DNA of 49,793 bases from Acidobacteriaceae bacterium (GTDB lineage Bacteria > Acidobacteriota > Terriglobia > Terriglobales > Acidobacteriaceae). Position 1 is the first letter of the stretch. Each line of letters begins with the position of its first letter. The stretch spans positions 1 through 49,793 of the forward strand of contig JAOAPG010000327.1 in NCBI GenBank assembly GCA_025462785.1. The letters run 5' to 3'. This document shows positions 1-49,793 of this stretch, piece by piece. Both the position numbers and the translations under genes were made by a program. The notes beneath the pieces were generated by a model that had not been told where the DNA came from, did not search any database, and worked only from the letters and a program-made list of their open reading frames with translations.

Positions 1-1
1 A

Positions 2-283
2 GCCTACGAGGCCGGATGGCGAACTGGGTTCCGAGACGAGACGAGCGCAGCTGAGATTGAGCAATTGTCCCGATCCATCCCGTCCATTGTTGAGAGCTTC
101 CGGTCTGCGGGATTTTCGTGTCTCCACACTCTTTCATGCGCTTTTGACAACCCGGAACGTCCAATATTTGATCGCGCCGGAAAGGGACACCAATTCGAAA
201 CGCTACGTGAAAGGCCGGCAATTTTTCTTTGCCATTTCAAACGAACCTCGACCACCAGCACCAGCGTTGAGGAAATAGGATGA
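2..283 (+). CDS. possible 3' end of a CDS that starts upstream of the window (function unknown)
   Basis: Frame 2 is open from the window edge to TGA at 281-283 (AYEAGWRTGF...TSVEEIG). No family recognised. Overlapping alternative ORFs exist on both strands. Confidence 0.3.
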   Translation, partial: AYEAGWRTGFRDETSAAEIEQLSRSIPSIVESFRSAGFSCLHTLSCAFDNPERPIFDRAGKGHQFETLRERPAIFLCHFKRTSTTSTSVEEIG

Positions 284-508
284 ATGCCTGCGAGGAATTG
301 TCGATGCCCGCTCTCTAAGCTAGCAATATAACGGGTTGTGAGCTGATGCGCCCGGATGCTGGGAGATTACAAAACGTTGACAAGGCCGTGACGAATCATG
401 GATTCGCCAAGGTTAATGTAGAAGACAGGATCTTCTTGGTAAAAAACGCGCTCCAGGAAAGCGAAATTAGAGAAGTGAAATGCGCCAGCATATGAGTGGG
501 AACAATTC

Positions 509-886
509 ATGAAACGTAAAACAATATGGGTACGATTACTGCCATTGGTGCTACTTGCTGGAACGGGGTGGACCATGCCCCCACGAGATACTCCAGGATC
601 CCAGGTATTTACCGGCGAAGTCATGGACACCATCTGTGCACGTTACAAGGGGCATCAACACATGATGGAAGAACTGAAAAGTATGGGTGACACAAAACAG
701 AGCTGCATCAAGCATTGCATTGAGCAGCTTGGAGCCAGCTATGTTTTGTACGACGCTGGGAAACAAGCTACTTACGAAATAGCAAATCAGGACAAGATTA
801 CTCCCTTTGCAGGGAAACTAGTGCGGGTCACTGGGCCGCAGCAAAAGACAAAAATCAATGTCACCAGTGTCCAGACGGCGGATTGA
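509..886 (+). CDS. hypothetical secreted protein (signal-peptide-like N-terminus, 4 Cys)
   Basis: N-terminus is MKRKTIWVRLLPLVLLAGTGW (basic then hydrophobic). Its stop abuts the next start directly (TGA-ATG at 884-889), which suggests co-transcription. Confidence 0.6.
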   Translation: MKRKTIWVRLLPLVLLAGTGWTMPPRDTPGSQVFTGEVMDTICARYKGHQHMMEELKSMGDTKQSCIKHCIEQLGASYVLYDAGKQATYEIANQDKITPFAGKLVRVTGPQQKTKINVTSVQTAD

Positions 887-1918
887 ATGTTCCAAGAGCA
901 AACGAGAAAACACGGCATCCGCAAAGTTGTGATCGCAGCACCTCTTCCCTTGGAAGCCCATTTCAAGGTGGCTGGTACAACCTGGCTAATCGGAACAAAC
1001 TCCCCTGCAATACTCCGAGCCGCCGAACAGATATTTGAATTCGTCGATGGAAAAGGACTTGCGCCGGATCTGTCGCTTCGCCTTACTGTAAATTTTGATT
1101 TGGCAGATAAGCGACCTTGGCCCAAGCCCCACTTTCGTGGGATGAATCATTTGATCTATGCCTCGTACAGTTCCGGTAACACAATGCTAATCGATCTCCT
1201 GCATCGATCTGTGATTGGGTCAATTTCACCGGACATGGCGCAAGATGCCCAATATTGGAAGTACGTGCTGCTCCCTGTCCTCGTGGGAAGTTGCAGCGCA
1301 GCCATCGGAATAACTCCTCTTCATTGTGCGTGTCTGGTCAAGAACCGAGTTGGACTCCTCCTGGGCGGGGAGTCCGGAGCCGGCAAGTCTACGCTCGCGT
1401 TATCGCTTGCATTAAAGGGATTTGCCTTTCTTTCGGACGATTGGACCTACTTCAAACGATCAACTTCTGGCGTCACGGCGTGGGGCCTGCCAACGGTTGT
1501 GAAGTTACTTCCTGACGCTGTTAAATACTTTCCTAAATTAGCGTCGGTAGAACCACATACTTCATTAAATGGAGAACTGGCCTTCGAGGTGGATCCGGTC
1601 AGCCGTTTCGGCGTCAGGCAATCCCGATATTGCGAAGTGGGGAAAATAGTGTTCCTTGAAAGAACGGGAGGAACTGACAAGATTGCCTTTAGACGCATCA
1701 GTTCTGATGAAGCATTCACTCGCTTTGTAATTGACCTTGAAACACTACCTGGCTGCATTTCTTCCATGCGGACATGTCAATTGGAGACAGTGAAGAATAT
1801 TGTGAGCCGAGAGTGTTGGGTCCTGCGCCATGGCGACTCCCCTGATTCGGTAGCGCGGGAAATCGAGCGGTTCTCTAACGTTTCGGCAGGTCCAGCCGGA
1901 ATCCAGGAAGTTTACTGA
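887..1918 (+). CDS. HprK-related P-loop kinase-like protein
   Basis: GGESGAGKSTLALSLALKGFAFLSDDW matches the HPr kinase/phosphorylase Walker A (GxSGxGKSxxALxL...DD) pattern. 343 aa, with no gap to the upstream ORF. Confidence 0.75.
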   Translation: MFQEQTRKHGIRKVVIAAPLPLEAHFKVAGTTWLIGTNSPAILRAAEQIFEFVDGKGLAPDLSLRLTVNFDLADKRPWPKPHFRGMNHLIYASYSSGNTMLIDLLHRSVIGSISPDMAQDAQYWKYVLLPVLVGSCSAAIGITPLHCACLVKNRVGLLLGGESGAGKSTLALSLALKGFAFLSDDWTYFKRSTSGVTAWGLPTVVKLLPDAVKYFPKLASVEPHTSLNGELAFEVDPVSRFGVRQSRYCEVGKIVFLERTGGTDKIAFRRISSDEAFTRFVIDLETLPGCISSMRTCQLETVKNIVSRECWVLRHGDSPDSVAREIERFSNVSAGPAGIQEVY

Positions 1919-1931
1919 GCACGAGGTCCGA

Positions 1932-2345
1932 ATGATCGTTGACTTACTGAAAAGATTTACCCCCACTCCGATAAAAACAACGGTTCTGCTCCACGGCATT
2001 CCTGTCCGACTAGAAACTAATTGTGCTGCCATTAACTCCCAATTACTCGAAGCACTCGCTCTTAAGCCGGTTACTGATTCGGGTTCTCTCTGTTTCGTTT
2101 GGAAAATTGTGGCTGAACCGTCTGAATTTGAGGAACTCGAAACCGAATCCCTCGAGGCGCACACATTAACCCATTTGGGTTTGCGGCTTGTTCAAATAGG
2201 CCGCCAGACTTTCTTAGCATGCGATCCCGCCGTCCGCGAGGGGATTTCGTTTGTATCTGCGGATTTAGCGAATGATCAGCCAAGATTTCATCGTCACTTC
2301 GCACCTGCTCTGCTTTCACTGATGGAACAAGCGGAGGTGCAGTGA
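1932..2345 (+). CDS. hypothetical protein (no P-loop; resembles the N-terminal region of the adjacent kinase)
   Basis: ATG is preceded by GAGG about 9 nt upstream. Its stop overlaps the next start (GTGA). Similarity to residues about 25-130 of the 887..1918 product was judged by eye only. Confidence 0.55.
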   Translation: MIVDLLKRFTPTPIKTTVLLHGIPVRLETNCAAINSQLLEALALKPVTDSGSLCFVWKIVAEPSEFEELETESLEAHTLTHLGLRLVQIGRQTFLACDPAVREGISFVSADLANDQPRFHRHFAPALLSLMEQAEVQ

Positions 2346-3619
2346 ACCGAGCACTGGCTCAAACCGTTGTTGCCTGTCTGGGCTTTTCTGGTGAGAAGTC
2401 GATTCAGTTTGAAAAACTTCGACGCTTTAGTTCGCGCGACTGGAAGCGGACTCTTGGTTGGCTGGACGCATCGGGCTTAGCGCTCTACTTTCTACAAGAG
2501 GTCGATAATTGCAACGCTAGGGCCGTAGTTCCGACCGAAATCTTGGTATGGCTCGATAAACATCTCGCGAGCAATCGGAAGCGTGTCGTGCAATTGGCGG
2601 GTGACATTGCAGAAATCAACCAGAGGTTTGGTCAAGCTCATATCAAATACGCGATCATTAAAGGTTTTTCCTTGGTGCCTCTTTTCTGCAGTGATATTGC
2701 GCTTCGGGTTCTGTCTGATGTTGACTATTTAATTGATGAGGAGTCGCGCGATAGAGCAAGAGATGCGCTGGTCGAAGTTGGATACAAATTAGGGGACGAA
2801 GGCAGTATCGAAAGTAGATTTGAAAAACCGCAAATGCGAATTGCAACGCGGTCTGACAATTCGTATGCGGTACGAACGAAGGTGGGAATCGAATTGCATA
2901 CCGCGATATGGAGTTTCGAACTAATTCACATCCCGTTCGCAGAGCCGAAGTTCTCGCTCGATCGCCCTCACACTCAACACTGGCGAGATCTCGCATTCCC
3001 GGTTCTGAACGATCTAGAGATTTTTGTTCTTCAACTGGTTCACGCCTTTCATCATGTCTTGGAGGGCTGGGTAAAGATGTCGTGGTTGTTTGAGATCGGA
3101 TACTTCCTCAAGCAACAGGAGTCCAACGAGTCATTTTGGAACACTCTTGAGCAATATGCAGCAAGCATGCCTCAATTTCGCGAATTTTGCGCAATCGTGA
3201 TCCGTTTGGCGAGCAATATCTTTGGCTGTACCGTTCCGCTTGTTGTCGAAAAGTGGATCGCAGAGATGCATCCAGCTGCTAAACTGTGGATAAACAAATA
3301 CGGTAGAGCGTGGGCATTTGAAAACCATCCTTATCAGGAGTTAAGCCTTCTGTCTGCGAGCAAACTAGTTCTATTTCTGCACGAGCTGTATGCTCCTGAT
3401 GCGGAAACTCGAAAGCGGATCAGAGATCTTCGATTGTTCCCATGGAAGCGCCCCCCGAGTGTTGCCGCGCCCATCAAAGGAAAGCCCGCGACGACCCTTC
3501 AGGCTCGATTTCTTCAATCGGAGCACGTAGTGAGGAGGCTAATTTTCCACGCTACGACGGGGTCCAGGTATCTGTGGGAACTCCCCCGCTGGCGAATGCT
3601 TAATCGTCAAGCAGAATGA
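2342..3619 (+). CDS. nucleotidyltransferase family protein (PF14907 / NTP_transf_5-like)
   Basis: GTG start with GGAGG at 2333-2337. The IIKGFSLVP...LRVLSDVDYLIDEE motif (hKG...R..SDxDhLh) is typical of the uncharacterised nucleotidyltransferase family. 425 aa. Confidence 0.7.
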   Translation: MNRALAQTVVACLGFSGEKSIQFEKLRRFSSRDWKRTLGWLDASGLALYFLQEVDNCNARAVVPTEILVWLDKHLASNRKRVVQLAGDIAEINQRFGQAHIKYAIIKGFSLVPLFCSDIALRVLSDVDYLIDEESRDRARDALVEVGYKLGDEGSIESRFEKPQMRIATRSDNSYAVRTKVGIELHTAIWSFELIHIPFAEPKFSLDRPHTQHWRDLAFPVLNDLEIFVLQLVHAFHHVLEGWVKMSWLFEIGYFLKQQESNESFWNTLEQYAASMPQFREFCAIVIRLASNIFGCTVPLVVEKWIAEMHPAAKLWINKYGRAWAFENHPYQELSLLSASKLVLFLHELYAPDAETRKRIRDLRLFPWKRPPSVAAPIKGKPATTLQARFLQSEHVVRRLIFHATTGSRYLWELPRWRMLNRQAE

Positions 3620-3712
3620 GAGTGTCACGATGGGCACGACTTCCCCGGTGGGCGGGGTTAGCGCCATCTACTGAACCGCTCAGTACGCAGCCAGGTATTT
3701 TGTCGTCCGAAG

Positions 3713-4429
3713 TTAGCGGGAGAATTTGTACCCGATCCGGCGCACCGTTCGGAAGTGGGCAGGATGGTGTGGATCGTTTTCCAGCTTCTGTCGGAGTTTC
3801 AAAATGTGATTGTCGATTGTGCGAGTGGGCGTGAAGCCGTGTTCGTAGCCACAAACTTCCTTTAACAACTCCGAGCGTGTGATGACACGGTTGGGATTCT
3901 GAACCAAGAATCGCAAAGTCTTAAACTCATGAGATGTCAAGACGACTGAAGTTCCATTTCGAGTCACCTCCACTTTCTCCAAATCGACCATAATGCCATC
4001 GAAGGTGACTTCATTTCCCCTGTACTTTCGTTGGCTATGACGCAAAGCCACTCTCAGCCGCGCCAGCAATTCCCGTTGATTGAATGGTTTGGTGACGTAG
4101 TCATCCGCACCTTTGTCCAGCAATAGGATTTTTTGGTGAAGGCTACTCGAGGCGCTTAGGATAATGAGCGGAATCGAAGGTGATGCGGCTTTCATTTCTT
4201 CACACAAATGTTGTTTTGACAGCTTCGGTAGGTGTAAATCCAGAAACGTTGCGGCCGGCGGATTGGAATAAAAACTAGCGAGTCCCGCTCGCTTTTCTGA
4301 CCGAGTCTCGACGGCAAAGCCCTCAACCTCAAAAAGTCGCTTTAAAGTCTTTCGAACTGAAGGATCATCTGCCACGACAAGAATTCTGTCCTGCAGCTTC
4401 CTCCATGCGGGCTCATACATTGTGTTCAC
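3713..4429 (-). CDS. OmpR/PhoB-family response regulator
   Basis: Receiver domain (RILVVADD...FLDLHLPK...KPF) plus a winged-helix C-terminus (LTSHEFKTLRFL...RTVRRIGYKF). No cognate kinase is adjacent. Confidence 0.9.
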   Translation of the reverse strand: MNTMYEPAWRKLQDRILVVADDPSVRKTLKRLFEVEGFAVETRSEKRAGLASFYSNPPAATFLDLHLPKLSKQHLCEEMKAASPSIPLIILSASSSLHQKILLLDKGADDYVTKPFNQRELLARLRVALRHSQRKYRGNEVTFDGIMVDLEKVEVTRNGTSVVLTSHEFKTLRFLVQNPNRVITRSELLKEVCGYEHGFTPTRTIDNHILKLRQKLENDPHHPAHFRTVRRIGYKFSR

Positions 4430-5874
4430 CGGACGACAGAAGCCAAACTTATTGAGGCTACACGTCTATGGAAGAAATCCGGACTTTCATCCTGAAGGTA
4501 ATCAGGCTGTTGGCCACGCGTAACACTAACCGAGTACCTGATTACACGTCGGCATCCTCACTCTGCCAGACAATGTTGGATCGGTTTCCGCCAGGGATTG
4601 TCAGGCAATTGTCAAAACTTTGCACCTTCGCAAATCGTCGATTGGCAACACGAAGCAGTTCGCGCGTTGCTCTACTTGGACATGTCTGCGGCGGCTCTGG
4701 TAGCCGCCTGCGGTGATTTTGCTTTACCTGGGTCGCCAAACATATCACCACTGAGTCCTAAGTGTCTTATCGACCTACATGCGCAAGGGCCGGGCGCCCG
4801 CGCATTCGCAATGTGAGCAGCCCAGAACATTTCCAATCGAGGCTCGTTTACTGCGCTGAGCAAATGGGAGTTCTTGGTCTGTGCTTTAACTGCGTAATTG
4901 GGTCCACAGTGACGATAAGCTGACGGAAGCACCCGCACAATACACATACCTCCTAAGCTCGCAACCGTGAAGCTTTCGGATTTCGGCGTGCGCACGTGCG
5001 TAAATTGTTGGGCCGCTCTTCTTTTGGGAATCACTCCTCTATTCTCGGCAAAGATTGGAAACGGACTTGCTACTCGTCGAGTGGGAATTGTCGTCATTAA
5101 CGCCGTGGTTGGCCCTGCCGAGATTGGCTTCTGCTCGATATATCACCCACCCTGGCGGAGCAGAACAATGCCCGTTCGATGCCTTCGCCAATGCGACGCG
5201 CAGCTGATGCGTTTAGGAGCATCCAAGTGGGAGGTTGTCGCTAGCGGCGGAGATCCTCAAGAGCTCGTGTAGCGAAAGCTTGCCTTCACATCTGTCTGAA
5301 GTTTACGGCAAACACGAAGCAGTCCGTTTCAGGAGCGTTCCCGGGTGGCGCGTTGCACTTCATCCGCAAGCGACAACTCCGGTATTCACCGTGGTTGGAC
5401 AAAAGTCACACATTATGTGGATTGTGCAGGCGTACCGCTGTCGAGGTTCCCCCATAAGGTCACTGCTTAGGGCGTGTCGGCTAGGTTGTGATAACGCATC
5501 TGGCGACGATTTCAACGAGCATAAGCCAAATCCGCTCCGCATGGACTCATTTAGCGGATGTTTGACTTGGCTAGTGTGTAGAGTTCTTCCGGCTTCGTTA
5601 TCCGGGCCCTGTTTCAATCAACTGATCCTGACCTATCCCGGAAGTCGGACGAAAGCCTGCAACCCGCGTGCGAGCAACTCCTACAAGCTCTGTCCAACTC
5701 TCAGGTCGCTCTCTCGGTGAATTGTCCTCCACCGTTACAGGTGACTAGTCTAAGAATTGCTACTGTGCAGCTTCGCGATGCAAAAGGCCAAACAAGCTGT
5801 GGCCTGAGTTTTAGCCAAGATAAAGAGAGCCCGCACGAGAGTAGCAACCGACTCTACAGAAGGAATTACGCATC

Positions 5875-6540
5875 ATGGCAACCGCAACGTTGATTCGAAC
5901 CGATGAAGAAATTCAAAGAGATGTATTAGCCGAATTGAAGTGGGACGCGCAAGTACAACCGAACGAGATCGGCGTGTCGGTGAAGGACGGCGTAGTCATA
6001 CTCACCGGATGGGTTGATTCCTTTCTGAAGAAATGGGCTGCGGAAGAAGCTGCGCATCGTGTTCCAGGGGTCAAGGCTGTCGCCAATGACATCGAGGTTC
6101 GTTTGCCTAGCGAACGTACCGACGCGGACATAGCGGCGGCAGCTATTCGTGCGCTCGAATGGGACGCTGGAATTCCGTCTGACAAAATTGAAGTTACGGT
6201 CTCTAAGGGATGGGTAACCCTTAAGGGAGAGGTTGAGTGGCAGTACCAGAAAGAGGACGCCGAGCGCGTTCTGCGCCGCCTATCTGGGGTTAAGGGAGTC
6301 ACGAACCTGATCGTTGTCAAACCTCGCACCACGGCTTCGGAACTAAAGAAGAAGATTGAGGAGGCGCTCGTACGGAACGCGCAGATTGATGCGAGCCGGA
6401 TTTCAGTCGAAGTACAGGGCACAAAGGCGATTTTGAAAGGAACCGTACGTTCCTGGGCTGAAAAGGAAGAGGCGGAACGTGTTGCCTGGCTGGCGCCCGG
6501 AATCACTTCCGTGGAAAACCGCATCACGCTTGAGATCTAA
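5875..6540 (+). CDS. BON domain-containing (OsmY-like) protein, three BON repeats
   Basis: Three repeats end in VKAVANDIEV, VKGVTNLIVV and ITSVENRITLE. AGGA lies upstream of the ATG. Confidence 0.85.
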   Translation: MATATLIRTDEEIQRDVLAELKWDAQVQPNEIGVSVKDGVVILTGWVDSFLKKWAAEEAAHRVPGVKAVANDIEVRLPSERTDADIAAAAIRALEWDAGIPSDKIEVTVSKGWVTLKGEVEWQYQKEDAERVLRRLSGVKGVTNLIVVKPRTTASELKKKIEEALVRNAQIDASRISVEVQGTKAILKGTVRSWAEKEEAERVAWLAPGITSVENRITLEI

Positions 6541-6616
6541 AGACTGAGGCTGAAACTCAGCTGGTCTTCGGATCGTTTCCTGGAAGACTCATTCAGCCAG
6601 TGTCTTGCAGGAAATC

Positions 6617-7182
6617 ATGAGTACCCCGGACAAAGGCATTCCCGAGGAGGTCATTAAGCACGCGAAGTGCATTGCTGTGATTCCACATGAGATAAGGGCG
6701 GGCTCATAGTTGGAGCCGAACACGGCAAAGGGGTAGCGACCTGCAGGACAGCGAGTGGCTGGAGCGCTCCTGCATTTTTCACAATTACGGGCGGCAGTTG
6801 GGGCGCACAGACCGGACTGAAAGGAGTCGATAACATACTGATGATCATGACTCAAAAAGGAATGGATCATCTACTATCCAACAAATTTCAAATCGGCGCT
6901 GAAGCCTCGGCAGCCGCTGGACCTGTCGGACGGCACGCAGCGGCGGGGACTGACTGGAAGCTGGAAACCGAGATCTTAAGTTATTCCCGGTCTAAGGGTG
7001 CGTTCGCCGGCGCCACGCTTGACGGCGCATACGTACGCCCTGACGCTGAATCTATCAAAGCAATTTATGGACGCGATTTAAGCACACGCGCCATCATTAC
7101 AGGAAAGGTGCCTCCTCCTCCGGCCGCAAAAGTCTTTCTTGATGCGGTACGAAGAGCAGAGACTCAGGCGCGCCAGTCATAG
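6617..7182 (+). pseudogene. SYLF (Ysc84/DUF500) lipid-binding domain gene, frameshifted and lacking a signal peptide
   Basis: Frame 2 reads (ASVLQEI)MSTPDKGIPEEVIKHAKCIAVIPHEIRAGS then TAG at 6707. Frame 1 continues LIVGAEHGKGVATCRTASGWSAPAFFTITGGSWGAQTG...GAEASAAAGPVGR...ILSYSRSKGAFAG. One extra T at about 6704 (GGC TTC ATA GTT) would restore a single frame. Confidence 0.6.
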
Positions 7183-7244
7183 TTTTCGATACGCGAGTCG
7201 CTGGACGCATTTTCAATTTCAAGCGATTCACAATGGAGGAGTGT

Positions 7245-7817
7245 ATGACAATCTCAGTGAATACGAAGAGTGGTCGATGGTTGGTAACTTCTGTTTTCAT
7301 GGCAGTATTGCTTCTTTTTTCAACGCTTTTGGCCAAACCTGCACTTGCGGTTCAAAGCGATGAAAATCCGCAAGTTACCCAGCTTCTCGAGGACGCGAGG
7401 GGGCAAGCAGCCGTCCTAAGCAAGGATGCGGACGAGATGGAAGCGTTAACGCGCTCCGATGTGAGCTGGCAGAGTCACGCGTATATGCTGGATAAAATAA
7501 AAGAGGACGTGAATAATTTGGGCCGCACTGCTGAGAAACTTCAAGCGGCACGTGATTCCGCTTCGCCGTGGCAGCAGCAAGCGATCGACCGCATGATGCC
7601 TCTCCTTAAAGATTTGGCCGCAAACACAACAGCAGCGATCAATCACTTAAGGGAGAATCAGATAAGGCCAGCCACAGGGTCCTACACCGAATATCTAAAA
7701 GAAAATACCGAAACAGCTCACGAATTGTCGAACATGATCTCGTCTTTCGTGCAGTACGGAGAGGAAAGAGCAAAGCTCGAGAAGCTCGAGCAGAAACTCG
7801 AGATCGCAAGCAAATAA
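7245..7817 (+). CDS. hypothetical secreted, probably coiled-coil protein
   Basis: The second ATG (7245) is preceded by GGAGGAG. Signal-like segment WLVTSVFMAVLLLFSTLLAKPALA. The rest of the sequence is helical and charged. Confidence 0.6.
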   Translation: MTISVNTKSGRWLVTSVFMAVLLLFSTLLAKPALAVQSDENPQVTQLLEDARGQAAVLSKDADEMEALTRSDVSWQSHAYMLDKIKEDVNNLGRTAEKLQAARDSASPWQQQAIDRMMPLLKDLAANTTAAINHLRENQIRPATGSYTEYLKENTETAHELSNMISSFVQYGEERAKLEKLEQKLEIASK

Positions 7818-8051
7818 TTAAATAGATTTTACGCGTAGGCCTTGGTAGAGGTTTGCAAATTGAGGTAACGAAGTTCGCCTCAATGTGACACAGGAGCTGC
7901 ACGTCTGTGATCCTACGTTTCTAGTTGTACTCGCTTTCTTTACCTAAGGTGGATGCTGCTGTAGCCATGCCTTTCAAGCCTTTGTTCACTCGGACGATGA
8001 ATTGTTAACGCTCATCGAGTCACATAGGATGCATTCACTGGAGAGTGGCAA

Positions 8052-9956
8052 GTGACCCGGTTTTGGCGTCGCATTTTGTTTTCCGGGAAAATCTCACATC
8101 CAGTTCTTCCAAGGTCAGTTCCCGAAGCGAGTTGCTCAAACAAGGAAGCCCCGCCGCACACGCGCTTCTCTCCCTCTCTTATTGGCCTCGTCGTATTCTT
8201 CCTCCTGGCTACACCCTCTTTGGCGCAGGACGTTCAGACTTCCGCTCTAGAGAATTCGTCGACTCAGGAAAATGCAGCCACCGGGAATCCTCCGGCTCGC
8301 GTTGCTCGGATCAGTTACCTGAAAGGGAACGTCTCTTTCTTACGGGCAGGACTGGATCAGTGGAGCCAGGCGACAATTAACTTTCCAGCGACGACAGGTG
8401 ATCGAATCTATACGGACAAAGGTGCTCGGGCAGAACTAGAAGTGGGTCCCTACACTGTGCGCTTGTCAGAATCCACGGACCTCACCATAACGAATCTGGA
8501 CGACAAGACTATGCAGCTGGGGTTAGCGCAAGGCACAGTGCGCGTGAGCGTTTATCAGTTGCCTTCGGATAATATCGTGGAACTTGACACGCCGAATGGA
8601 GCTCTTACAGTTGTTGCACCCGGTAAGTATCGCATCGATACCGATCCAGATAACAACCGGACGCGTGCGAGTGTGAATAGCGGCAGCTTGGAAGTAGGCG
8701 GTGCAGATGTTCCTCAAAATGTCGCAGCTGGCCAGGCAGTTGAGCTTATAGGACAAGATCCGGTCGTGGCGGATTCCACTGATATGCCTCCGCCGGATGC
8801 CTTTGATAGATGGTGCGAGGAACGGGACCATCACCTTGCGTCGTCCGTCTCTGCACAATATGTGAACCCGTCAACTCCCGGCTATGACGACCTCGATGCT
8901 TACGGCTCATGGCAGGAGGTTGTCGACTATGGTCCAGTGTGGTTTCCCGCAGGTGTGGCAGTGGGCTGGGTCCCTTATCGTTTCGGTCACTGGGCGTGGA
9001 TTGACCCTTGGGGCTGGACCTGGATTGAAGATGAACCATGGGGATTTTGCACGTTTCATTTTGGCCGGTGGGTTTTCATTGGATCTGTTTGGGGCTGGTT
9101 GCCAGGACCGCTTCTTGTCGCTCCGGTTTACGCGCCCGCTTTCGTTGCCTTCCTGGGAGGGCCAGGCTTCGACATCGGAATAGGTGTTGGATTGGTAGGC
9201 TGGTTTCCCTTGGGACCCGGCGAACCGTTTTTTCCGTGGTATCACTTCGGGGGCGAATATCTGCGCGTGGTCAACATAACTAATATTCGCAACGTGACCA
9301 ACATTACGAACATCACGAATATAACCAACATAAATAACGTGCATTACGCGTATCGTGACATAGCAACAACAGCAGTACCAAAAGACGTGTTCAGCAGAGG
9401 GGATCCGGTAGCTAACCATGCAGTTCGGCTTTCCTCGCAGCAACTCGCAAAGGCACAGATAACTCCGCATCCTCCGGTTAACCCGGCGAGGACTGCAGTA
9501 ATGCCCGGGAAACCCGTGCCAAAGCCCCCGGTTCGTCCGGTTCACTTTGCTGCGGCACCCAGGGCGCAAAACCTCTTTCGTGCGGGCCCAGGTGGTAATC
9601 GACTCCCAGTACCACCGGTAGCACGCAATGCGCCGCCGAGCGGCGGTGCAGAACACACTCCACCGCGTGCGGTGCCTCCGCCTAGAGTTGCTGGAACGAG
9701 GCCGCCGGGCGCACCACCGCCTCCGATGTTGTATAGAAATCCTCCACCTCCACCGGCAGTTCCCTTCGCAGTACGACGTCCGGTAATGGTGGAACACCCA
9801 GGTAGACCGCTCGAACCAGTCCAAGTCGAGGCATTACGTGCAGCAAGACCTGTTGGTCCGATGGTCGATCACGAGTTTCCTCCACATGTGGCGCCGGTGA
9901 TCCGTGAAACGCCGACTCCACCACCTCCGGCGGCTCGACCGCCGAGAGTCCGATGA
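8052..9956 (+). CDS. FecR-like domain protein with Trp/Gly-rich central region and Pro-rich C-terminus
   Basis: GTG start and signal-like LIGLVVFFLLATPSLAQD. FecR-like segment ISYLKGNVSFLRAG...GDRIYTDKGARAELEV. W-rich block YGSWQEVVDYGPVWFP...HWAWIDPWGWTWIEDEPWGF...HFGRW. The C-terminal 150 aa are very Pro-rich. Confidence 0.65.
   Translation: MTRFWRRILFSGKISHPVLPRSVPEASCSNKEAPPHTRFSPSLIGLVVFFLLATPSLAQDVQTSALENSSTQENAATGNPPARVARISYLKGNVSFLRAGLDQWSQATINFPATTGDRIYTDKGARAELEVGPYTVRLSESTDLTITNLDDKTMQLGLAQGTVRVSVYQLPSDNIVELDTPNGALTVVAPGKYRIDTDPDNNRTRASVNSGSLEVGGADVPQNVAAGQAVELIGQDPVVADSTDMPPPDAFDRWCEERDHHLASSVSAQYVNPSTPGYDDLDAYGSWQEVVDYGPVWFPAGVAVGWVPYRFGHWAWIDPWGWTWIEDEPWGFCTFHFGRWVFIGSVWGWLPGPLLVAPVYAPAFVAFLGGPGFDIGIGVGLVGWFPLGPGEPFFPWYHFGGEYLRVVNITNIRNVTNITNITNITNINNVHYAYRDIATTAVPKDVFSRGDPVANHAVRLSSQQLAKAQITPHPPVNPARTAVMPGKPVPKPPVRPVHFAAAPRAQNLFRAGPGGNRLPVPPVARNAPPSGGAEHTPPRAVPPPRVAGTRPPGAPPPPMLYRNPPPPPAVPFAVRRPVMVEHPGRPLEPVQVEALRAARPVGPMVDHEFPPHVAPVIRETPTPPPPAARPPRVR
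9273..9341 (+). repeat. imperfect 9-nt tandem repeat encoding (N-I/V-T/R)x7 inside the 8052..9956 CDS
   Basis: The nucleotide run aacataact aatattcgc aacgtgacc aacattacg aacatcacg aatataacc aacataaat translates to NITNIRNVTNITNITNITNIN. Confidence 0.9.
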
Positions 9957-9972
9957 TTCAGAGGTACCAACT

Positions 9973-10332
9973 GTGGCAATCAAACTAAACACGAGAGCAT
10001 TCGACTACGCCAAAGAACTTGTCCTAACAGGAAGGGCGGTGTTCGACGGACGTGATGCATGGAGCGAACACCAACCCTCTGCGGAGAAGGAGAATGAGTT
10101 CATCCGCGCTCACGGATTTCACGAATACGGGAAGTGGCACTTGGGAGTTGATGACGAATTCGCCGAAGACACAAAACGAAGATATAAATTCCCATACGGC
10201 GATTTTAAGGATGTGCACCGTTGCGCGGTGCTTTCGGCCGAGAGCCGTGCTGGACAGTATAAGCACTACGACATCGAAAACGCGGCAGCGCACCTGCACG
10301 GGATGATCGACGCTGCGTCAAAAGCTGCCTGA
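9973..10332 (+). CDS. hypothetical protein
   Basis: The long ORF starts at 9904 but overlaps the upstream CDS, so an in-frame GTG at about 9973 (VAIKLNTRAF...) is more plausible. No family name recalled. The start is uncertain. Confidence 0.5.
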   Translation: MAIKLNTRAFDYAKELVLTGRAVFDGRDAWSEHQPSAEKENEFIRAHGFHEYGKWHLGVDDEFAEDTKRRYKFPYGDFKDVHRCAVLSAESRAGQYKHYDIENAAAHLHGMIDAASKAA

Positions 10333-10814
10333 AAGAGAGTCTCTCTCGCAACCTTTAAGCCTGAAGTCGTATGAGCCTTTTAACCGGAAGGTGGAGTCTC
10401 TCATAGAGAGACCCGCGCAATCCGGCTCTATCCGCACGGGCAATTGTTATAGGTGTCATCGGTCGTTAACATTTTGACTTAGGAGCCAAATCCCTTATGG
10501 ATACACCGAAGGGCAAGCAGCATTGGTTCGAATTGGCGGTTATTCACAAATTGAAACGTAAAGTTCGGAGTAGGCCGCCGCCTATTTCAGAAAATAACCC
10601 ATAACAACTTACAAAAGGGGCCTGTTAGCGGCGATGTCCCGCGTTCCGTTTGAGTCTGGGCGCAAGTTGGCCTGACTGCTCCGAGGATAACTTAGGGTCC
10701 CCTTGCCCGATCTCGATTCTGGGACCTTGGGCGAACGAGACACTCTCCATGGCAATTCTTGGAGCTACAGCGACTAAAGCCGCAGGACGCCGCTTACCGA
10801 GGGTGCCCTCCACA

Positions 10815-11780
10815 ATGAGGGCCGCCGCGATTGATCGATTTGGACCGCCAGCGGTCCTCACACTTCACGCTGTTCCAGTGCCAGAACACGGGCCACATGA
10901 TGTACTAATGGCGCTTTACTCTGCTGGCGTTGGCGTGTGGGATACTTGGATACGCGACGGTTCGTGGAGGCCTTATGGGACTCCTAAATTTCCTCTTGTG
11001 CCCGGAACCGACGGCGCAGGTGTGATTGTCGAAAAGGGAGCTAGAGTCAGAGATTTCGAAATAGGCGAGCGCGTTTATGGAGTCGATTTTTCCGATCCTC
11101 AAGGCGGCTTTTATGCCGAGTTTAAAGCAATAGACGACCAGCACGTTGCACGCGTTCCGAAACCGCTCGACATGTTGCAGGCTGGAGCCGCACCGGTGCC
11201 AGGATTAACCGCGCTACAGGGAATTGATGATCATCTGCACGTGCGTCGAGAAGAGTATGTCTTGATCTTCGGTGCGACGGGCTCGGTGGGAACACTTGCA
11301 GTTCAGTTCGCGAAGCGCCATCACGCACGTGTTATTGCTACAGCCTCTGGCGGACCTGCAACCGCGCTCGTCAAGAAACTAGGAGCTAGCAGCGTCTTTG
11401 ATCCTCGTAGCGACAATGCCGTGGAAGAGCTTACCGGCCGTGCGCCTCATGGTATTGACGCAGTCCTAGCTTTAGCGGGTGGGGATGATCTCGAGAAATG
11501 TCTTGACCTCGTAAATAAAGATGGTCGAGTGGCGTACCCCAATGGGGTGGAACCCGAGCCCAGGCGCCGATCCAAATTCCGCCTGATTTCCTATGACGCG
11601 GCTGTTGGTCCGCAGGAATTTGCACGACTGGAGCAGGCCACAATAGAGGCTCGGCTTCATGTACCTGTTGCGGGGGCATATCCGTTGGCAGAGGCGGCGA
11701 AAGCTCATGAGCGGCTGGAGGCGGGTCACATACTCGGCAGAATTGTCTTGCGCATTCGAAGAATGCCGGCGAGGCAATAA
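10815..11780 (+). CDS. NADPH:quinone oxidoreductase-like, MDR (zinc-type alcohol dehydrogenase-like) superfamily
   Basis: MRAAAIDRFGPPAVL...PGTDGAGVIVEKG...VLIFGATGSVGTLAVQFAK...HILGRIVL. The start was moved to the ATG at 10815; the 55-codon upstream extension has no family-like sequence. Confidence 0.85.
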   Translation: MRAAAIDRFGPPAVLTLHAVPVPEHGPHDVLMALYSAGVGVWDTWIRDGSWRPYGTPKFPLVPGTDGAGVIVEKGARVRDFEIGERVYGVDFSDPQGGFYAEFKAIDDQHVARVPKPLDMLQAGAAPVPGLTALQGIDDHLHVRREEYVLIFGATGSVGTLAVQFAKRHHARVIATASGGPATALVKKLGASSVFDPRSDNAVEELTGRAPHGIDAVLALAGGDDLEKCLDLVNKDGRVAYPNGVEPEPRRRSKFRLISYDAAVGPQEFARLEQATIEARLHVPVAGAYPLAEAAKAHERLEAGHILGRIVLRIRRMPARQ

Positions 11781-12251
11781 ATGGCTGCGAAGATCTTGAG
11801 TCCGGGGACTACGGCTCCGGATTTCACGCTCAACGTCACTCCTGATCAAAAGCTTAGGCTCAGTGAGTTGCGAGGCAAGCCCGTAATTCTGGCGTTCTAT
11901 CCCGCTGATTGGAGTCCGGTGTGCGGAGATCAAATGTCGCTCTATAACCAAGTCCTTCCCGAGTTTAAAAAATACGGAGCGGAGCTTCTGGGTATCTCCG
12001 TAGACGGTGCCTGGTGCCATGCGGCGTTTGTAAAGGACCGCCACCTGCACTTCCCACTACTTTCCGATTTTGAGCCGAAAGGCGCAGTGGCCAAACAATA
12101 CGGCGCCTACCGCGATAAGGACGGGTTTTGCGAACGCGCTCTGTTTGTTCTCGATAAAGACGGGACGATCACTTGGAGTTACTGCTCGCCCGTCGCGGTG
12201 AATCCCGGCGCGGACGGGATCCTGCGAGCGCTCGAGGATCTGCCTAAATAG
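11781..12251 (+). CDS. peroxiredoxin (AhpC/TSA - Bcp/AhpE-like)
   Basis: APDFTL...GKPVILAFYPADWSPVCGDQ carries the peroxidatic Cys motif. The ATG follows the upstream TAA immediately. Confidence 0.9.
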   Translation: MAAKILSPGTTAPDFTLNVTPDQKLRLSELRGKPVILAFYPADWSPVCGDQMSLYNQVLPEFKKYGAELLGISVDGAWCHAAFVKDRHLHFPLLSDFEPKGAVAKQYGAYRDKDGFCERALFVLDKDGTITWSYCSPVAVNPGADGILRALEDLPK

Positions 12252-12262
12252 GGGAATTGTTT

Positions 12263-12811
12263 ATGGCTTCCACGTTAAAAGTTCCAGTTTCATCTAGCGA
12301 CCATATTCAAGGAGATGAACATGCGCCCGTCACTCTTGTCGAATATGGCGATTACGAATGTCCGCACTGCGGGGTTGCTTACTACATCGTGAAGACCGTA
12401 CAGAACCACTACGGGAACCAGCTGAGATTTGTGTTCCGCAACTTCCCGCTGACCGAGATCCATCCTTACGCTGAGCCGGCGGCGGAGGCTGCAGAGTTAG
12501 CCGCAGTCTACGACCAGTTCTGGGAGATGCACGATGGTATTTACGAAAACCAAGACCGGCTAGGCATTCCATTGCTTTTCGAACTCGGGGGCGAGCTCGG
12601 ATTGCCCCCAAACCGTCTTCGCGATGCGATCGCCAATCACGAATTCTCCGACAAGATTCAAGGTGATTTCCTAGGCGGCGTCCGCAGTGGCGTCAACGGC
12701 ACTCCCACGTTCTTTGTTAACAACATTCGGCATGACGGATCGTACGAGTTCGAAGATCTTGTTGCCGACATAGACGCTCACCTGTCGCAAGCAAAAGCCG
12801 TGTCCAAATAA
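12263..12811 (+). CDS. DsbA-family thioredoxin-fold protein (no signal peptide)
   Basis: CPHC active-site motif in VEYGDYECPHCG, and C-terminal GVNGTPTFFVN. GGGGA lies 7 nt upstream of the ATG at 12263. Confidence 0.85.
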   Translation: MASTLKVPVSSSDHIQGDEHAPVTLVEYGDYECPHCGVAYYIVKTVQNHYGNQLRFVFRNFPLTEIHPYAEPAAEAAELAAVYDQFWEMHDGIYENQDRLGIPLLFELGGELGLPPNRLRDAIANHEFSDKIQGDFLGGVRSGVNGTPTFFVNNIRHDGSYEFEDLVADIDAHLSQAKAVSK

Positions 12812-12823
12812 AGAGAAGGTTTT

Positions 12824-14341
12824 ATGACAACTTTAGTTGCAACCATGCCACCGAAATCAGAAACAACAAGCAGCGTGCCGCCGCGCTACTCGGGCTTTAA
12901 CGGCCAATACATCAACGGTTCCTGGCGGCCCGGGCACCGTGGTCGAACGCTCAAGGACACCGATCCTTTCACAGGCGAGACCGTCACAGAAATCGCCATG
13001 GCTGATCAAAGTGATCTCGATGAAGCTTACCAGTCCGCAGAGAAAACCCAACCCGCATGGCGTGATACGCTGCCCGCCGAGCGTGCGGCCATTATGCTGA
13101 GGTCGCTCGAAATCATGGACGCGCGTCATGAAGAGATTCTGGATTGGTTGATACGTGAGTCCGGGAGCACGCGCATCAAGGCGGAAGTCGAGTGGCAGAT
13201 GCTTTTTGCCATCACACGCGAAGCAGCGTCATTCCCATATCGCGTGACGGGACGGATTCTCCCCATTGATGAACCGGGCAAGGAGAGTCGCGCTTACCGT
13301 CAGCCCATTGGCGTTATCGGTGTGATTAGCCCTTGGAATTTTCCAATTTACTTGGCACATCGTTCGGTTGGTCCTGCGATCGCGTTAGGTAACACGGTAG
13401 TCGTTAAGCCTTCTCAGGAGACGCCGATAACCGGAGGCCTGCTGATTGCAAAAATCTACGAGGAAGCAGGATTGCCTCCCGGAGTTTTGAACGTAATAGT
13501 TGGGTCAAGCAGCGAGATAGGCGATGCATTCATTCAGCATCCGATTCCAGCTCTGATTTCGTTCACCGGGTCGACTGATGTAGGGCGACACGTTATGCAA
13601 CTTGCCGCGACGAGTCCTATGCTCAAGCGCGTCGCGCTGGAACTTGGGGGAAATACCCCGTGTGTCGTACTCGATGACGCCGATCTCATTTATGCCGTAA
13701 AGGCTGCGGTTTACGGCAGGTTCCTGCATCAGGGCGAAATCTGCATGAGTACAAATCGCATTATTGTCGACGCAACCTTATATGACGAGTTCGTCGATCG
13801 CTACACAGCTCATGTCAAGACTCTGAAAGCTGGCAACCCCCAAGATCCGGACACAGTAATTGGTCCAATCATTAACTCGAAGCAGCTTACGAACATGATG
13901 AAACACGTCAATGACTCTCGCGCAGGCGGAGCGCGACAGCTTCTCGGAGGAAACCCCAACGGCCTCGTCCTTCCACCTCAAGTCTTCGCGGACGTCACGA
14001 ATGACATGCCGATTGCTAGGTTCGAAACTTTTGGTCCAATTGCGCCCATCATAAAAGTGAATGGCGAGGCTGAAGCACTGCATGTAGCAAACGACACTCC
14101 GTTTGGACTTTCAAGCAGTGTATGCACTCGCGATGAGGCACGCGGACTGCGGTTCGCGCTTGGAGTTCGTGCGGGGATGACCCACGTCAATGACAGCAGC
14201 GTCGACGACACGCCTACAGCTCCATTTGGTGGAGAGAAGAACAGCGGCATAGGCCGTTTTGGCGGTGAGTGGATATTAGAAGAGTTCACAACTCCGCATT
14301 GGATCACGGTGCAACACACGCCGCGCCAATATCCCTTTTGA
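12824..14341 (+). CDS. aldehyde dehydrogenase family protein
   Basis: VISPWNFP, FTGSTDVG, ELGGNTP and GEICMSTNR motifs. 505 aa. Confidence 0.9.
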   Translation: MTTLVATMPPKSETTSSVPPRYSGFNGQYINGSWRPGHRGRTLKDTDPFTGETVTEIAMADQSDLDEAYQSAEKTQPAWRDTLPAERAAIMLRSLEIMDARHEEILDWLIRESGSTRIKAEVEWQMLFAITREAASFPYRVTGRILPIDEPGKESRAYRQPIGVIGVISPWNFPIYLAHRSVGPAIALGNTVVVKPSQETPITGGLLIAKIYEEAGLPPGVLNVIVGSSSEIGDAFIQHPIPALISFTGSTDVGRHVMQLAATSPMLKRVALELGGNTPCVVLDDADLIYAVKAAVYGRFLHQGEICMSTNRIIVDATLYDEFVDRYTAHVKTLKAGNPQDPDTVIGPIINSKQLTNMMKHVNDSRAGGARQLLGGNPNGLVLPPQVFADVTNDMPIARFETFGPIAPIIKVNGEAEALHVANDTPFGLSSSVCTRDEARGLRFALGVRAGMTHVNDSSVDDTPTAPFGGEKNSGIGRFGGEWILEEFTTPHWITVQHTPRQYPF

Positions 14342-14374
14342 GTCCCAAAGGAGATCGACAGAAAGAAAAATGAA

Positions 14375-15265
14375 ATGAAAGTAGGATTTATAGGTCTAGG
14401 CAACATGGGTTCAGGTATGGCTCGCAACCTTATTAAGGCGGGACACACTCTGACTGTCTTCAATCGGACAAAAAGCCGTGCCGAAGAATTTAGATCGCTG
14501 GGTGCAACTGTTGCTGGAACGCCCGGCGAAGCTGCTGCAGGAGCAGAGGTCGTTATCACGATGCTCGCCGATGATGCGGCGGTGGAAGATGCAGTGCTTG
14601 GGCCGGGACGCGTCCTCCAATCCCTTCCCGCGGGCGCCGTACATGTTTCCATGAGCACAATCAGCGTGGCGCTCTCACGCCGGCTGACCGCGGCTCACCG
14701 CGAGAAGCAGCAGTACTTTTTGGCAGCTCCGGTGTTTGGACGTCCCGATGCAGCTGCTGCCGCAAAACTCTTCATAGTCGCGGCTGGTCCCACCGACCAG
14801 ATCGAACGTTGCCGACCTTTGTTTGAAGCCATGGGGCAAAAGACATTCGTTGCTGGCGAAGATTCACCCGAAGCGAACTTAATCAAGCTGACTGGCAATT
14901 TCATGATCACCGTCGCGATAGAGAGTCTGGGAGAGGCCTTTGCTCTGATACGGAAATCCGGCTTTGATCCCAACAAGTTTCTGGAAGTGATGACCGGTTC
15001 GCTTTTTGCGGCTCCAGTCTTCCGGAACTATGGTGCGATCATCGCCGCCGAAAAGTTTGAGCCACCGGGTTTCAAATTGCCGCTTGGTTTAAAAGACAAC
15101 CGATTAGTTCTCGCTGCAGCGGAAGAGGCGGCTGTCCCCATGCCTATGGCAAGCCTTGTGCGTGATCGATTCTTAGCTGCCCTAGCACAGGAAATGGGAA
15201 ATGCGGACTGGTCGGCGATCGCTACTGTCTCGTTCCGAGATGCGGGACTCGAAAAGGCGGCTTAA
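14375..15265 (+). CDS. NAD(P)-dependent beta-hydroxyacid (3-hydroxyisobutyrate-type) dehydrogenase
   Basis: MKVGFIGLGNMGSGMARNL Rossmann motif and family-typical length (296 aa). Confidence 0.85.
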   Translation: MKVGFIGLGNMGSGMARNLIKAGHTLTVFNRTKSRAEEFRSLGATVAGTPGEAAAGAEVVITMLADDAAVEDAVLGPGRVLQSLPAGAVHVSMSTISVALSRRLTAAHREKQQYFLAAPVFGRPDAAAAAKLFIVAAGPTDQIERCRPLFEAMGQKTFVAGEDSPEANLIKLTGNFMITVAIESLGEAFALIRKSGFDPNKFLEVMTGSLFAAPVFRNYGAIIAAEKFEPPGFKLPLGLKDNRLVLAAAEEAAVPMPMASLVRDRFLAALAQEMGNADWSAIATVSFRDAGLEKAA

Positions 15266-15301
15266 TTCTTTAGGTTGAAGTTCGGCAATAGCGGAGGTTG
15301 T

Positions 15302-15664
15302 ATGGCAACGGCAACAACAGGGCTAAAAGAACGGCTGGCGCAAGAATCTGAAATCCAACTCACTGTAACGGGGAGAAAAACTGGACGCCCAATCACCAAT
15401 ACTGTCTGGTTCGTCCTTGAGGGCAACAAACTTTATCTATTGCCAGTTAAGGGTAACGATAGTCAATGGTTCAAGAACGTGCTCGCTAATCCGACAATAA
15501 AGATTTCGGTCGGGGATGTAGAAGGCGAGTTTAAAGTTACGCCAACAACCGACTCGAATATTGTTTCTTCTGTAGTTGAGAAGTTCCGCAACAAGTACGG
15601 CGCAGAAGATGTAAAGAAGTACTACTCGAAATTCGATGCCGCCGTTGTAGTTGATCTCGGCTAG
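15302..15664 (+). CDS. nitroreductase/deazaflavin-dependent oxidoreductase-like (DUF385-type) protein
   Basis: TGRKTGRPITNTVWFVLEGNKLYLLP...SQWFKNVLANPTIKISVG matches the family pattern. GGAGG at 15293-15297 precedes the ATG at 15302. Confidence 0.65.
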   Translation: MATATTGLKERLAQESEIQLTVTGRKTGRPITNTVWFVLEGNKLYLLPVKGNDSQWFKNVLANPTIKISVGDVEGEFKVTPTTDSNIVSSVVEKFRNKYGAEDVKKYYSKFDAAVVVDLG

Positions 15665-15838
15665 CAACATCGGCCAGAACCTGATTGTGCGAGTTCTCTT
15701 TGATATTGCCAAGCTCCTAAAACATCGTTCGAACGTCGGCTGCACGCACTTGTAAGTCCTATGTCGCAAGGACAATTGATTCTCCGGATGAATTGTTCTA
15801 GCGAATCTCAGTTATTAGCCTCGTAACCAAGGCCTTTT

Positions 15839-16244
15839 ATGATCACGCTGAATAACGCAAGAGAAATAATTTCCGCCGCCGAGAAGCGGGCATTGGAAAT
15901 CGGTCAACCGATGAACATAGCCGTAGTCGACTCCGGAGCCAACTTAATAGCACACGCACGAATGGATGGAGCTTGGATCGGCAGTATAGATATCTCCATC
16001 AACAAAGCATTTACAGCCAGAGCACTCGACATTTCCACAAAAGAGCTGGCTACCCACTCTCAACCCGGTAAACAGTTTTTCGGGATTCACGCCTCGAAAC
16101 ATGGCCGAATCATGATTTTTGCTGGCGGCATCCCCCTGAAACAAGGTGGCAAGGTGATCGGAGCAGTTGGCGTTTAGCGGCGGTTCTGGCGACCAGGATC
16201 AAACTGTGCCCGAAGCAGGCGCAGCCGCTTTCAAACCGAGTTGA
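15839..16244 (+). pseudogene. GlcG/HbpS-like (DUF336) heme-binding protein gene with a +1 frameshift near the 3' end
   Basis: The ORF ends ...KVIGAVGV then TAG at 16175-16177. The next frame reads SGGSGDQDQTVPEAGAAAFKPS to TGA at 16242-16244, which is the conserved GxxGVSGG continuation. Removing one T from GTTT (16172-16175; the T run is 16173-16175) restores the frame. Confidence 0.7.
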
Positions 16245-16285
16245 ACTATTCAACTAATGCATTCACCTAAATAGGAAGAAAAGCT

Positions 16286-17488
16286 ATGGCAAACAATCGT
16301 GCAGTGGTTTACATGGGGCCTCATAAGGTTGAGGTTCAAAGCATCGACTATCCAAAACTAGTTGCTCCCGACGGCCGAAAGTGCAATCACGGGGTCATCG
16401 TCAAGTTGGTATTAACCAATATTTGTGGAAGCGACCTGCACATGTATAGAGGGCGAACCTCGGCTCCGAAAGGGACCGTGCTTGGTCACGAGAACACGGG
16501 TGAAGTCATTGAGGCTGGTCCTGATGTGGAGTACATCAAAGTCGGAGACCTGGTCTCGGTTCCATTCAACATAGCGTGTGGCCGCTGCCGCAACTGCAAG
16601 GAACGCTTTACTAATCTCTGCCAAAACACAAATCCCGCTGGTATTGGCGGAGCTTATGGATTCGTCGGAATGGGCGGCTGGAAAGGAGGCCAAGCTGATT
16701 ACCTGATGGTTCCATACGCAGACTTCAATCTGCTGAAATTTCCCGACAAGGACCAGGCAATGGAGAAAATCGACTCGCTCACGCTGCTGTCGGATATTTT
16801 TCCCACCGGGTATCACGGCGCCGTACAGGCCGGCGTAGGTTCCGGCTCCACCGTCTACATAGCCGGCGCCGGTCCGGTCGGTTTGTGTTGCGCTGAGTCA
16901 TCTTTCTTCCTGGGAGCAGCCGTTGTTATCGTAGGCGACCGAAACCCAGAGCGACTCGCATTAGCCAAGAAGATGGGATGCGAGACCATCGACATAACTA
17001 AGACGGACTCTCTTAGGGACAGTATTCAGCAGATATTGGGAGTTCCGGAGGTGGATGCCTCGGTGGATTGCGTTGGCTATGAAGCACACGGACTGGGCAA
17101 GCAGTCCGATGTTGAAGCACCAGTGCTGAACCCACTCATGGATGTTTCCCGCGTTCCTAGTGGCATTGGGGTTCCTGGCCTCTACCTCCCCGAAGATCCG
17201 GAAGGAGCCGACGAAATGCGAAAGCAAGGAATCCAGCCACTGCGCTGGGGTCTTGCCTGGGTAAAAGGTCAGTCGATATGGGGAGGCCAATGTCCCGTGA
17301 TGAAATATCACCGCGAACTGATGGAAGCCATCCTCCACGACAGGGTCAATCCCGGTAAGCATTTGCAAGTCACGCTGATTTCCCTCGAGCAAGCCCCCCA
17401 GGCATATAAAGACTTCGACAAAGGAGCACCGAGGAAATTTGTCTTTGATCCGCACGGGATGGTGAAGTCTCTAGCGAAGGCAGCGTAG
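16286..17488 (+). CDS. fdhA: glutathione-independent formaldehyde dehydrogenase
   Basis: Close match along its length to the Pseudomonas putida FDH pattern: VVYMGPHKVEVQSIDYPKL...TNICGSDLHMYRGRT...VPFNIACGRCRNCKE...GGQADYLMVPYADFNLLKFPD...KFVFDPH. 400 aa. Confidence 0.9.
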   Translation: MANNRAVVYMGPHKVEVQSIDYPKLVAPDGRKCNHGVIVKLVLTNICGSDLHMYRGRTSAPKGTVLGHENTGEVIEAGPDVEYIKVGDLVSVPFNIACGRCRNCKERFTNLCQNTNPAGIGGAYGFVGMGGWKGGQADYLMVPYADFNLLKFPDKDQAMEKIDSLTLLSDIFPTGYHGAVQAGVGSGSTVYIAGAGPVGLCCAESSFFLGAAVVIVGDRNPERLALAKKMGCETIDITKTDSLRDSIQQILGVPEVDASVDCVGYEAHGLGKQSDVEAPVLNPLMDVSRVPSGIGVPGLYLPEDPEGADEMRKQGIQPLRWGLAWVKGQSIWGGQCPVMKYHRELMEAILHDRVNPGKHLQVTLISLEQAPQAYKDFDKGAPRKFVFDPHGMVKSLAKAA

Positions 17489-17600
17489 ATGTAACCAGCG
17501 CGGAGGATAGACGGTCTCCTTTTTGACTGGTTGAAGCATCTTAAAGGTCGTCGAGTTAGGTCGATGGCCATATTAACGATGAATTCAAAGGAGATGTGGA

Positions 17601-17897
17601 ATGGTGAAGATGGCGCTGTGGGTGAGGCTTGAGGCGAAACCCGGAAGAGAACCAGAAGTAGAAAACTTCTTACGTGGTGGCTTGACGCTTGTGCAGCAGG
17701 AGCCAGGCACTACGGTTTGGTTCGCAATCCGATTAGGACCATCGACGTTTGGAATTTTCGATGCGTTCGAGGATGAAGCCGGAAGGCAAGCCCACCTCTC
17801 AGGACAAGTTGCCGCAGCACTCAAGGAAAAAGCTTCCGAGCTTTTTGCGCAGCCACCGTCTATCGAGAAGATAGACGTTCTTGCGGCGAAACTTTAG
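17601..17897 (+). CDS. antibiotic-biosynthesis-monooxygenase (ABM)-like small protein
   Basis: 98 aa. WFAIRLGPSTFGIFDAFEDEAGRQAHLSG is typical of the ABM/quinol monooxygenase fold. AAGGAG lies 7 nt upstream. Confidence 0.65.
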   Translation: MVKMALWVRLEAKPGREPEVENFLRGGLTLVQQEPGTTVWFAIRLGPSTFGIFDAFEDEAGRQAHLSGQVAAALKEKASELFAQPPSIEKIDVLAAKL

Positions 17898-17947
17898 TCG
17901 CTTCCTTTACCAGATTTATTAACGTGAATCATGAACGGGAGGAAACA

Positions 17948-18511
17948 ATGGACAACTTACAAGGACTCAGAGTCGCAATTCTCATAACCGATGGTTTCGA
18001 ACAAATTGAGATGGTCCGGCCTCGCCAGGCACTCGACCAGGCGGGCGCGGAAACCAGCATTGTATCTCCGAAGACCCAGCATGTGCGCGGCTGGGACTTT
18101 ACGGAGTGGGGAGAAGAATTTCCCGTGGACATCGCTCTCGATCGGGCTGATCCAAATAACTTCGACGCATTGTTGCTACCAGGTGGAGTAATGAATCCCG
18201 ATACACTCAGGATGCTGCCCAAGGCTGTTGCTTTTGTAAAATCCTTCTTCGATTCCTCCAAACCGGTAGCAGTGATCTGCCATGGCCCGTGGACCGTGAT
18301 TGAAGCGGGCGCTGCAAAAGGCCGGCGTATCGCTTCATGGACGTCCTTAAAAACCGATCTTCGCAACGCAGGTGCGGAGTGGATCGACCAGGAAGTGGTA
18401 ACCGACGGAAACATGGTTTCAAGCCGCAAGCCTGATGACATTCCGGCGTTCAACCGGGGAATGATCGAGCTATTCAGCACGATAGCGGGTCAAGCGCGCA
18501 AGGTAGCCTGA
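17948..18511 (+). CDS. DJ-1/PfpI family protein (type 1 glutamine amidotransferase-like)
   Basis: VAILITDGFEQIE...DALLLPGG...KPVAVICHGPW nucleophile-elbow motif. GGGAGG precedes the ATG at 17948. Confidence 0.9.
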   Translation: MDNLQGLRVAILITDGFEQIEMVRPRQALDQAGAETSIVSPKTQHVRGWDFTEWGEEFPVDIALDRADPNNFDALLLPGGVMNPDTLRMLPKAVAFVKSFFDSSKPVAVICHGPWTVIEAGAAKGRRIASWTSLKTDLRNAGAEWIDQEVVTDGNMVSSRKPDDIPAFNRGMIELFSTIAGQARKVA

Positions 18512-18576
18512 GCAACGCTGAACGCATCGAGACTTAGGAGGAGCAGCGCGGTTTCATTTGGGAATCGGGGGTAAAA

Positions 18577-18850
18577 ATGATCAGCGAATGCACCCATTTG
18601 GATTCCCTCAAGCTTACGCAGCCAACGAAGCACGTCTGCGAGGACTGTGTAAAGATCGGCGACACATGGGTGCATTTGCGGATGTGCCTCACTGCGGGCA
18701 TGTCGGATGCTGTGATTCGTCGAATAATCGTCAGGCGAGAAATCATTTTCGCAAGACAAACGATCCACTCGTCCGATCGATCGAACCTGGCGAGCGCTGG
18801 GTCTGGTGTATGTCGATGACATTGAAGCGGGAATACTGCCGCCTCCATAA
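18577..18850 (+). pseudogene. UBP-type zinc-finger protein gene with two -1 frame changes
   Basis: Frame 1 reads MISECTHLDSLKLTQPTKHVCEDCVKIGDTWVHLRMCLT. The expected continuation CGHVGCCDSSNNRQARNHFRKTNDPLVRSIEPGERWVWC is in frame 3 from 18693. YVDDIEAGILPPP plus stop (18848-18850) is in frame 2 from about 18809. Each junction is repaired by adding one T. Confidence 0.65.
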
Positions 18851-18907
18851 ATAACGAGCCTTATGTAATTTTAGAAAACATTTCAATATTTTGTCAGGAG
18901 ATTCGCA

Positions 18908-19759
18908 ATGCTGCCAGCCACAGGAGTTCGTACGACAAAGCTGCCAGCCGGTGAAGAAGTTCCAGTGCTGGGTCAAGGCACGTGGCACTTGGCGGAACAT
19001 CCGCGTCGGCGTAAGGAAGAAATCGCTGCTCTGCGGCTTGGGCTGGAACTCGGCATGTCACTTGTCGATACCGCCGAAATGTATGCCGATGGCGCTGCGG
19101 AAGAACTCGTGGGTGAAGCCATCTCCGGACGTCGCGACGAGGTCTTTTTAGTGAGTAAGGTCTTGCCGCAAAACGCGAGTCGCAGCGGAACTATTGCAGC
19201 CTGTGAACGCAGCTTGCGACGGCTTCGGACGAATCGCCTGGATGTTTATCTTCTCCACTGGCGTGGCAGCATCCCTCTCGAAGAAACTATCGACGCCTTC
19301 GAGGCACTTGTGGATGCCGACAAGATCCGTTACTGGGGCGTAAGCAATTTCGATGTAAACGACATGGAAGAGGTCGTCAGCATCGACGGTGGCTCAAATG
19401 TCACTACTGACCAGGTACTCTACAATCTCACTCGGCGCGTAATCGAATATGACTTACTGCCTTGGTGTCTGGAGCGAAATATTCCGATCATGGCATATTC
19501 GCCGATAGAACAAGGCCGGCTGCTTAACCACCCACAGCTTCAGAGAATTGCGGCCCGACATAACGCGACGCCGGCGGAGATCGCACTCGCATGGGTGCTT
19601 CGGGTGGACGAATGTATAGCAATCCCGCGGGCCGCAACTCCAGAACACGTCCGAGAAAATCGAGCTGCTGCCGATCTTCATCTCACGAAACAAGATCTCG
19701 ATGAACTAGACCGGGCCTCTCCGCCTCCCACGGAACCACGGCCCCTCGAAATGCTCTGA
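18908..19759 (+). CDS. aldo/keto reductase
   Basis: LGQGTW...DTAEMYADGAAEELVG...LDVYLLHW...YWGVSNF...AYSPI are AKR signature segments. AGGAG is the RBS. Confidence 0.9.
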   Translation: MLPATGVRTTKLPAGEEVPVLGQGTWHLAEHPRRRKEEIAALRLGLELGMSLVDTAEMYADGAAEELVGEAISGRRDEVFLVSKVLPQNASRSGTIAACERSLRRLRTNRLDVYLLHWRGSIPLEETIDAFEALVDADKIRYWGVSNFDVNDMEEVVSIDGGSNVTTDQVLYNLTRRVIEYDLLPWCLERNIPIMAYSPIEQGRLLNHPQLQRIAARHNATPAEIALAWVLRVDECIAIPRAATPEHVRENRAAADLHLTKQDLDELDRASPPPTEPRPLEML

Positions 19760-19774
19760 ACGGGAGTGATTTGA

Positions 19775-20293
19775 ATGGCTGCATCCAACAACTTTCGCAT
19801 GAGCCGTCAGAATAGGCCGGTGCACTCCAGATCTGTGGGATGGAGGTGCAGCACCTGCAATGAACTCATTACCAGGATTGAAGACGGCTGGGTAGAGTGG
19901 CTCTCGGTTGAGGGGGAGCCTGGAATAACAAGGCTGAAAGGGTTGCGGCTCGTTCATCAGCTGGTAGCAAGTCCAAGAGTACTCGCGAGATATGGCTGCC
20001 AATACGATTGGCACCGTGAATTCCAAATCGATCAGAGCATTGTGGAAGGCCTATCTCTCGAGAGATTTGTTGGATCAGATGGTCTTATGCTGTTGCTGTC
20101 ATTTTTCGCTGCAGGCGAAATGCCGAAAGACGATCTTCTCGAACTAGCAAAGAGGGTGCAAATTCCTGGATATGAGCAGGCGCGCGATTTGTTTCCCGAA
20201 GCAATCGATGCTGGCGTCTTGGAACCATCGATCGGTGATGGATATTACCTGCAAGCGGAAATCCGGACTCTGCTTAGGTGGGCCCCGCGCTGA
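19775..20293 (+). CDS. hypothetical protein
   Basis: 172-aa ORF placed 15 nt after the upstream gene. Contains a CSTC motif near the N-terminus. No family recognised. Confidence 0.55.
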   Translation: MAASNNFRMSRQNRPVHSRSVGWRCSTCNELITRIEDGWVEWLSVEGEPGITRLKGLRLVHQLVASPRVLARYGCQYDWHREFQIDQSIVEGLSLERFVGSDGLMLLLSFFAAGEMPKDDLLELAKRVQIPGYEQARDLFPEAIDAGVLEPSIGDGYYLQAEIRTLLRWAPR

Positions 20294-20377
20294 GATGTCA
20301 ATTTCTCTTGCAAGAGCCGGCTCGCACGCGCGACGGATCCGATCAGGACTATTTCAATTGCCGCTTGCAGGAGAGCT

Positions 20378-20713
20378 TCACTGCGGAGGCATGGCCACCT
20401 GCATGATATGAATCACATTCGTGTCGGGATCAACGTGCACTACAAGCGCAACGTGCTGATCCTCTTTACCTTGTAAAGCGTCCGGGTTGCCAATTTTATA
20501 GCTCTGATTGTCCGTATCGCTTACGAAAGTCTTACCGTCATGGCTGACCTTACCCGACATATTTTGTGCGGACGATGTACTAGTTTGGCTGCCCTGTGTG
20601 TTTTGCTTCATCTGGCTGTTGTCTTGTTGCGTATTGCCCTGGCTGCCCTGGGTCTGAGCGGCCACACATAACGACAGCCCCAGCACTAAAATAATCGACA
20701 TAACTGCTTTCAT
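20378..20713 (-). CDS. hypothetical small secreted protein (Gln/Ser/Thr-rich N-terminal half)
   Basis: Start set at MKAVMSIILVLGLSLCVAAQ (signal-like) with GGGAG upstream. 111 aa. Confidence 0.6.
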   Translation of the reverse strand: MKAVMSIILVLGLSLCVAAQTQGSQGNTQQDNSQMKQNTQGSQTSTSSAQNMSGKVSHDGKTFVSDTDNQSYKIGNPDALQGKEDQHVALVVHVDPDTNVIHIMQVAMPPQ

Positions 20714-20866
20714 AAAATGCTCCCTCGCGAGATCAAAAAGGATCACATGCGACCTCTAATACAGCCTAGCCAGCGGCCCCATCCAAAACAATTCTTCGCG
20801 AGCATAAAGCACTGTTAGGACTTAAGGATTAATGAAAAACGAGACCACAAATGCTTGTAGGACGGC

Positions 20867-22024
20867 CTATCCGCCGGCAGCCATGCTTGGCGTGTAGCTG
20901 TCTTGGACAACTATGCTCGCGGGAATTTTCTTACCATTTGAATCAACAATTTGGAGAGGGCCACCAGTTTTTGGATCGACTAGCTCGACGCGTACCCTGC
21001 GTGGCACGTTGGGAGGCAGATCGCTGGAGGAGCGGTAACTAATCACGTAGCGGACCTTAAGATTTTCGAGCATGTCATCGTAGATCGGAGGCAAATCGAC
21101 AGTGTTCTCGGGGGCGTAGGCGCGTCCCCCTGATACTCTGGCGATCTCCTCGAGTCTGTGATCAGCTTCATTCCAGTCGATTCGCGCTACAGGACCGGTG
21201 CGCCCGTGCATTTCCGAGAGCTGCCGCAAATCTGGTACCAGGCTGAGTGCATAGATGGGAGTATCAGAATCCTGTGCTGTATTCAGTACCTGTTCATAAG
21301 TAGCTTTGCTGAATGTATCAATGCCTGACGAAACGAGGACGATCGCCTTGCGTCCGGTCACTGGTCGCATCTGGTTTTCCATGAAGATGACTGCATCGTA
21401 TAAGTTCGATTCGGAGAGCTCTGGGGTACCTAGGGTCAGAAGCGGCGTGTAAAGCGATAGGTGATCTTGAGCGAAGCCGGCGACTTGGTCAACCTTGTCG
21501 CTGTATTTCCAAATCCCAATAGTATCGTCGCGGCCGAGTTCATCTAATAAGTGTTCGCCCGCTCGCGAGACTTCTTGGCCGAGGTCATGATTCAATCCCT
21601 GAATACGGCCCCCGAACTCCAGGAGCAGTCCCAGTGTCGCCGGCGCGTGCTCAACCTCAACTGACGTATTTTGCTGCCGGACATTATTTTCGTATACGAC
21701 AAAGTCCTCGCGCCGTATGTTCGGAATGAAATAACCATTCGGGTCTTGCACTAAAAACTTTAGGGTCACCGTTTTGGTTGCAGGATCAAAGCGAATCTCC
21801 GTTCTCTGTTTACCCGGCTTGCCTTTGAATAACGGAGCGTTGGGTCGACTTGGAACCTTGACCGCCTCACTTCCTGATTGTTGGGGAGTGTTTTGTCTAT
21901 TTTTTCCTGCAGAGGAATGGTCTGTTTGTGCCAGAGCAGGTGTGCCCAGCAGAAACACCGCGATAGATAATCTTAATATTGCTGCGAACTTTGGAGGTCT
22001 TCTACCATTATTTGTTGCTGACAT
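20867..22024 (-). CDS. VWA domain-containing protein (acidobacterial VWFA-related type)
   Basis: Signal-like AAILRLSIAVFLLGTPALAQ. An N-terminal beta-rich segment (VTLKFLVQDPNGYFIPNIRREDFVVYENNVRQ) is followed by a VWA-like core (KAIVLVSSGIDTFS...TPIYALSL). Confidence 0.8.
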   Translation of the reverse strand: MSATNNGRRPPKFAAILRLSIAVFLLGTPALAQTDHSSAGKNRQNTPQQSGSEAVKVPSRPNAPLFKGKPGKQRTEIRFDPATKTVTLKFLVQDPNGYFIPNIRREDFVVYENNVRQQNTSVEVEHAPATLGLLLEFGGRIQGLNHDLGQEVSRAGEHLLDELGRDDTIGIWKYSDKVDQVAGFAQDHLSLYTPLLTLGTPELSESNLYDAVIFMENQMRPVTGRKAIVLVSSGIDTFSKATYEQVLNTAQDSDTPIYALSLVPDLRQLSEMHGRTGPVARIDWNEADHRLEEIARVSGGRAYAPENTVDLPPIYDDMLENLKVRYVISYRSSSDLPPNVPRRVRVELVDPKTGGPLQIVDSNGKKIPASIVVQDSYTPSMAAGG

Positions 22025-22241
22025 TATTTTGCGCGCCTCGCTCCCACCAGTCCGAATCGTTCTCGTGGCCTGATGACCTCAACTTGGCGGAAGGATTGCG
22101 TTTTTCGAACGCGATCCTTCAGGCGGAACAAGGCTTGGATCTTCGGAACAAGTGTCTGCAGAGCCGTCCGCAGCAATTTCAATTGCCGGCGCAAGAACCA
22201 CACACAACATAGCTAATATGCGGATGCCACGAGGAACCACA

Positions 22242-22670
22242 TCAATTGCGGGCATAAACTTGCGCCACTCCCTTCCTTGCCTTTGCCGTACGCAAGTCGG
22301 AGTTACACACAAAGAAGGTGTGCGCCGAGGTGCACCGAAAAGCCGCCACTGGTTTGAGTTTGCCATTGTCCTCGCCGACAATGGACGGGATGTTTATATT
22401 CTTCTTTTCCAACGCTGTCACCGTAGGGGCCGCACAGATCGGGCAATTTAGAACTCCCCTTGCCATCGAATGCACTCGAGTAAGTTCGCTCAGGACCGCG
22501 CGTCTAATCTTCGCTGACGTCCGTTCCCCATTCGCCACTCTGCTGACAAAGGAGGGATCTACTCCCGAGCGCCTCGCAACCCGCGCGTAGATTCCTCTTT
22601 GTAGCTTGTATAAGTCGAGCAAGGTCTCTTCTGGACTGCTAACCGCTTCCTGCCGTATCGCTTCTTTCAT
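22242..22670 (-). CDS. hypothetical protein with HTH-like N-terminal half and Cys-containing C-terminal half
   Basis: AGGAGG RBS directly upstream. The GIYARVARRSGVDPSFVSRVANGERTS segment is HTH-like. CPIC and later C...C residues could form a zinc ribbon. Confidence 0.6.
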   Translation of the reverse strand: MKEAIRQEAVSSPEETLLDLYKLQRGIYARVARRSGVDPSFVSRVANGERTSAKIRRAVLSELTRVHSMARGVLNCPICAAPTVTALEKKNINIPSIVGEDNGKLKPVAAFRCTSAHTFFVCNSDLRTAKARKGVAQVYARN

Positions 22671-22753
22671 TGGTCCTCCTATTTTTCAAAGGCTTTCAGA
22701 ACCATTGGAGTAATAAGTTGACTACAAGGTGCCTGCAAAGTTTTTGGCCAGCG

Positions 22754-23554
22754 CTACGCGACGGCGGCCCTCGCCGACTTTGCGGGTTCGGTCGAACGGT
22801 TCGGTATTCCACGGGGAACGCTTGCCCGAATCTTCGTACCATTGCTTCCGGAAGTGATTTCAAGTCTTCCATGAAAATCTTCGATTCGCTCCCGCATCCC
22901 ACATAATCCAACTCCCGTCCCGGTTCCTGTCTGCTTGAACTGATTCAACAGCCGGGCGGGAATCCCCTTGCCGTAGTCCTCCACTTCGAGCATCACCATG
23001 CGCTGATCTGACTGCAAACGAACATCCGCCAACCTGCTGTCAGAGTGTCTGTACATGTTGGTAAGGCTCTCTTGCAGCACTCGGAACAGCGCAGCCTCAA
23101 TGGAACGCCTCAACCTTCCTATCTGCGAATCCAGGTGTAATCTCACCTCAATATTGCTGCGCTTGGCGAAACCCTCGACATACCAGCGAGCCGCGGAAGA
23201 GAATCCGGATTCATGCAGCAAGGGGGGATACAAGAGATATGAAGTTGTGCGAATATCCTGAAGCGCTTGATCAGCGAGAGCATTCGTTTGCGCAAACACT
23301 TCCGATATCGACTGACCAGATTTGAGGCGCTCTTCAAGAGATGCAATCTGGAGTTTGAGCGCCGTCAGTGTCTGCCCTGTGCTGTCGTGCAAATCGCGAG
23401 CAAGACGCCGACGCTCTTCGTCCTGCACACGAAGAAGGCGCGCGGACAGGCTACGTAATGCGTTTGTACGTTGTTCTATCAAACATTCGAGTTCGTTATG
23501 AGTGTGCTTGCGATCTACCTGCTGCATGTGACCGGCGCCATGTTTTACGGGCAT
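22754..23554 (-). CDS. soluble HisKA_3-type histidine kinase (no sensor or TM domain)
   Basis: EERRRLARDLHDSTGQTLTAL H-box and a HATPase_c C-terminus (GTGVGLCGMRERIEDFHGRLEI). Only 266 aa. Confidence 0.85.
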   Translation of the reverse strand: MPVKHGAGHMQQVDRKHTHNELECLIEQRTNALRSLSARLLRVQDEERRRLARDLHDSTGQTLTALKLQIASLEERLKSGQSISEVFAQTNALADQALQDIRTTSYLLYPPLLHESGFSSAARWYVEGFAKRSNIEVRLHLDSQIGRLRRSIEAALFRVLQESLTNMYRHSDSRLADVRLQSDQRMVMLEVEDYGKGIPARLLNQFKQTGTGTGVGLCGMRERIEDFHGRLEITSGSNGTKIRASVPRGIPNRSTEPAKSARAAVA

Positions 23555-24025
23555 AACAGATTTCCTTTTTAAGAATTTCGTGATTCCACAAATCGTTTTA
23601 GCTCAAGCTGCCGTTCTGTTAGTAGCTTCTGATGACAAGTACGTACGGGATCTCGTGACGTCAACAGGGCGCACAGTTCCCAACCTGCATTCTCGCCTTT
23701 GTTTTGCGCATAGAACTCTAAGATCGAAAGGTACAGAACGTCGATTTTCTTGGACAGAGGCCCCCCGAGTTACGATCTCGCACGTCTCAGTGCACAGCTT
23801 TCACTTTCTTAATAAAAGCTGTTGAGTGGTATCAAATGGGAACGACCTTCTGAACCGAGATGCTAATGACCGAGTATGCCTATAACAATTGCTCGTGAGG
23901 GTGAACTGAAACTTGGACGGGGAGCTTACAAAACGATTGCTCTTTTGATGGAGAGTTCTCTACGACCTTAGCACTACCAGAGTCTCAGGATTTGAAAACC
24001 CACGGTAGGAGAGGGTCGGTCACGG

Positions 24026-24472
24026 CTATGCTGTGGCCGCGGGAATCGCTGTCTTCAACCAGTTTTCCATTTGCTCCTGATTCACTAAGCCAGCCTGCTG
24101 CACAACCGGCCTCCCGCCATAGAGCACAACAAAATTAGGTATACCGCGCACGTTAAAGCGAGCGGCCAGTTCCGGATGAGCTTCCGTATTGACCTTCACT
24201 ACGACCGCTTTGCCAGCCATGTCTTTAGCAGTTTGAGAAACCTCGGGCGCAGCCATGCGACAAGGACCGCACCACTCAGCCCAGAAGTCTACCAATACTG
24301 GAACACGAACATTTTGGATGATGTCGCCAAACAAAGCAGGATCAACTTCTAGCGGCTCATCTATGGGTCGTAAAGGCGACTTGCAGAAACCGCAACGGCC
24401 CGTGTCGACTAGGTGCTTCACTGGAATGCGGTTTTTACGGCCACAGACCTTGCAGGTTCGAATCACGAACAT
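24026..24472 (-). CDS. trxC: thioredoxin 2-type thioredoxin with N-terminal zinc-finger
   Basis: CKVCGRKNR...CGFCKSPL (two CxxC) followed by VLVDFWAEWCGPCRM. The start at 24472 is preceded by GGAGGAG. The longer ORF to 24565 was rejected. Confidence 0.85.
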   Translation of the reverse strand: MFVIRTCKVCGRKNRIPVKHLVDTGRCGFCKSPLRPIDEPLEVDPALFGDIIQNVRVPVLVDFWAEWCGPCRMAAPEVSQTAKDMAGKAVVVKVNTEAHPELAARFNVRGIPNFVVLYGGRPVVQQAGLVNQEQMENWLKTAIPAATA

Positions 24473-24492
24473 AAGCTCCTCCGAGCTGCTTT

Positions 24493-24524
24493 GCAATGGC
24501 GCAGCAGCAATGGCGCAGCAGCAA
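24493..24524. repeat. 14-nt tandem duplication (gcaatggcgcagca x2 plus partial third copy) in the trxC leader
   Basis: Copies lie at 24493-24506 and 24507-24520, with gcaa at 24521-24524. This is about 20 nt upstream of the trxC start on the minus strand. Confidence 0.9.
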
Positions 24525-24837
24525 CATCGATCCGATGGCCTAGCCCCTTTTTGTGTCTTTTGCAATTGTCGGATGTAAATCTATCTTATGTCGGTTGTCC
24601 CGGTAAATTGCTAACGGCAAAATCGTTCTCCATGTGGACCTGTAGTTCTGTACTGCTGCGAAAGTCGTATACGAGTCTTCCACCCCAACCTGATGTCAGC
24701 GTAATCATGATTTCAGAGTCTTACTTCCTCCTCACGGAGAATTGTTGCGAACGTGACCACTCGCTACCATCCGAGATGAGATGGCACCGCGGTTGTCTAA
24801 CCTCGCGCACGCAACGAGATTAAGTAAGCAAAGTGCT

Positions 24838-24874
24838 GGGGCCAGTGGACAAAGCAAGAACGTCTACTGGCCCC
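24838..24874. promoter_or_regulatory. perfect 9-bp inverted repeat (ggggccagt N19 actggcccc) upstream of the HdeD-like gene
   Basis: Arms lie at 24838-24846 and 24866-24874, ending 48 nt before the ATG at 24923. Function unknown (operator or leader hairpin). Confidence 0.4.
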
Positions 24875-24922
24875 ACATCTCCTCAATTCAAGGAACAAAT
24901 AACTACTCTTAACGGGGGGAAT

Positions 24923-25504
24923 ATGGCCACGAGTCCGATGTTCTTCGAATTTGACAGGCTTCGCCACAGATGGGGCTGGCTGCTGACACTTGGGATCGTG
25001 ATGGTTTTTCTCGGCACCGTGGCCCTGTTCATGATCCCAGCAGCCACCCTTGGCACCGTGTTGGTACTGGGTTGGTTATTGGTCATCAGTGGGATTGTTG
25101 AGGCAGTTCAGGCATTTCGAGTACGACGTTGGGGAGGCATGTTCCTTCATCTAATTGGAGGAATTCTCGGCATCCTAGTCGGCCTACTTGTTGTAACTCA
25201 TCCCGTTGCCGGTGCCTTGGCGTGGACCATGCTCTTCGCCTCTTTCTTCACAGTGATCGGCATCTTCCGATTGGTAACGGCGATTAGGCTCAAGTTTCCG
25301 AACTGGGGTTGGGCCGTTTTTGATGGCGCGGTGACTCTTGCGTTGGGAATTCTACTTTGGGTCCAGTGGCCGTGGTCAGCTCTTTGGTTTTTGGGGTTGG
25401 CTGTCGGAGTTTCGCTAATTCTGCGCGGGTGGTCCTATATAATGTTCTCTATCGCCGTTCGCAACTTAGCTGTACCGCCAATCCCGATTAGGCAAGCAGC
25501 TTAG
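24923..25504 (+). CDS. HdeD-family (DUF308) membrane protein
   Basis: Repeated TM pattern WGWLLTLGIVMVFLGTVALF...LLVISGIVEAVQAF...LIGGILGILVGLLV. GGGGGGA precedes the ATG at 24923. Confidence 0.8.
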   Translation: MATSPMFFEFDRLRHRWGWLLTLGIVMVFLGTVALFMIPAATLGTVLVLGWLLVISGIVEAVQAFRVRRWGGMFLHLIGGILGILVGLLVVTHPVAGALAWTMLFASFFTVIGIFRLVTAIRLKFPNWGWAVFDGAVTLALGILLWVQWPWSALWFLGLAVGVSLILRGWSYIMFSIAVRNLAVPPIPIRQAA

Positions 25505-26776
25505 TCATGTCTGTGCCGGCGAGGCGTATACGATTGCTGCTATCCCATCATACTTTGCAAGGAGATCCTGTTTATACTCGACAAGAGTAAGCTCTACTCC
25601 ATGCAACCGTGCAATTTCAGTAATCTCATCAACTACGTTTTCAACCTGGAGAAGCGCTAACCCGCAGAACGGGCATTCTCCACCTTTTAGCGATACATAG
25701 TGGTGCTGTCTGCAGACAAATCCCTTTTCCTGCAAATTTTCGGCGACAAGCAGCTTTCGAAGTACAAAAAGGTTAAGAACATTGATCACGTCGGGGAGAC
25801 CCGAAACCATGTCCTGCCCTGGCCGATAGTTACTCAATGCTTCAACAGCCTGCGTTTCTCTCTGGGCTTTGTGGTTTCGAACTATGGCCTCAATCACTTC
25901 CTTCCGGTCTCGCTGGTCCGCGTCGGGAGAGTCGTTAATGCGGCCAATGATCTTTTCTTTTACAGCCTCGTGAAGATACTCTTCGAGAAGGTGCAAAACT
26001 CGACCTTCACCCATTAATACCAGCGCGTCGAATAACCGATCGTTGTAGAGACGATACACGTGAAGAGCAGTCAACTTGAGATGCCATTGCAAGTGGGTCA
26101 AGCGATGCATTTGAACCTTGCCAGGTATCGATTTATCGACTGAGTCGGTGGGAACAAAGGATTTCACCCGATCCATTTCTTCTAGGTGGCCCAAGTCATA
26201 AGTAAGAAATCGACTCTCTTCTTTGGAGACTTCGACGAACAGAACTCTTTCATTCTTTTCCAGAACGGCTTCCAGCGGCACAATGTAAGGATCAACGTCG
26301 ATAATCAGAGCATCAGTAGATCGAAGGGATAGCCTGATTACTCGATTAAGTTCCTCGCCAGATTTAAAGATGATGAGAGAACGTAGTCCTTCGGGCACGA
26401 AGTACTCGCTCAAAAAACTTTCTATCTCCTCTATGTCAAAATTGAGGTTCTCCTTTTGTTGACGGGAGAGTTGGTCAATAAAATCGTGCCGTTCGTCCAT
26501 TGCCTTTCGCTTGAGTGAGCGGAAGGATCGAAGCAACGCCTTTTCTTTAGGCACGACTTTTTGCGGATCAAATTGTAGGTACAAGCTGATCACAGGCTGG
26601 TTATATTCCGCCCTGACGAGCGCCTTTATGTCCTCTCGTGATACCCGGTTTTCTTGTCCTAGTGCCTGGCGCAAAGAAAGCGCCTGTTCGACGTGTTTTT
26701 CTCGTACTTTCCGGGTTGGTTCGTGGAGTGCAGCGATCTGTCCTTCTCTTTCCGTAACAGTCTCTCTGACGTCCAT
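25505..26776 (-). CDS. archaeo-eukaryotic release factor (eRF1/Pelota/Vms1)-like protein, bacterial baeRF/VLRF1-type (tentative)
   Basis: The 423-aa ORF with a GAAGGA RBS is solid. The family call rests on an N-terminal PVISLYLQFD segment, a central PGKVQ Gln-loop candidate and a C-terminal domain with a CxxH...CPFC knuckle followed by VENVVDEITEIARLHGVELTLVE. This is by-eye recall only. Confidence 0.5.
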   Translation of the reverse strand: MDVRETVTEREGQIAALHEPTRKVREKHVEQALSLRQALGQENRVSREDIKALVRAEYNQPVISLYLQFDPQKVVPKEKALLRSFRSLKRKAMDERHDFIDQLSRQQKENLNFDIEEIESFLSEYFVPEGLRSLIIFKSGEELNRVIRLSLRSTDALIIDVDPYIVPLEAVLEKNERVLFVEVSKEESRFLTYDLGHLEEMDRVKSFVPTDSVDKSIPGKVQMHRLTHLQWHLKLTALHVYRLYNDRLFDALVLMGEGRVLHLLEEYLHEAVKEKIIGRINDSPDADQRDRKEVIEAIVRNHKAQRETQAVEALSNYRPGQDMVSGLPDVINVLNLFVLRKLLVAENLQEKGFVCRQHHYVSLKGGECPFCGLALLQVENVVDEITEIARLHGVELTLVEYKQDLLAKYDGIAAIVYASPAQT

Positions 26777-26877
26777 AGTCCTTCACCATCGCCGTCAATG
26801 GCTGTGCTTACAACACCAACATTTCTTACTGCCGGGAGAACAAATTTAGACAATTTAGAAATCGCGGCTCGGCCAGC

Positions 26878-27072
26878 TCAATCGGATGGAACGATCGTCA
26901 CCATCACTTTTTGGCCAACAGTCCAACCCTGCTGGTTGGGCAGGCGCAGCTCGGCATATAAGGGCTCCGCCCCTTGTACGCATACAGTCACTCTCTCCTG
27001 GTGATCTGAGTAGAGGCCAGGACGGGAAATTTCACTTATGTTCCCCTGAAGCTTCACACTATTCACATTCAC
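26878..27072 (-). CDS. hypothetical small protein (64 aa)
   Basis: GTG start preceded by GAGGTGG. Lies between the PAS kinase and the release-factor-like gene. No family recognised. Confidence 0.45.
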   Translation of the reverse strand: MNVNSVKLQGNISEISRPGLYSDHQERVTVCVQGAEPLYAELRLPNQQGWTVGQKVMVTIVPSD

Positions 27073-27301
27073 TTCACCACCTCAACTTTCGCTTACTTCG
27101 GCGAACGCCCTTTCCGGATCGGCCCAATTTCTAGACGAGAAGAAACATACCCACCTCGATCAATTGAGCTTTTCTTGGTGAGACTCGATCTTAATTAGTG
27201 GATGGCCCTCCAACAATTCTTCAAGAGCATGAACAGGTACTATGCACTGCCGAATAGAAGAAGATGAAGCACGAGTCAAACACCGGGCTAGCACCATAGG
27301 G

Positions 27302-28507
27302 CTAGATACTCTCTGAAATTTTCCCGTGTCCGATATGTGATCTTCCCTTCCCAGAATCCCCCGCAAGAGTGGGCGGTAGAGGGACGAGGACTAAGACCTG
27401 CGTTCCTCGCCCGGGTTGACTGTGAACGAGAAGCTTTCCACCCAAACGCTCTGCGCGGTTGCGCATACCGAATAGGCCAAAGCCAGCTCGCCCCGTGGGC
27501 AGAGAAGTCGGCACGAATCCTTGACCATCATCGATTACACCCAAACGCATTTCCCCGGGCCGATAACTCAGCTCTACGCGCACGGTGGTAGCTCGCGCGT
27601 ACTTTAACGCATTGAGCAGTGCCTCCTTGCCCATCTGCACCAGCTCACGCCTCATTCCTGTCGAAAGGGGGCGTGGCTCTTTTTGGAGCCAGAGTTCCAC
27701 TTTGACCGGAGTTCCCTGAAAGAGTTGGTTGGCTAGAAACGACAAAGCGACAGATGGGTCAGCCTGCTCGAATGATTCACTACTCAGCGACCAGATTGCG
27801 CGCCGGACTTCTTTGATGCTGTTCCGAGCAACATTAAGCGCATGGCGAAGCCCCCCTAGAATCTGCGTTGACCCGCTGTCAACGTCGCATTCAGCGGCTT
27901 CCAAGTGAAGCACGACCCCATTTAAGCTCTGTAGCAGGGTGTCGTGAATCTCGGCGGCCATTCGCCCGCGTTCCTTCGATACTTCGTCATTATGACGCAT
28001 CAGGCTTCTTTGCTTGTACTCAGTGATGTCGATAAGCGTAGCAATCGAACCCGCGGCCCGACAGCCGGCAGGCTTGATAGGTGAAGCGCTGAATAAGATG
28101 TGTGAAGAACTGCTGTCGAGTCGTACCAATTGGCATTCTTTACGAATGACAGACTCTCCACGCATAGCTCTCACGAAGGGCCATTCTGAGACGGGAACAA
28201 AACGGTTCTCGAGATCAAGCATTTCACCCCAGATGGTCGGTGCTATGTCAAGCTTTTGGCCTTCTGGGTCTACTTGCGCCAACTGTTTTGCCGCCCAATT
28301 AGCAAACACGATTTTGCCTTGTGAGTCCGAAACGACGATGCCCTCTGATACACTTTGCAAGATGGCCCCAGAGATCGCGACCCAATCGGCGCCTGGAAAG
28401 TGTGTTACTGCACTCGCAAACGGAAACCGATTGGGCTCAACTGCAAGATACGCCTCGGGCAAAGACTGCTTGGTTTGTTGCGTTCGGGAGGAAGTTCTTG
28501 CCTTCAT
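27302..28507 (-). CDS. PAS-domain sensor histidine kinase (HisKA_3 / NarL-partner type)
   Basis: PAS-like segment ILQSVSEGIVVSDSQGKIVFANWAAKQL, H-box RMAAEIHDTLLQSL, and HATPase segment GFGLFGMRNRAERLGGKLLVHS. AAGGGAG is the RBS. Confidence 0.9.
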   Translation of the reverse strand: MKARTSSRTQQTKQSLPEAYLAVEPNRFPFASAVTHFPGADWVAISGAILQSVSEGIVVSDSQGKIVFANWAAKQLAQVDPEGQKLDIAPTIWGEMLDLENRFVPVSEWPFVRAMRGESVIRKECQLVRLDSSSSHILFSASPIKPAGCRAAGSIATLIDITEYKQRSLMRHNDEVSKERGRMAAEIHDTLLQSLNGVVLHLEAAECDVDSGSTQILGGLRHALNVARNSIKEVRRAIWSLSSESFEQADPSVALSFLANQLFQGTPVKVELWLQKEPRPLSTGMRRELVQMGKEALLNALKYARATTVRVELSYRPGEMRLGVIDDGQGFVPTSLPTGRAGFGLFGMRNRAERLGGKLLVHSQPGRGTQVLVLVPLPPTLAGDSGKGRSHIGHGKISESI

Positions 28508-28645
28508 GAATTACTCCCTTAGCCACACTGTCTTGAAATATCTTCAGCACTTCTAAGCAGTTGGCACAAATAGCATTCTGTCGCGATCGTTTTCAACCCA
28601 AAAAGTACGTTGGTTTCTGGTCCGAGATTTAACTTTGATTGAAAT

Positions 28646-29299
28646 TTAGGCCGCAGCGGTCACGTCCATGCGGACCAGTCCTCTTTTCGCGGCAATATTT
28701 ATCGCTTCTGTTCGGCCAGTAACTTTCAGTTTCTCCAGAATATGGGTAACGTGTACTTTGACCGTTGCCTCGCTGATTTCTAACGCTACTCCGATTTCTT
28801 TGTTGCTTTTTCCTGCCGCCACGGCACGTAGTACTTCCATCTCACGTCTGGTTAATTCCTGGTCACCTACCCGCTTAGCGAGTTTGGCGCCCACACCACT
28901 TGGGATCCAAGTCCTGCCAGCACTAACCTGTCGAATACATTCCACCAGCTCATCAACGGGAGCATCCTTGAGGAGGTAGCCTTGTGCACCGGCCCTCATA
29001 GCCCGGTAAATGTCTTCTTCACTTTGATAGCTTGTCAGGATGACAAGGTGTGCAGTAGGATCCTTTTCACAGATGGCAACCACGGCCTCGATACCATCCA
29101 TAGTGGGCATCCGAAGATCCATTAACGCGACGTCGGGACGTTCAGTGCAGAACTTATCTACAGCCTCACGACCGTTAGCCGCCTCGGCAACCACCCTCAT
29201 GTCAGTCCGGCGCTGAACCAAGGAGACCAGTCCCTCCCTCACTACTGGATGATCGTCGGCGACCAAGACTGTGATCGACTTTTGGGGGCTAGCGTTCAT
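28646..29299 (-). CDS. NarL/LuxR-family response regulator
   Basis: ITVLVADDHPVVREGL...DVALMDLRMP receiver plus LTRREMEVLRAVAAGKSNKEIGVALEISEATVKVHVTHILEKL HTH. Start chosen at MNASPQ (29299). The ORF is open to 29524, so the start is uncertain. Confidence 0.88.
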   Translation of the reverse strand: MNASPQKSITVLVADDHPVVREGLVSLVQRRTDMRVVAEAANGREAVDKFCTERPDVALMDLRMPTMDGIEAVVAICEKDPTAHLVILTSYQSEEDIYRAMRAGAQGYLLKDAPVDELVECIRQVSAGRTWIPSGVGAKLAKRVGDQELTRREMEVLRAVAAGKSNKEIGVALEISEATVKVHVTHILEKLKVTGRTEAINIAAKRGLVRMDVTAAA

Positions 29300-29740
29300 T
29301 TGGAGGACTCTCGCGGGGGAAACGTGGACGTCTGGGAGATTGAACTCGCCATATGACGGTATGGCAGTATGACTTCCAGGCAAAACGTCGTTTCGATCCA
29401 AAACACCCTGGATCTTGATTTCTGCAGCACTCTTTACGGATCTGCTGCGTGCTCCCACCAAATGTCTTCCGCCTCGGGGCCGACGATCAATGATTCTTTG
29501 GGTTGATAGCATGACACTCTCCATATGGTTTTTGGAAGTTCTGATCGTGATTATTTAAAGGAAGCTGAGTGGAGCAATTTCAGCGGAGCGATTTTCTCCG
29601 CCATTAATCGGTTAAGCGAGTCGTAGTGCCAGATAAGCTTGGTCCGCATTTGAGTTATATCAGCTGAGTTATCCATATCACCCTCGTTAGTCTGAATCTG
29701 TCACCAATCGGACACCCAAAAACTAAATTTGCGAATGCCG

Positions 29741-30445
29741 TTAACGCGGTGTTTTGGCGGCATCGGCAGGTCTGTTGTGCGTAGCTTCACTCTCACTTAG
29801 GGCTGCGTCCCGCATAGGAGAATTGATGCTCAAGGCCACGTTTTGGACATCGTCAATGACGCCCGACTTTCTGAAACGTTTCATAAGTATGTTGACCCGC
29901 TGCCGGGTGGTTCCAATCATGTCCGCCAATGTTTGCTGGGTGAGTTTCGGGACGTGCTCATCTTGGGTTTTCGCGGTCTGAGTAAGCAGGAGGAGCACAC
30001 GAGCGAGGCGTTCTTCGCCCGAACTTAACAGAACGTTAACCAGATCCTCCTGAATTTGTGAATTCCGCTTAAGCAGATAATCCACAAAGGAATAGCCAGT
30101 AACGCCTCCTGCTCGTACAGCACGGATCATTACCAGGCGATCGATTTTGATAGCGCGGACTGGCGTGAGAGCGATTGCAGTGTGAAAGCGGGAAGGTTGA
30201 TCTGATGAAATACAGCTCTCCCCCACAAGGTGCCCGGCGTTTAGAAGACCAATGATCGCTTCTCTTCCCTGTTCAGATATGACCGTGAGTTTAATGACGC
30301 CCTTTTCTATATAGAAGATCGAGTCGCTGCGGTCTCCATGGGAAAAGATCACCTGCTTCTTTGCGAAGTGAAGCGGCTTTTTGTCGATTCCCTCTTTCGC
30401 GAGGAGAGCATCAATATTGAAGGGACCGGACGATGTTGGACGCAT
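29741..30445 (-). CDS. Crp/Fnr-family transcriptional regulator
   Basis: cNMP-binding-like segment IFSHGDRSDSIFYIEKGVIKLTVISEQGREAIIGLL..GHLVGE and HTH segment LTQQTLADMIGTTRQRVNILMKRF. Confidence 0.9.
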   Translation of the reverse strand: MRPTSSGPFNIDALLAKEGIDKKPLHFAKKQVIFSHGDRSDSIFYIEKGVIKLTVISEQGREAIIGLLNAGHLVGESCISSDQPSRFHTAIALTPVRAIKIDRLVMIRAVRAGGVTGYSFVDYLLKRNSQIQEDLVNVLLSSGEERLARVLLLLTQTAKTQDEHVPKLTQQTLADMIGTTRQRVNILMKRFRKSGVIDDVQNVALSINSPMRDAALSESEATHNRPADAAKTPR

Positions 30446-30634
30446 TTTGCACTTCCCATCAATGGGCTAAATAATACGCCGACTTAGGGGAGTACGCTTC
30501 TGATACAAATTAATGCACTCATATGCACTTTCATACTCGTCGATACGTTCTGGGTAGTAACATTCGCAGGATACATCCGGAGCGAATGGCACCTGTATGA
30601 TGGTGCAAAGCGGAACTGAAAGAGTCGCCACTCA

Positions 30635-30937
30635 ATGAAGGACAGAACCAAAAAGCCAGCAGCTTATCATTTCCCTGCCGTTCCGCTTACAGCCGTCAGC
30701 GCTAACCGAAAGGGTAAGCACCGAAAAATAGTTTCCAACATCTTAAGTGACCTGGAGAGGCTCGACGAATTCAGCGCACTGAGGATAAACCTGGCGGAAG
30801 CGGGAGTGAAAAAAGCCGACCTTCGTTCAGCCATTCACCGGGCTGCGAAGAGTAGAAGAATCCCACTGCTCACAACTTCGGACGAGGCTCACCTGTATGT
30901 GTTTCATCGACCGGCAGCAAACAAGATGGGACGCTAA
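30635..30937 (+). CDS. hypothetical small basic protein
   Basis: 100-aa ORF with a weak RBS and no family recognised. Confidence 0.4.
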   Translation: MKDRTKKPAAYHFPAVPLTAVSANRKGKHRKIVSNILSDLERLDEFSALRINLAEAGVKKADLRSAIHRAAKSRRIPLLTTSDEAHLYVFHRPAANKMGR

Positions 30938-30958
30938 GGCTAGGTGTTCATGAGATGC

Positions 30959-31207
30959 TCATGACGCTGGAATTCCGGCGATCTTCAGAATTTTCCGTCG
31001 TAACTGCGGCGTCTCTATCAGCTCCAAAATGATTGCGTGCTGGAGACTGAGATCTTTCGCCAGCCTCGCGAATATCTTCCTCTGGAGCTTTGGCTTTCCA
31101 GCTATGCTCCGGAACACGTCGGACCGGAAAGCGGCATCCTGCTGAATTCGGCGTACGATGCGCTGAATCGTTTGTGTCTTCTTGAGTGAGATAACCTGAA
31201 AATGCAT
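30959..31207 (-). CDS. hypothetical small protein
   Basis: 82-aa ORF with no clear RBS and no family recognised. Confidence 0.3.
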   Translation of the reverse strand: MHFQVISLKKTQTIQRIVRRIQQDAAFRSDVFRSIAGKPKLQRKIFARLAKDLSLQHAIILELIETPQLRRKILKIAGIPAS

Positions 31208-31488
31208 GGCCGCCGGAGCTCTAGAGAAATACTCCTTTCCAAGCTTCTCATTTTTCGGATAAAGATTCGGCTTACCATGGTAATACTTTGTTCGGCGATC
31301 CTAGGTCTGCTGTCGTACAAATAGCTTCAACGCAAGAGCCATCACTTTCTAATCTTCCCTACCCAATTTGGACCTCGCCCAACTGAGAATTGTTATCGCG
31401 GAGTGCCGCCGTTACGCTAGACAAATAGCAGACAATAAAAAGGCAATTCGTACTCGGCACAACTTATAACCAGCTTTCCGGAGGGATC

Positions 31489-32220
31489 ATGTCAGCGCAA
31501 AGATCAAGTCAACTCTCAACTTCATCGCAAAGTTCTTCACCACAAACATCCAGGGGAGATCGGCGAAACCAACAGACTGCTTTGAGCCGTCAAAGCTCTC
31601 TGTCTTCTCTCCCTTCAGTTCTACTAAATCCTTTTGGCTTCTTCGACGACGATCCGTTTTCCGTGATCCGCAGAATGCAGCGAGAATTGAATCGAGCCTT
31701 CTCTCAAAGCGGCGCAACCAGTTCTTCGCGCGGGGATGATCTTAGCGATGTGGTATGGGTCCCACCCGTCGAAGTAGCAGTTCGTGATAACAATTTCGTT
31801 GTGTCTGCGGAATTACCGGGCCTCTCTGACGAGGACGTAACTGTTGAAATCAGAGACGACGCCATTGTGATTCAGGGCGAGCGCCAAGTTGAACAAGAAG
31901 AAGATCAAGGCGGCATCCGACGAACGGAACGCAGATACGGACGTTTTTATCGAGAGATCCCTTTACCTGATGGGGCCGATCCAGAGCAAGCCACGGCCGA
32001 GATCACGAATGGTGTCTTGCAGATTACCGTTCCCATCTCACAGGCTCAAACAAACACACGTCAAATTCCCGTACAGTCGACGACTTCGGCCCAGCCGGAT
32101 TCATCCCGTACCGGCGCTCAAACATCTTCAGCTTCGGGCTCGTCGCAATCAGCTTCGTCGCAATCGTCGGAGCAAAGGTCTTCATCAACTCAGGGTTCCT
32201 CAGGACAGAAAGCCGCCTGA
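31489..32220 (+). CDS. Hsp20/alpha-crystallin family small heat-shock protein with Ser/Gln-rich tails
   Basis: VWVPPVEVAVRDNNFVVSAELPGLSDEDVTVEIRDDAIVIQGER...RRYGRFYREIPLPDGADPEQATAEITNGVLQITVP. GGAGGG is the RBS. Confidence 0.9.
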   Translation: MSAQRSSQLSTSSQSSSPQTSRGDRRNQQTALSRQSSLSSLPSVLLNPFGFFDDDPFSVIRRMQRELNRAFSQSGATSSSRGDDLSDVVWVPPVEVAVRDNNFVVSAELPGLSDEDVTVEIRDDAIVIQGERQVEQEEDQGGIRRTERRYGRFYREIPLPDGADPEQATAEITNGVLQITVPISQAQTNTRQIPVQSTTSAQPDSSRTGAQTSSASGSSQSASSQSSEQRSSSTQGSSGQKAA

Positions 32221-32321
32221 GTTCGCTGCAGAACATGCACGTTCCTCCTATGCTCATTAGGAGGAACGTTGCACATTGCTGCATTTTTAATGGATGAGTC
32301 GGGGCAGGCATAAGCAAACAA

Positions 32322-33005
32322 ATGAAAGCTCACCGGGAGTCGCCGGCGATCTTGTTCGACTTGGATGGGACCCTGGTCGACAGTGTCTATCAACATGTTC
32401 TCGCGTGGCGACAGGCGCTGGAGTGTTGCGGCATAAAGCTGGCGGCATGGCGTATTCATCGCCGCATCGGAATGAGTGGAGGGTTGTTCGCAAGCGCGTT
32501 GCTGAGAGAGACGGGACGTCCAGTGTCGGCCGAGTTGGCGGAGGAATTGCAGCAGCGTCATGCCGAAGCGTATACGCAGCAGATCAGGGAGGTGCAGCCT
32601 CTTCCCGGCGCAAAGGATCTACTCGCGTTCTTGAACGAAGTCGGGGTTCCCTGGGCCATTGCTACCAGCGGCCGGGGGAAGTTCGCGCTGGAAACTATTC
32701 GTGTTCTTGAACTCGGCCGAGAAGTGCCACTTATCACCCGCGATCAAGTTCAGCACGCCAAACCTGATCCCGACCTGTTTCTAGCAGCAGCAGATCGTCT
32801 GGGAGTGGATTTTCGCACCTCGGTGGTGGTGGGAGACAGTGTTTGGGATTTGCTTGCGGCGCGGCGCGCGAATGCGCTTGGCGTGGGCTTGCTTTCAGGG
32901 GGCTATGGTCAAGACGAACTGGAGCGTGCGGGAGCTTACCGCGTCTACCAAGACCCTCTGGATTTTTTACAACATCTGGATGAGATCGGCATTCGTATCG
33001 AATAG
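32322..33005 (+). CDS. HAD-superfamily hydrolase (phosphoglycolate phosphatase-like)
   Basis: AILFDLDGTLVDS motif I, WAIATSG motif II, VVVGDSVWDLLAA motif IV. Confidence 0.85.
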   Translation: MKAHRESPAILFDLDGTLVDSVYQHVLAWRQALECCGIKLAAWRIHRRIGMSGGLFASALLRETGRPVSAELAEELQQRHAEAYTQQIREVQPLPGAKDLLAFLNEVGVPWAIATSGRGKFALETIRVLELGREVPLITRDQVQHAKPDPDLFLAAADRLGVDFRTSVVVGDSVWDLLAARRANALGVGLLSGGYGQDELERAGAYRVYQDPLDFLQHLDEIGIRIE

Positions 33006-33041
33006 CTTCAAATTAAACACGGGCATCAGGAGTTCTGCATC

Positions 33042-33545
33042 ATGGCAACCATTCCGAAAAACGCATCCCGGAAAGAGCACACTATTACGGTTGGCGACGT
33101 TTTCATCCGGAGTGACACACAGATACCTGACGGCCTTAGATTTGAATTTGAAGAGTTTGGCCGCTGGAAGAAACTTCTGCGGGTCGATTCCTACTCAATT
33201 GAAGTCTTAGCTCTTCGCGTGGGCTGGAGTTTCTCTTACGTCGCGCCCCAACAAGTGAAAGGCAACGCCTTTGGCTTCGGACTACAATCCGCGGCCAATG
33301 GCGCGCTGAATGACGTACTAAGGGCCGCTAGCCGCACAAGCTTTAACGCCCTGGAAATTACCCAGGTGATGCAGCACCGGGTCGTCGGTACCCACTACAT
33401 TCATATCCTTGCTCATCCGCGACAACTACGCCCTAATCCATATCTACGCAATCCTGATCCCTACTATTTCCCAAATCACACCCAAGATCCCGAACCGATT
33501 TTCCGAAGAGCAGCGGAAGTACAAAAGCAATTTACTGGAATCTAA
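33042..33545 (+). CDS. hypothetical protein
   Basis: 167-aa ORF with an AGGAG RBS and no family recognised. Confidence 0.55.
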   Translation: MATIPKNASRKEHTITVGDVFIRSDTQIPDGLRFEFEEFGRWKKLLRVDSYSIEVLALRVGWSFSYVAPQQVKGNAFGFGLQSAANGALNDVLRAASRTSFNALEITQVMQHRVVGTHYIHILAHPRQLRPNPYLRNPDPYYFPNHTQDPEPIFRRAAEVQKQFTGI

Positions 33546-33587
33546 TCGGAAGCTTAAGGAGCTCTGGGTTCCTGCTGGGAACAGGAT

Positions 33588-34436
33588 CTACGACGCCGCT
33601 TCCACCAGCTCAAGGAAGGCCCGAAAGTCTAATCGATCTAGCTCCAAAAATTGCCGCACTATAGGCGAAGAAGACTTTTCCATTTCCGCGACCGTGCCAA
33701 AAAAGATGACCTTTGCGTGATCGAGAAACACCACATGATCGGCAGTTTTGCGCATAAGCCTTGTATCGTGGGTTACCACGACGCCGGTTAGCTTTACTCG
33801 AAACTTGAGTTCGTCGATCAGATTGCCCAATGTGCGAGCCATCAAGGGATCCACCATGGTGGTGGGTTCATCGTAGAGCACTGCCTCCGGCTGTGCGGCC
33901 AACGCCCTCGCAATTGCCACGGAGCGTTTCATCCCAGTCGAGATCTCAGCGGGCAAACGATCTTTTATCGCTTTAGCTTTCACCATCTCTAGCACTCCAT
34001 CGACGATCAGATTGATCTGCTCCTCATCGAGATCACCTCTTTCGCGGAGCGGGAAGGCGACGTTTTCCGCGACGGTCAGAGAATCGAACAAAGCGCCATT
34101 TTGAAATACCATGGTTACTTTCTTATGTATGCGCTGCAGTTCTTCTTCTGAATAGTCGGTTATGTCTTCATAGGCGGTGATTACACGTCCGGAGTCGGGC
34201 TTGAGAAAGCCCATAATGATACGCAGACACACTGACTTGCCCACTCCGCTGCGGCCAAGTATGCAGACCGTTTCGCCAGGCATGACCCGAAAGCTTACGT
34301 CATCGAGAACCTGTTTGGACCCAAAGGAGATTGAAACGTGTCGGAACTCGAAATATGGCTGGTGAATACTTTGAATCTTGGAAGAGGGCTGAGTGCCACT
34401 GCACAACGGGACGGAAACACTTTGTTCGGAAACCAA
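33588..34436 (-). CDS. ABC transporter ATP-binding protein (MlaF-like)
   Basis: Walker A GRSGVGKSV, signature ISTGMKRSVAIARAL, Walker B VLYDEPTTMVDP. Apparent TTG start 10 nt after the upstream stop. Confidence 0.88.
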   Translation of the reverse strand: MVSEQSVSVPLCSGTQPSSKIQSIHQPYFEFRHVSISFGSKQVLDDVSFRVMPGETVCILGRSGVGKSVCLRIIMGFLKPDSGRVITAYEDITDYSEEELQRIHKKVTMVFQNGALFDSLTVAENVAFPLRERGDLDEEQINLIVDGVLEMVKAKAIKDRLPAEISTGMKRSVAIARALAAQPEAVLYDEPTTMVDPLMARTLGNLIDELKFRVKLTGVVVTHDTRLMRKTADHVVFLDHAKVIFFGTVAEMEKSSSPIVRQFLELDRLDFRAFLELVEAAS

Positions 34437-34446
34437 CGCTCACCCG

Positions 34447-35130
34447 TTACCACCTGATTCCAAATGTTACCGGAACCATTCGAGTCGGAATGCGTCCGGT
34501 GCTTGCATAGTGGTACCGCGCCTCGCTGAAAAACTTCAGACCGCTATCCCCGATCTTTATGTCGAAACCGGCACCAGCACTGCCGCCTATGCCACCTCGA
34601 GTAATGTCGCCGAGAACTTGATTGGCCAAAACTAGCGTGTTATAGAACGTCCCAAAGAAAGGATCGAAGAAGAACACCGGTACTATGGCCGGTCTTGTGA
34701 ACTCGACAGTGCGCCGATAGTAGCCCACGCCGCCCACGAGGTAGGGATCTAACTTGCTGATAGGCATCAGCCGCAGCTTGGGATTCGCAGTGATGGACCA
34801 CATGTGAGAGTTGCCGGCAGGCACCTGTGCTTCTTCCAGAGTCCTTCTGCTCACTCCATAACCGTTGTACATGTACTCTACAGTCCCGCTGAAGTGCGAG
34901 GTGAAGTTATACCCGCCACCCACAACAATGTTCCACCCATTATTCAAGCGTGAGCTAATGTCACCGACCAATGGCGAATATCCACCTCCCACATCGAACG
35001 TGAATTTGTGGTCGTCTTGAGCGTTGCTGTTTGAGGCTGCTACCACCACAATCAGAACGACAATAGACATTCTTATCGCTATTGAGCGCCAAAGTGTAAT
35101 TTCCCGAGCTGAGCCTTTAAGAGTACCCAT
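34447..35130 (-). CDS. outer-membrane beta-barrel protein
   Basis: Signal-like MSIVVLIVVVAASNSNAQDD, alternating Gly/aromatic beta-strand pattern, and a terminal ...VTFGIRW aromatic residue. The start is uncertain (35130 or 35070). Confidence 0.7.
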   Translation of the reverse strand: MGTLKGSAREITLWRSIAIRMSIVVLIVVVAASNSNAQDDHKFTFDVGGGYSPLVGDISSRLNNGWNIVVGGGYNFTSHFSGTVEYMYNGYGVSRRTLEEAQVPAGNSHMWSITANPKLRLMPISKLDPYLVGGVGYYRRTVEFTRPAIVPVFFFDPFFGTFYNTLVLANQVLGDITRGGIGGSAGAGFDIKIGDSGLKFFSEARYHYASTGRIPTRMVPVTFGIRW

Positions 35131-35352
35131 TGTGTGTTGGCAGTGAGAGCTCATTACCTTCCTCTTGCAGACACGGTTGTCAGTTTCTCGGATGCTAGAC
35201 GCCGCCCGAGCCCGAAACAATTGCTCAAGGGACTGAGACCGAATTCCGAAAGCGCTCCTAGAAGCGGACTCCCTTCGAGTGACAGGCATGTTTACGACTT
35301 ACGCAGTAGAGCCACAGAGGAAAGATTTTGCTACGGTAAAAAGTCTCCTTCC

Positions 35353-36615
35353 ATGGACAACAACGAGAATTCCGTAATTAAGCTTCTCGGTAAACACGGG
35401 TCCGCTGAAGCCTATGCGATTCGAGACTTTCTGAACCGTTGTGGCGTGAATTTTGAGTGGGTTGAGTTGGATCGTGACGAGCAAGCACGAGACCAGGCGC
35501 AAGTCACTGGATTAGACGATAGTCGGTTACCAGTTTGCGTTTTTCCCGACGGCACGCGACTGGAACATCCAACTGTCCGTCAGGTTATTGAGAAACTAGG
35601 CTGGTTCCAGAATCCTTCCCGTTCGGAGTACGACCTTAGCATCTATGGCGCGGGGCCCGCCGGGCTGAGTGCAGCTGTTTACGGCGCATCTGAAGGTTTA
35701 AGAACCGTGGTGGTTGAGCGTTTCGCCGTGGGTGGCCAAGCCGGGAGTAGTCCCAAGATTGAAAACTATCTCGGGTTTCCGCAAGGCGTCAGCGGGGCGG
35801 AGCTGGCGGAGCGTGCTCGGGAGCAGGCTTGCCGCTTCGGAGCCGAAATTCTCTTTCTTCGTGAGGCTGTTAGGGGAGAGTTTGAACCTGGGCGCGGCAC
35901 AGGTTATCTCGCGGACGGAACAAAGATCGTCGCCCGCGCCTCTCTGTGCGCTACCGGTGTGGATTATCGCCGATTAAATCTACCCAATGAAGAACGGTTT
36001 CACGGGGCAGGTATTTATTACGGCGCAGGCGCAAGCGAGGCTTCGCTCTGCGGCCCGGACGAGCATGTGTTTGTTGTTGGTGGCGGCAACTCCGGTGCTC
36101 AAGCCGCGTTACACTTTAGCCGTTACGTCTCTAAAGTCACCATGGTAGTGCGAGACGAATCCCTGAAGAAGAGTGTCTCTCAATATCTTATTGATCGCGT
36201 TCTCTCTTCACCGCGCATCGAATTGCTAACGCTCACAGGAGTAACGGCTCTTCACGGAGACAACGTACTGCGTGCGATTACGCTGCGAAATAAACGAACT
36301 GGTAAAGAGTGGATGGAGGAAACGAGCTGGTTGTTTCTTTGCCTTGGTGGCGACCCGCAAACTCGATGGGCTGTGGAAGTGGGCATCATGCGCGATGAGG
36401 CAGGATATCTCGTCACGGGTCCCGATCTGCTGAAAAATGGCCAGCGCCCTGACAACTGGAAACTCGATCGCGATCCCTATTACTTGGAAACTAATATTCC
36501 TGGGGTTTTCGCCGCGGGCGACGTCAGACACGGTTCCGTGAAACGTTGCGCTTCGGCCGTCGGCGAAGGCGCGATGGCAGTCACCTTCATCCATCGTTAC
36601 GTCATGAACGGCTAA
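35353..36615 (+). CDS. thioredoxin-reductase-like FAD-dependent oxidoreductase with N-terminal glutaredoxin-like domain
   Basis: YDLSIYGAGPAGLSAAVYGASEGL and VFVVGGGNSGAQAA dinucleotide motifs, and C-terminal GVFAAGDV. The start was moved to MDNNEN (35353). Confidence 0.85.
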   Translation: MDNNENSVIKLLGKHGSAEAYAIRDFLNRCGVNFEWVELDRDEQARDQAQVTGLDDSRLPVCVFPDGTRLEHPTVRQVIEKLGWFQNPSRSEYDLSIYGAGPAGLSAAVYGASEGLRTVVVERFAVGGQAGSSPKIENYLGFPQGVSGAELAERAREQACRFGAEILFLREAVRGEFEPGRGTGYLADGTKIVARASLCATGVDYRRLNLPNEERFHGAGIYYGAGASEASLCGPDEHVFVVGGGNSGAQAALHFSRYVSKVTMVVRDESLKKSVSQYLIDRVLSSPRIELLTLTGVTALHGDNVLRAITLRNKRTGKEWMEETSWLFLCLGGDPQTRWAVEVGIMRDEAGYLVTGPDLLKNGQRPDNWKLDRDPYYLETNIPGVFAAGDVRHGSVKRCASAVGEGAMAVTFIHRYVMNG

Positions 36616-36849
36616 GTTTGATCACTGGAGCTTGATCAGTATTAAGATCAGCGAGACATTCACTAGTCCCGCGCCACTAGACAGCTCGGGATATTGCGGC
36701 TTACTGCTCGGTGCGGAAATCATTACTCGCAACATCTACTCAGGCCCGCCAAGTCACTGCATCCGCCGAACACAATAACTCGAAATAGCAATGCACCTCG
36801 GGATGGTAGATGGCATCTGACTCCTATCTCAAAAAGAGGTAATGCTGCT

Positions 36850-37620
36850 ATGAATCAAATCAGAAGCATTCTCCGAGCGGGCGCTCGTGCTACGGAGCCG
36901 ACATCACCTCGGCGTTTGGGTGCGTTGATCGGTGGCGGCGCGCTTGCACTTCTCGGCCTTACCCAACGTTCAAAATCCGGATTAGCTATGGCTGCGGCAG
37001 GTGGCGCTCTCGTTTACCTGGGCGCAAGAGTCGACAGGCATCCGGGAGTACTCGTTGCACAAAGCAGTATTTTGGTGAACTGCTCTCCTCAAGAAGCCTA
37101 TCAGTTTTGGCACAACTTCGAAAACCTCTCAATAGTTATGCCGCATCTCGAGTCGGTGACGGTATCGAGTGGTGGCCGGTCAACCTGGATTGCACTTGGT
37201 CCAATGGGCTCGCGGATCGTGTGGGATGCCGAAATCGTAAATGACCGTGAGAATGAGTCGATTATGTGGCAGTCTCTCCCCGGATCTGCTTTGTTCGTTG
37301 AAGGCACCGTAAAGTTCGAGACGGCACCAGCGAACCGTGGAACATTAGTGAAAGTAGAGATGCGCTATCGTCCACGATCCGGCGCAATAGCTAATGCTGT
37401 GGCGAGAATGCTCGGGAAGTATCCAAATTTCGTGATGCGACAGGATCTGCGGCGCTTCAAAGCCCTGATCGAAACCGGCGAAATACCCACAATTGAAGGA
37501 CAGACACACGGCCCACGTTCCAAAGTTGTTGCGGCGTTGCGTGTTGCCGATCCTACCCGGCCGATACGGCCTGAATCTCAAGTCAGAGAAGTATTAAACG
37601 CGATGCGGAGGATAGCATGA
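36850..37620 (+). CDS. SRPBCC (cyclase/dehydrase-like) protein with N-terminal membrane segment
   Basis: [15 protein letters not shown]...[13 protein letters not shown] hydrophobic hairpin followed by [37 protein letters not shown] is the RBS. ATGA overlap with the next gene. Confidence 0.75.
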
Positions 37621-38816
37621 AAGCAGTTTGTTGGATGGGCGTTGAGAAGATGAGTGTTGAAACTGTACCTGACCCGCAAATTCTGAATCCTCGGGATGCC
37701 ATTGTGCGCATCACGAGCACTTGCATCTGTGGTTCCGATCTGCACTTATATAACGGTTTTATCCCAACGATGGAGCAAGGCGACATTCTCGGCCACGAAT
37801 TCATGGGCGAAGTAGTAGAAGTCGGCGCGAGTATTAGGCCGGAGAAATTGAAGCCCGGGGACCGGGTCGTAGTCCCGTTCACGATTGCGTGCGGACGCTG
37901 TTTCTTCTGTGAACGACAGCTCTGGTCTTGTTGCGACAATTCGAACCCGAATTACTGGATCGCCGAAGAGATGATGGGTTACTCACCATCGGGGTTATTC
38001 GGCTATACCCATATGATGGGCGGATATTCCGGAGGTCAGGCGCAGTATGCCCGAGTGCCCTATGCTGACGTCGGCCCGCTTAAACTTCCGGAAGATGTAC
38101 CTGATGACAAAGTGGTATTCCTGTCTGACATATTTCCGACGGGCTATTTCGGTGCTGTGAACTGCGATATCCAGCCTGGAGACACCGTTGCGATCTGGGG
38201 TTGCGGACCAGTTGCTCAATTCGCCATACGAAGCGCGTTCATGCTCGGAGCGGAAAGAGTAATTGCCATCGATAGGTTTGAGTACCGGCTTCGCCTGGCT
38301 GAGAAAGCAGGAGCGGAAACCATCAATTACGAACAAGTCGACGATGTTGTCCAGACTTTGAAGGACATGACAGCCAACGTTGGCCCGGACGCCTGCATGG
38401 ATGCGGTCGGCATGGAAGCTCACGACGATAGCGTGATGTACTTAGTGGATCGAACCAAACAAGCAATGCGAGTAGAAACTGATCGTCCGATCGTCCTTCG
38501 TCAATGTATTAAAGCATGCCGGAAGGGTGGGACGGTTTCTGTCCCCGGAGTATACGCCGGCTTCGATGACAAGATCCCGATGGGAGCTTTCATGAACAAA
38601 GCGCTGACTATGAAAACGGGTCAGACGCATATGATGCGCTATATGAAGCCGTTACTTGACCGCGTGCAAAAGGGCGAAATCGATCCAAGCTTCGTAATCA
38701 GTCACAGGGTACCAATTGATGAAGCCCCGAAAATGTACAAAATGTTTCGAGATAAACAAGACCACTGCACCAAAGTGGTGCTCGACCCGTGGGCGAACGG
38801 AGCCAAGGCGGCATAG
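37617..38816 (+). CDS. zinc-dependent alcohol dehydrogenase family protein (FdhA-like paralog)
   Basis: [13 protein letters not shown]...[12 protein letters not shown]...[13 protein letters not shown]...[11 protein letters not shown]. 399 aa. Confidence 0.9.
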
Positions 38817-38868
38817 AAACTTACAATGATCATTTTTGACTGACCAAGGAGCAGTAAAGGAGCTACCG

Positions 38869-39303
38869 ATGGCTGGACTTTTGATAGACAATTTCTTCCC
38901 AAGGCTCATCTCGGCAAGAACTCACGGGGTTGTCGATTACATTCATGCGAGCACAAACTTTGTTGCGGCACTTGTGTTCAGCAGGAGCGACAAACGCGGG
39001 TCGAATGCTGCCTTAGCGCTTGGAATCAGCGTACTTGTGAATGCGCTGATGACGGACTATCCTCTCGGAGTTTTCCGTGTGTACAGCTTCAAGACACACG
39101 GCATGTTGGACTATGGAGTCGCTGCTACTAGCGCTGCTTTCCCAAAGCTACTTGGGATAAGAGATCCAATGCAAAGGAGGTACTTCCACGCGCAGGGTGC
39201 AGGCGAAACGCTAATTGCTGGCCTATCCGACTACGACGACTCAGGATGGGGTCGTAGAAGACAAAAAATGGGCAGAGTGTTCGACGGGAGAAGAGCTGCC
39301 TGA
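38869..39303 (+). CDS. hypothetical (probably membrane) protein
   Basis: AAGGAG lies 6 nt before the ATG at 38869. Contains hydrophobic segments and no recognised family. Confidence 0.5.
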   Translation: MAGLLIDNFFPRLISARTHGVVDYIHASTNFVAALVFSRSDKRGSNAALALGISVLVNALMTDYPLGVFRVYSFKTHGMLDYGVAATSAAFPKLLGIRDPMQRRYFHAQGAGETLIAGLSDYDDSGWGRRRQKMGRVFDGRRAA

Positions 39304-39376
39304 TTACTCTTTGCGTATCCGAAGACTAGCGCGGAAGCACGCCTTGTTTAGCAATGATTAACGCGCCGAGATAGTC

Positions 39377-40093
39377 ATGGAGAAGACGTTATTTTTGCTC
39401 TGCTCTTAGCTTCCGCCGCTGTACTCTCTCGTCGCAAAAGCAAACGTTTACGCTGGATAGAAACGAGCGCTGCTCAACAGCGTAAGCTTGCGACCGATGA
39501 AGCCGCTCGCCGCTACATCATTTACGCAATTTTGCCAGCATGGTCCCTAGCGGGTTTTTTGGATTGGCTTTAGCACCGCCAAACGAAAATCGGAACTACA
39601 AGTGGCGTAGAAGAATCCGTCACCCATCTCTTGATGATGCTCGAGGGCGGGATCCCCGTAATGCTTGGTCTCTTTCTCGAGATCAATGCCGGCGTGCGTG
39701 CTCGCGTTGATGAGCGCGGGGTGGCCACTGCACGAACTCACGGCCGCATGGGACGTATCTTACACAGTCTCAAGGCGCAAAGTGCCACCTCGCGAGCAAC
39801 ATACCCACAGCTTCATGGAGACCATCCCATTCGACATCATCGCGGTGATGGCTTGTTTATACCCGACGCAATTCCTCGCTTTATTCGGCGCTAGCTCAGA
39901 ACGAGCGCGGTTTGATCTCCATCTTAAACAGTCTCCGATGCCGGCGAGCCATATCGCAGGAATTCTCGGCGGAACTGCGCTCTTCGTTCCTGGTCCGCAT
40001 ATTGAGGAGCTTTGGCAGTGTTGGCGTGCGCGGCAGAGAGGGGTAGAGGGTCGCGACACCCCTGAGTGCGCTCGCGAATTATACGCAGCATGA
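39377..40093 (+). pseudogene. disrupted gene for a conserved-looking multi-pass membrane protein (two frame changes plus in-frame TAG)
   Basis: ATG at 39377 (MEKTLF) in frame 2. After the T5 run at 39392-39396 the reading continues in frame 1 (IFALLLASAAV...RRYIIYAILPAWSLAGFLDWL, TAG at 39571-39573, then HRQTKIGTTSGVEESVTHLLMMLEGGIPVMLGLFLEINAGV). It then continues in frame 2 from about 39700 (LALMSAGWPLHELTAAWDVSYT...) to TGA at 40093. Confidence 0.55.
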
Positions 40094-40142
40094 ATCTTGC
40101 GACTCCAGGGAAATACAACCATTGGGCAAGAGGCCGATATCG

Positions 40143-40949
40143 TCAGGACACTTTCTTTTCAGACTGCGGCGCTTCAAGTTCTCTAAGCAGTTGTTCCCTT
40201 ACCCTATCTGCGATTCGCGGTACTTCGTCCGGCGGCACGTCGTAAATCTTCGCAACTTCTTCCTTCGAAAATCCTTCGACAGCAAAAAGCTCAAACACGA
40301 TTCGGTCCCGCTCCGGCACATGGGAAAGGGCTCGCACAATCTGGCTTACTTCTTCATCTCTTTCAAGCTGCTTCTCCGGATCGTCCTCGTCCACCGGAGC
40401 ATTGAACTCGCGTGGCGGAATTTCGCCGTCATCCAGATCTTCTGGAAGCCACGGCTCGCCTTCAACATCGGCGGTGATAGGCTGCTCTTCCAGAGTACTG
40501 AGTTCTTTTTGCTGTAGAGTCTCCAAGCTCCTTCGGCGGGCATCCGTCGAATGTCTTTTGCGCAAGTAGTTTTCAAGGATTTCATTGGCGATCCGATACA
40601 GCCATTGCTCAAGGGTTAAATCCGGTGGTTTCTTTTCGTAGCTGTCATACGCTCGTAGGACAACTCGATCGAGAATATCGTCACTGGTGTAGACGGGAGT
40701 CCGGATTTGCAAATCCAGATACGCAATCCGCAAGCGCCGTTTTATGTATGTCTTTAGAGGACTTAGGAGAGGAATAATCTCGTGGAAAAATTCCTGTTTG
40801 TTTTGAACTTTATCAGTTTGAGCCTTACCTGATTGAGGTTGCTGACCGCTGGCGAGCGCTGCCAGTTGTCCTTCTTTTTGTCGCAATGCTTCTGATTGCT
40901 GGCTTCTTGCGTTTGCCGGCACGGGCCCTGATTTCTCTGTCCCGTTCAA
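40143..40949 (-). CDS. sigma-70 family (ECF-like) RNA polymerase sigma factor with Gln-rich N-extension and acidic sigma2-sigma4 linker
   Basis: Region-2-like DDILDRVVLRAYDSYEKKP...WLYRIANEILENYLRK and region-4-like IVFELFAVEGFSKEEVAKIYDVPPDEVPRIADRVREQL. TTG start preceded by GGGAGGAG 5 nt upstream. Confidence 0.8.
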   Translation of the reverse strand: MNGTEKSGPVPANARSQQSEALRQKEGQLAALASGQQPQSGKAQTDKVQNKQEFFHEIIPLLSPLKTYIKRRLRIAYLDLQIRTPVYTSDDILDRVVLRAYDSYEKKPPDLTLEQWLYRIANEILENYLRKRHSTDARRRSLETLQQKELSTLEEQPITADVEGEPWLPEDLDDGEIPPREFNAPVDEDDPEKQLERDEEVSQIVRALSHVPERDRIVFELFAVEGFSKEEVAKIYDVPPDEVPRIADRVREQLLRELEAPQSEKKVS

Positions 40950-41016
40950 ATCTGCTCCTCCCGAACACTCGTGCGATCTAGCGCGGAGGATATTGCACGC
41001 ACTGTTTCAGAGCCCA

Positions 41017-41250
41017 TCAAGCCACCGTAACGTCGCGTTTCCTATGAACATCGAACCCAGCTTCCCGTAACAAAGCCGCGACATCGTCCTCAGTCAAACG
41101 AGACGCGTCGTACTCTATTCGAATGGCGTGAGCGTTTTCGTTGAAAGAAATTTTCCGCATTCCGTAAACATCCCGAGCCCTGTCCAGGGCGCGCAATTCA
41201 CTCTCTCCAGGTGGCGTACCGTATCCGAAGACAATGTCTACCGGTGTCAC
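41017..41250 (-). CDS. hypothetical small protein (77 aa)
   Basis: GTG start with GAGG about 10 nt upstream. Sits between dnaK and the sigma factor gene. No family recognised. Confidence 0.5.
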   Translation of the reverse strand: MTPVDIVFGYGTPPGESELRALDRARDVYGMRKISFNENAHAIRIEYDASRLTEDDVAALLREAGFDVHRKRDVTVA

Positions 41251-41300
41251 TCAGGCAACCTCGCCGTGCCTCGCCTTATACATTCATGCAAATGCTAGAA

Positions 41301-43235
41301 CTAGGCCGACTTCCGCTCGTCTACATCGACATACTCAGCGTCCACAACCCCTTCCTCTTTCTTTGCCTGACCATCAGCGCCTGCGGCCGGGCCCGCACCT
41401 GCTGTTGGTCCTGCGCCGGCACCACCTTGTGGCTGACTGGCTTTGTACATCTGCTCCGCTAATTTGTGCGAAACCTGGGTCAGGCGCTCGCGCGCTCTAT
41501 CCATCTGAGTTTTGTCATCGGAATTGAGCGCGGTTTTGGCGTCGGCAATTGCACTCTCAACTTCGCCTCGCTCCGATCCGGAGATCTTGTCGCCATTTTC
41601 GCGCAGCATCTTCTCTACGCTGTAGACGAGAGAATCCAGTTGGTTCTTAGCCTCGATCTGTTCGCGTCTGGCTTTATCTTCTTCGGAATGCGCCTCGGCT
41701 TCCTTCGCCATCCGATCGACATCTTCTTTGCTCAGACCCGAAGAGGAAGTAATAGTGATCTTCTGGTCTTTGCCAGTGGCCCTGTCCTTCGCGTGAACGT
41801 TGAGAATACCGTTCGCATCAATATCGAATGTCACTTCGACCTGAGGCACGCCACGCGGTGCAGGCGGAATGCCGGTCAACTGGAATTTTCCGAGGGTGCG
41901 ATTCTGGGTGGCCATAGGGCGCTCCCCCTGTAACACGTGAACCTCAACCGAGGTCTGATTATCAGCCGCGGTTGAGAATGTCTCCGTCTTCTTGGTTGGA
42001 ATCGTCGTGTTCCGCGGAATCATTTGAGTCGCGACGCCACCCTGGGTTTCGATGGCAAGTGTGAGCGGAGTCACATCTAGCAGCAGCAAATCTTTCACGT
42101 CGCCCTGGAGTACGCCACCTTGGATAGCTGCTCCAACCGCAACTACCTCGTCCGGGTTGACGCTCTTGTTGCCTTCTTTGCCGAAGAGGTCCTTTACGAG
42201 ACGCTGAATTCGCGGCATGCGGGTTTGTCCACCCACCAGCACTACTTCGTTGATCTTGCTCGCATCAACACCCGCGTCCTGCATGCATTGTTTACTAGGA
42301 GGAACCGAGCGCTGGATCAGGTCCTCCACCATAGACTCGAGTTTTGCGCGAGTCAATTTTTTCACCAGGTGCTTCGGACCGCTGGCGTCGGCGGTAATGA
42401 AGGGAAGATTGATTTCGGTCTCCATCGTGGTGGAGAGTTCGATCTTGGCGCGTTCGGCCGCGTCGCGCAGGCGCTGCAATGCCATCTCGTTCCCTTTTGC
42501 GCGCAAATCAAGCCCTTCATCCTTCCTGAACTCATCAATCAGCCAGTCGACAATTCTCTGGTCAATGTTGTCGCCACCGAGGTGAGTATCGCCATTCGTG
42601 GCTTTCACTTCGATGACACCGTCACCGACTTCGAGGATGGAGATATCGAACGTCCCACCCCCGAAGTCGTAGACGGAGATGGTCTCATCTTTCTTCTTAT
42701 CGAGACCGTAAGCCAGGGCTGCTGCCGTCGGTTCATTGATGATGCGCTTCACATCCATTCCCGCGATGCTCCCCGCGTCTTTGGTCGCCTGTCTCTGAGC
42801 GTCGTTGAAGTAGGCAGGGACCGTGATGACGGCATCGTTTACCCTCTCACCCAAGTAGTCTTCAGCCGCTTTCTTCAGCTTCTGCAAGATCATGGCGGAG
42901 ATCTGCTGCGGGGTGTACTTTTTCCCTTGAGCAACAATCAATACATGGTCCCCTTCGGGTTCGATTTTGAAGGGAACCATCTTCAACTCTTCTCGCACTT
43001 CCTCATAGCGGCGCCCCATGAAACGTTTGATGGAATAAATAGTGTTTTCAGGATTTGTAATCGCCTGCCGCTTGGCGACTTGTCCCACAAGGATTTCTCC
43101 TGTCTTGGTAAACGCAACGACTGACGGGGTTGTGCGTCCGCCCTCTTCATTAGGAATGACCTTGGCTTCCCCTCCTTCCATCACGGATACCACTGAATTT
43201 GTGGTGCCGAGATCAATGCCGATTATCTTTGCCAT
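41301..43235 (-). CDS. dnaK: molecular chaperone DnaK (Hsp70)
   Basis: [16 protein letters not shown]..., [22 protein letters not shown] and full-length Hsp70 architecture. 644 aa. Confidence 0.98.
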
Positions 43236-43276
43236 GACGAAAATCTCCGAAGTATGATCGATGATGTTATGTAACG

Positions 43277-43798
43277 TTATTCTTTAGATTTCGGCGGGAA
43301 GTGTTCAAACATTTTATGAACAGCTTTGTTGAGCTTATCCATGTCCTTATGCGGATTGCCCGCCACAGTATCTGTTGCTGATCCGCGCCAAATGAGTTTC
43401 TTAGTAGCTGTGTCGAACATATCTATGATGAGTGTTCCCTCTTTGTATCTTTCTTCTACTGTGGTCGCGTCACCAAAGCCACCCCAAAACCATCCGTCGA
43501 ATCCGTCATAAAAAGTCCGCAAAGTCGTTTTTTCGTGGGTAGTGCCAACTGCGACCAATGAAACATCCCCACCGCTCGGAACTTGCGTCCACCCTTTTGC
43601 CGCCAGCTCCTTGTCGGCCGCTTCCTTGACTCGGTCATTCCAGAGGGGGTCCGGCATTTCGACTTTGGCCCATGAATAGGTCTTGTACCGCGAAAAATCT
43701 ACATGGTGGTCATAGTCGGTTTTGACATCAATAGCAAATACGGAGTTGGCGATAAACAGCAAGACAGCGATCAACACAAAACGGGCTTGCACTTTCAT
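43277..43798 (-). CDS. DUF4136-like secreted or lipoprotein-type protein
   Basis: Start at [22 protein letters not shown] with an [27 protein letters not shown] and ...[19 protein letters not shown] match the DUF4136 pattern as recalled. Confidence 0.7.
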
Positions 43799-44114
43799 TT
43801 GCTCTCCTTGTGTTCTGTAGCTCACTGTGGATGTTTGGCAACTATTTTGATTTCAGTTAGTCAGCTCCTAGTTTTGATCGTAGCCACCGTACATATCCGT
43901 ATCAATTCGTCATCCGTGTGAATGACACCTTCCCAACAAGGGGTAGGTGAGTGTTCACCTTCAGGAAGAGGACTCCCTAGTTCGTAGGCACTAAATTGCC
44001 GAGATGCAAACGAGGAATTGTTGAGAAAACCTGGAGTTACTACGATCTCAAATAGATACTCATTGGTCTTCCAACTATGTCTGACATGGGGGAAGAATAA
44101 GGTACGGATGTTTT

Positions 44115-45083
44115 ATGAAAGCCGCATTAGATGTTGCGTTGCCCCTGCTGGCAATTTCGCTCGCAGGTTGGCTGGGATTTGCGTCAATGGTTAATGCCAG
44201 CACCGCGGATACAGCTTCGGATACCAAGACCACGACTCAAACGCAGGGGCGACCTAGCCTTGAAAGACAGCGAAAGAATGCTGAGCAGCAGGCACGGCCC
44301 GACATTGAGAAACAGCGGAAGGAAACCGAGCAGCAAGCAAAGAAGAACCTGGATCAGGACGCTATAGACGCGATCAGGGAAACTGAAAAAGCTATCAATG
44401 CCATAGCTGCAAATAAAAATGACGAGGCTTTGGCAGCCATCGAACGTGCCACGGGAAAGATCAATATTCTACTTGCGCGCAACCCGGGGACCGCGCTTAT
44501 CCCAGTGGATGCGGAGGTCGATGTTCTCGACACGGCCCCGCAGGATTCTCAAGCTATTTTAGATATTGCAAAGGACGCGTCCAGGGCAGTTGATGACAAG
44601 GACTATCCGACAGCGCGCATCCTGCTCCATTCTTTAATGAGTGAAATTCACGTTCGAACTTATCACCTTCCACTCGCAACGTATCCGACCGCGCTGAAAG
44701 ATGCCGCTCGCTTACTGGACCAGAAGAAAAATCAAGAGGCCAGCGCTGTCCTCTTGACGGCCCTCAATACTTTGGTAGCGGTGGATCGAGTTACACCCAT
44801 ACCGTTACTTCGAGCACGTGACGCGATCAACGAAGCTCAAGCTCAGCGCCAGAAAGATAAGAACGCGGCTCAAAAGAGCTTGGAAATCGCAAAACACGAA
44901 TTAGAGCGGGCTAGAGAACTTGGGTACGCTGGTAAGGATGCAGAATATCCTTCTCTCAATGACCAGATCGCGAATCTTGAGAAGCAGCTCAATGCCGGTG
45001 GAGATGCGACTTCAGTCTTTGCCAAACTTAGAGAAAAACTCGACGCATTCGTCAAGCGTGCATCCGGAGACGATCATCATTGA
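44115..45083 (+). CDS. YfdX-family-like secreted protein
   Basis: Signal-like ALDVALPLLAISLAGWLGFASMVNA. Helical repeats (AIRETEKAINAIAANKNDEALAAIERATGKINILLAR...LPLATYPTALKDAARLLD...) resemble YfdX. Call made from memory only. Confidence 0.55.
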   Translation: MKAALDVALPLLAISLAGWLGFASMVNASTADTASDTKTTTQTQGRPSLERQRKNAEQQARPDIEKQRKETEQQAKKNLDQDAIDAIRETEKAINAIAANKNDEALAAIERATGKINILLARNPGTALIPVDAEVDVLDTAPQDSQAILDIAKDASRAVDDKDYPTARILLHSLMSEIHVRTYHLPLATYPTALKDAARLLDQKKNQEASAVLLTALNTLVAVDRVTPIPLLRARDAINEAQAQRQKDKNAAQKSLEIAKHELERARELGYAGKDAEYPSLNDQIANLEKQLNAGGDATSVFAKLREKLDAFVKRASGDDHH

Positions 45084-45127
45084 TGTGTGAGTGTCGTGAT
45101 TGCTGCACCATACTTCCAAGCAGGAAG

Positions 45128-45685
45128 TTACGGCCACACATGACAGGTTTTGCATTCTGTTTGTGCTTGATTCTTTTGGTGGCAGCTTAAACAGCTAAAC
45201 ATTGTTGTTGTACTGGTCGCCTCAACCATGCGATCTACGTGTGTTATCTCTCCGTGACAGGCTTCACACTTCTTTCCGGCCTCCAGATGCTTGCGATGTG
45301 TCCAACGCAGACCTGGCGTTAGCGTGTAAACGCGCACCCACGGGATTGGTTGTTTGGAACGCGACAATTCAGCCACTTTTTGGATTGCGGGCTTATCCTT
45401 TGCGATGACGCGGTGGCATCCCATGCAAGTGCTCGCCCATGGGAGTGTCATCAACACGCCGGGAGCTGGATTGGTGTGGCAATATTCGCAGTTCACTCCC
45501 TGCTCGGAATGGAGTTTGTGACTGAAGGGAATTGGTTGCTCGGGTGGCTGCGGTGCTAAGGGATTGTTCGGCACTTCCTGACGCACAGATCGTGGATTGG
45601 TGTCGTCATCGGATAGAAGACCGGTTGGACCAAGAAGCAGTATTCCCGCGATTAGTACGACGACTGCCTTATTGATTTGGCCCAC
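45128..45685 (-). CDS. membrane-anchored pentaheme c-type cytochrome (cytochrome c3 / ActA-like family)
   Basis: Five CxxCH motifs (CEYCH, CMGCH, CEACH, CLSCH, CKTCH), an N-terminal TM segment AVVVLIAGILLLGP, and FSHKLH preceding heme 1. GTG start with AGGGG upstream. Confidence 0.85.
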   Translation of the reverse strand: MGQINKAVVVLIAGILLLGPTGLLSDDDTNPRSVRQEVPNNPLAPQPPEQPIPFSHKLHSEQGVNCEYCHTNPAPGVLMTLPWASTCMGCHRVIAKDKPAIQKVAELSRSKQPIPWVRVYTLTPGLRWTHRKHLEAGKKCEACHGEITHVDRMVEATSTTTMFSCLSCHQKNQAQTECKTCHVWP

Positions 45686-45729
45686 GAACGCCCCTATGTT
45701 CCGCTTCTTCCTTGACTCAGTGCTTCTCT

Positions 45730-47397
45730 TCAGCTTTTCTTCCCTACGACTTGGTCAATGCTCGTTCCAAAATCCTTGAGCATTACAGTTGCGGCATTTC
45801 GACCGGGCGCTCCCGTTACAGATCCGCCTGGGAAAGTGGTTGCTCCGGTCTGATACAAGCCAGGGATTGGCATTCGATGTTGAGCCCATCCGGGCACCGG
45901 ACGCATGTTGCCAGATTGTGATGGTCCCCATGCACCCGCATGACAACTTCCGTGCCAGTTGTGAGGATTCATCCGCTCGAGGTCCAGCGGACTGTCGACG
46001 ACCCGAGCCAATATTTTTTCATCGGTCAAACTCGGAGAGAAACGCCGCAAGTAACGAAGGCTAGCTTCCGCAACGTGATCTTTGATTGCGTCCCAGTGTT
46101 GCGGACCTTCTTTCAAATCGTAGGGTTGATATCCGACGACCTTCACCGTATGCATGCCTTGCGGCGCTCGGGTGGGGTCCGCAATGGTGCAACAAATAAT
46201 ATGAAGCGGCGGATCATCCAGATTGACAGCGCCGCGTGCGTAGTCGTATCCGAAACGCAGCGCTCGTTCCGGCGAAGCCATAAGGCCAGAATGCACCGGA
46301 CTCAAAGTGCCGCCACTAACCGCGTACTTCGGAGGTTCCGTCGTGGCATAGTTCGTGGCTATCATGGAACATTCGGCTTGCCAACTGTCGACGCCATCGA
46401 CGAAGTCTTGAGTCCATAGCTCGCGCGGCGCCATGTCGACCAGCTGTTTTATATGGATGGTCGACAGCACCGCCTTTTGCGCTCTGTACAAACTGCCGTC
46501 TTCGCACTCGACGCCGGTACACTTGCCGGACTCAATGATGAGTCGAACCACTGGCTTGTTTGGGAGAACAACTCCGCCATGCGCTTCGATATAGCGCGCG
46601 AGCGCTTCAGACAATTGCCCTGACCCTCCCTTCGGAAGGGGACGGCTCCAACGCTGTTGATTGAATGACGAGTAGGCACTACGGCCAGTTACCGGATGAT
46701 CTGGCGGCTGGTTGCTCCATGGACTGGCCAGCATGAATGACCGGCAGTGGTCGTCCTCAAAATTGTCGCGGATGATTTGCCATGCAGACATTGCAAGACG
46801 CCGCTGCCAAAGTTTTCCCTTCGGATGTTCGGCCAGCCGGTCGTTTAGCGGTTTGGCAAATCCAATAGGCGAGAAAGTCGTAGCTTCCAGGAACGGCTTC
46901 ACAGACTCATACTCAGTCAACATGCGCCGGTATGCTGCACCGTCTTTTTTCGAAAACTTCGCGAACTCGGCACAGGTCCGGTCAATATCGCGCCATTGCG
47001 TTAAATAGGTGCCGTCCGGAAAAGGCATGTGAAAGACCGGATCGGGCTGAATGTATTCCAGCCCATAATCTCCCAACTTAAGTTCATCTTCACGTATGAG
47101 CGGGTTATCAAATAACGCGGTGTGTGCTGAAGAGCAAGTATCGTGCAGAAATCCCTTCAATGTTAATTCTGCTGTTTTCACTCCGCCGCCCAGAATTGGA
47201 CGCCCCTCAAGCACAATGCAGCGAAAGCCAGCCTTGGCCAGATAAGCGGCCGCAATCAGACTGTTGTGTCCGGCTCCTGCGACCACGACATCGAAGCGAT
47301 CCGTACTCGGAGTCTGTTGGCCTAGTCCAAATGTCTTCAAGGCTACTGGAGCCAGAGCCGCTCCCTTGACGAAACCGCGGCGTGTCATCGCTGTCAT
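45730..47397 (-). CDS. Tat-signal FAD/NAD(P)-dependent oxidoreductase (phytoene desaturase/CrtI-like family)
   Basis: The MTAMTRRGFVKGAALAPVAL start is twin-arginine-like. FDVVVAGAGHNSLIAAAYLAKAGFRCIVLE is the dinucleotide fold. The C-terminus GLYQTGATTFPGGSVTGAPG is typical of the family. Confidence 0.85.
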   Translation of the reverse strand: MTAMTRRGFVKGAALAPVALKTFGLGQQTPSTDRFDVVVAGAGHNSLIAAAYLAKAGFRCIVLEGRPILGGGVKTAELTLKGFLHDTCSSAHTALFDNPLIREDELKLGDYGLEYIQPDPVFHMPFPDGTYLTQWRDIDRTCAEFAKFSKKDGAAYRRMLTEYESVKPFLEATTFSPIGFAKPLNDRLAEHPKGKLWQRRLAMSAWQIIRDNFEDDHCRSFMLASPWSNQPPDHPVTGRSAYSSFNQQRWSRPLPKGGSGQLSEALARYIEAHGGVVLPNKPVVRLIIESGKCTGVECEDGSLYRAQKAVLSTIHIKQLVDMAPRELWTQDFVDGVDSWQAECSMIATNYATTEPPKYAVSGGTLSPVHSGLMASPERALRFGYDYARGAVNLDDPPLHIICCTIADPTRAPQGMHTVKVVGYQPYDLKEGPQHWDAIKDHVAEASLRYLRRFSPSLTDEKILARVVDSPLDLERMNPHNWHGSCHAGAWGPSQSGNMRPVPGWAQHRMPIPGLYQTGATTFPGGSVTGAPGRNAATVMLKDFGTSIDQVVGKKS

Positions 47398-47423
47398 AAA
47401 GACATCCTGGGTGGAGCGCAATA

Positions 47424-48260
47424 TTACTGGACTGTGGTCTGTTGACTGAACGCCATTATCCATTTGCCGTCGCGCTTGATCCAGACGCGAGTCACATGAA
47501 TTGCCTTTCCCGTCGCGCGTTGATGTTCGGCTTTCATCACGACCGTATCGCCAAAGTCGAACATCTTCGCGGCGACCAATGGAACCGGCGCCGACGGCGA
47601 TCCGTTCTGCTTTTGTTTATCCAGGATCGCCATTCGATCACTCTTCGTGAGCACGTGGTCATTATTATTGTTGACCAACAGGAACTCATCCGCGACATGC
47701 GGAGCCCAACCTTCAGACTCGTGGTTCGTAACTGCGGTCTCGAGCTCTTGCCACGAAGCGATAATGTCTCGCTCGGCTTCGTTCTTTGGAGCGTATGGGA
47801 GGGTTTTGCAAGGGTTTTCGCATTCTCGCGAATCATTCTTAGGCGGCGTGGGCTGCTTCGATAGAATGGTCTCCTGATACGCGAGCAACTTCCATACTGA
47901 CTTTTCATTGACCCAAATACGCACCCCGTGGACTCGATCATGAGAAGTTGTCACAACAGCTACTTGGCCGTATGGGTACGCTCTGGAATCAGTGTTCCCT
48001 TCCTTAGTCATCGGGGCGCTGAGGTCGTCAAGGAATTGTGCCCGCGTCTCTGTTTTTCCTTGCGAGTCCGTCCACGTGAAATCGCTGTCCAGCACAGCTT
48101 CGGCTCGCGCTTTATCCCCCTTTACAAGCGTTTGCTCGAGTGCTTGATCGGCCTGAAGCAGGGCCTTATTCCCCATAATTTCCGATTCAGCGGCTTGGGC
48201 GAGTAAGGATGCAATGAATACAACCGGGAGTACTGCACTAATCAGAACTATTCGCTTCAT
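47424..48260 (-). CDS. secreted protein with two NTF2-like (DUF4440/SnoaL-like) domains
   Basis: Signal MKRIVLISAVLPVVFIASLLAQA. DUF4440-like GDKARAEAVLDSDFTWTDSQGKTETRAQFL, and a second domain ending VWIKRDGKWIMAFSQQT. Paralog of the next gene. Confidence 0.7.
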   Translation of the reverse strand: MKRIVLISAVLPVVFIASLLAQAAESEIMGNKALLQADQALEQTLVKGDKARAEAVLDSDFTWTDSQGKTETRAQFLDDLSAPMTKEGNTDSRAYPYGQVAVVTTSHDRVHGVRIWVNEKSVWKLLAYQETILSKQPTPPKNDSRECENPCKTLPYAPKNEAERDIIASWQELETAVTNHESEGWAPHVADEFLLVNNNNDHVLTKSDRMAILDKQKQNGSPSAPVPLVAAKMFDFGDTVVMKAEHQRATGKAIHVTRVWIKRDGKWIMAFSQQTTVQ

Positions 48261-48287
48261 TGAGTTTTTTCTCGAAGGATCCGAAGA

Positions 48288-49172
48288 TCATTGACTCACC
48301 CGCGTAGAGCGGTCGATCACCGTTTGCTGGCTGTAGACCAATTGCCATCGTCCATCGCGCTTCACCCATATGCGCATGGCTTGATAAGGATTGCCGCCTC
48401 TAGTTGGTTGTTGTTGATCGGACATTACCGCTGTGTCCCCGAATATCCAAACATTCATTGTTCCGGGGATAACGGTTCCGATATCAGTGACAGTCTTACC
48501 TTGAGCTTGCTTCTTGATAATTGCTACGCGGTCCGCCTTTGTGAGCGGATTGCCGTCCTCTTTCACATTAAAAACGAACTCGTCCGCAACGTGAGACGCC
48601 CAACCATTGGCGTCACGATGATTGACCGCGTCTTCAAGCGCTTCCCATGAGGCAACCACGACCTGAGCCTCAGCTGAGGTAGCATCATAAGGAATGCTCT
48701 TGCATGGATTCTCGCAAGATGTTCCCACGGGTACAGTGGCTTGGGTAGTCGCTGTCTTCCCCACGACCACTGTGTCCTGCTGGAGCAGAACTTTCCAGCC
48801 CGGCTGCTCCTTTACCCATACCCTCACAAAACGAATCCTGTCAGAGGAGCTCTGAGCGGTTCCAGTGATATAGACGACGCTCCCGTAATCGTGCGCCTTG
48901 CCATCATAGACGAGCGTTAAGTCGGCCATCTTCTCTAATAACTGAGTTCTGTTCCAGGTTTCCCCCGTTCTGTTTGTCCAGCTGAAGTTCTCATCGAGGA
49001 ATGCGCCGGTTGCAACTTTGTCACCCTTGGAGATGGCTTGGATTAGGGCGTGGTCTTCTGCTGAAACTGAGAGGTCGGCGGCTTCGACTGAAAACGGGAC
49101 TGAGAGAGTTCCTGCGAAAATGCTGGCGATAGCGGCGAGCCGAGCGATTATTTTGCTTGGGAAGTTTGTCAT
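48288..49172 (-). CDS. secreted protein with two NTF2-like (DUF4440/SnoaL-like) domains (paralog)
   Basis: Signal-like IIARLAAIASIFAGTLSVPFSVEA. GDKVATGAFLDENFSWTNRTGETWNRTQLL and IWVKRDGRWQLVYSQQT. Shares the CENPCK(S/T)(I/L)PY linker with 47424..48260. Confidence 0.7.
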   Translation of the reverse strand: MTNFPSKIIARLAAIASIFAGTLSVPFSVEAADLSVSAEDHALIQAISKGDKVATGAFLDENFSWTNRTGETWNRTQLLEKMADLTLVYDGKAHDYGSVVYITGTAQSSSDRIRFVRVWVKEQPGWKVLLQQDTVVVGKTATTQATVPVGTSCENPCKSIPYDATSAEAQVVVASWEALEDAVNHRDANGWASHVADEFVFNVKEDGNPLTKADRVAIIKKQAQGKTVTDIGTVIPGTMNVWIFGDTAVMSDQQQPTRGGNPYQAMRIWVKRDGRWQLVYSQQTVIDRSTRVSQ

Positions 49173-49396
49173 ATATTTCGCATTGAGCCCGTACGTCGCA
49201 GTCGTATGGTCAGACCTCTATACCATATTGCGACCATCAGTTGTCAACAATAATGTCCAAAATTCACCCAGGGCTGGCCGCATCCCGCCAATTACAACTA
49301 ACTTGATTATTTTAGTAGAGTATATTATCTTGACAGTTGACTCCGTGTGATGGTACAGCTGTCAGACCGTAATTTGCATTCTTCCAAAGGGGGTTT

Positions 49397-49793
49397 ATGA
49401 GCACTCGGACAAAAACGATTTTGAACGGAGTTTTTCGGTGGGCTAGCCTCATTGTCGGAATATGTCTGTTGTGTGCCCCGGGAGTCGCCCAAAATTCAAC
49501 TGGCCGTATCCTCGGGAGCGTTACCGATCAGAGCGGAGCCGCGCTGAGCGGAGCGACAATATCAATCACCGACCTCGCGAGAGGAACGACCAGAACTTTG
49601 ACCACGGACGGATCCGGCGAATACGCTGCCCCTGACCTAGTTCCGGGCGCTTATAAAGTTCGTGCAGAAGCCAAAGGATTTAAGAGTGTAGAGCGGCTCA
49701 ACATTGAGTTGGAAGTTGCCAAAGATGCTCGCATCGATTTCTCGCTGCCGGCCGGTGAGGTCGCCGAGACTGTTACTGTCACGGATGAAGTGC
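49397..49793 (+). CDS. TonB-dependent receptor-like protein, CarboxypepD_reg N-terminal domain (5' partial; continues past the window)
   Basis: Signal LIVGICLLCAPGVAQ followed by TGRILGSVTDQSGAALSGATISITDLARGTTRTLTTDGSGEYAAPDLVPGAYKVRAEAKGFK. AGGGGG is the RBS. Confidence 0.8.
   Translation, partial: MSTRTKTILNGVFRWASLIVGICLLCAPGVAQNSTGRILGSVTDQSGAALSGATISITDLARGTTRTLTTDGSGEYAAPDLVPGAYKVRAEAKGFKSVERLNIELEVAKDARIDFSLPAGEVAETVTVTDEV

Follow-up and report, generated by a model that had tools for sequence, protein, structure and literature searches.

In M. tuberculosis, Rv2629 and HspX, an Hsp20 protein, are part of the dormancy regulon of DosR/DosS-DosT. Rv2629, together with P. urativorans Balon and M. 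smegmatis Msmeg1130, belongs to a set of structurally characterised hibernation factors of the ribosomal A site (PDB 8rd8/8rdv/8rdw, 8v9j/8v9l and 8v9k); Rv2629 and Msmeg1130 are induced by hypoxia, and the neighbours of Balon genes include Hsp20, HdeD and OsmY-type proteins (PMC10901736). The commonest Balon neighbour is RaiA/HPF. Burroughs and Aravind (2019; PMC6514570) reported the conserved Gln of family 10 of the baeRF-1 proteins (Pfam PF18854), which combines this residue, located in the catalytic-loop region, with three domains, and they picked the family out as potentially active because the Gln is kept. Here a locus from an Acidobacteriaceae bacterium is compared with these systems. 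The window is the whole stretch of DNA analysed (49,793 nt), and its features are collected in Table 1.

Table 1. Features of the window discussed in the text
Feature	Position	Strand	Basis
Trx2/TrxC-type thioredoxin, N-terminal zinc ribbon	24026-24565	-	Pfam Thioredoxin and Zn_ribbon_Thio2; NCBIfam TrxC, 107 bits
DUF308/HdeD-like membrane protein	24833-25504	+	Pfam DUF308; NCBIfam HdeD family, 44 bits, under cut-off
baeRF-1 family 10 gene (baeRF10), 423 aa	25505-26776	-	Pfam PF18854, AF2, Foldseek, hhalign
Zinc knuckle C355-x2-H358-H359...C368-P-F-C371 (CRQHHYVSLKGGECPFC), residues 355-371	25664-25714	-	Conservation, alignment
PGKVQ, residues 218-222 of baeRF10	26111-26125	-	Conservation, alignment
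PVISLYLQFD, first beta-strand of N domain, residues 61-70	26567-26596	-	Alignment, conservation
small64, conserved orphan gene, 64 aa	26878-27072	-	Homologues, ribosome-binding site, model
Conserved promoter-like element in 229-nt gap	27188-27233	-	Recurrence, conservation, PWM
Soluble sensor histidine kinase, 401 aa	27302-28507	-	Pfam PAS_4, HisKA_3 and HATPase_c
NarL/FixJ-type response regulator, 292 aa	28646-29524	-	Pfam Response_reg (REC) and GerE
Crp/Fnr-family regulator, upstream of response regulator	29741-30445	-	Pfam cNMP_binding and HTH_Crp_2
Hsp20 small heat-shock protein, divergent from regulator block	31489-32220	+	Pfam HSP20
ECF-type sigma gene	40143-40949		

A sequence-only reading of the window had described four minus-strand ORFs separated by gaps of 138, 229 and 101 nt, and these were present as described; its domain calls for a PAS/HisKA_3 kinase, a Crp/Fnr regulator and an Hsp20 gene were backed by Pfam. 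The 423-aa ORF, here termed baeRF10, is not a chance ORF, since it has more than 250 homologues (~50-60% identity). The protein scored 57 bits against the baeRF_family10 model of Pfam (cut-off 27.1) and 27.5 bits against TIGR03676 (cut-off 234.7). It comprises an N domain (residues ~57-165), an M domain (~166-320) and a Pelota-like C domain (~321-423), preceded by an N-terminal extension specific to the family (residues 1-56), which holds a conserved EREx-I motif, the role of which is not known. A profile of 92 baeRF10 sequences was aligned by hhalign with human eRF1 over 377 columns covering all three domains (Prob 98.6%, E 5e-15). Foldseek searches with the AF2 model (pLDDT 81, pTM 0.70) retrieved the Balon structures 8v9j/8v9l first (E 3e-22; TM to Balon structures 0.71-0.73, normalised to target), followed by aRF1, eRF1 and Pelota, the aRF1/eRF1 matches ranging from E 1e-18 to 1e-12. 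Assignment of the protein to baeRF family 10, as a bacterial homologue of aeRF1 with a predicted three-domain aeRF1 fold, much as had been proposed by eye, is thus well supported, and no family-level difference from family 10 as defined was found. The VLRF1/Vms1 half of the same proposal fell away, as no VLRF1 Pfam model matched the protein at E <= 0.1. Vms1/ANKZF1, of the VLRF-1 clade, shares with baeRF10 the aeRF1-superfamily M domain and a Gln without preceding GG; unlike Vms1, baeRF10 does not keep the GxuQ pattern, has no Vms1-specific domains and carries N and C domains of the aeRF1/Balon type.

Judged by the predicted structure, the closest characterised relatives of baeRF10 are the Balon-type ribosome-hibernation factors. 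MSMEG_1130 in the PDB was found from baeRF10 by phmmer (E 7e-4) and by profile search (E 5.7e-10), and three NCBIfam 'ribosome hibernation factor' families matched below threshold over nearly the full length. The Balon-type score was 49 bits against a curated cut-off of 480, so baeRF10 and the tested Balon proteins are not orthologues, and identity to Balon is 13-20% only. Both have a three-domain aeRF1 fold (here predicted), lack NIKS and GGQ, and carry a C-domain insertion at the same site; the 56-residue extension and a conserved Gln near the loop set baeRF10 apart, and Balon's lasso loop, bL27 trap and HP motif were not identifiable in it. We estimate at roughly 0.55 the probability that baeRF10 acts as a tRNA-mimicking, stress-induced A-site hibernation factor, which is its most likely role. 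The earlier statement that these families have almost no experimental characterisation is outdated for the superfamily, as Balon, Msmeg1130 and Rv2629 have been solved (PMC10901736).

The three sequence cues from which the family had been guessed were located at the predicted places. PVISLYLQFD aligned with MISLII (33-39) of eRF1; among 35 close homologues P61, V62, S64 and Y66 did not vary, and across 45 diverse representatives each was found in 41-44. PGKVQ ends the loop between strand 3 of the M domain and a long basic/His-rich helix (QxHRLTHLQWHLK), the region in which eRF1 holds GGQ. As in eRF1 and aRF1, homology extends over three domains with an insertion at the minidomain/zinc-ribbon site; unlike them, baeRF10 has lost both stop-codon motifs, the NIKS loop being deleted and IDxDPY standing where YxCxxxF would be, and it has no GGQ.

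A reading of family 10 as an active peptidyl-tRNA hydrolase or rescue factor of aeRF1 type, in which Q222 would free the nascent chain, depends on this loop. Such a protein would, under stress, enter stalled or idling ribosomes at the A site with no stop codon being read; release would serve as rescue or as a clearing step ahead of hibernation. Q222 was kept in 33/35 close and 38/45 diverse homologues, the spacing from the conserved xVP to the Gln was a constant 12 residues wherever the motif was matched, and the model placed the Gln at the start of the helix behind the GGQ-equivalent loop. One local alignment set Q222 a single residue from eRF1 Q185, and with its three domains and the zinc-ribbon site all kept, family 10 is in a more aeRF1-like state than any other bacterial family. 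Against catalysis, the residues preceding Q222 were K/H/R and V/A and never GG; just 12 of the 45 representatives had a tiny residue (A, G or S) at -1, and just 19 had Gly at -3. Six of the 45 had E, W, R or G instead of the Gln and one had a gap there; conservation of the Gln fell short of that of the zinc ligands and the N-domain strand. In the statistically supported global hhalign alignment it lay six residues from Q185, opposite A191 and within a helix, with GGQ opposite S216-I217. The nearest structures are, moreover, those of the non-catalytic Balons. These data suggest that a hydrolase role is rather unlikely. The kept Gln with its fixed loop length, unlike most baeRF families, was counted against the hibernation reading.

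The knuckle, which had been noted in the eRF1-like C-terminus, proved to be conserved and was located by hhalign at the site of the eRF1 minidomain and the aRF1 zinc ribbon. C355 and C368 were found in 45/45 diverse representatives, while position 358 was H in 31 and D in eight, and position 371 was C in 33 and D in nine; in the model the surrounding beta-strands span residues 352-355, 360-362 and 376-378. The Cys/His ligands for zinc are retained in baeRF10; the Balon counterpart is a plain beta-hairpin. The invariant knuckle, the family-specific N-terminal extension and a DUF308-baeRF10-Trx2 linkage that spans phyla could indicate a function off the ribosome altogether, that of a zinc/redox-sensing regulator, say, or of an RNA-binding protein working with Trx2 and the HdeD-like protein. 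All three ribosome-binding domains are full length with Balon-like/eRF1-like geometry, the positively charged helix after the loop, linked in the literature to 23S rRNA contact (PMC6514570), was conserved, and all characterised members of the superfamily act on the ribosome, which makes such a function highly improbable. The most probable place for baeRF10 on the ribosome is the A site.

The regulator was correctly recognised as NarL-type (171 bits against NCBIfam NarL, cut-off 250), and its end required revision. It probably starts at the ATG at 29524, further upstream, the ATG at 29299 being internal, because the ~80-aa N-terminal extension begins with a head (ME.VM...RPRGGR) conserved among orthologues. 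The kinase matched NarQ/NarX/MctS-like NCBIfam models under their cut-offs. The small ORF was correctly described as supported by a ribosome-binding site (GTG start, GAGGTGG 5 nt upstream); by homology small64 is a real gene, since its 167 homologues exclude a chance ORF. It has 21 invariant residues, GAEPLYAELR included, and 58-78% identity across ~20 syntenic loci. No Pfam domain was found in it, and its model, a small four-stranded beta-barrel (pLDDT 85), gave nothing significant in structural searches (best E 0.14). The gap between small64 and baeRF10 is 101 nt here and 25-81 nt in relatives with a gap, the ORFs overlap in locus L005, and no terminator-like site was found in the gap; each gene also occurs without the other.

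The element upstream of small64 is predicted to be a promoter of sigma-70 type. It has a 21-bp upstream box, TTCATGCTCTTGAAGAATTGT (27233-27213), a -35-like TTGTTG (27216-27211) and, after a spacer of 17 nt, a -10-like TAAGAT (27193-27188). The consensus is TTCATnCTCACGAnGAATTGT-N19-TAnnAT. The window has at least seven copies of the box where 0.17 would be expected; all of them have a TAnnAT 17-18 nt further on, and the PWM score was 27.9 bits (shuffles <=11.8). The box also precedes at least six other window genes, HdeD-like and OsmY-like among them, and is kept in other genomes upstream of orthologues of small64, DUF308, HK2 and Hsp20. small64 and baeRF10 would form one transcript from this promoter, apart from the regulator-kinase operon.

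Adjacency alone points to the two-component system as a putative controller of the box. The regulator lay directly upstream of baeRF10, in the same orientation, in 19/25 acidobacterial loci and a kinase orthologue was syntenic in 16/25; the regulator, kinase and small64 were linked to baeRF10 only within Terriglobia. The pair may be a mere neighbour controlling something else, with the Crp/Fnr protein or an alternative/ECF sigma factor driving the small64-baeRF10 box regulon. Loci of Ca. Acidoferrum type and of Chloroflexota have baeRF10 and no such pair, the pair with small64 was found without baeRF10, and the box exhibited no obvious 7-2-7 or 20-bp palindrome typical of NarL/LuxR-type dimers. 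An ECF-type sigma gene is present in the window, and the Crp/Fnr gene is equally syntenic (L001, L003 and L045). On the other side stand the conserved position of the regulator and the box itself, which abuts the -35 element as in class II activator sites. In addition, the pattern scan found no box in loci without small64, where the kinase stop is ~63 nt from the baeRF10 start, which implies read-through from the regulator-kinase operon. The neighbour explanation is a real possibility, at clearly less than even odds. The locus resembles the DosR system in that a NarL-type regulator and a soluble HisKA_3 kinase go together with an Hsp20 gene and an aeRF1-like A-site factor, here a putative one, as parts of one stress programme. 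It differs in having a PAS sensor, clustered genes and the box, where the DosR system has tandem GAF domains, a dispersed regulon and a palindrome unlike the box; control by the regulator is putative here.

baeRF10 lies within a conserved Terriglobia stress island of Hsp20, HdeD-like DUF308, Trx2, OsmY-like BON protein and DnaK. The DUF308 gene is convergent with baeRF10, their stop codons abut, and it has its own box copy at 24725-24745 (+); it adjoined baeRF10 on the downstream side in 19/24 acidobacterial loci, and in L029 and L039, both from Chloroflexota, it was the divergently oriented neighbour. In 4/4 Chloroflexota-type loci the next gene downstream of baeRF10, in the same orientation, was Trx2. 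The Hsp20 gene was syntenic in most Terriglobia loci and is preceded by the box in L001. Among those window ORFs that were searched with Pfam, none was a RaiA/HPF gene; this, the intact zinc knuckle and the absence of the pair from the Ca. Acidoferrum and Chloroflexota contexts were counted against the hibernation reading.

The framework of the sequence-only reading held, since an eRF1-fold relationship and a neighbourhood conserved across Terriglobia were both found; its stress-regulated ribosome rescue is less well supported than stress-regulated hibernation. The Hsp20, DUF308/HdeD-like and BON/OsmY-like neighbours match those of Balon genes and were counted for hibernation. Family 10 was already known; the knuckle ligand pattern, the regulator-kinase-small64 context, the box and the DUF308/Trx2 linkage are added here. 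For hibernation by baeRF10, the kinase and NarL-type regulator, possibly with the Crp/Fnr protein, would control the box regulon, and under stress (oxygen/redox, heat or stationary phase) baeRF10 would build up and bind ribosomes independently of mRNA. Its basic/His-rich helix (QRHRLTHLxWHLK) may touch 23S rRNA close to the peptidyl-transferase centre, with the zinc knuckle predicted to lie where Balon's beta-hairpin meets EF-Tu. Bound baeRF10 would silence and protect ribosomes, like Balon, Msmeg1130 and Rv2629.

The minus-strand cluster was found as the sequence-only reading had described it, with four ORFs between 25505 and 29524 in the order response regulator, histidine kinase, 64-aa ORF (small64) and 423-aa release-factor homologue (baeRF10), separated by gaps of 138, 229 and 101 nt. 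The 423-aa gene is a real feature, and Shine-Dalgarno-like sequences precede both it and small64. Pfam assigned REC and GerE domains to the regulator and PAS_4, HisKA_3 and HATPase_c domains to the kinase, which is the composition of a NarL/FixJ-type pair (a REC plus GerE/LuxR HTH regulator with a HisKA_3 plus HATPase_c kinase), and likewise identified the Crp/Fnr regulator and Hsp20 gene that had been noticed nearby. The NCBIfam matches to NarL, MctR and MadR (167-171 bits) all fell under the equivalog cut-off, and therefore no specific orthologue was assigned to the two-component system. The right-hand end of the cluster had been placed at 29299, which proved to be an internal ATG; the regulator ORF continues to 29524, and the additional N-terminal head (ME.VM...D.RPRGGR) is kept in several Terriglobia orthologues. 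This extension of ~80 residues (29300-29524, minus strand) precedes the receiver domain. At the other end of the cluster the stop codons of the DUF308 gene (TAG, plus strand) and baeRF10 (TGA, minus strand) abut at 25502-25507 with zero intergenic space and with no terminator-like site between the convergent genes; in relatives this gap is roughly 60-650 nt.

Coordinates of genes and box sites in the window, and of related genes in compared loci of other genomes
Feature	Positions	Strand	Remark
Response regulator	28646-29524	-	292 aa, NarL-type
Histidine kinase	27302-28507	-	401 aa
small64	26878-27072	-	64 aa, GTG start
baeRF10	25505-26776	-	423 aa, release-factor homologue
Crp/Fnr regulator	29741-30445		
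Hsp20	31489-32220		
Orphan kinase	22754-23554	-	266 aa
142-aa ORF	22242-22670	-	
ECF-type sigma factor	40143-40949	-	
DnaK	41301-43235	-	
YfdX	44115-45083		
DJ-1/PfpI	17924-18511		
Box	5705-5725	+	precedes OsmY-like BON gene (5875-6540)
Box	7985-8005	+	precedes DUF6600 gene (8052-9956)
Box	15776-15796	+	precedes HbpS-like gene (15839-16177)
Box	20788-20808	-	precedes 122-aa ORF (20378-20746)
Box	23885-23905	-	precedes orphan kinase
Box	24725-24745	+	precedes HdeD-like DUF308 gene (24833-25504)
Box	27213-27233	-	precedes small64-baeRF10
Weaker box sites	starts 277, 10423, 43997	+	
Weaker box sites	starts 35241, 43926	-	
Ca. Acidoferrum-type baeRF10, L042	5008-6504		
Ca. Acidoferrum-type baeRF10, L043	4082-5398		
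Ca. Acidoferrum-type baeRF10, L044	2902-4218		
small64 homologue, L045	5001-5213		follows kinase
small64 homologue, L046	2477-2668		follows kinase

The 423-aa protein belongs to baeRF-1 family 10 and showed every defining feature of the family that was tested. It matched Pfam PF18854 (baeRF_family10) with 57 bits against a gathering threshold of 27.1 (E 3.5e-15, profile positions 1-142 of 143), and the same precomputed domain is present on its homologues. An AlphaFold2 model built from 35 homologues (pLDDT 81, pTM 0.70) was predicted to have the three-domain topology of the family, an N domain, an RNase-H-like M domain and a Pelota-like C domain, to which Foldseek and hhalign also pointed. Foldseek placed Msmeg1130-Balon first (E 3e-22, TM 0.71-0.73 on the target), followed by aRF1, P. 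urativorans Balon, Rv2629, eRF1 and Pelota/Dom34, and the matches were full-length. Among PDB sequences the sole significant match was Balon MSMEG_1130 (E 7e-4 with the single sequence, 5.7e-10 with a profile). A 92-sequence profile aligned with human eRF1 (a sequence identical to 1dt9_A) over 377 columns with a probability of 98.6 % and E 5e-15, and was used in place of a shallow 35-sequence profile, for which the alignment was not significant (E 0.29). The relationship to the eRF1/Pelota fold that had been proposed by eye was thus recovered by both profile and structure searches.

In NCBIfam, near-full-length matches below threshold were obtained to three Balon-type 'ribosome hibernation factor' families and to aRF1. 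The Balon-type scores missed the equivalog cut-offs widely (49 versus 480 bits for the MSMEG_1130 family, 21.3 versus 320 for Rv2629 and 33.1 versus 330 for AOC03_06830), so that, as judged from the sequence, the protein has no orthologue among the tested Balon families. The classical release factor family TIGR03676 was also matched below its cut-off (27.5 versus 234.7 bits), and the Pfam matches at E <= 0.1 included no VLRF1 family. A second group of bacterial aeRF1 homologues (proteins P0314-P0389, ~375-395 aa) scored 118-160 bits with the family 10 profile; its members have no N-terminal extension, carry a four-Cys ribbon (CxxC...CPxC) and a loop of the type VPxKV+xxGWxGxxE+RxxRHIExH, and mostly lack the Gln.

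The three cues on which the proposal had rested were located at residues 61-70 (PVISLYLQFD), 218-222 (PGKVQ) and 355-371 (CxxH...CPFC), and their conservation was examined in 45 representatives clustered at 50 % identity. In the 92-sequence profile alignment PVISLYL is matched with MISLII of eRF1 (33-39), the NIKS loop falls in a deletion, and a conserved IDxDPY stands opposite YLCDNKF, so that neither NIKS nor YxCxxxF is present in family 10. GGQ is also absent, as no Gly-Gly precedes the Gln in close or diverse members. As in Balon, an aeRF1-like fold is combined with the lack of NIKS and GGQ. The Vms1-type loop (GxuQ / GGxSQ) is not kept either: Gly occurs at -3 in 19/45 representatives and A, G or S at -1 in 12/45, the residue at -1 being Val in 21/45. 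Identity with a classical release factor or with a Vms1-type protein was ruled out, the defining motifs of each having been looked for and not found.

The loop of family 10 has the consensus S-[RI]-P-[GNH]-[KHR]-[VA]-Q-R-H-R-L-T-H-L, and its Gln (Q222) is retained in 33 of 35 close and 38 of 45 diverse members. Q222 follows a conserved VP at a distance of 12 residues in every one of the 86 close homologues matched and in 13 of the 15 representatives matched, which agrees with the published definition of the family by a well-conserved Gln in a catalytic-loop region of constrained length (PMC6514570). In 2019 attention was drawn to family 10 for having kept a Gln 'typical of the active families' (Burroughs & Aravind, PMC6514570). 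Both that paper and the sequence-only reading favoured what is here the main alternative, a Gln-dependent peptidyl-tRNA hydrolase or ribosome-rescue factor, to which the fixed loop length and the conserved Gln would be suited. However, the glycines before the Gln are missing, the Gln itself is imperfectly conserved, and the significant global eRF1 alignment sets Q222 opposite A191, six residues into a helix, making such a hydrolase or rescue activity rather unlikely. In a local alignment with eRF1, itself non-significant (E 0.29), Q222 lies one residue from the GGQ glutamine; as the two alignments differ in the register of Q222, equivalence of the two glutamines is not claimed. In the predicted model the helix would begin at residue 220. 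Conservation of Q222 is lower than that of the zinc ligands and of the N-domain strand, a pattern that, in the sequences compared, is unlike that of a catalytic centre.

In the C domain C355, C368 and G352 are invariant across the 45 representatives, while position 358 holds H in 31 and D in 8 of them, and position 371 C in 33 and D in 9. CRQHH...CPFC is thus predicted to be an intact C-x2-H...C-x2-C/D zinc knuckle at the eRF1 minidomain site, the aeRF1 zinc-ribbon site that is degenerate in most bacterial families (Burroughs & Aravind, PMC6514570). The model places a C-domain insertion with predicted beta-strands at 352-355, 360-362 and 376-378 at the site equivalent to the Balon beta-hairpin; in Balon this hairpin meets EF-Tu, whereas family 10 carries the intact Cys/His knuckle. 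The HP motif in the N domain of Balon, whose residues are not spelled out in the text of the paper, contacts A1492/A1913, and the N-domain consensus of family 10 contains no conserved His-Pro dipeptide. The M domain of Balon has a lasso loop and bL27 trap.

The best-supported reading, to which we give a probability of roughly 0.55, is that the 423-aa protein is a putative stress-induced factor for silencing and protecting ribosomes in the manner of Balon, Msmeg1130 and Rv2629. It is based on the nearest characterised relatives, the lost decoding and GGQ motifs, the conservation pattern and the stress context of the gene. By analogy the protein probably works like Balon: it would be induced by stress, would mimic tRNA and enter the A site independently of mRNA, and once bound there would silence and protect the ribosome. 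A role away from the ribosome appears very improbable.

Hsp20, HdeD (DUF308) and OsmY-type neighbours have been published for Balon genes (PMC10901736). Among the stress genes looked for around baeRF10 (Hsp20, HdeD, OsmY, RaiA and RtcB), the window holds Hsp20, an HdeD-like DUF308 gene and an OsmY-like BON gene, together with DnaK, in an arrangement that is conserved in relatives; a RaiA/HPF gene was not seen among the window ORFs scanned. PADLOC gave no match that would indicate a role in anti-phage defence. The whole window (1-49793) is a stress/redox island, the genes of which include DnaK, YfdX, DUF4136, OsmY-like BON, DJ-1/PfpI, HAD hydrolase and Hsp20, and, on the redox side, an aldo-keto reductase, several Zn-ADHs, an aldehyde dehydrogenase, Trx2 and a pyridine-nucleotide disulphide oxidoreductase. 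The 142-aa ORF shows weak HTH_31/HTH_3 similarity and a Cys-rich C-terminal part, and is 60 % identical to a syntenic ORF of the compared locus L005, between the orphan kinase and a VWA-like gene.

Neighbours were counted over non-duplicate loci in Acidobacteriota and in Chloroflexota-type genomes. The regulator lies directly upstream of baeRF10 in 19/25 Acidobacteriota loci, and the kinase and small64 lie upstream in 16/25 and 15/25 respectively, while each is absent from this position in both Chloroflexota-type loci (0/2). A convergent DUF308 gene follows baeRF10 in 19/24 versus 0/4 loci, and Trx2 is found within 5 kb downstream in 8/24 versus 4/4. The Chloroflexota family 10 proteins are 38-42 % identical, with Trx2 directly after the gene on the same strand, and in the two Chloroflexota loci examined a divergent DUF308 gene precedes baeRF10, with Hsp20 or cytochrome bd close by. 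Hsp20, Crp/Fnr, HAD hydrolase, orphan HisKA_3 kinase and VWA-like protein genes recur around the Acidobacteriota loci. These patterns identify DUF308-baeRF10-Trx2 as the cross-phylum core and the regulator-kinase-small64 block as specific to Terriglobia. In a Ca. Acidoferrum clade of family 10 (L042-L044) the knuckle reads CPFD rather than CPFC and the N-terminus is rich in Gln. Upstream of the gene are a PilZ gene, oriented divergently, and a 72-aa ORF, and these loci lack the two-component system, DUF308 and Trx2.

A generic scan for sigma-70 promoters and terminators over 24000-32500 found nothing in the three gaps, with counts at or below shuffle expectation. A promoter-associated box was recovered solely by cross-genome comparison of orthologous upstream regions: the ~260-nt regions upstream of small64 were not alignable as a whole with MAFFT, and k-mer sharing among them revealed the 21-bp sequence TTCATnCTCACGAnGAATTGT. 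A -35-like TTGTnn makes up its 3' end, and TAnnAT stands 17-18 nt further downstream. The copy in the 229-nt gap lies ~140 nt upstream of the small64 start, and the window holds seven strong copies (<=3 mismatches) against 0.17 expected, with PWM scores of 20-32 bits versus <=11.8 in shuffles. In other Terriglobia genomes the box precedes small64, DUF308, orphan kinase, VWA-like and Hsp20 genes; no description of it was found in the literature searched. Neither a terminator-like site nor significant RNA structure (folding z-score -1.05) is present in the 101-nt gap between small64 and baeRF10; in relatives that have a gap it measures 25-81 nt, the two ORFs overlapping in L005. The predicted 5' leader holds no thermometer-like or terminator-like structure (z-score -0.41), and Rfam detected no RNA family in the whole window at the gathering threshold.

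These data suggest that regulator-kinase and small64-baeRF10 are two separate transcription units, the latter belonging to a stress regulon. The neighbouring regulator may, from its adjacency, be the protein that binds the box; alternative readers are the Crp/Fnr protein and the ECF-type sigma factor. The sigma factor (TIGR02937, 67.6 bits) has an N-terminal extension of ~80 residues, is encoded ~350 nt downstream of DnaK on the same strand, and is a candidate controller of part of the island. The orphan kinase, with HisKA_3 and HATPase_c domains, lacks both a sensor domain and a neighbouring regulator. A copy of the box lies in front of it, relatives have a syntenic counterpart (66-70 % identity), and it may provide the same NarL-type regulator with a second input. 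The arrangement of the locus is reminiscent of the DosR dormancy regulon of mycobacteria, with its NarL-type regulator, HisKA_3 kinase, Rv2629 and Hsp20.

small64 is a real gene: it has 167 homologues, all of them without a Pfam domain, and 21 of its residues are invariant, those of GAEPLYAELR among them. Its identity is 58-78 % across ~20 loci in synteny, against only 51-59 % for the adjacent baeRF protein. Its model is a predicted four-strand small beta-barrel (pLDDT 85). Foldseek with this model gave nothing significant (best E 0.14, to the uL2 OB domain, Mop/TOBE and eS28), a PDB profile search gave just one weak repeat-lectin match, and Pfam gave no match to the window protein and isolated TOBE, S1 and TRAM matches at E > 0.06 in single members; a TOBE-like identity was considered on this basis and not adopted. 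An obligate partnership with baeRF10 was rejected, as each is found without the other: L045 and L046 have regulator, kinase and small64 without a baeRF gene, and L001 has regulator, kinase and baeRF10 without small64. small64 tracks the regulator-kinase pair more tightly than it tracks the baeRF gene, as it follows the kinase in loci that have no baeRF10.

Literature searches on family 10, PF18854, or Acidobacteria with Balon returned nothing beyond PMC6514570 and PMC10901736. Earlier publications cover the fold and family, the conservation of the Gln and the theme of a stress operon; the regulon box, the Terriglobia-specific regulator-kinase-small64 block, the zinc-knuckle ligand pattern and the cross-phylum DUF308/Trx2 linkage are new here. 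Balon, a widespread class of hibernation factors, was recently recognised among the bacterial aeRF1 homologues (PMC10901736). Among the bacterial families, family 10 most resembles a true release factor, owing to its conserved Gln and intact zinc-ribbon site. A bolder and doubtful proposal is that it is the one bacterial aeRF1 lineage still hydrolysing peptidyl-tRNA, in a stress-induced, stop-codon-independent manner, its activity, or its binding to ribosomes, being controlled by the zinc knuckle and the co-conserved Trx2, and stripping nascent chains on entry into dormancy under the switch of a Terriglobia PAS-kinase/NarL-type regulon. Should the protein simply be Balon-like, a known mechanism would be extended to an abundant soil phylum, which would be useful and unsurprising. 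At this locus family 10 has a concrete and conserved regulatory setting: the box also stands before HdeD-like, OsmY-like and other stress genes, a candidate sensor-regulator pair is encoded alongside, and a zinc-ribbon thioredoxin is linked to the family across phyla. This setting makes it testable whether any bacterial aeRF1 homologue retains hydrolase activity, and how soil Acidobacteriota switch their ribosomes off under stress.
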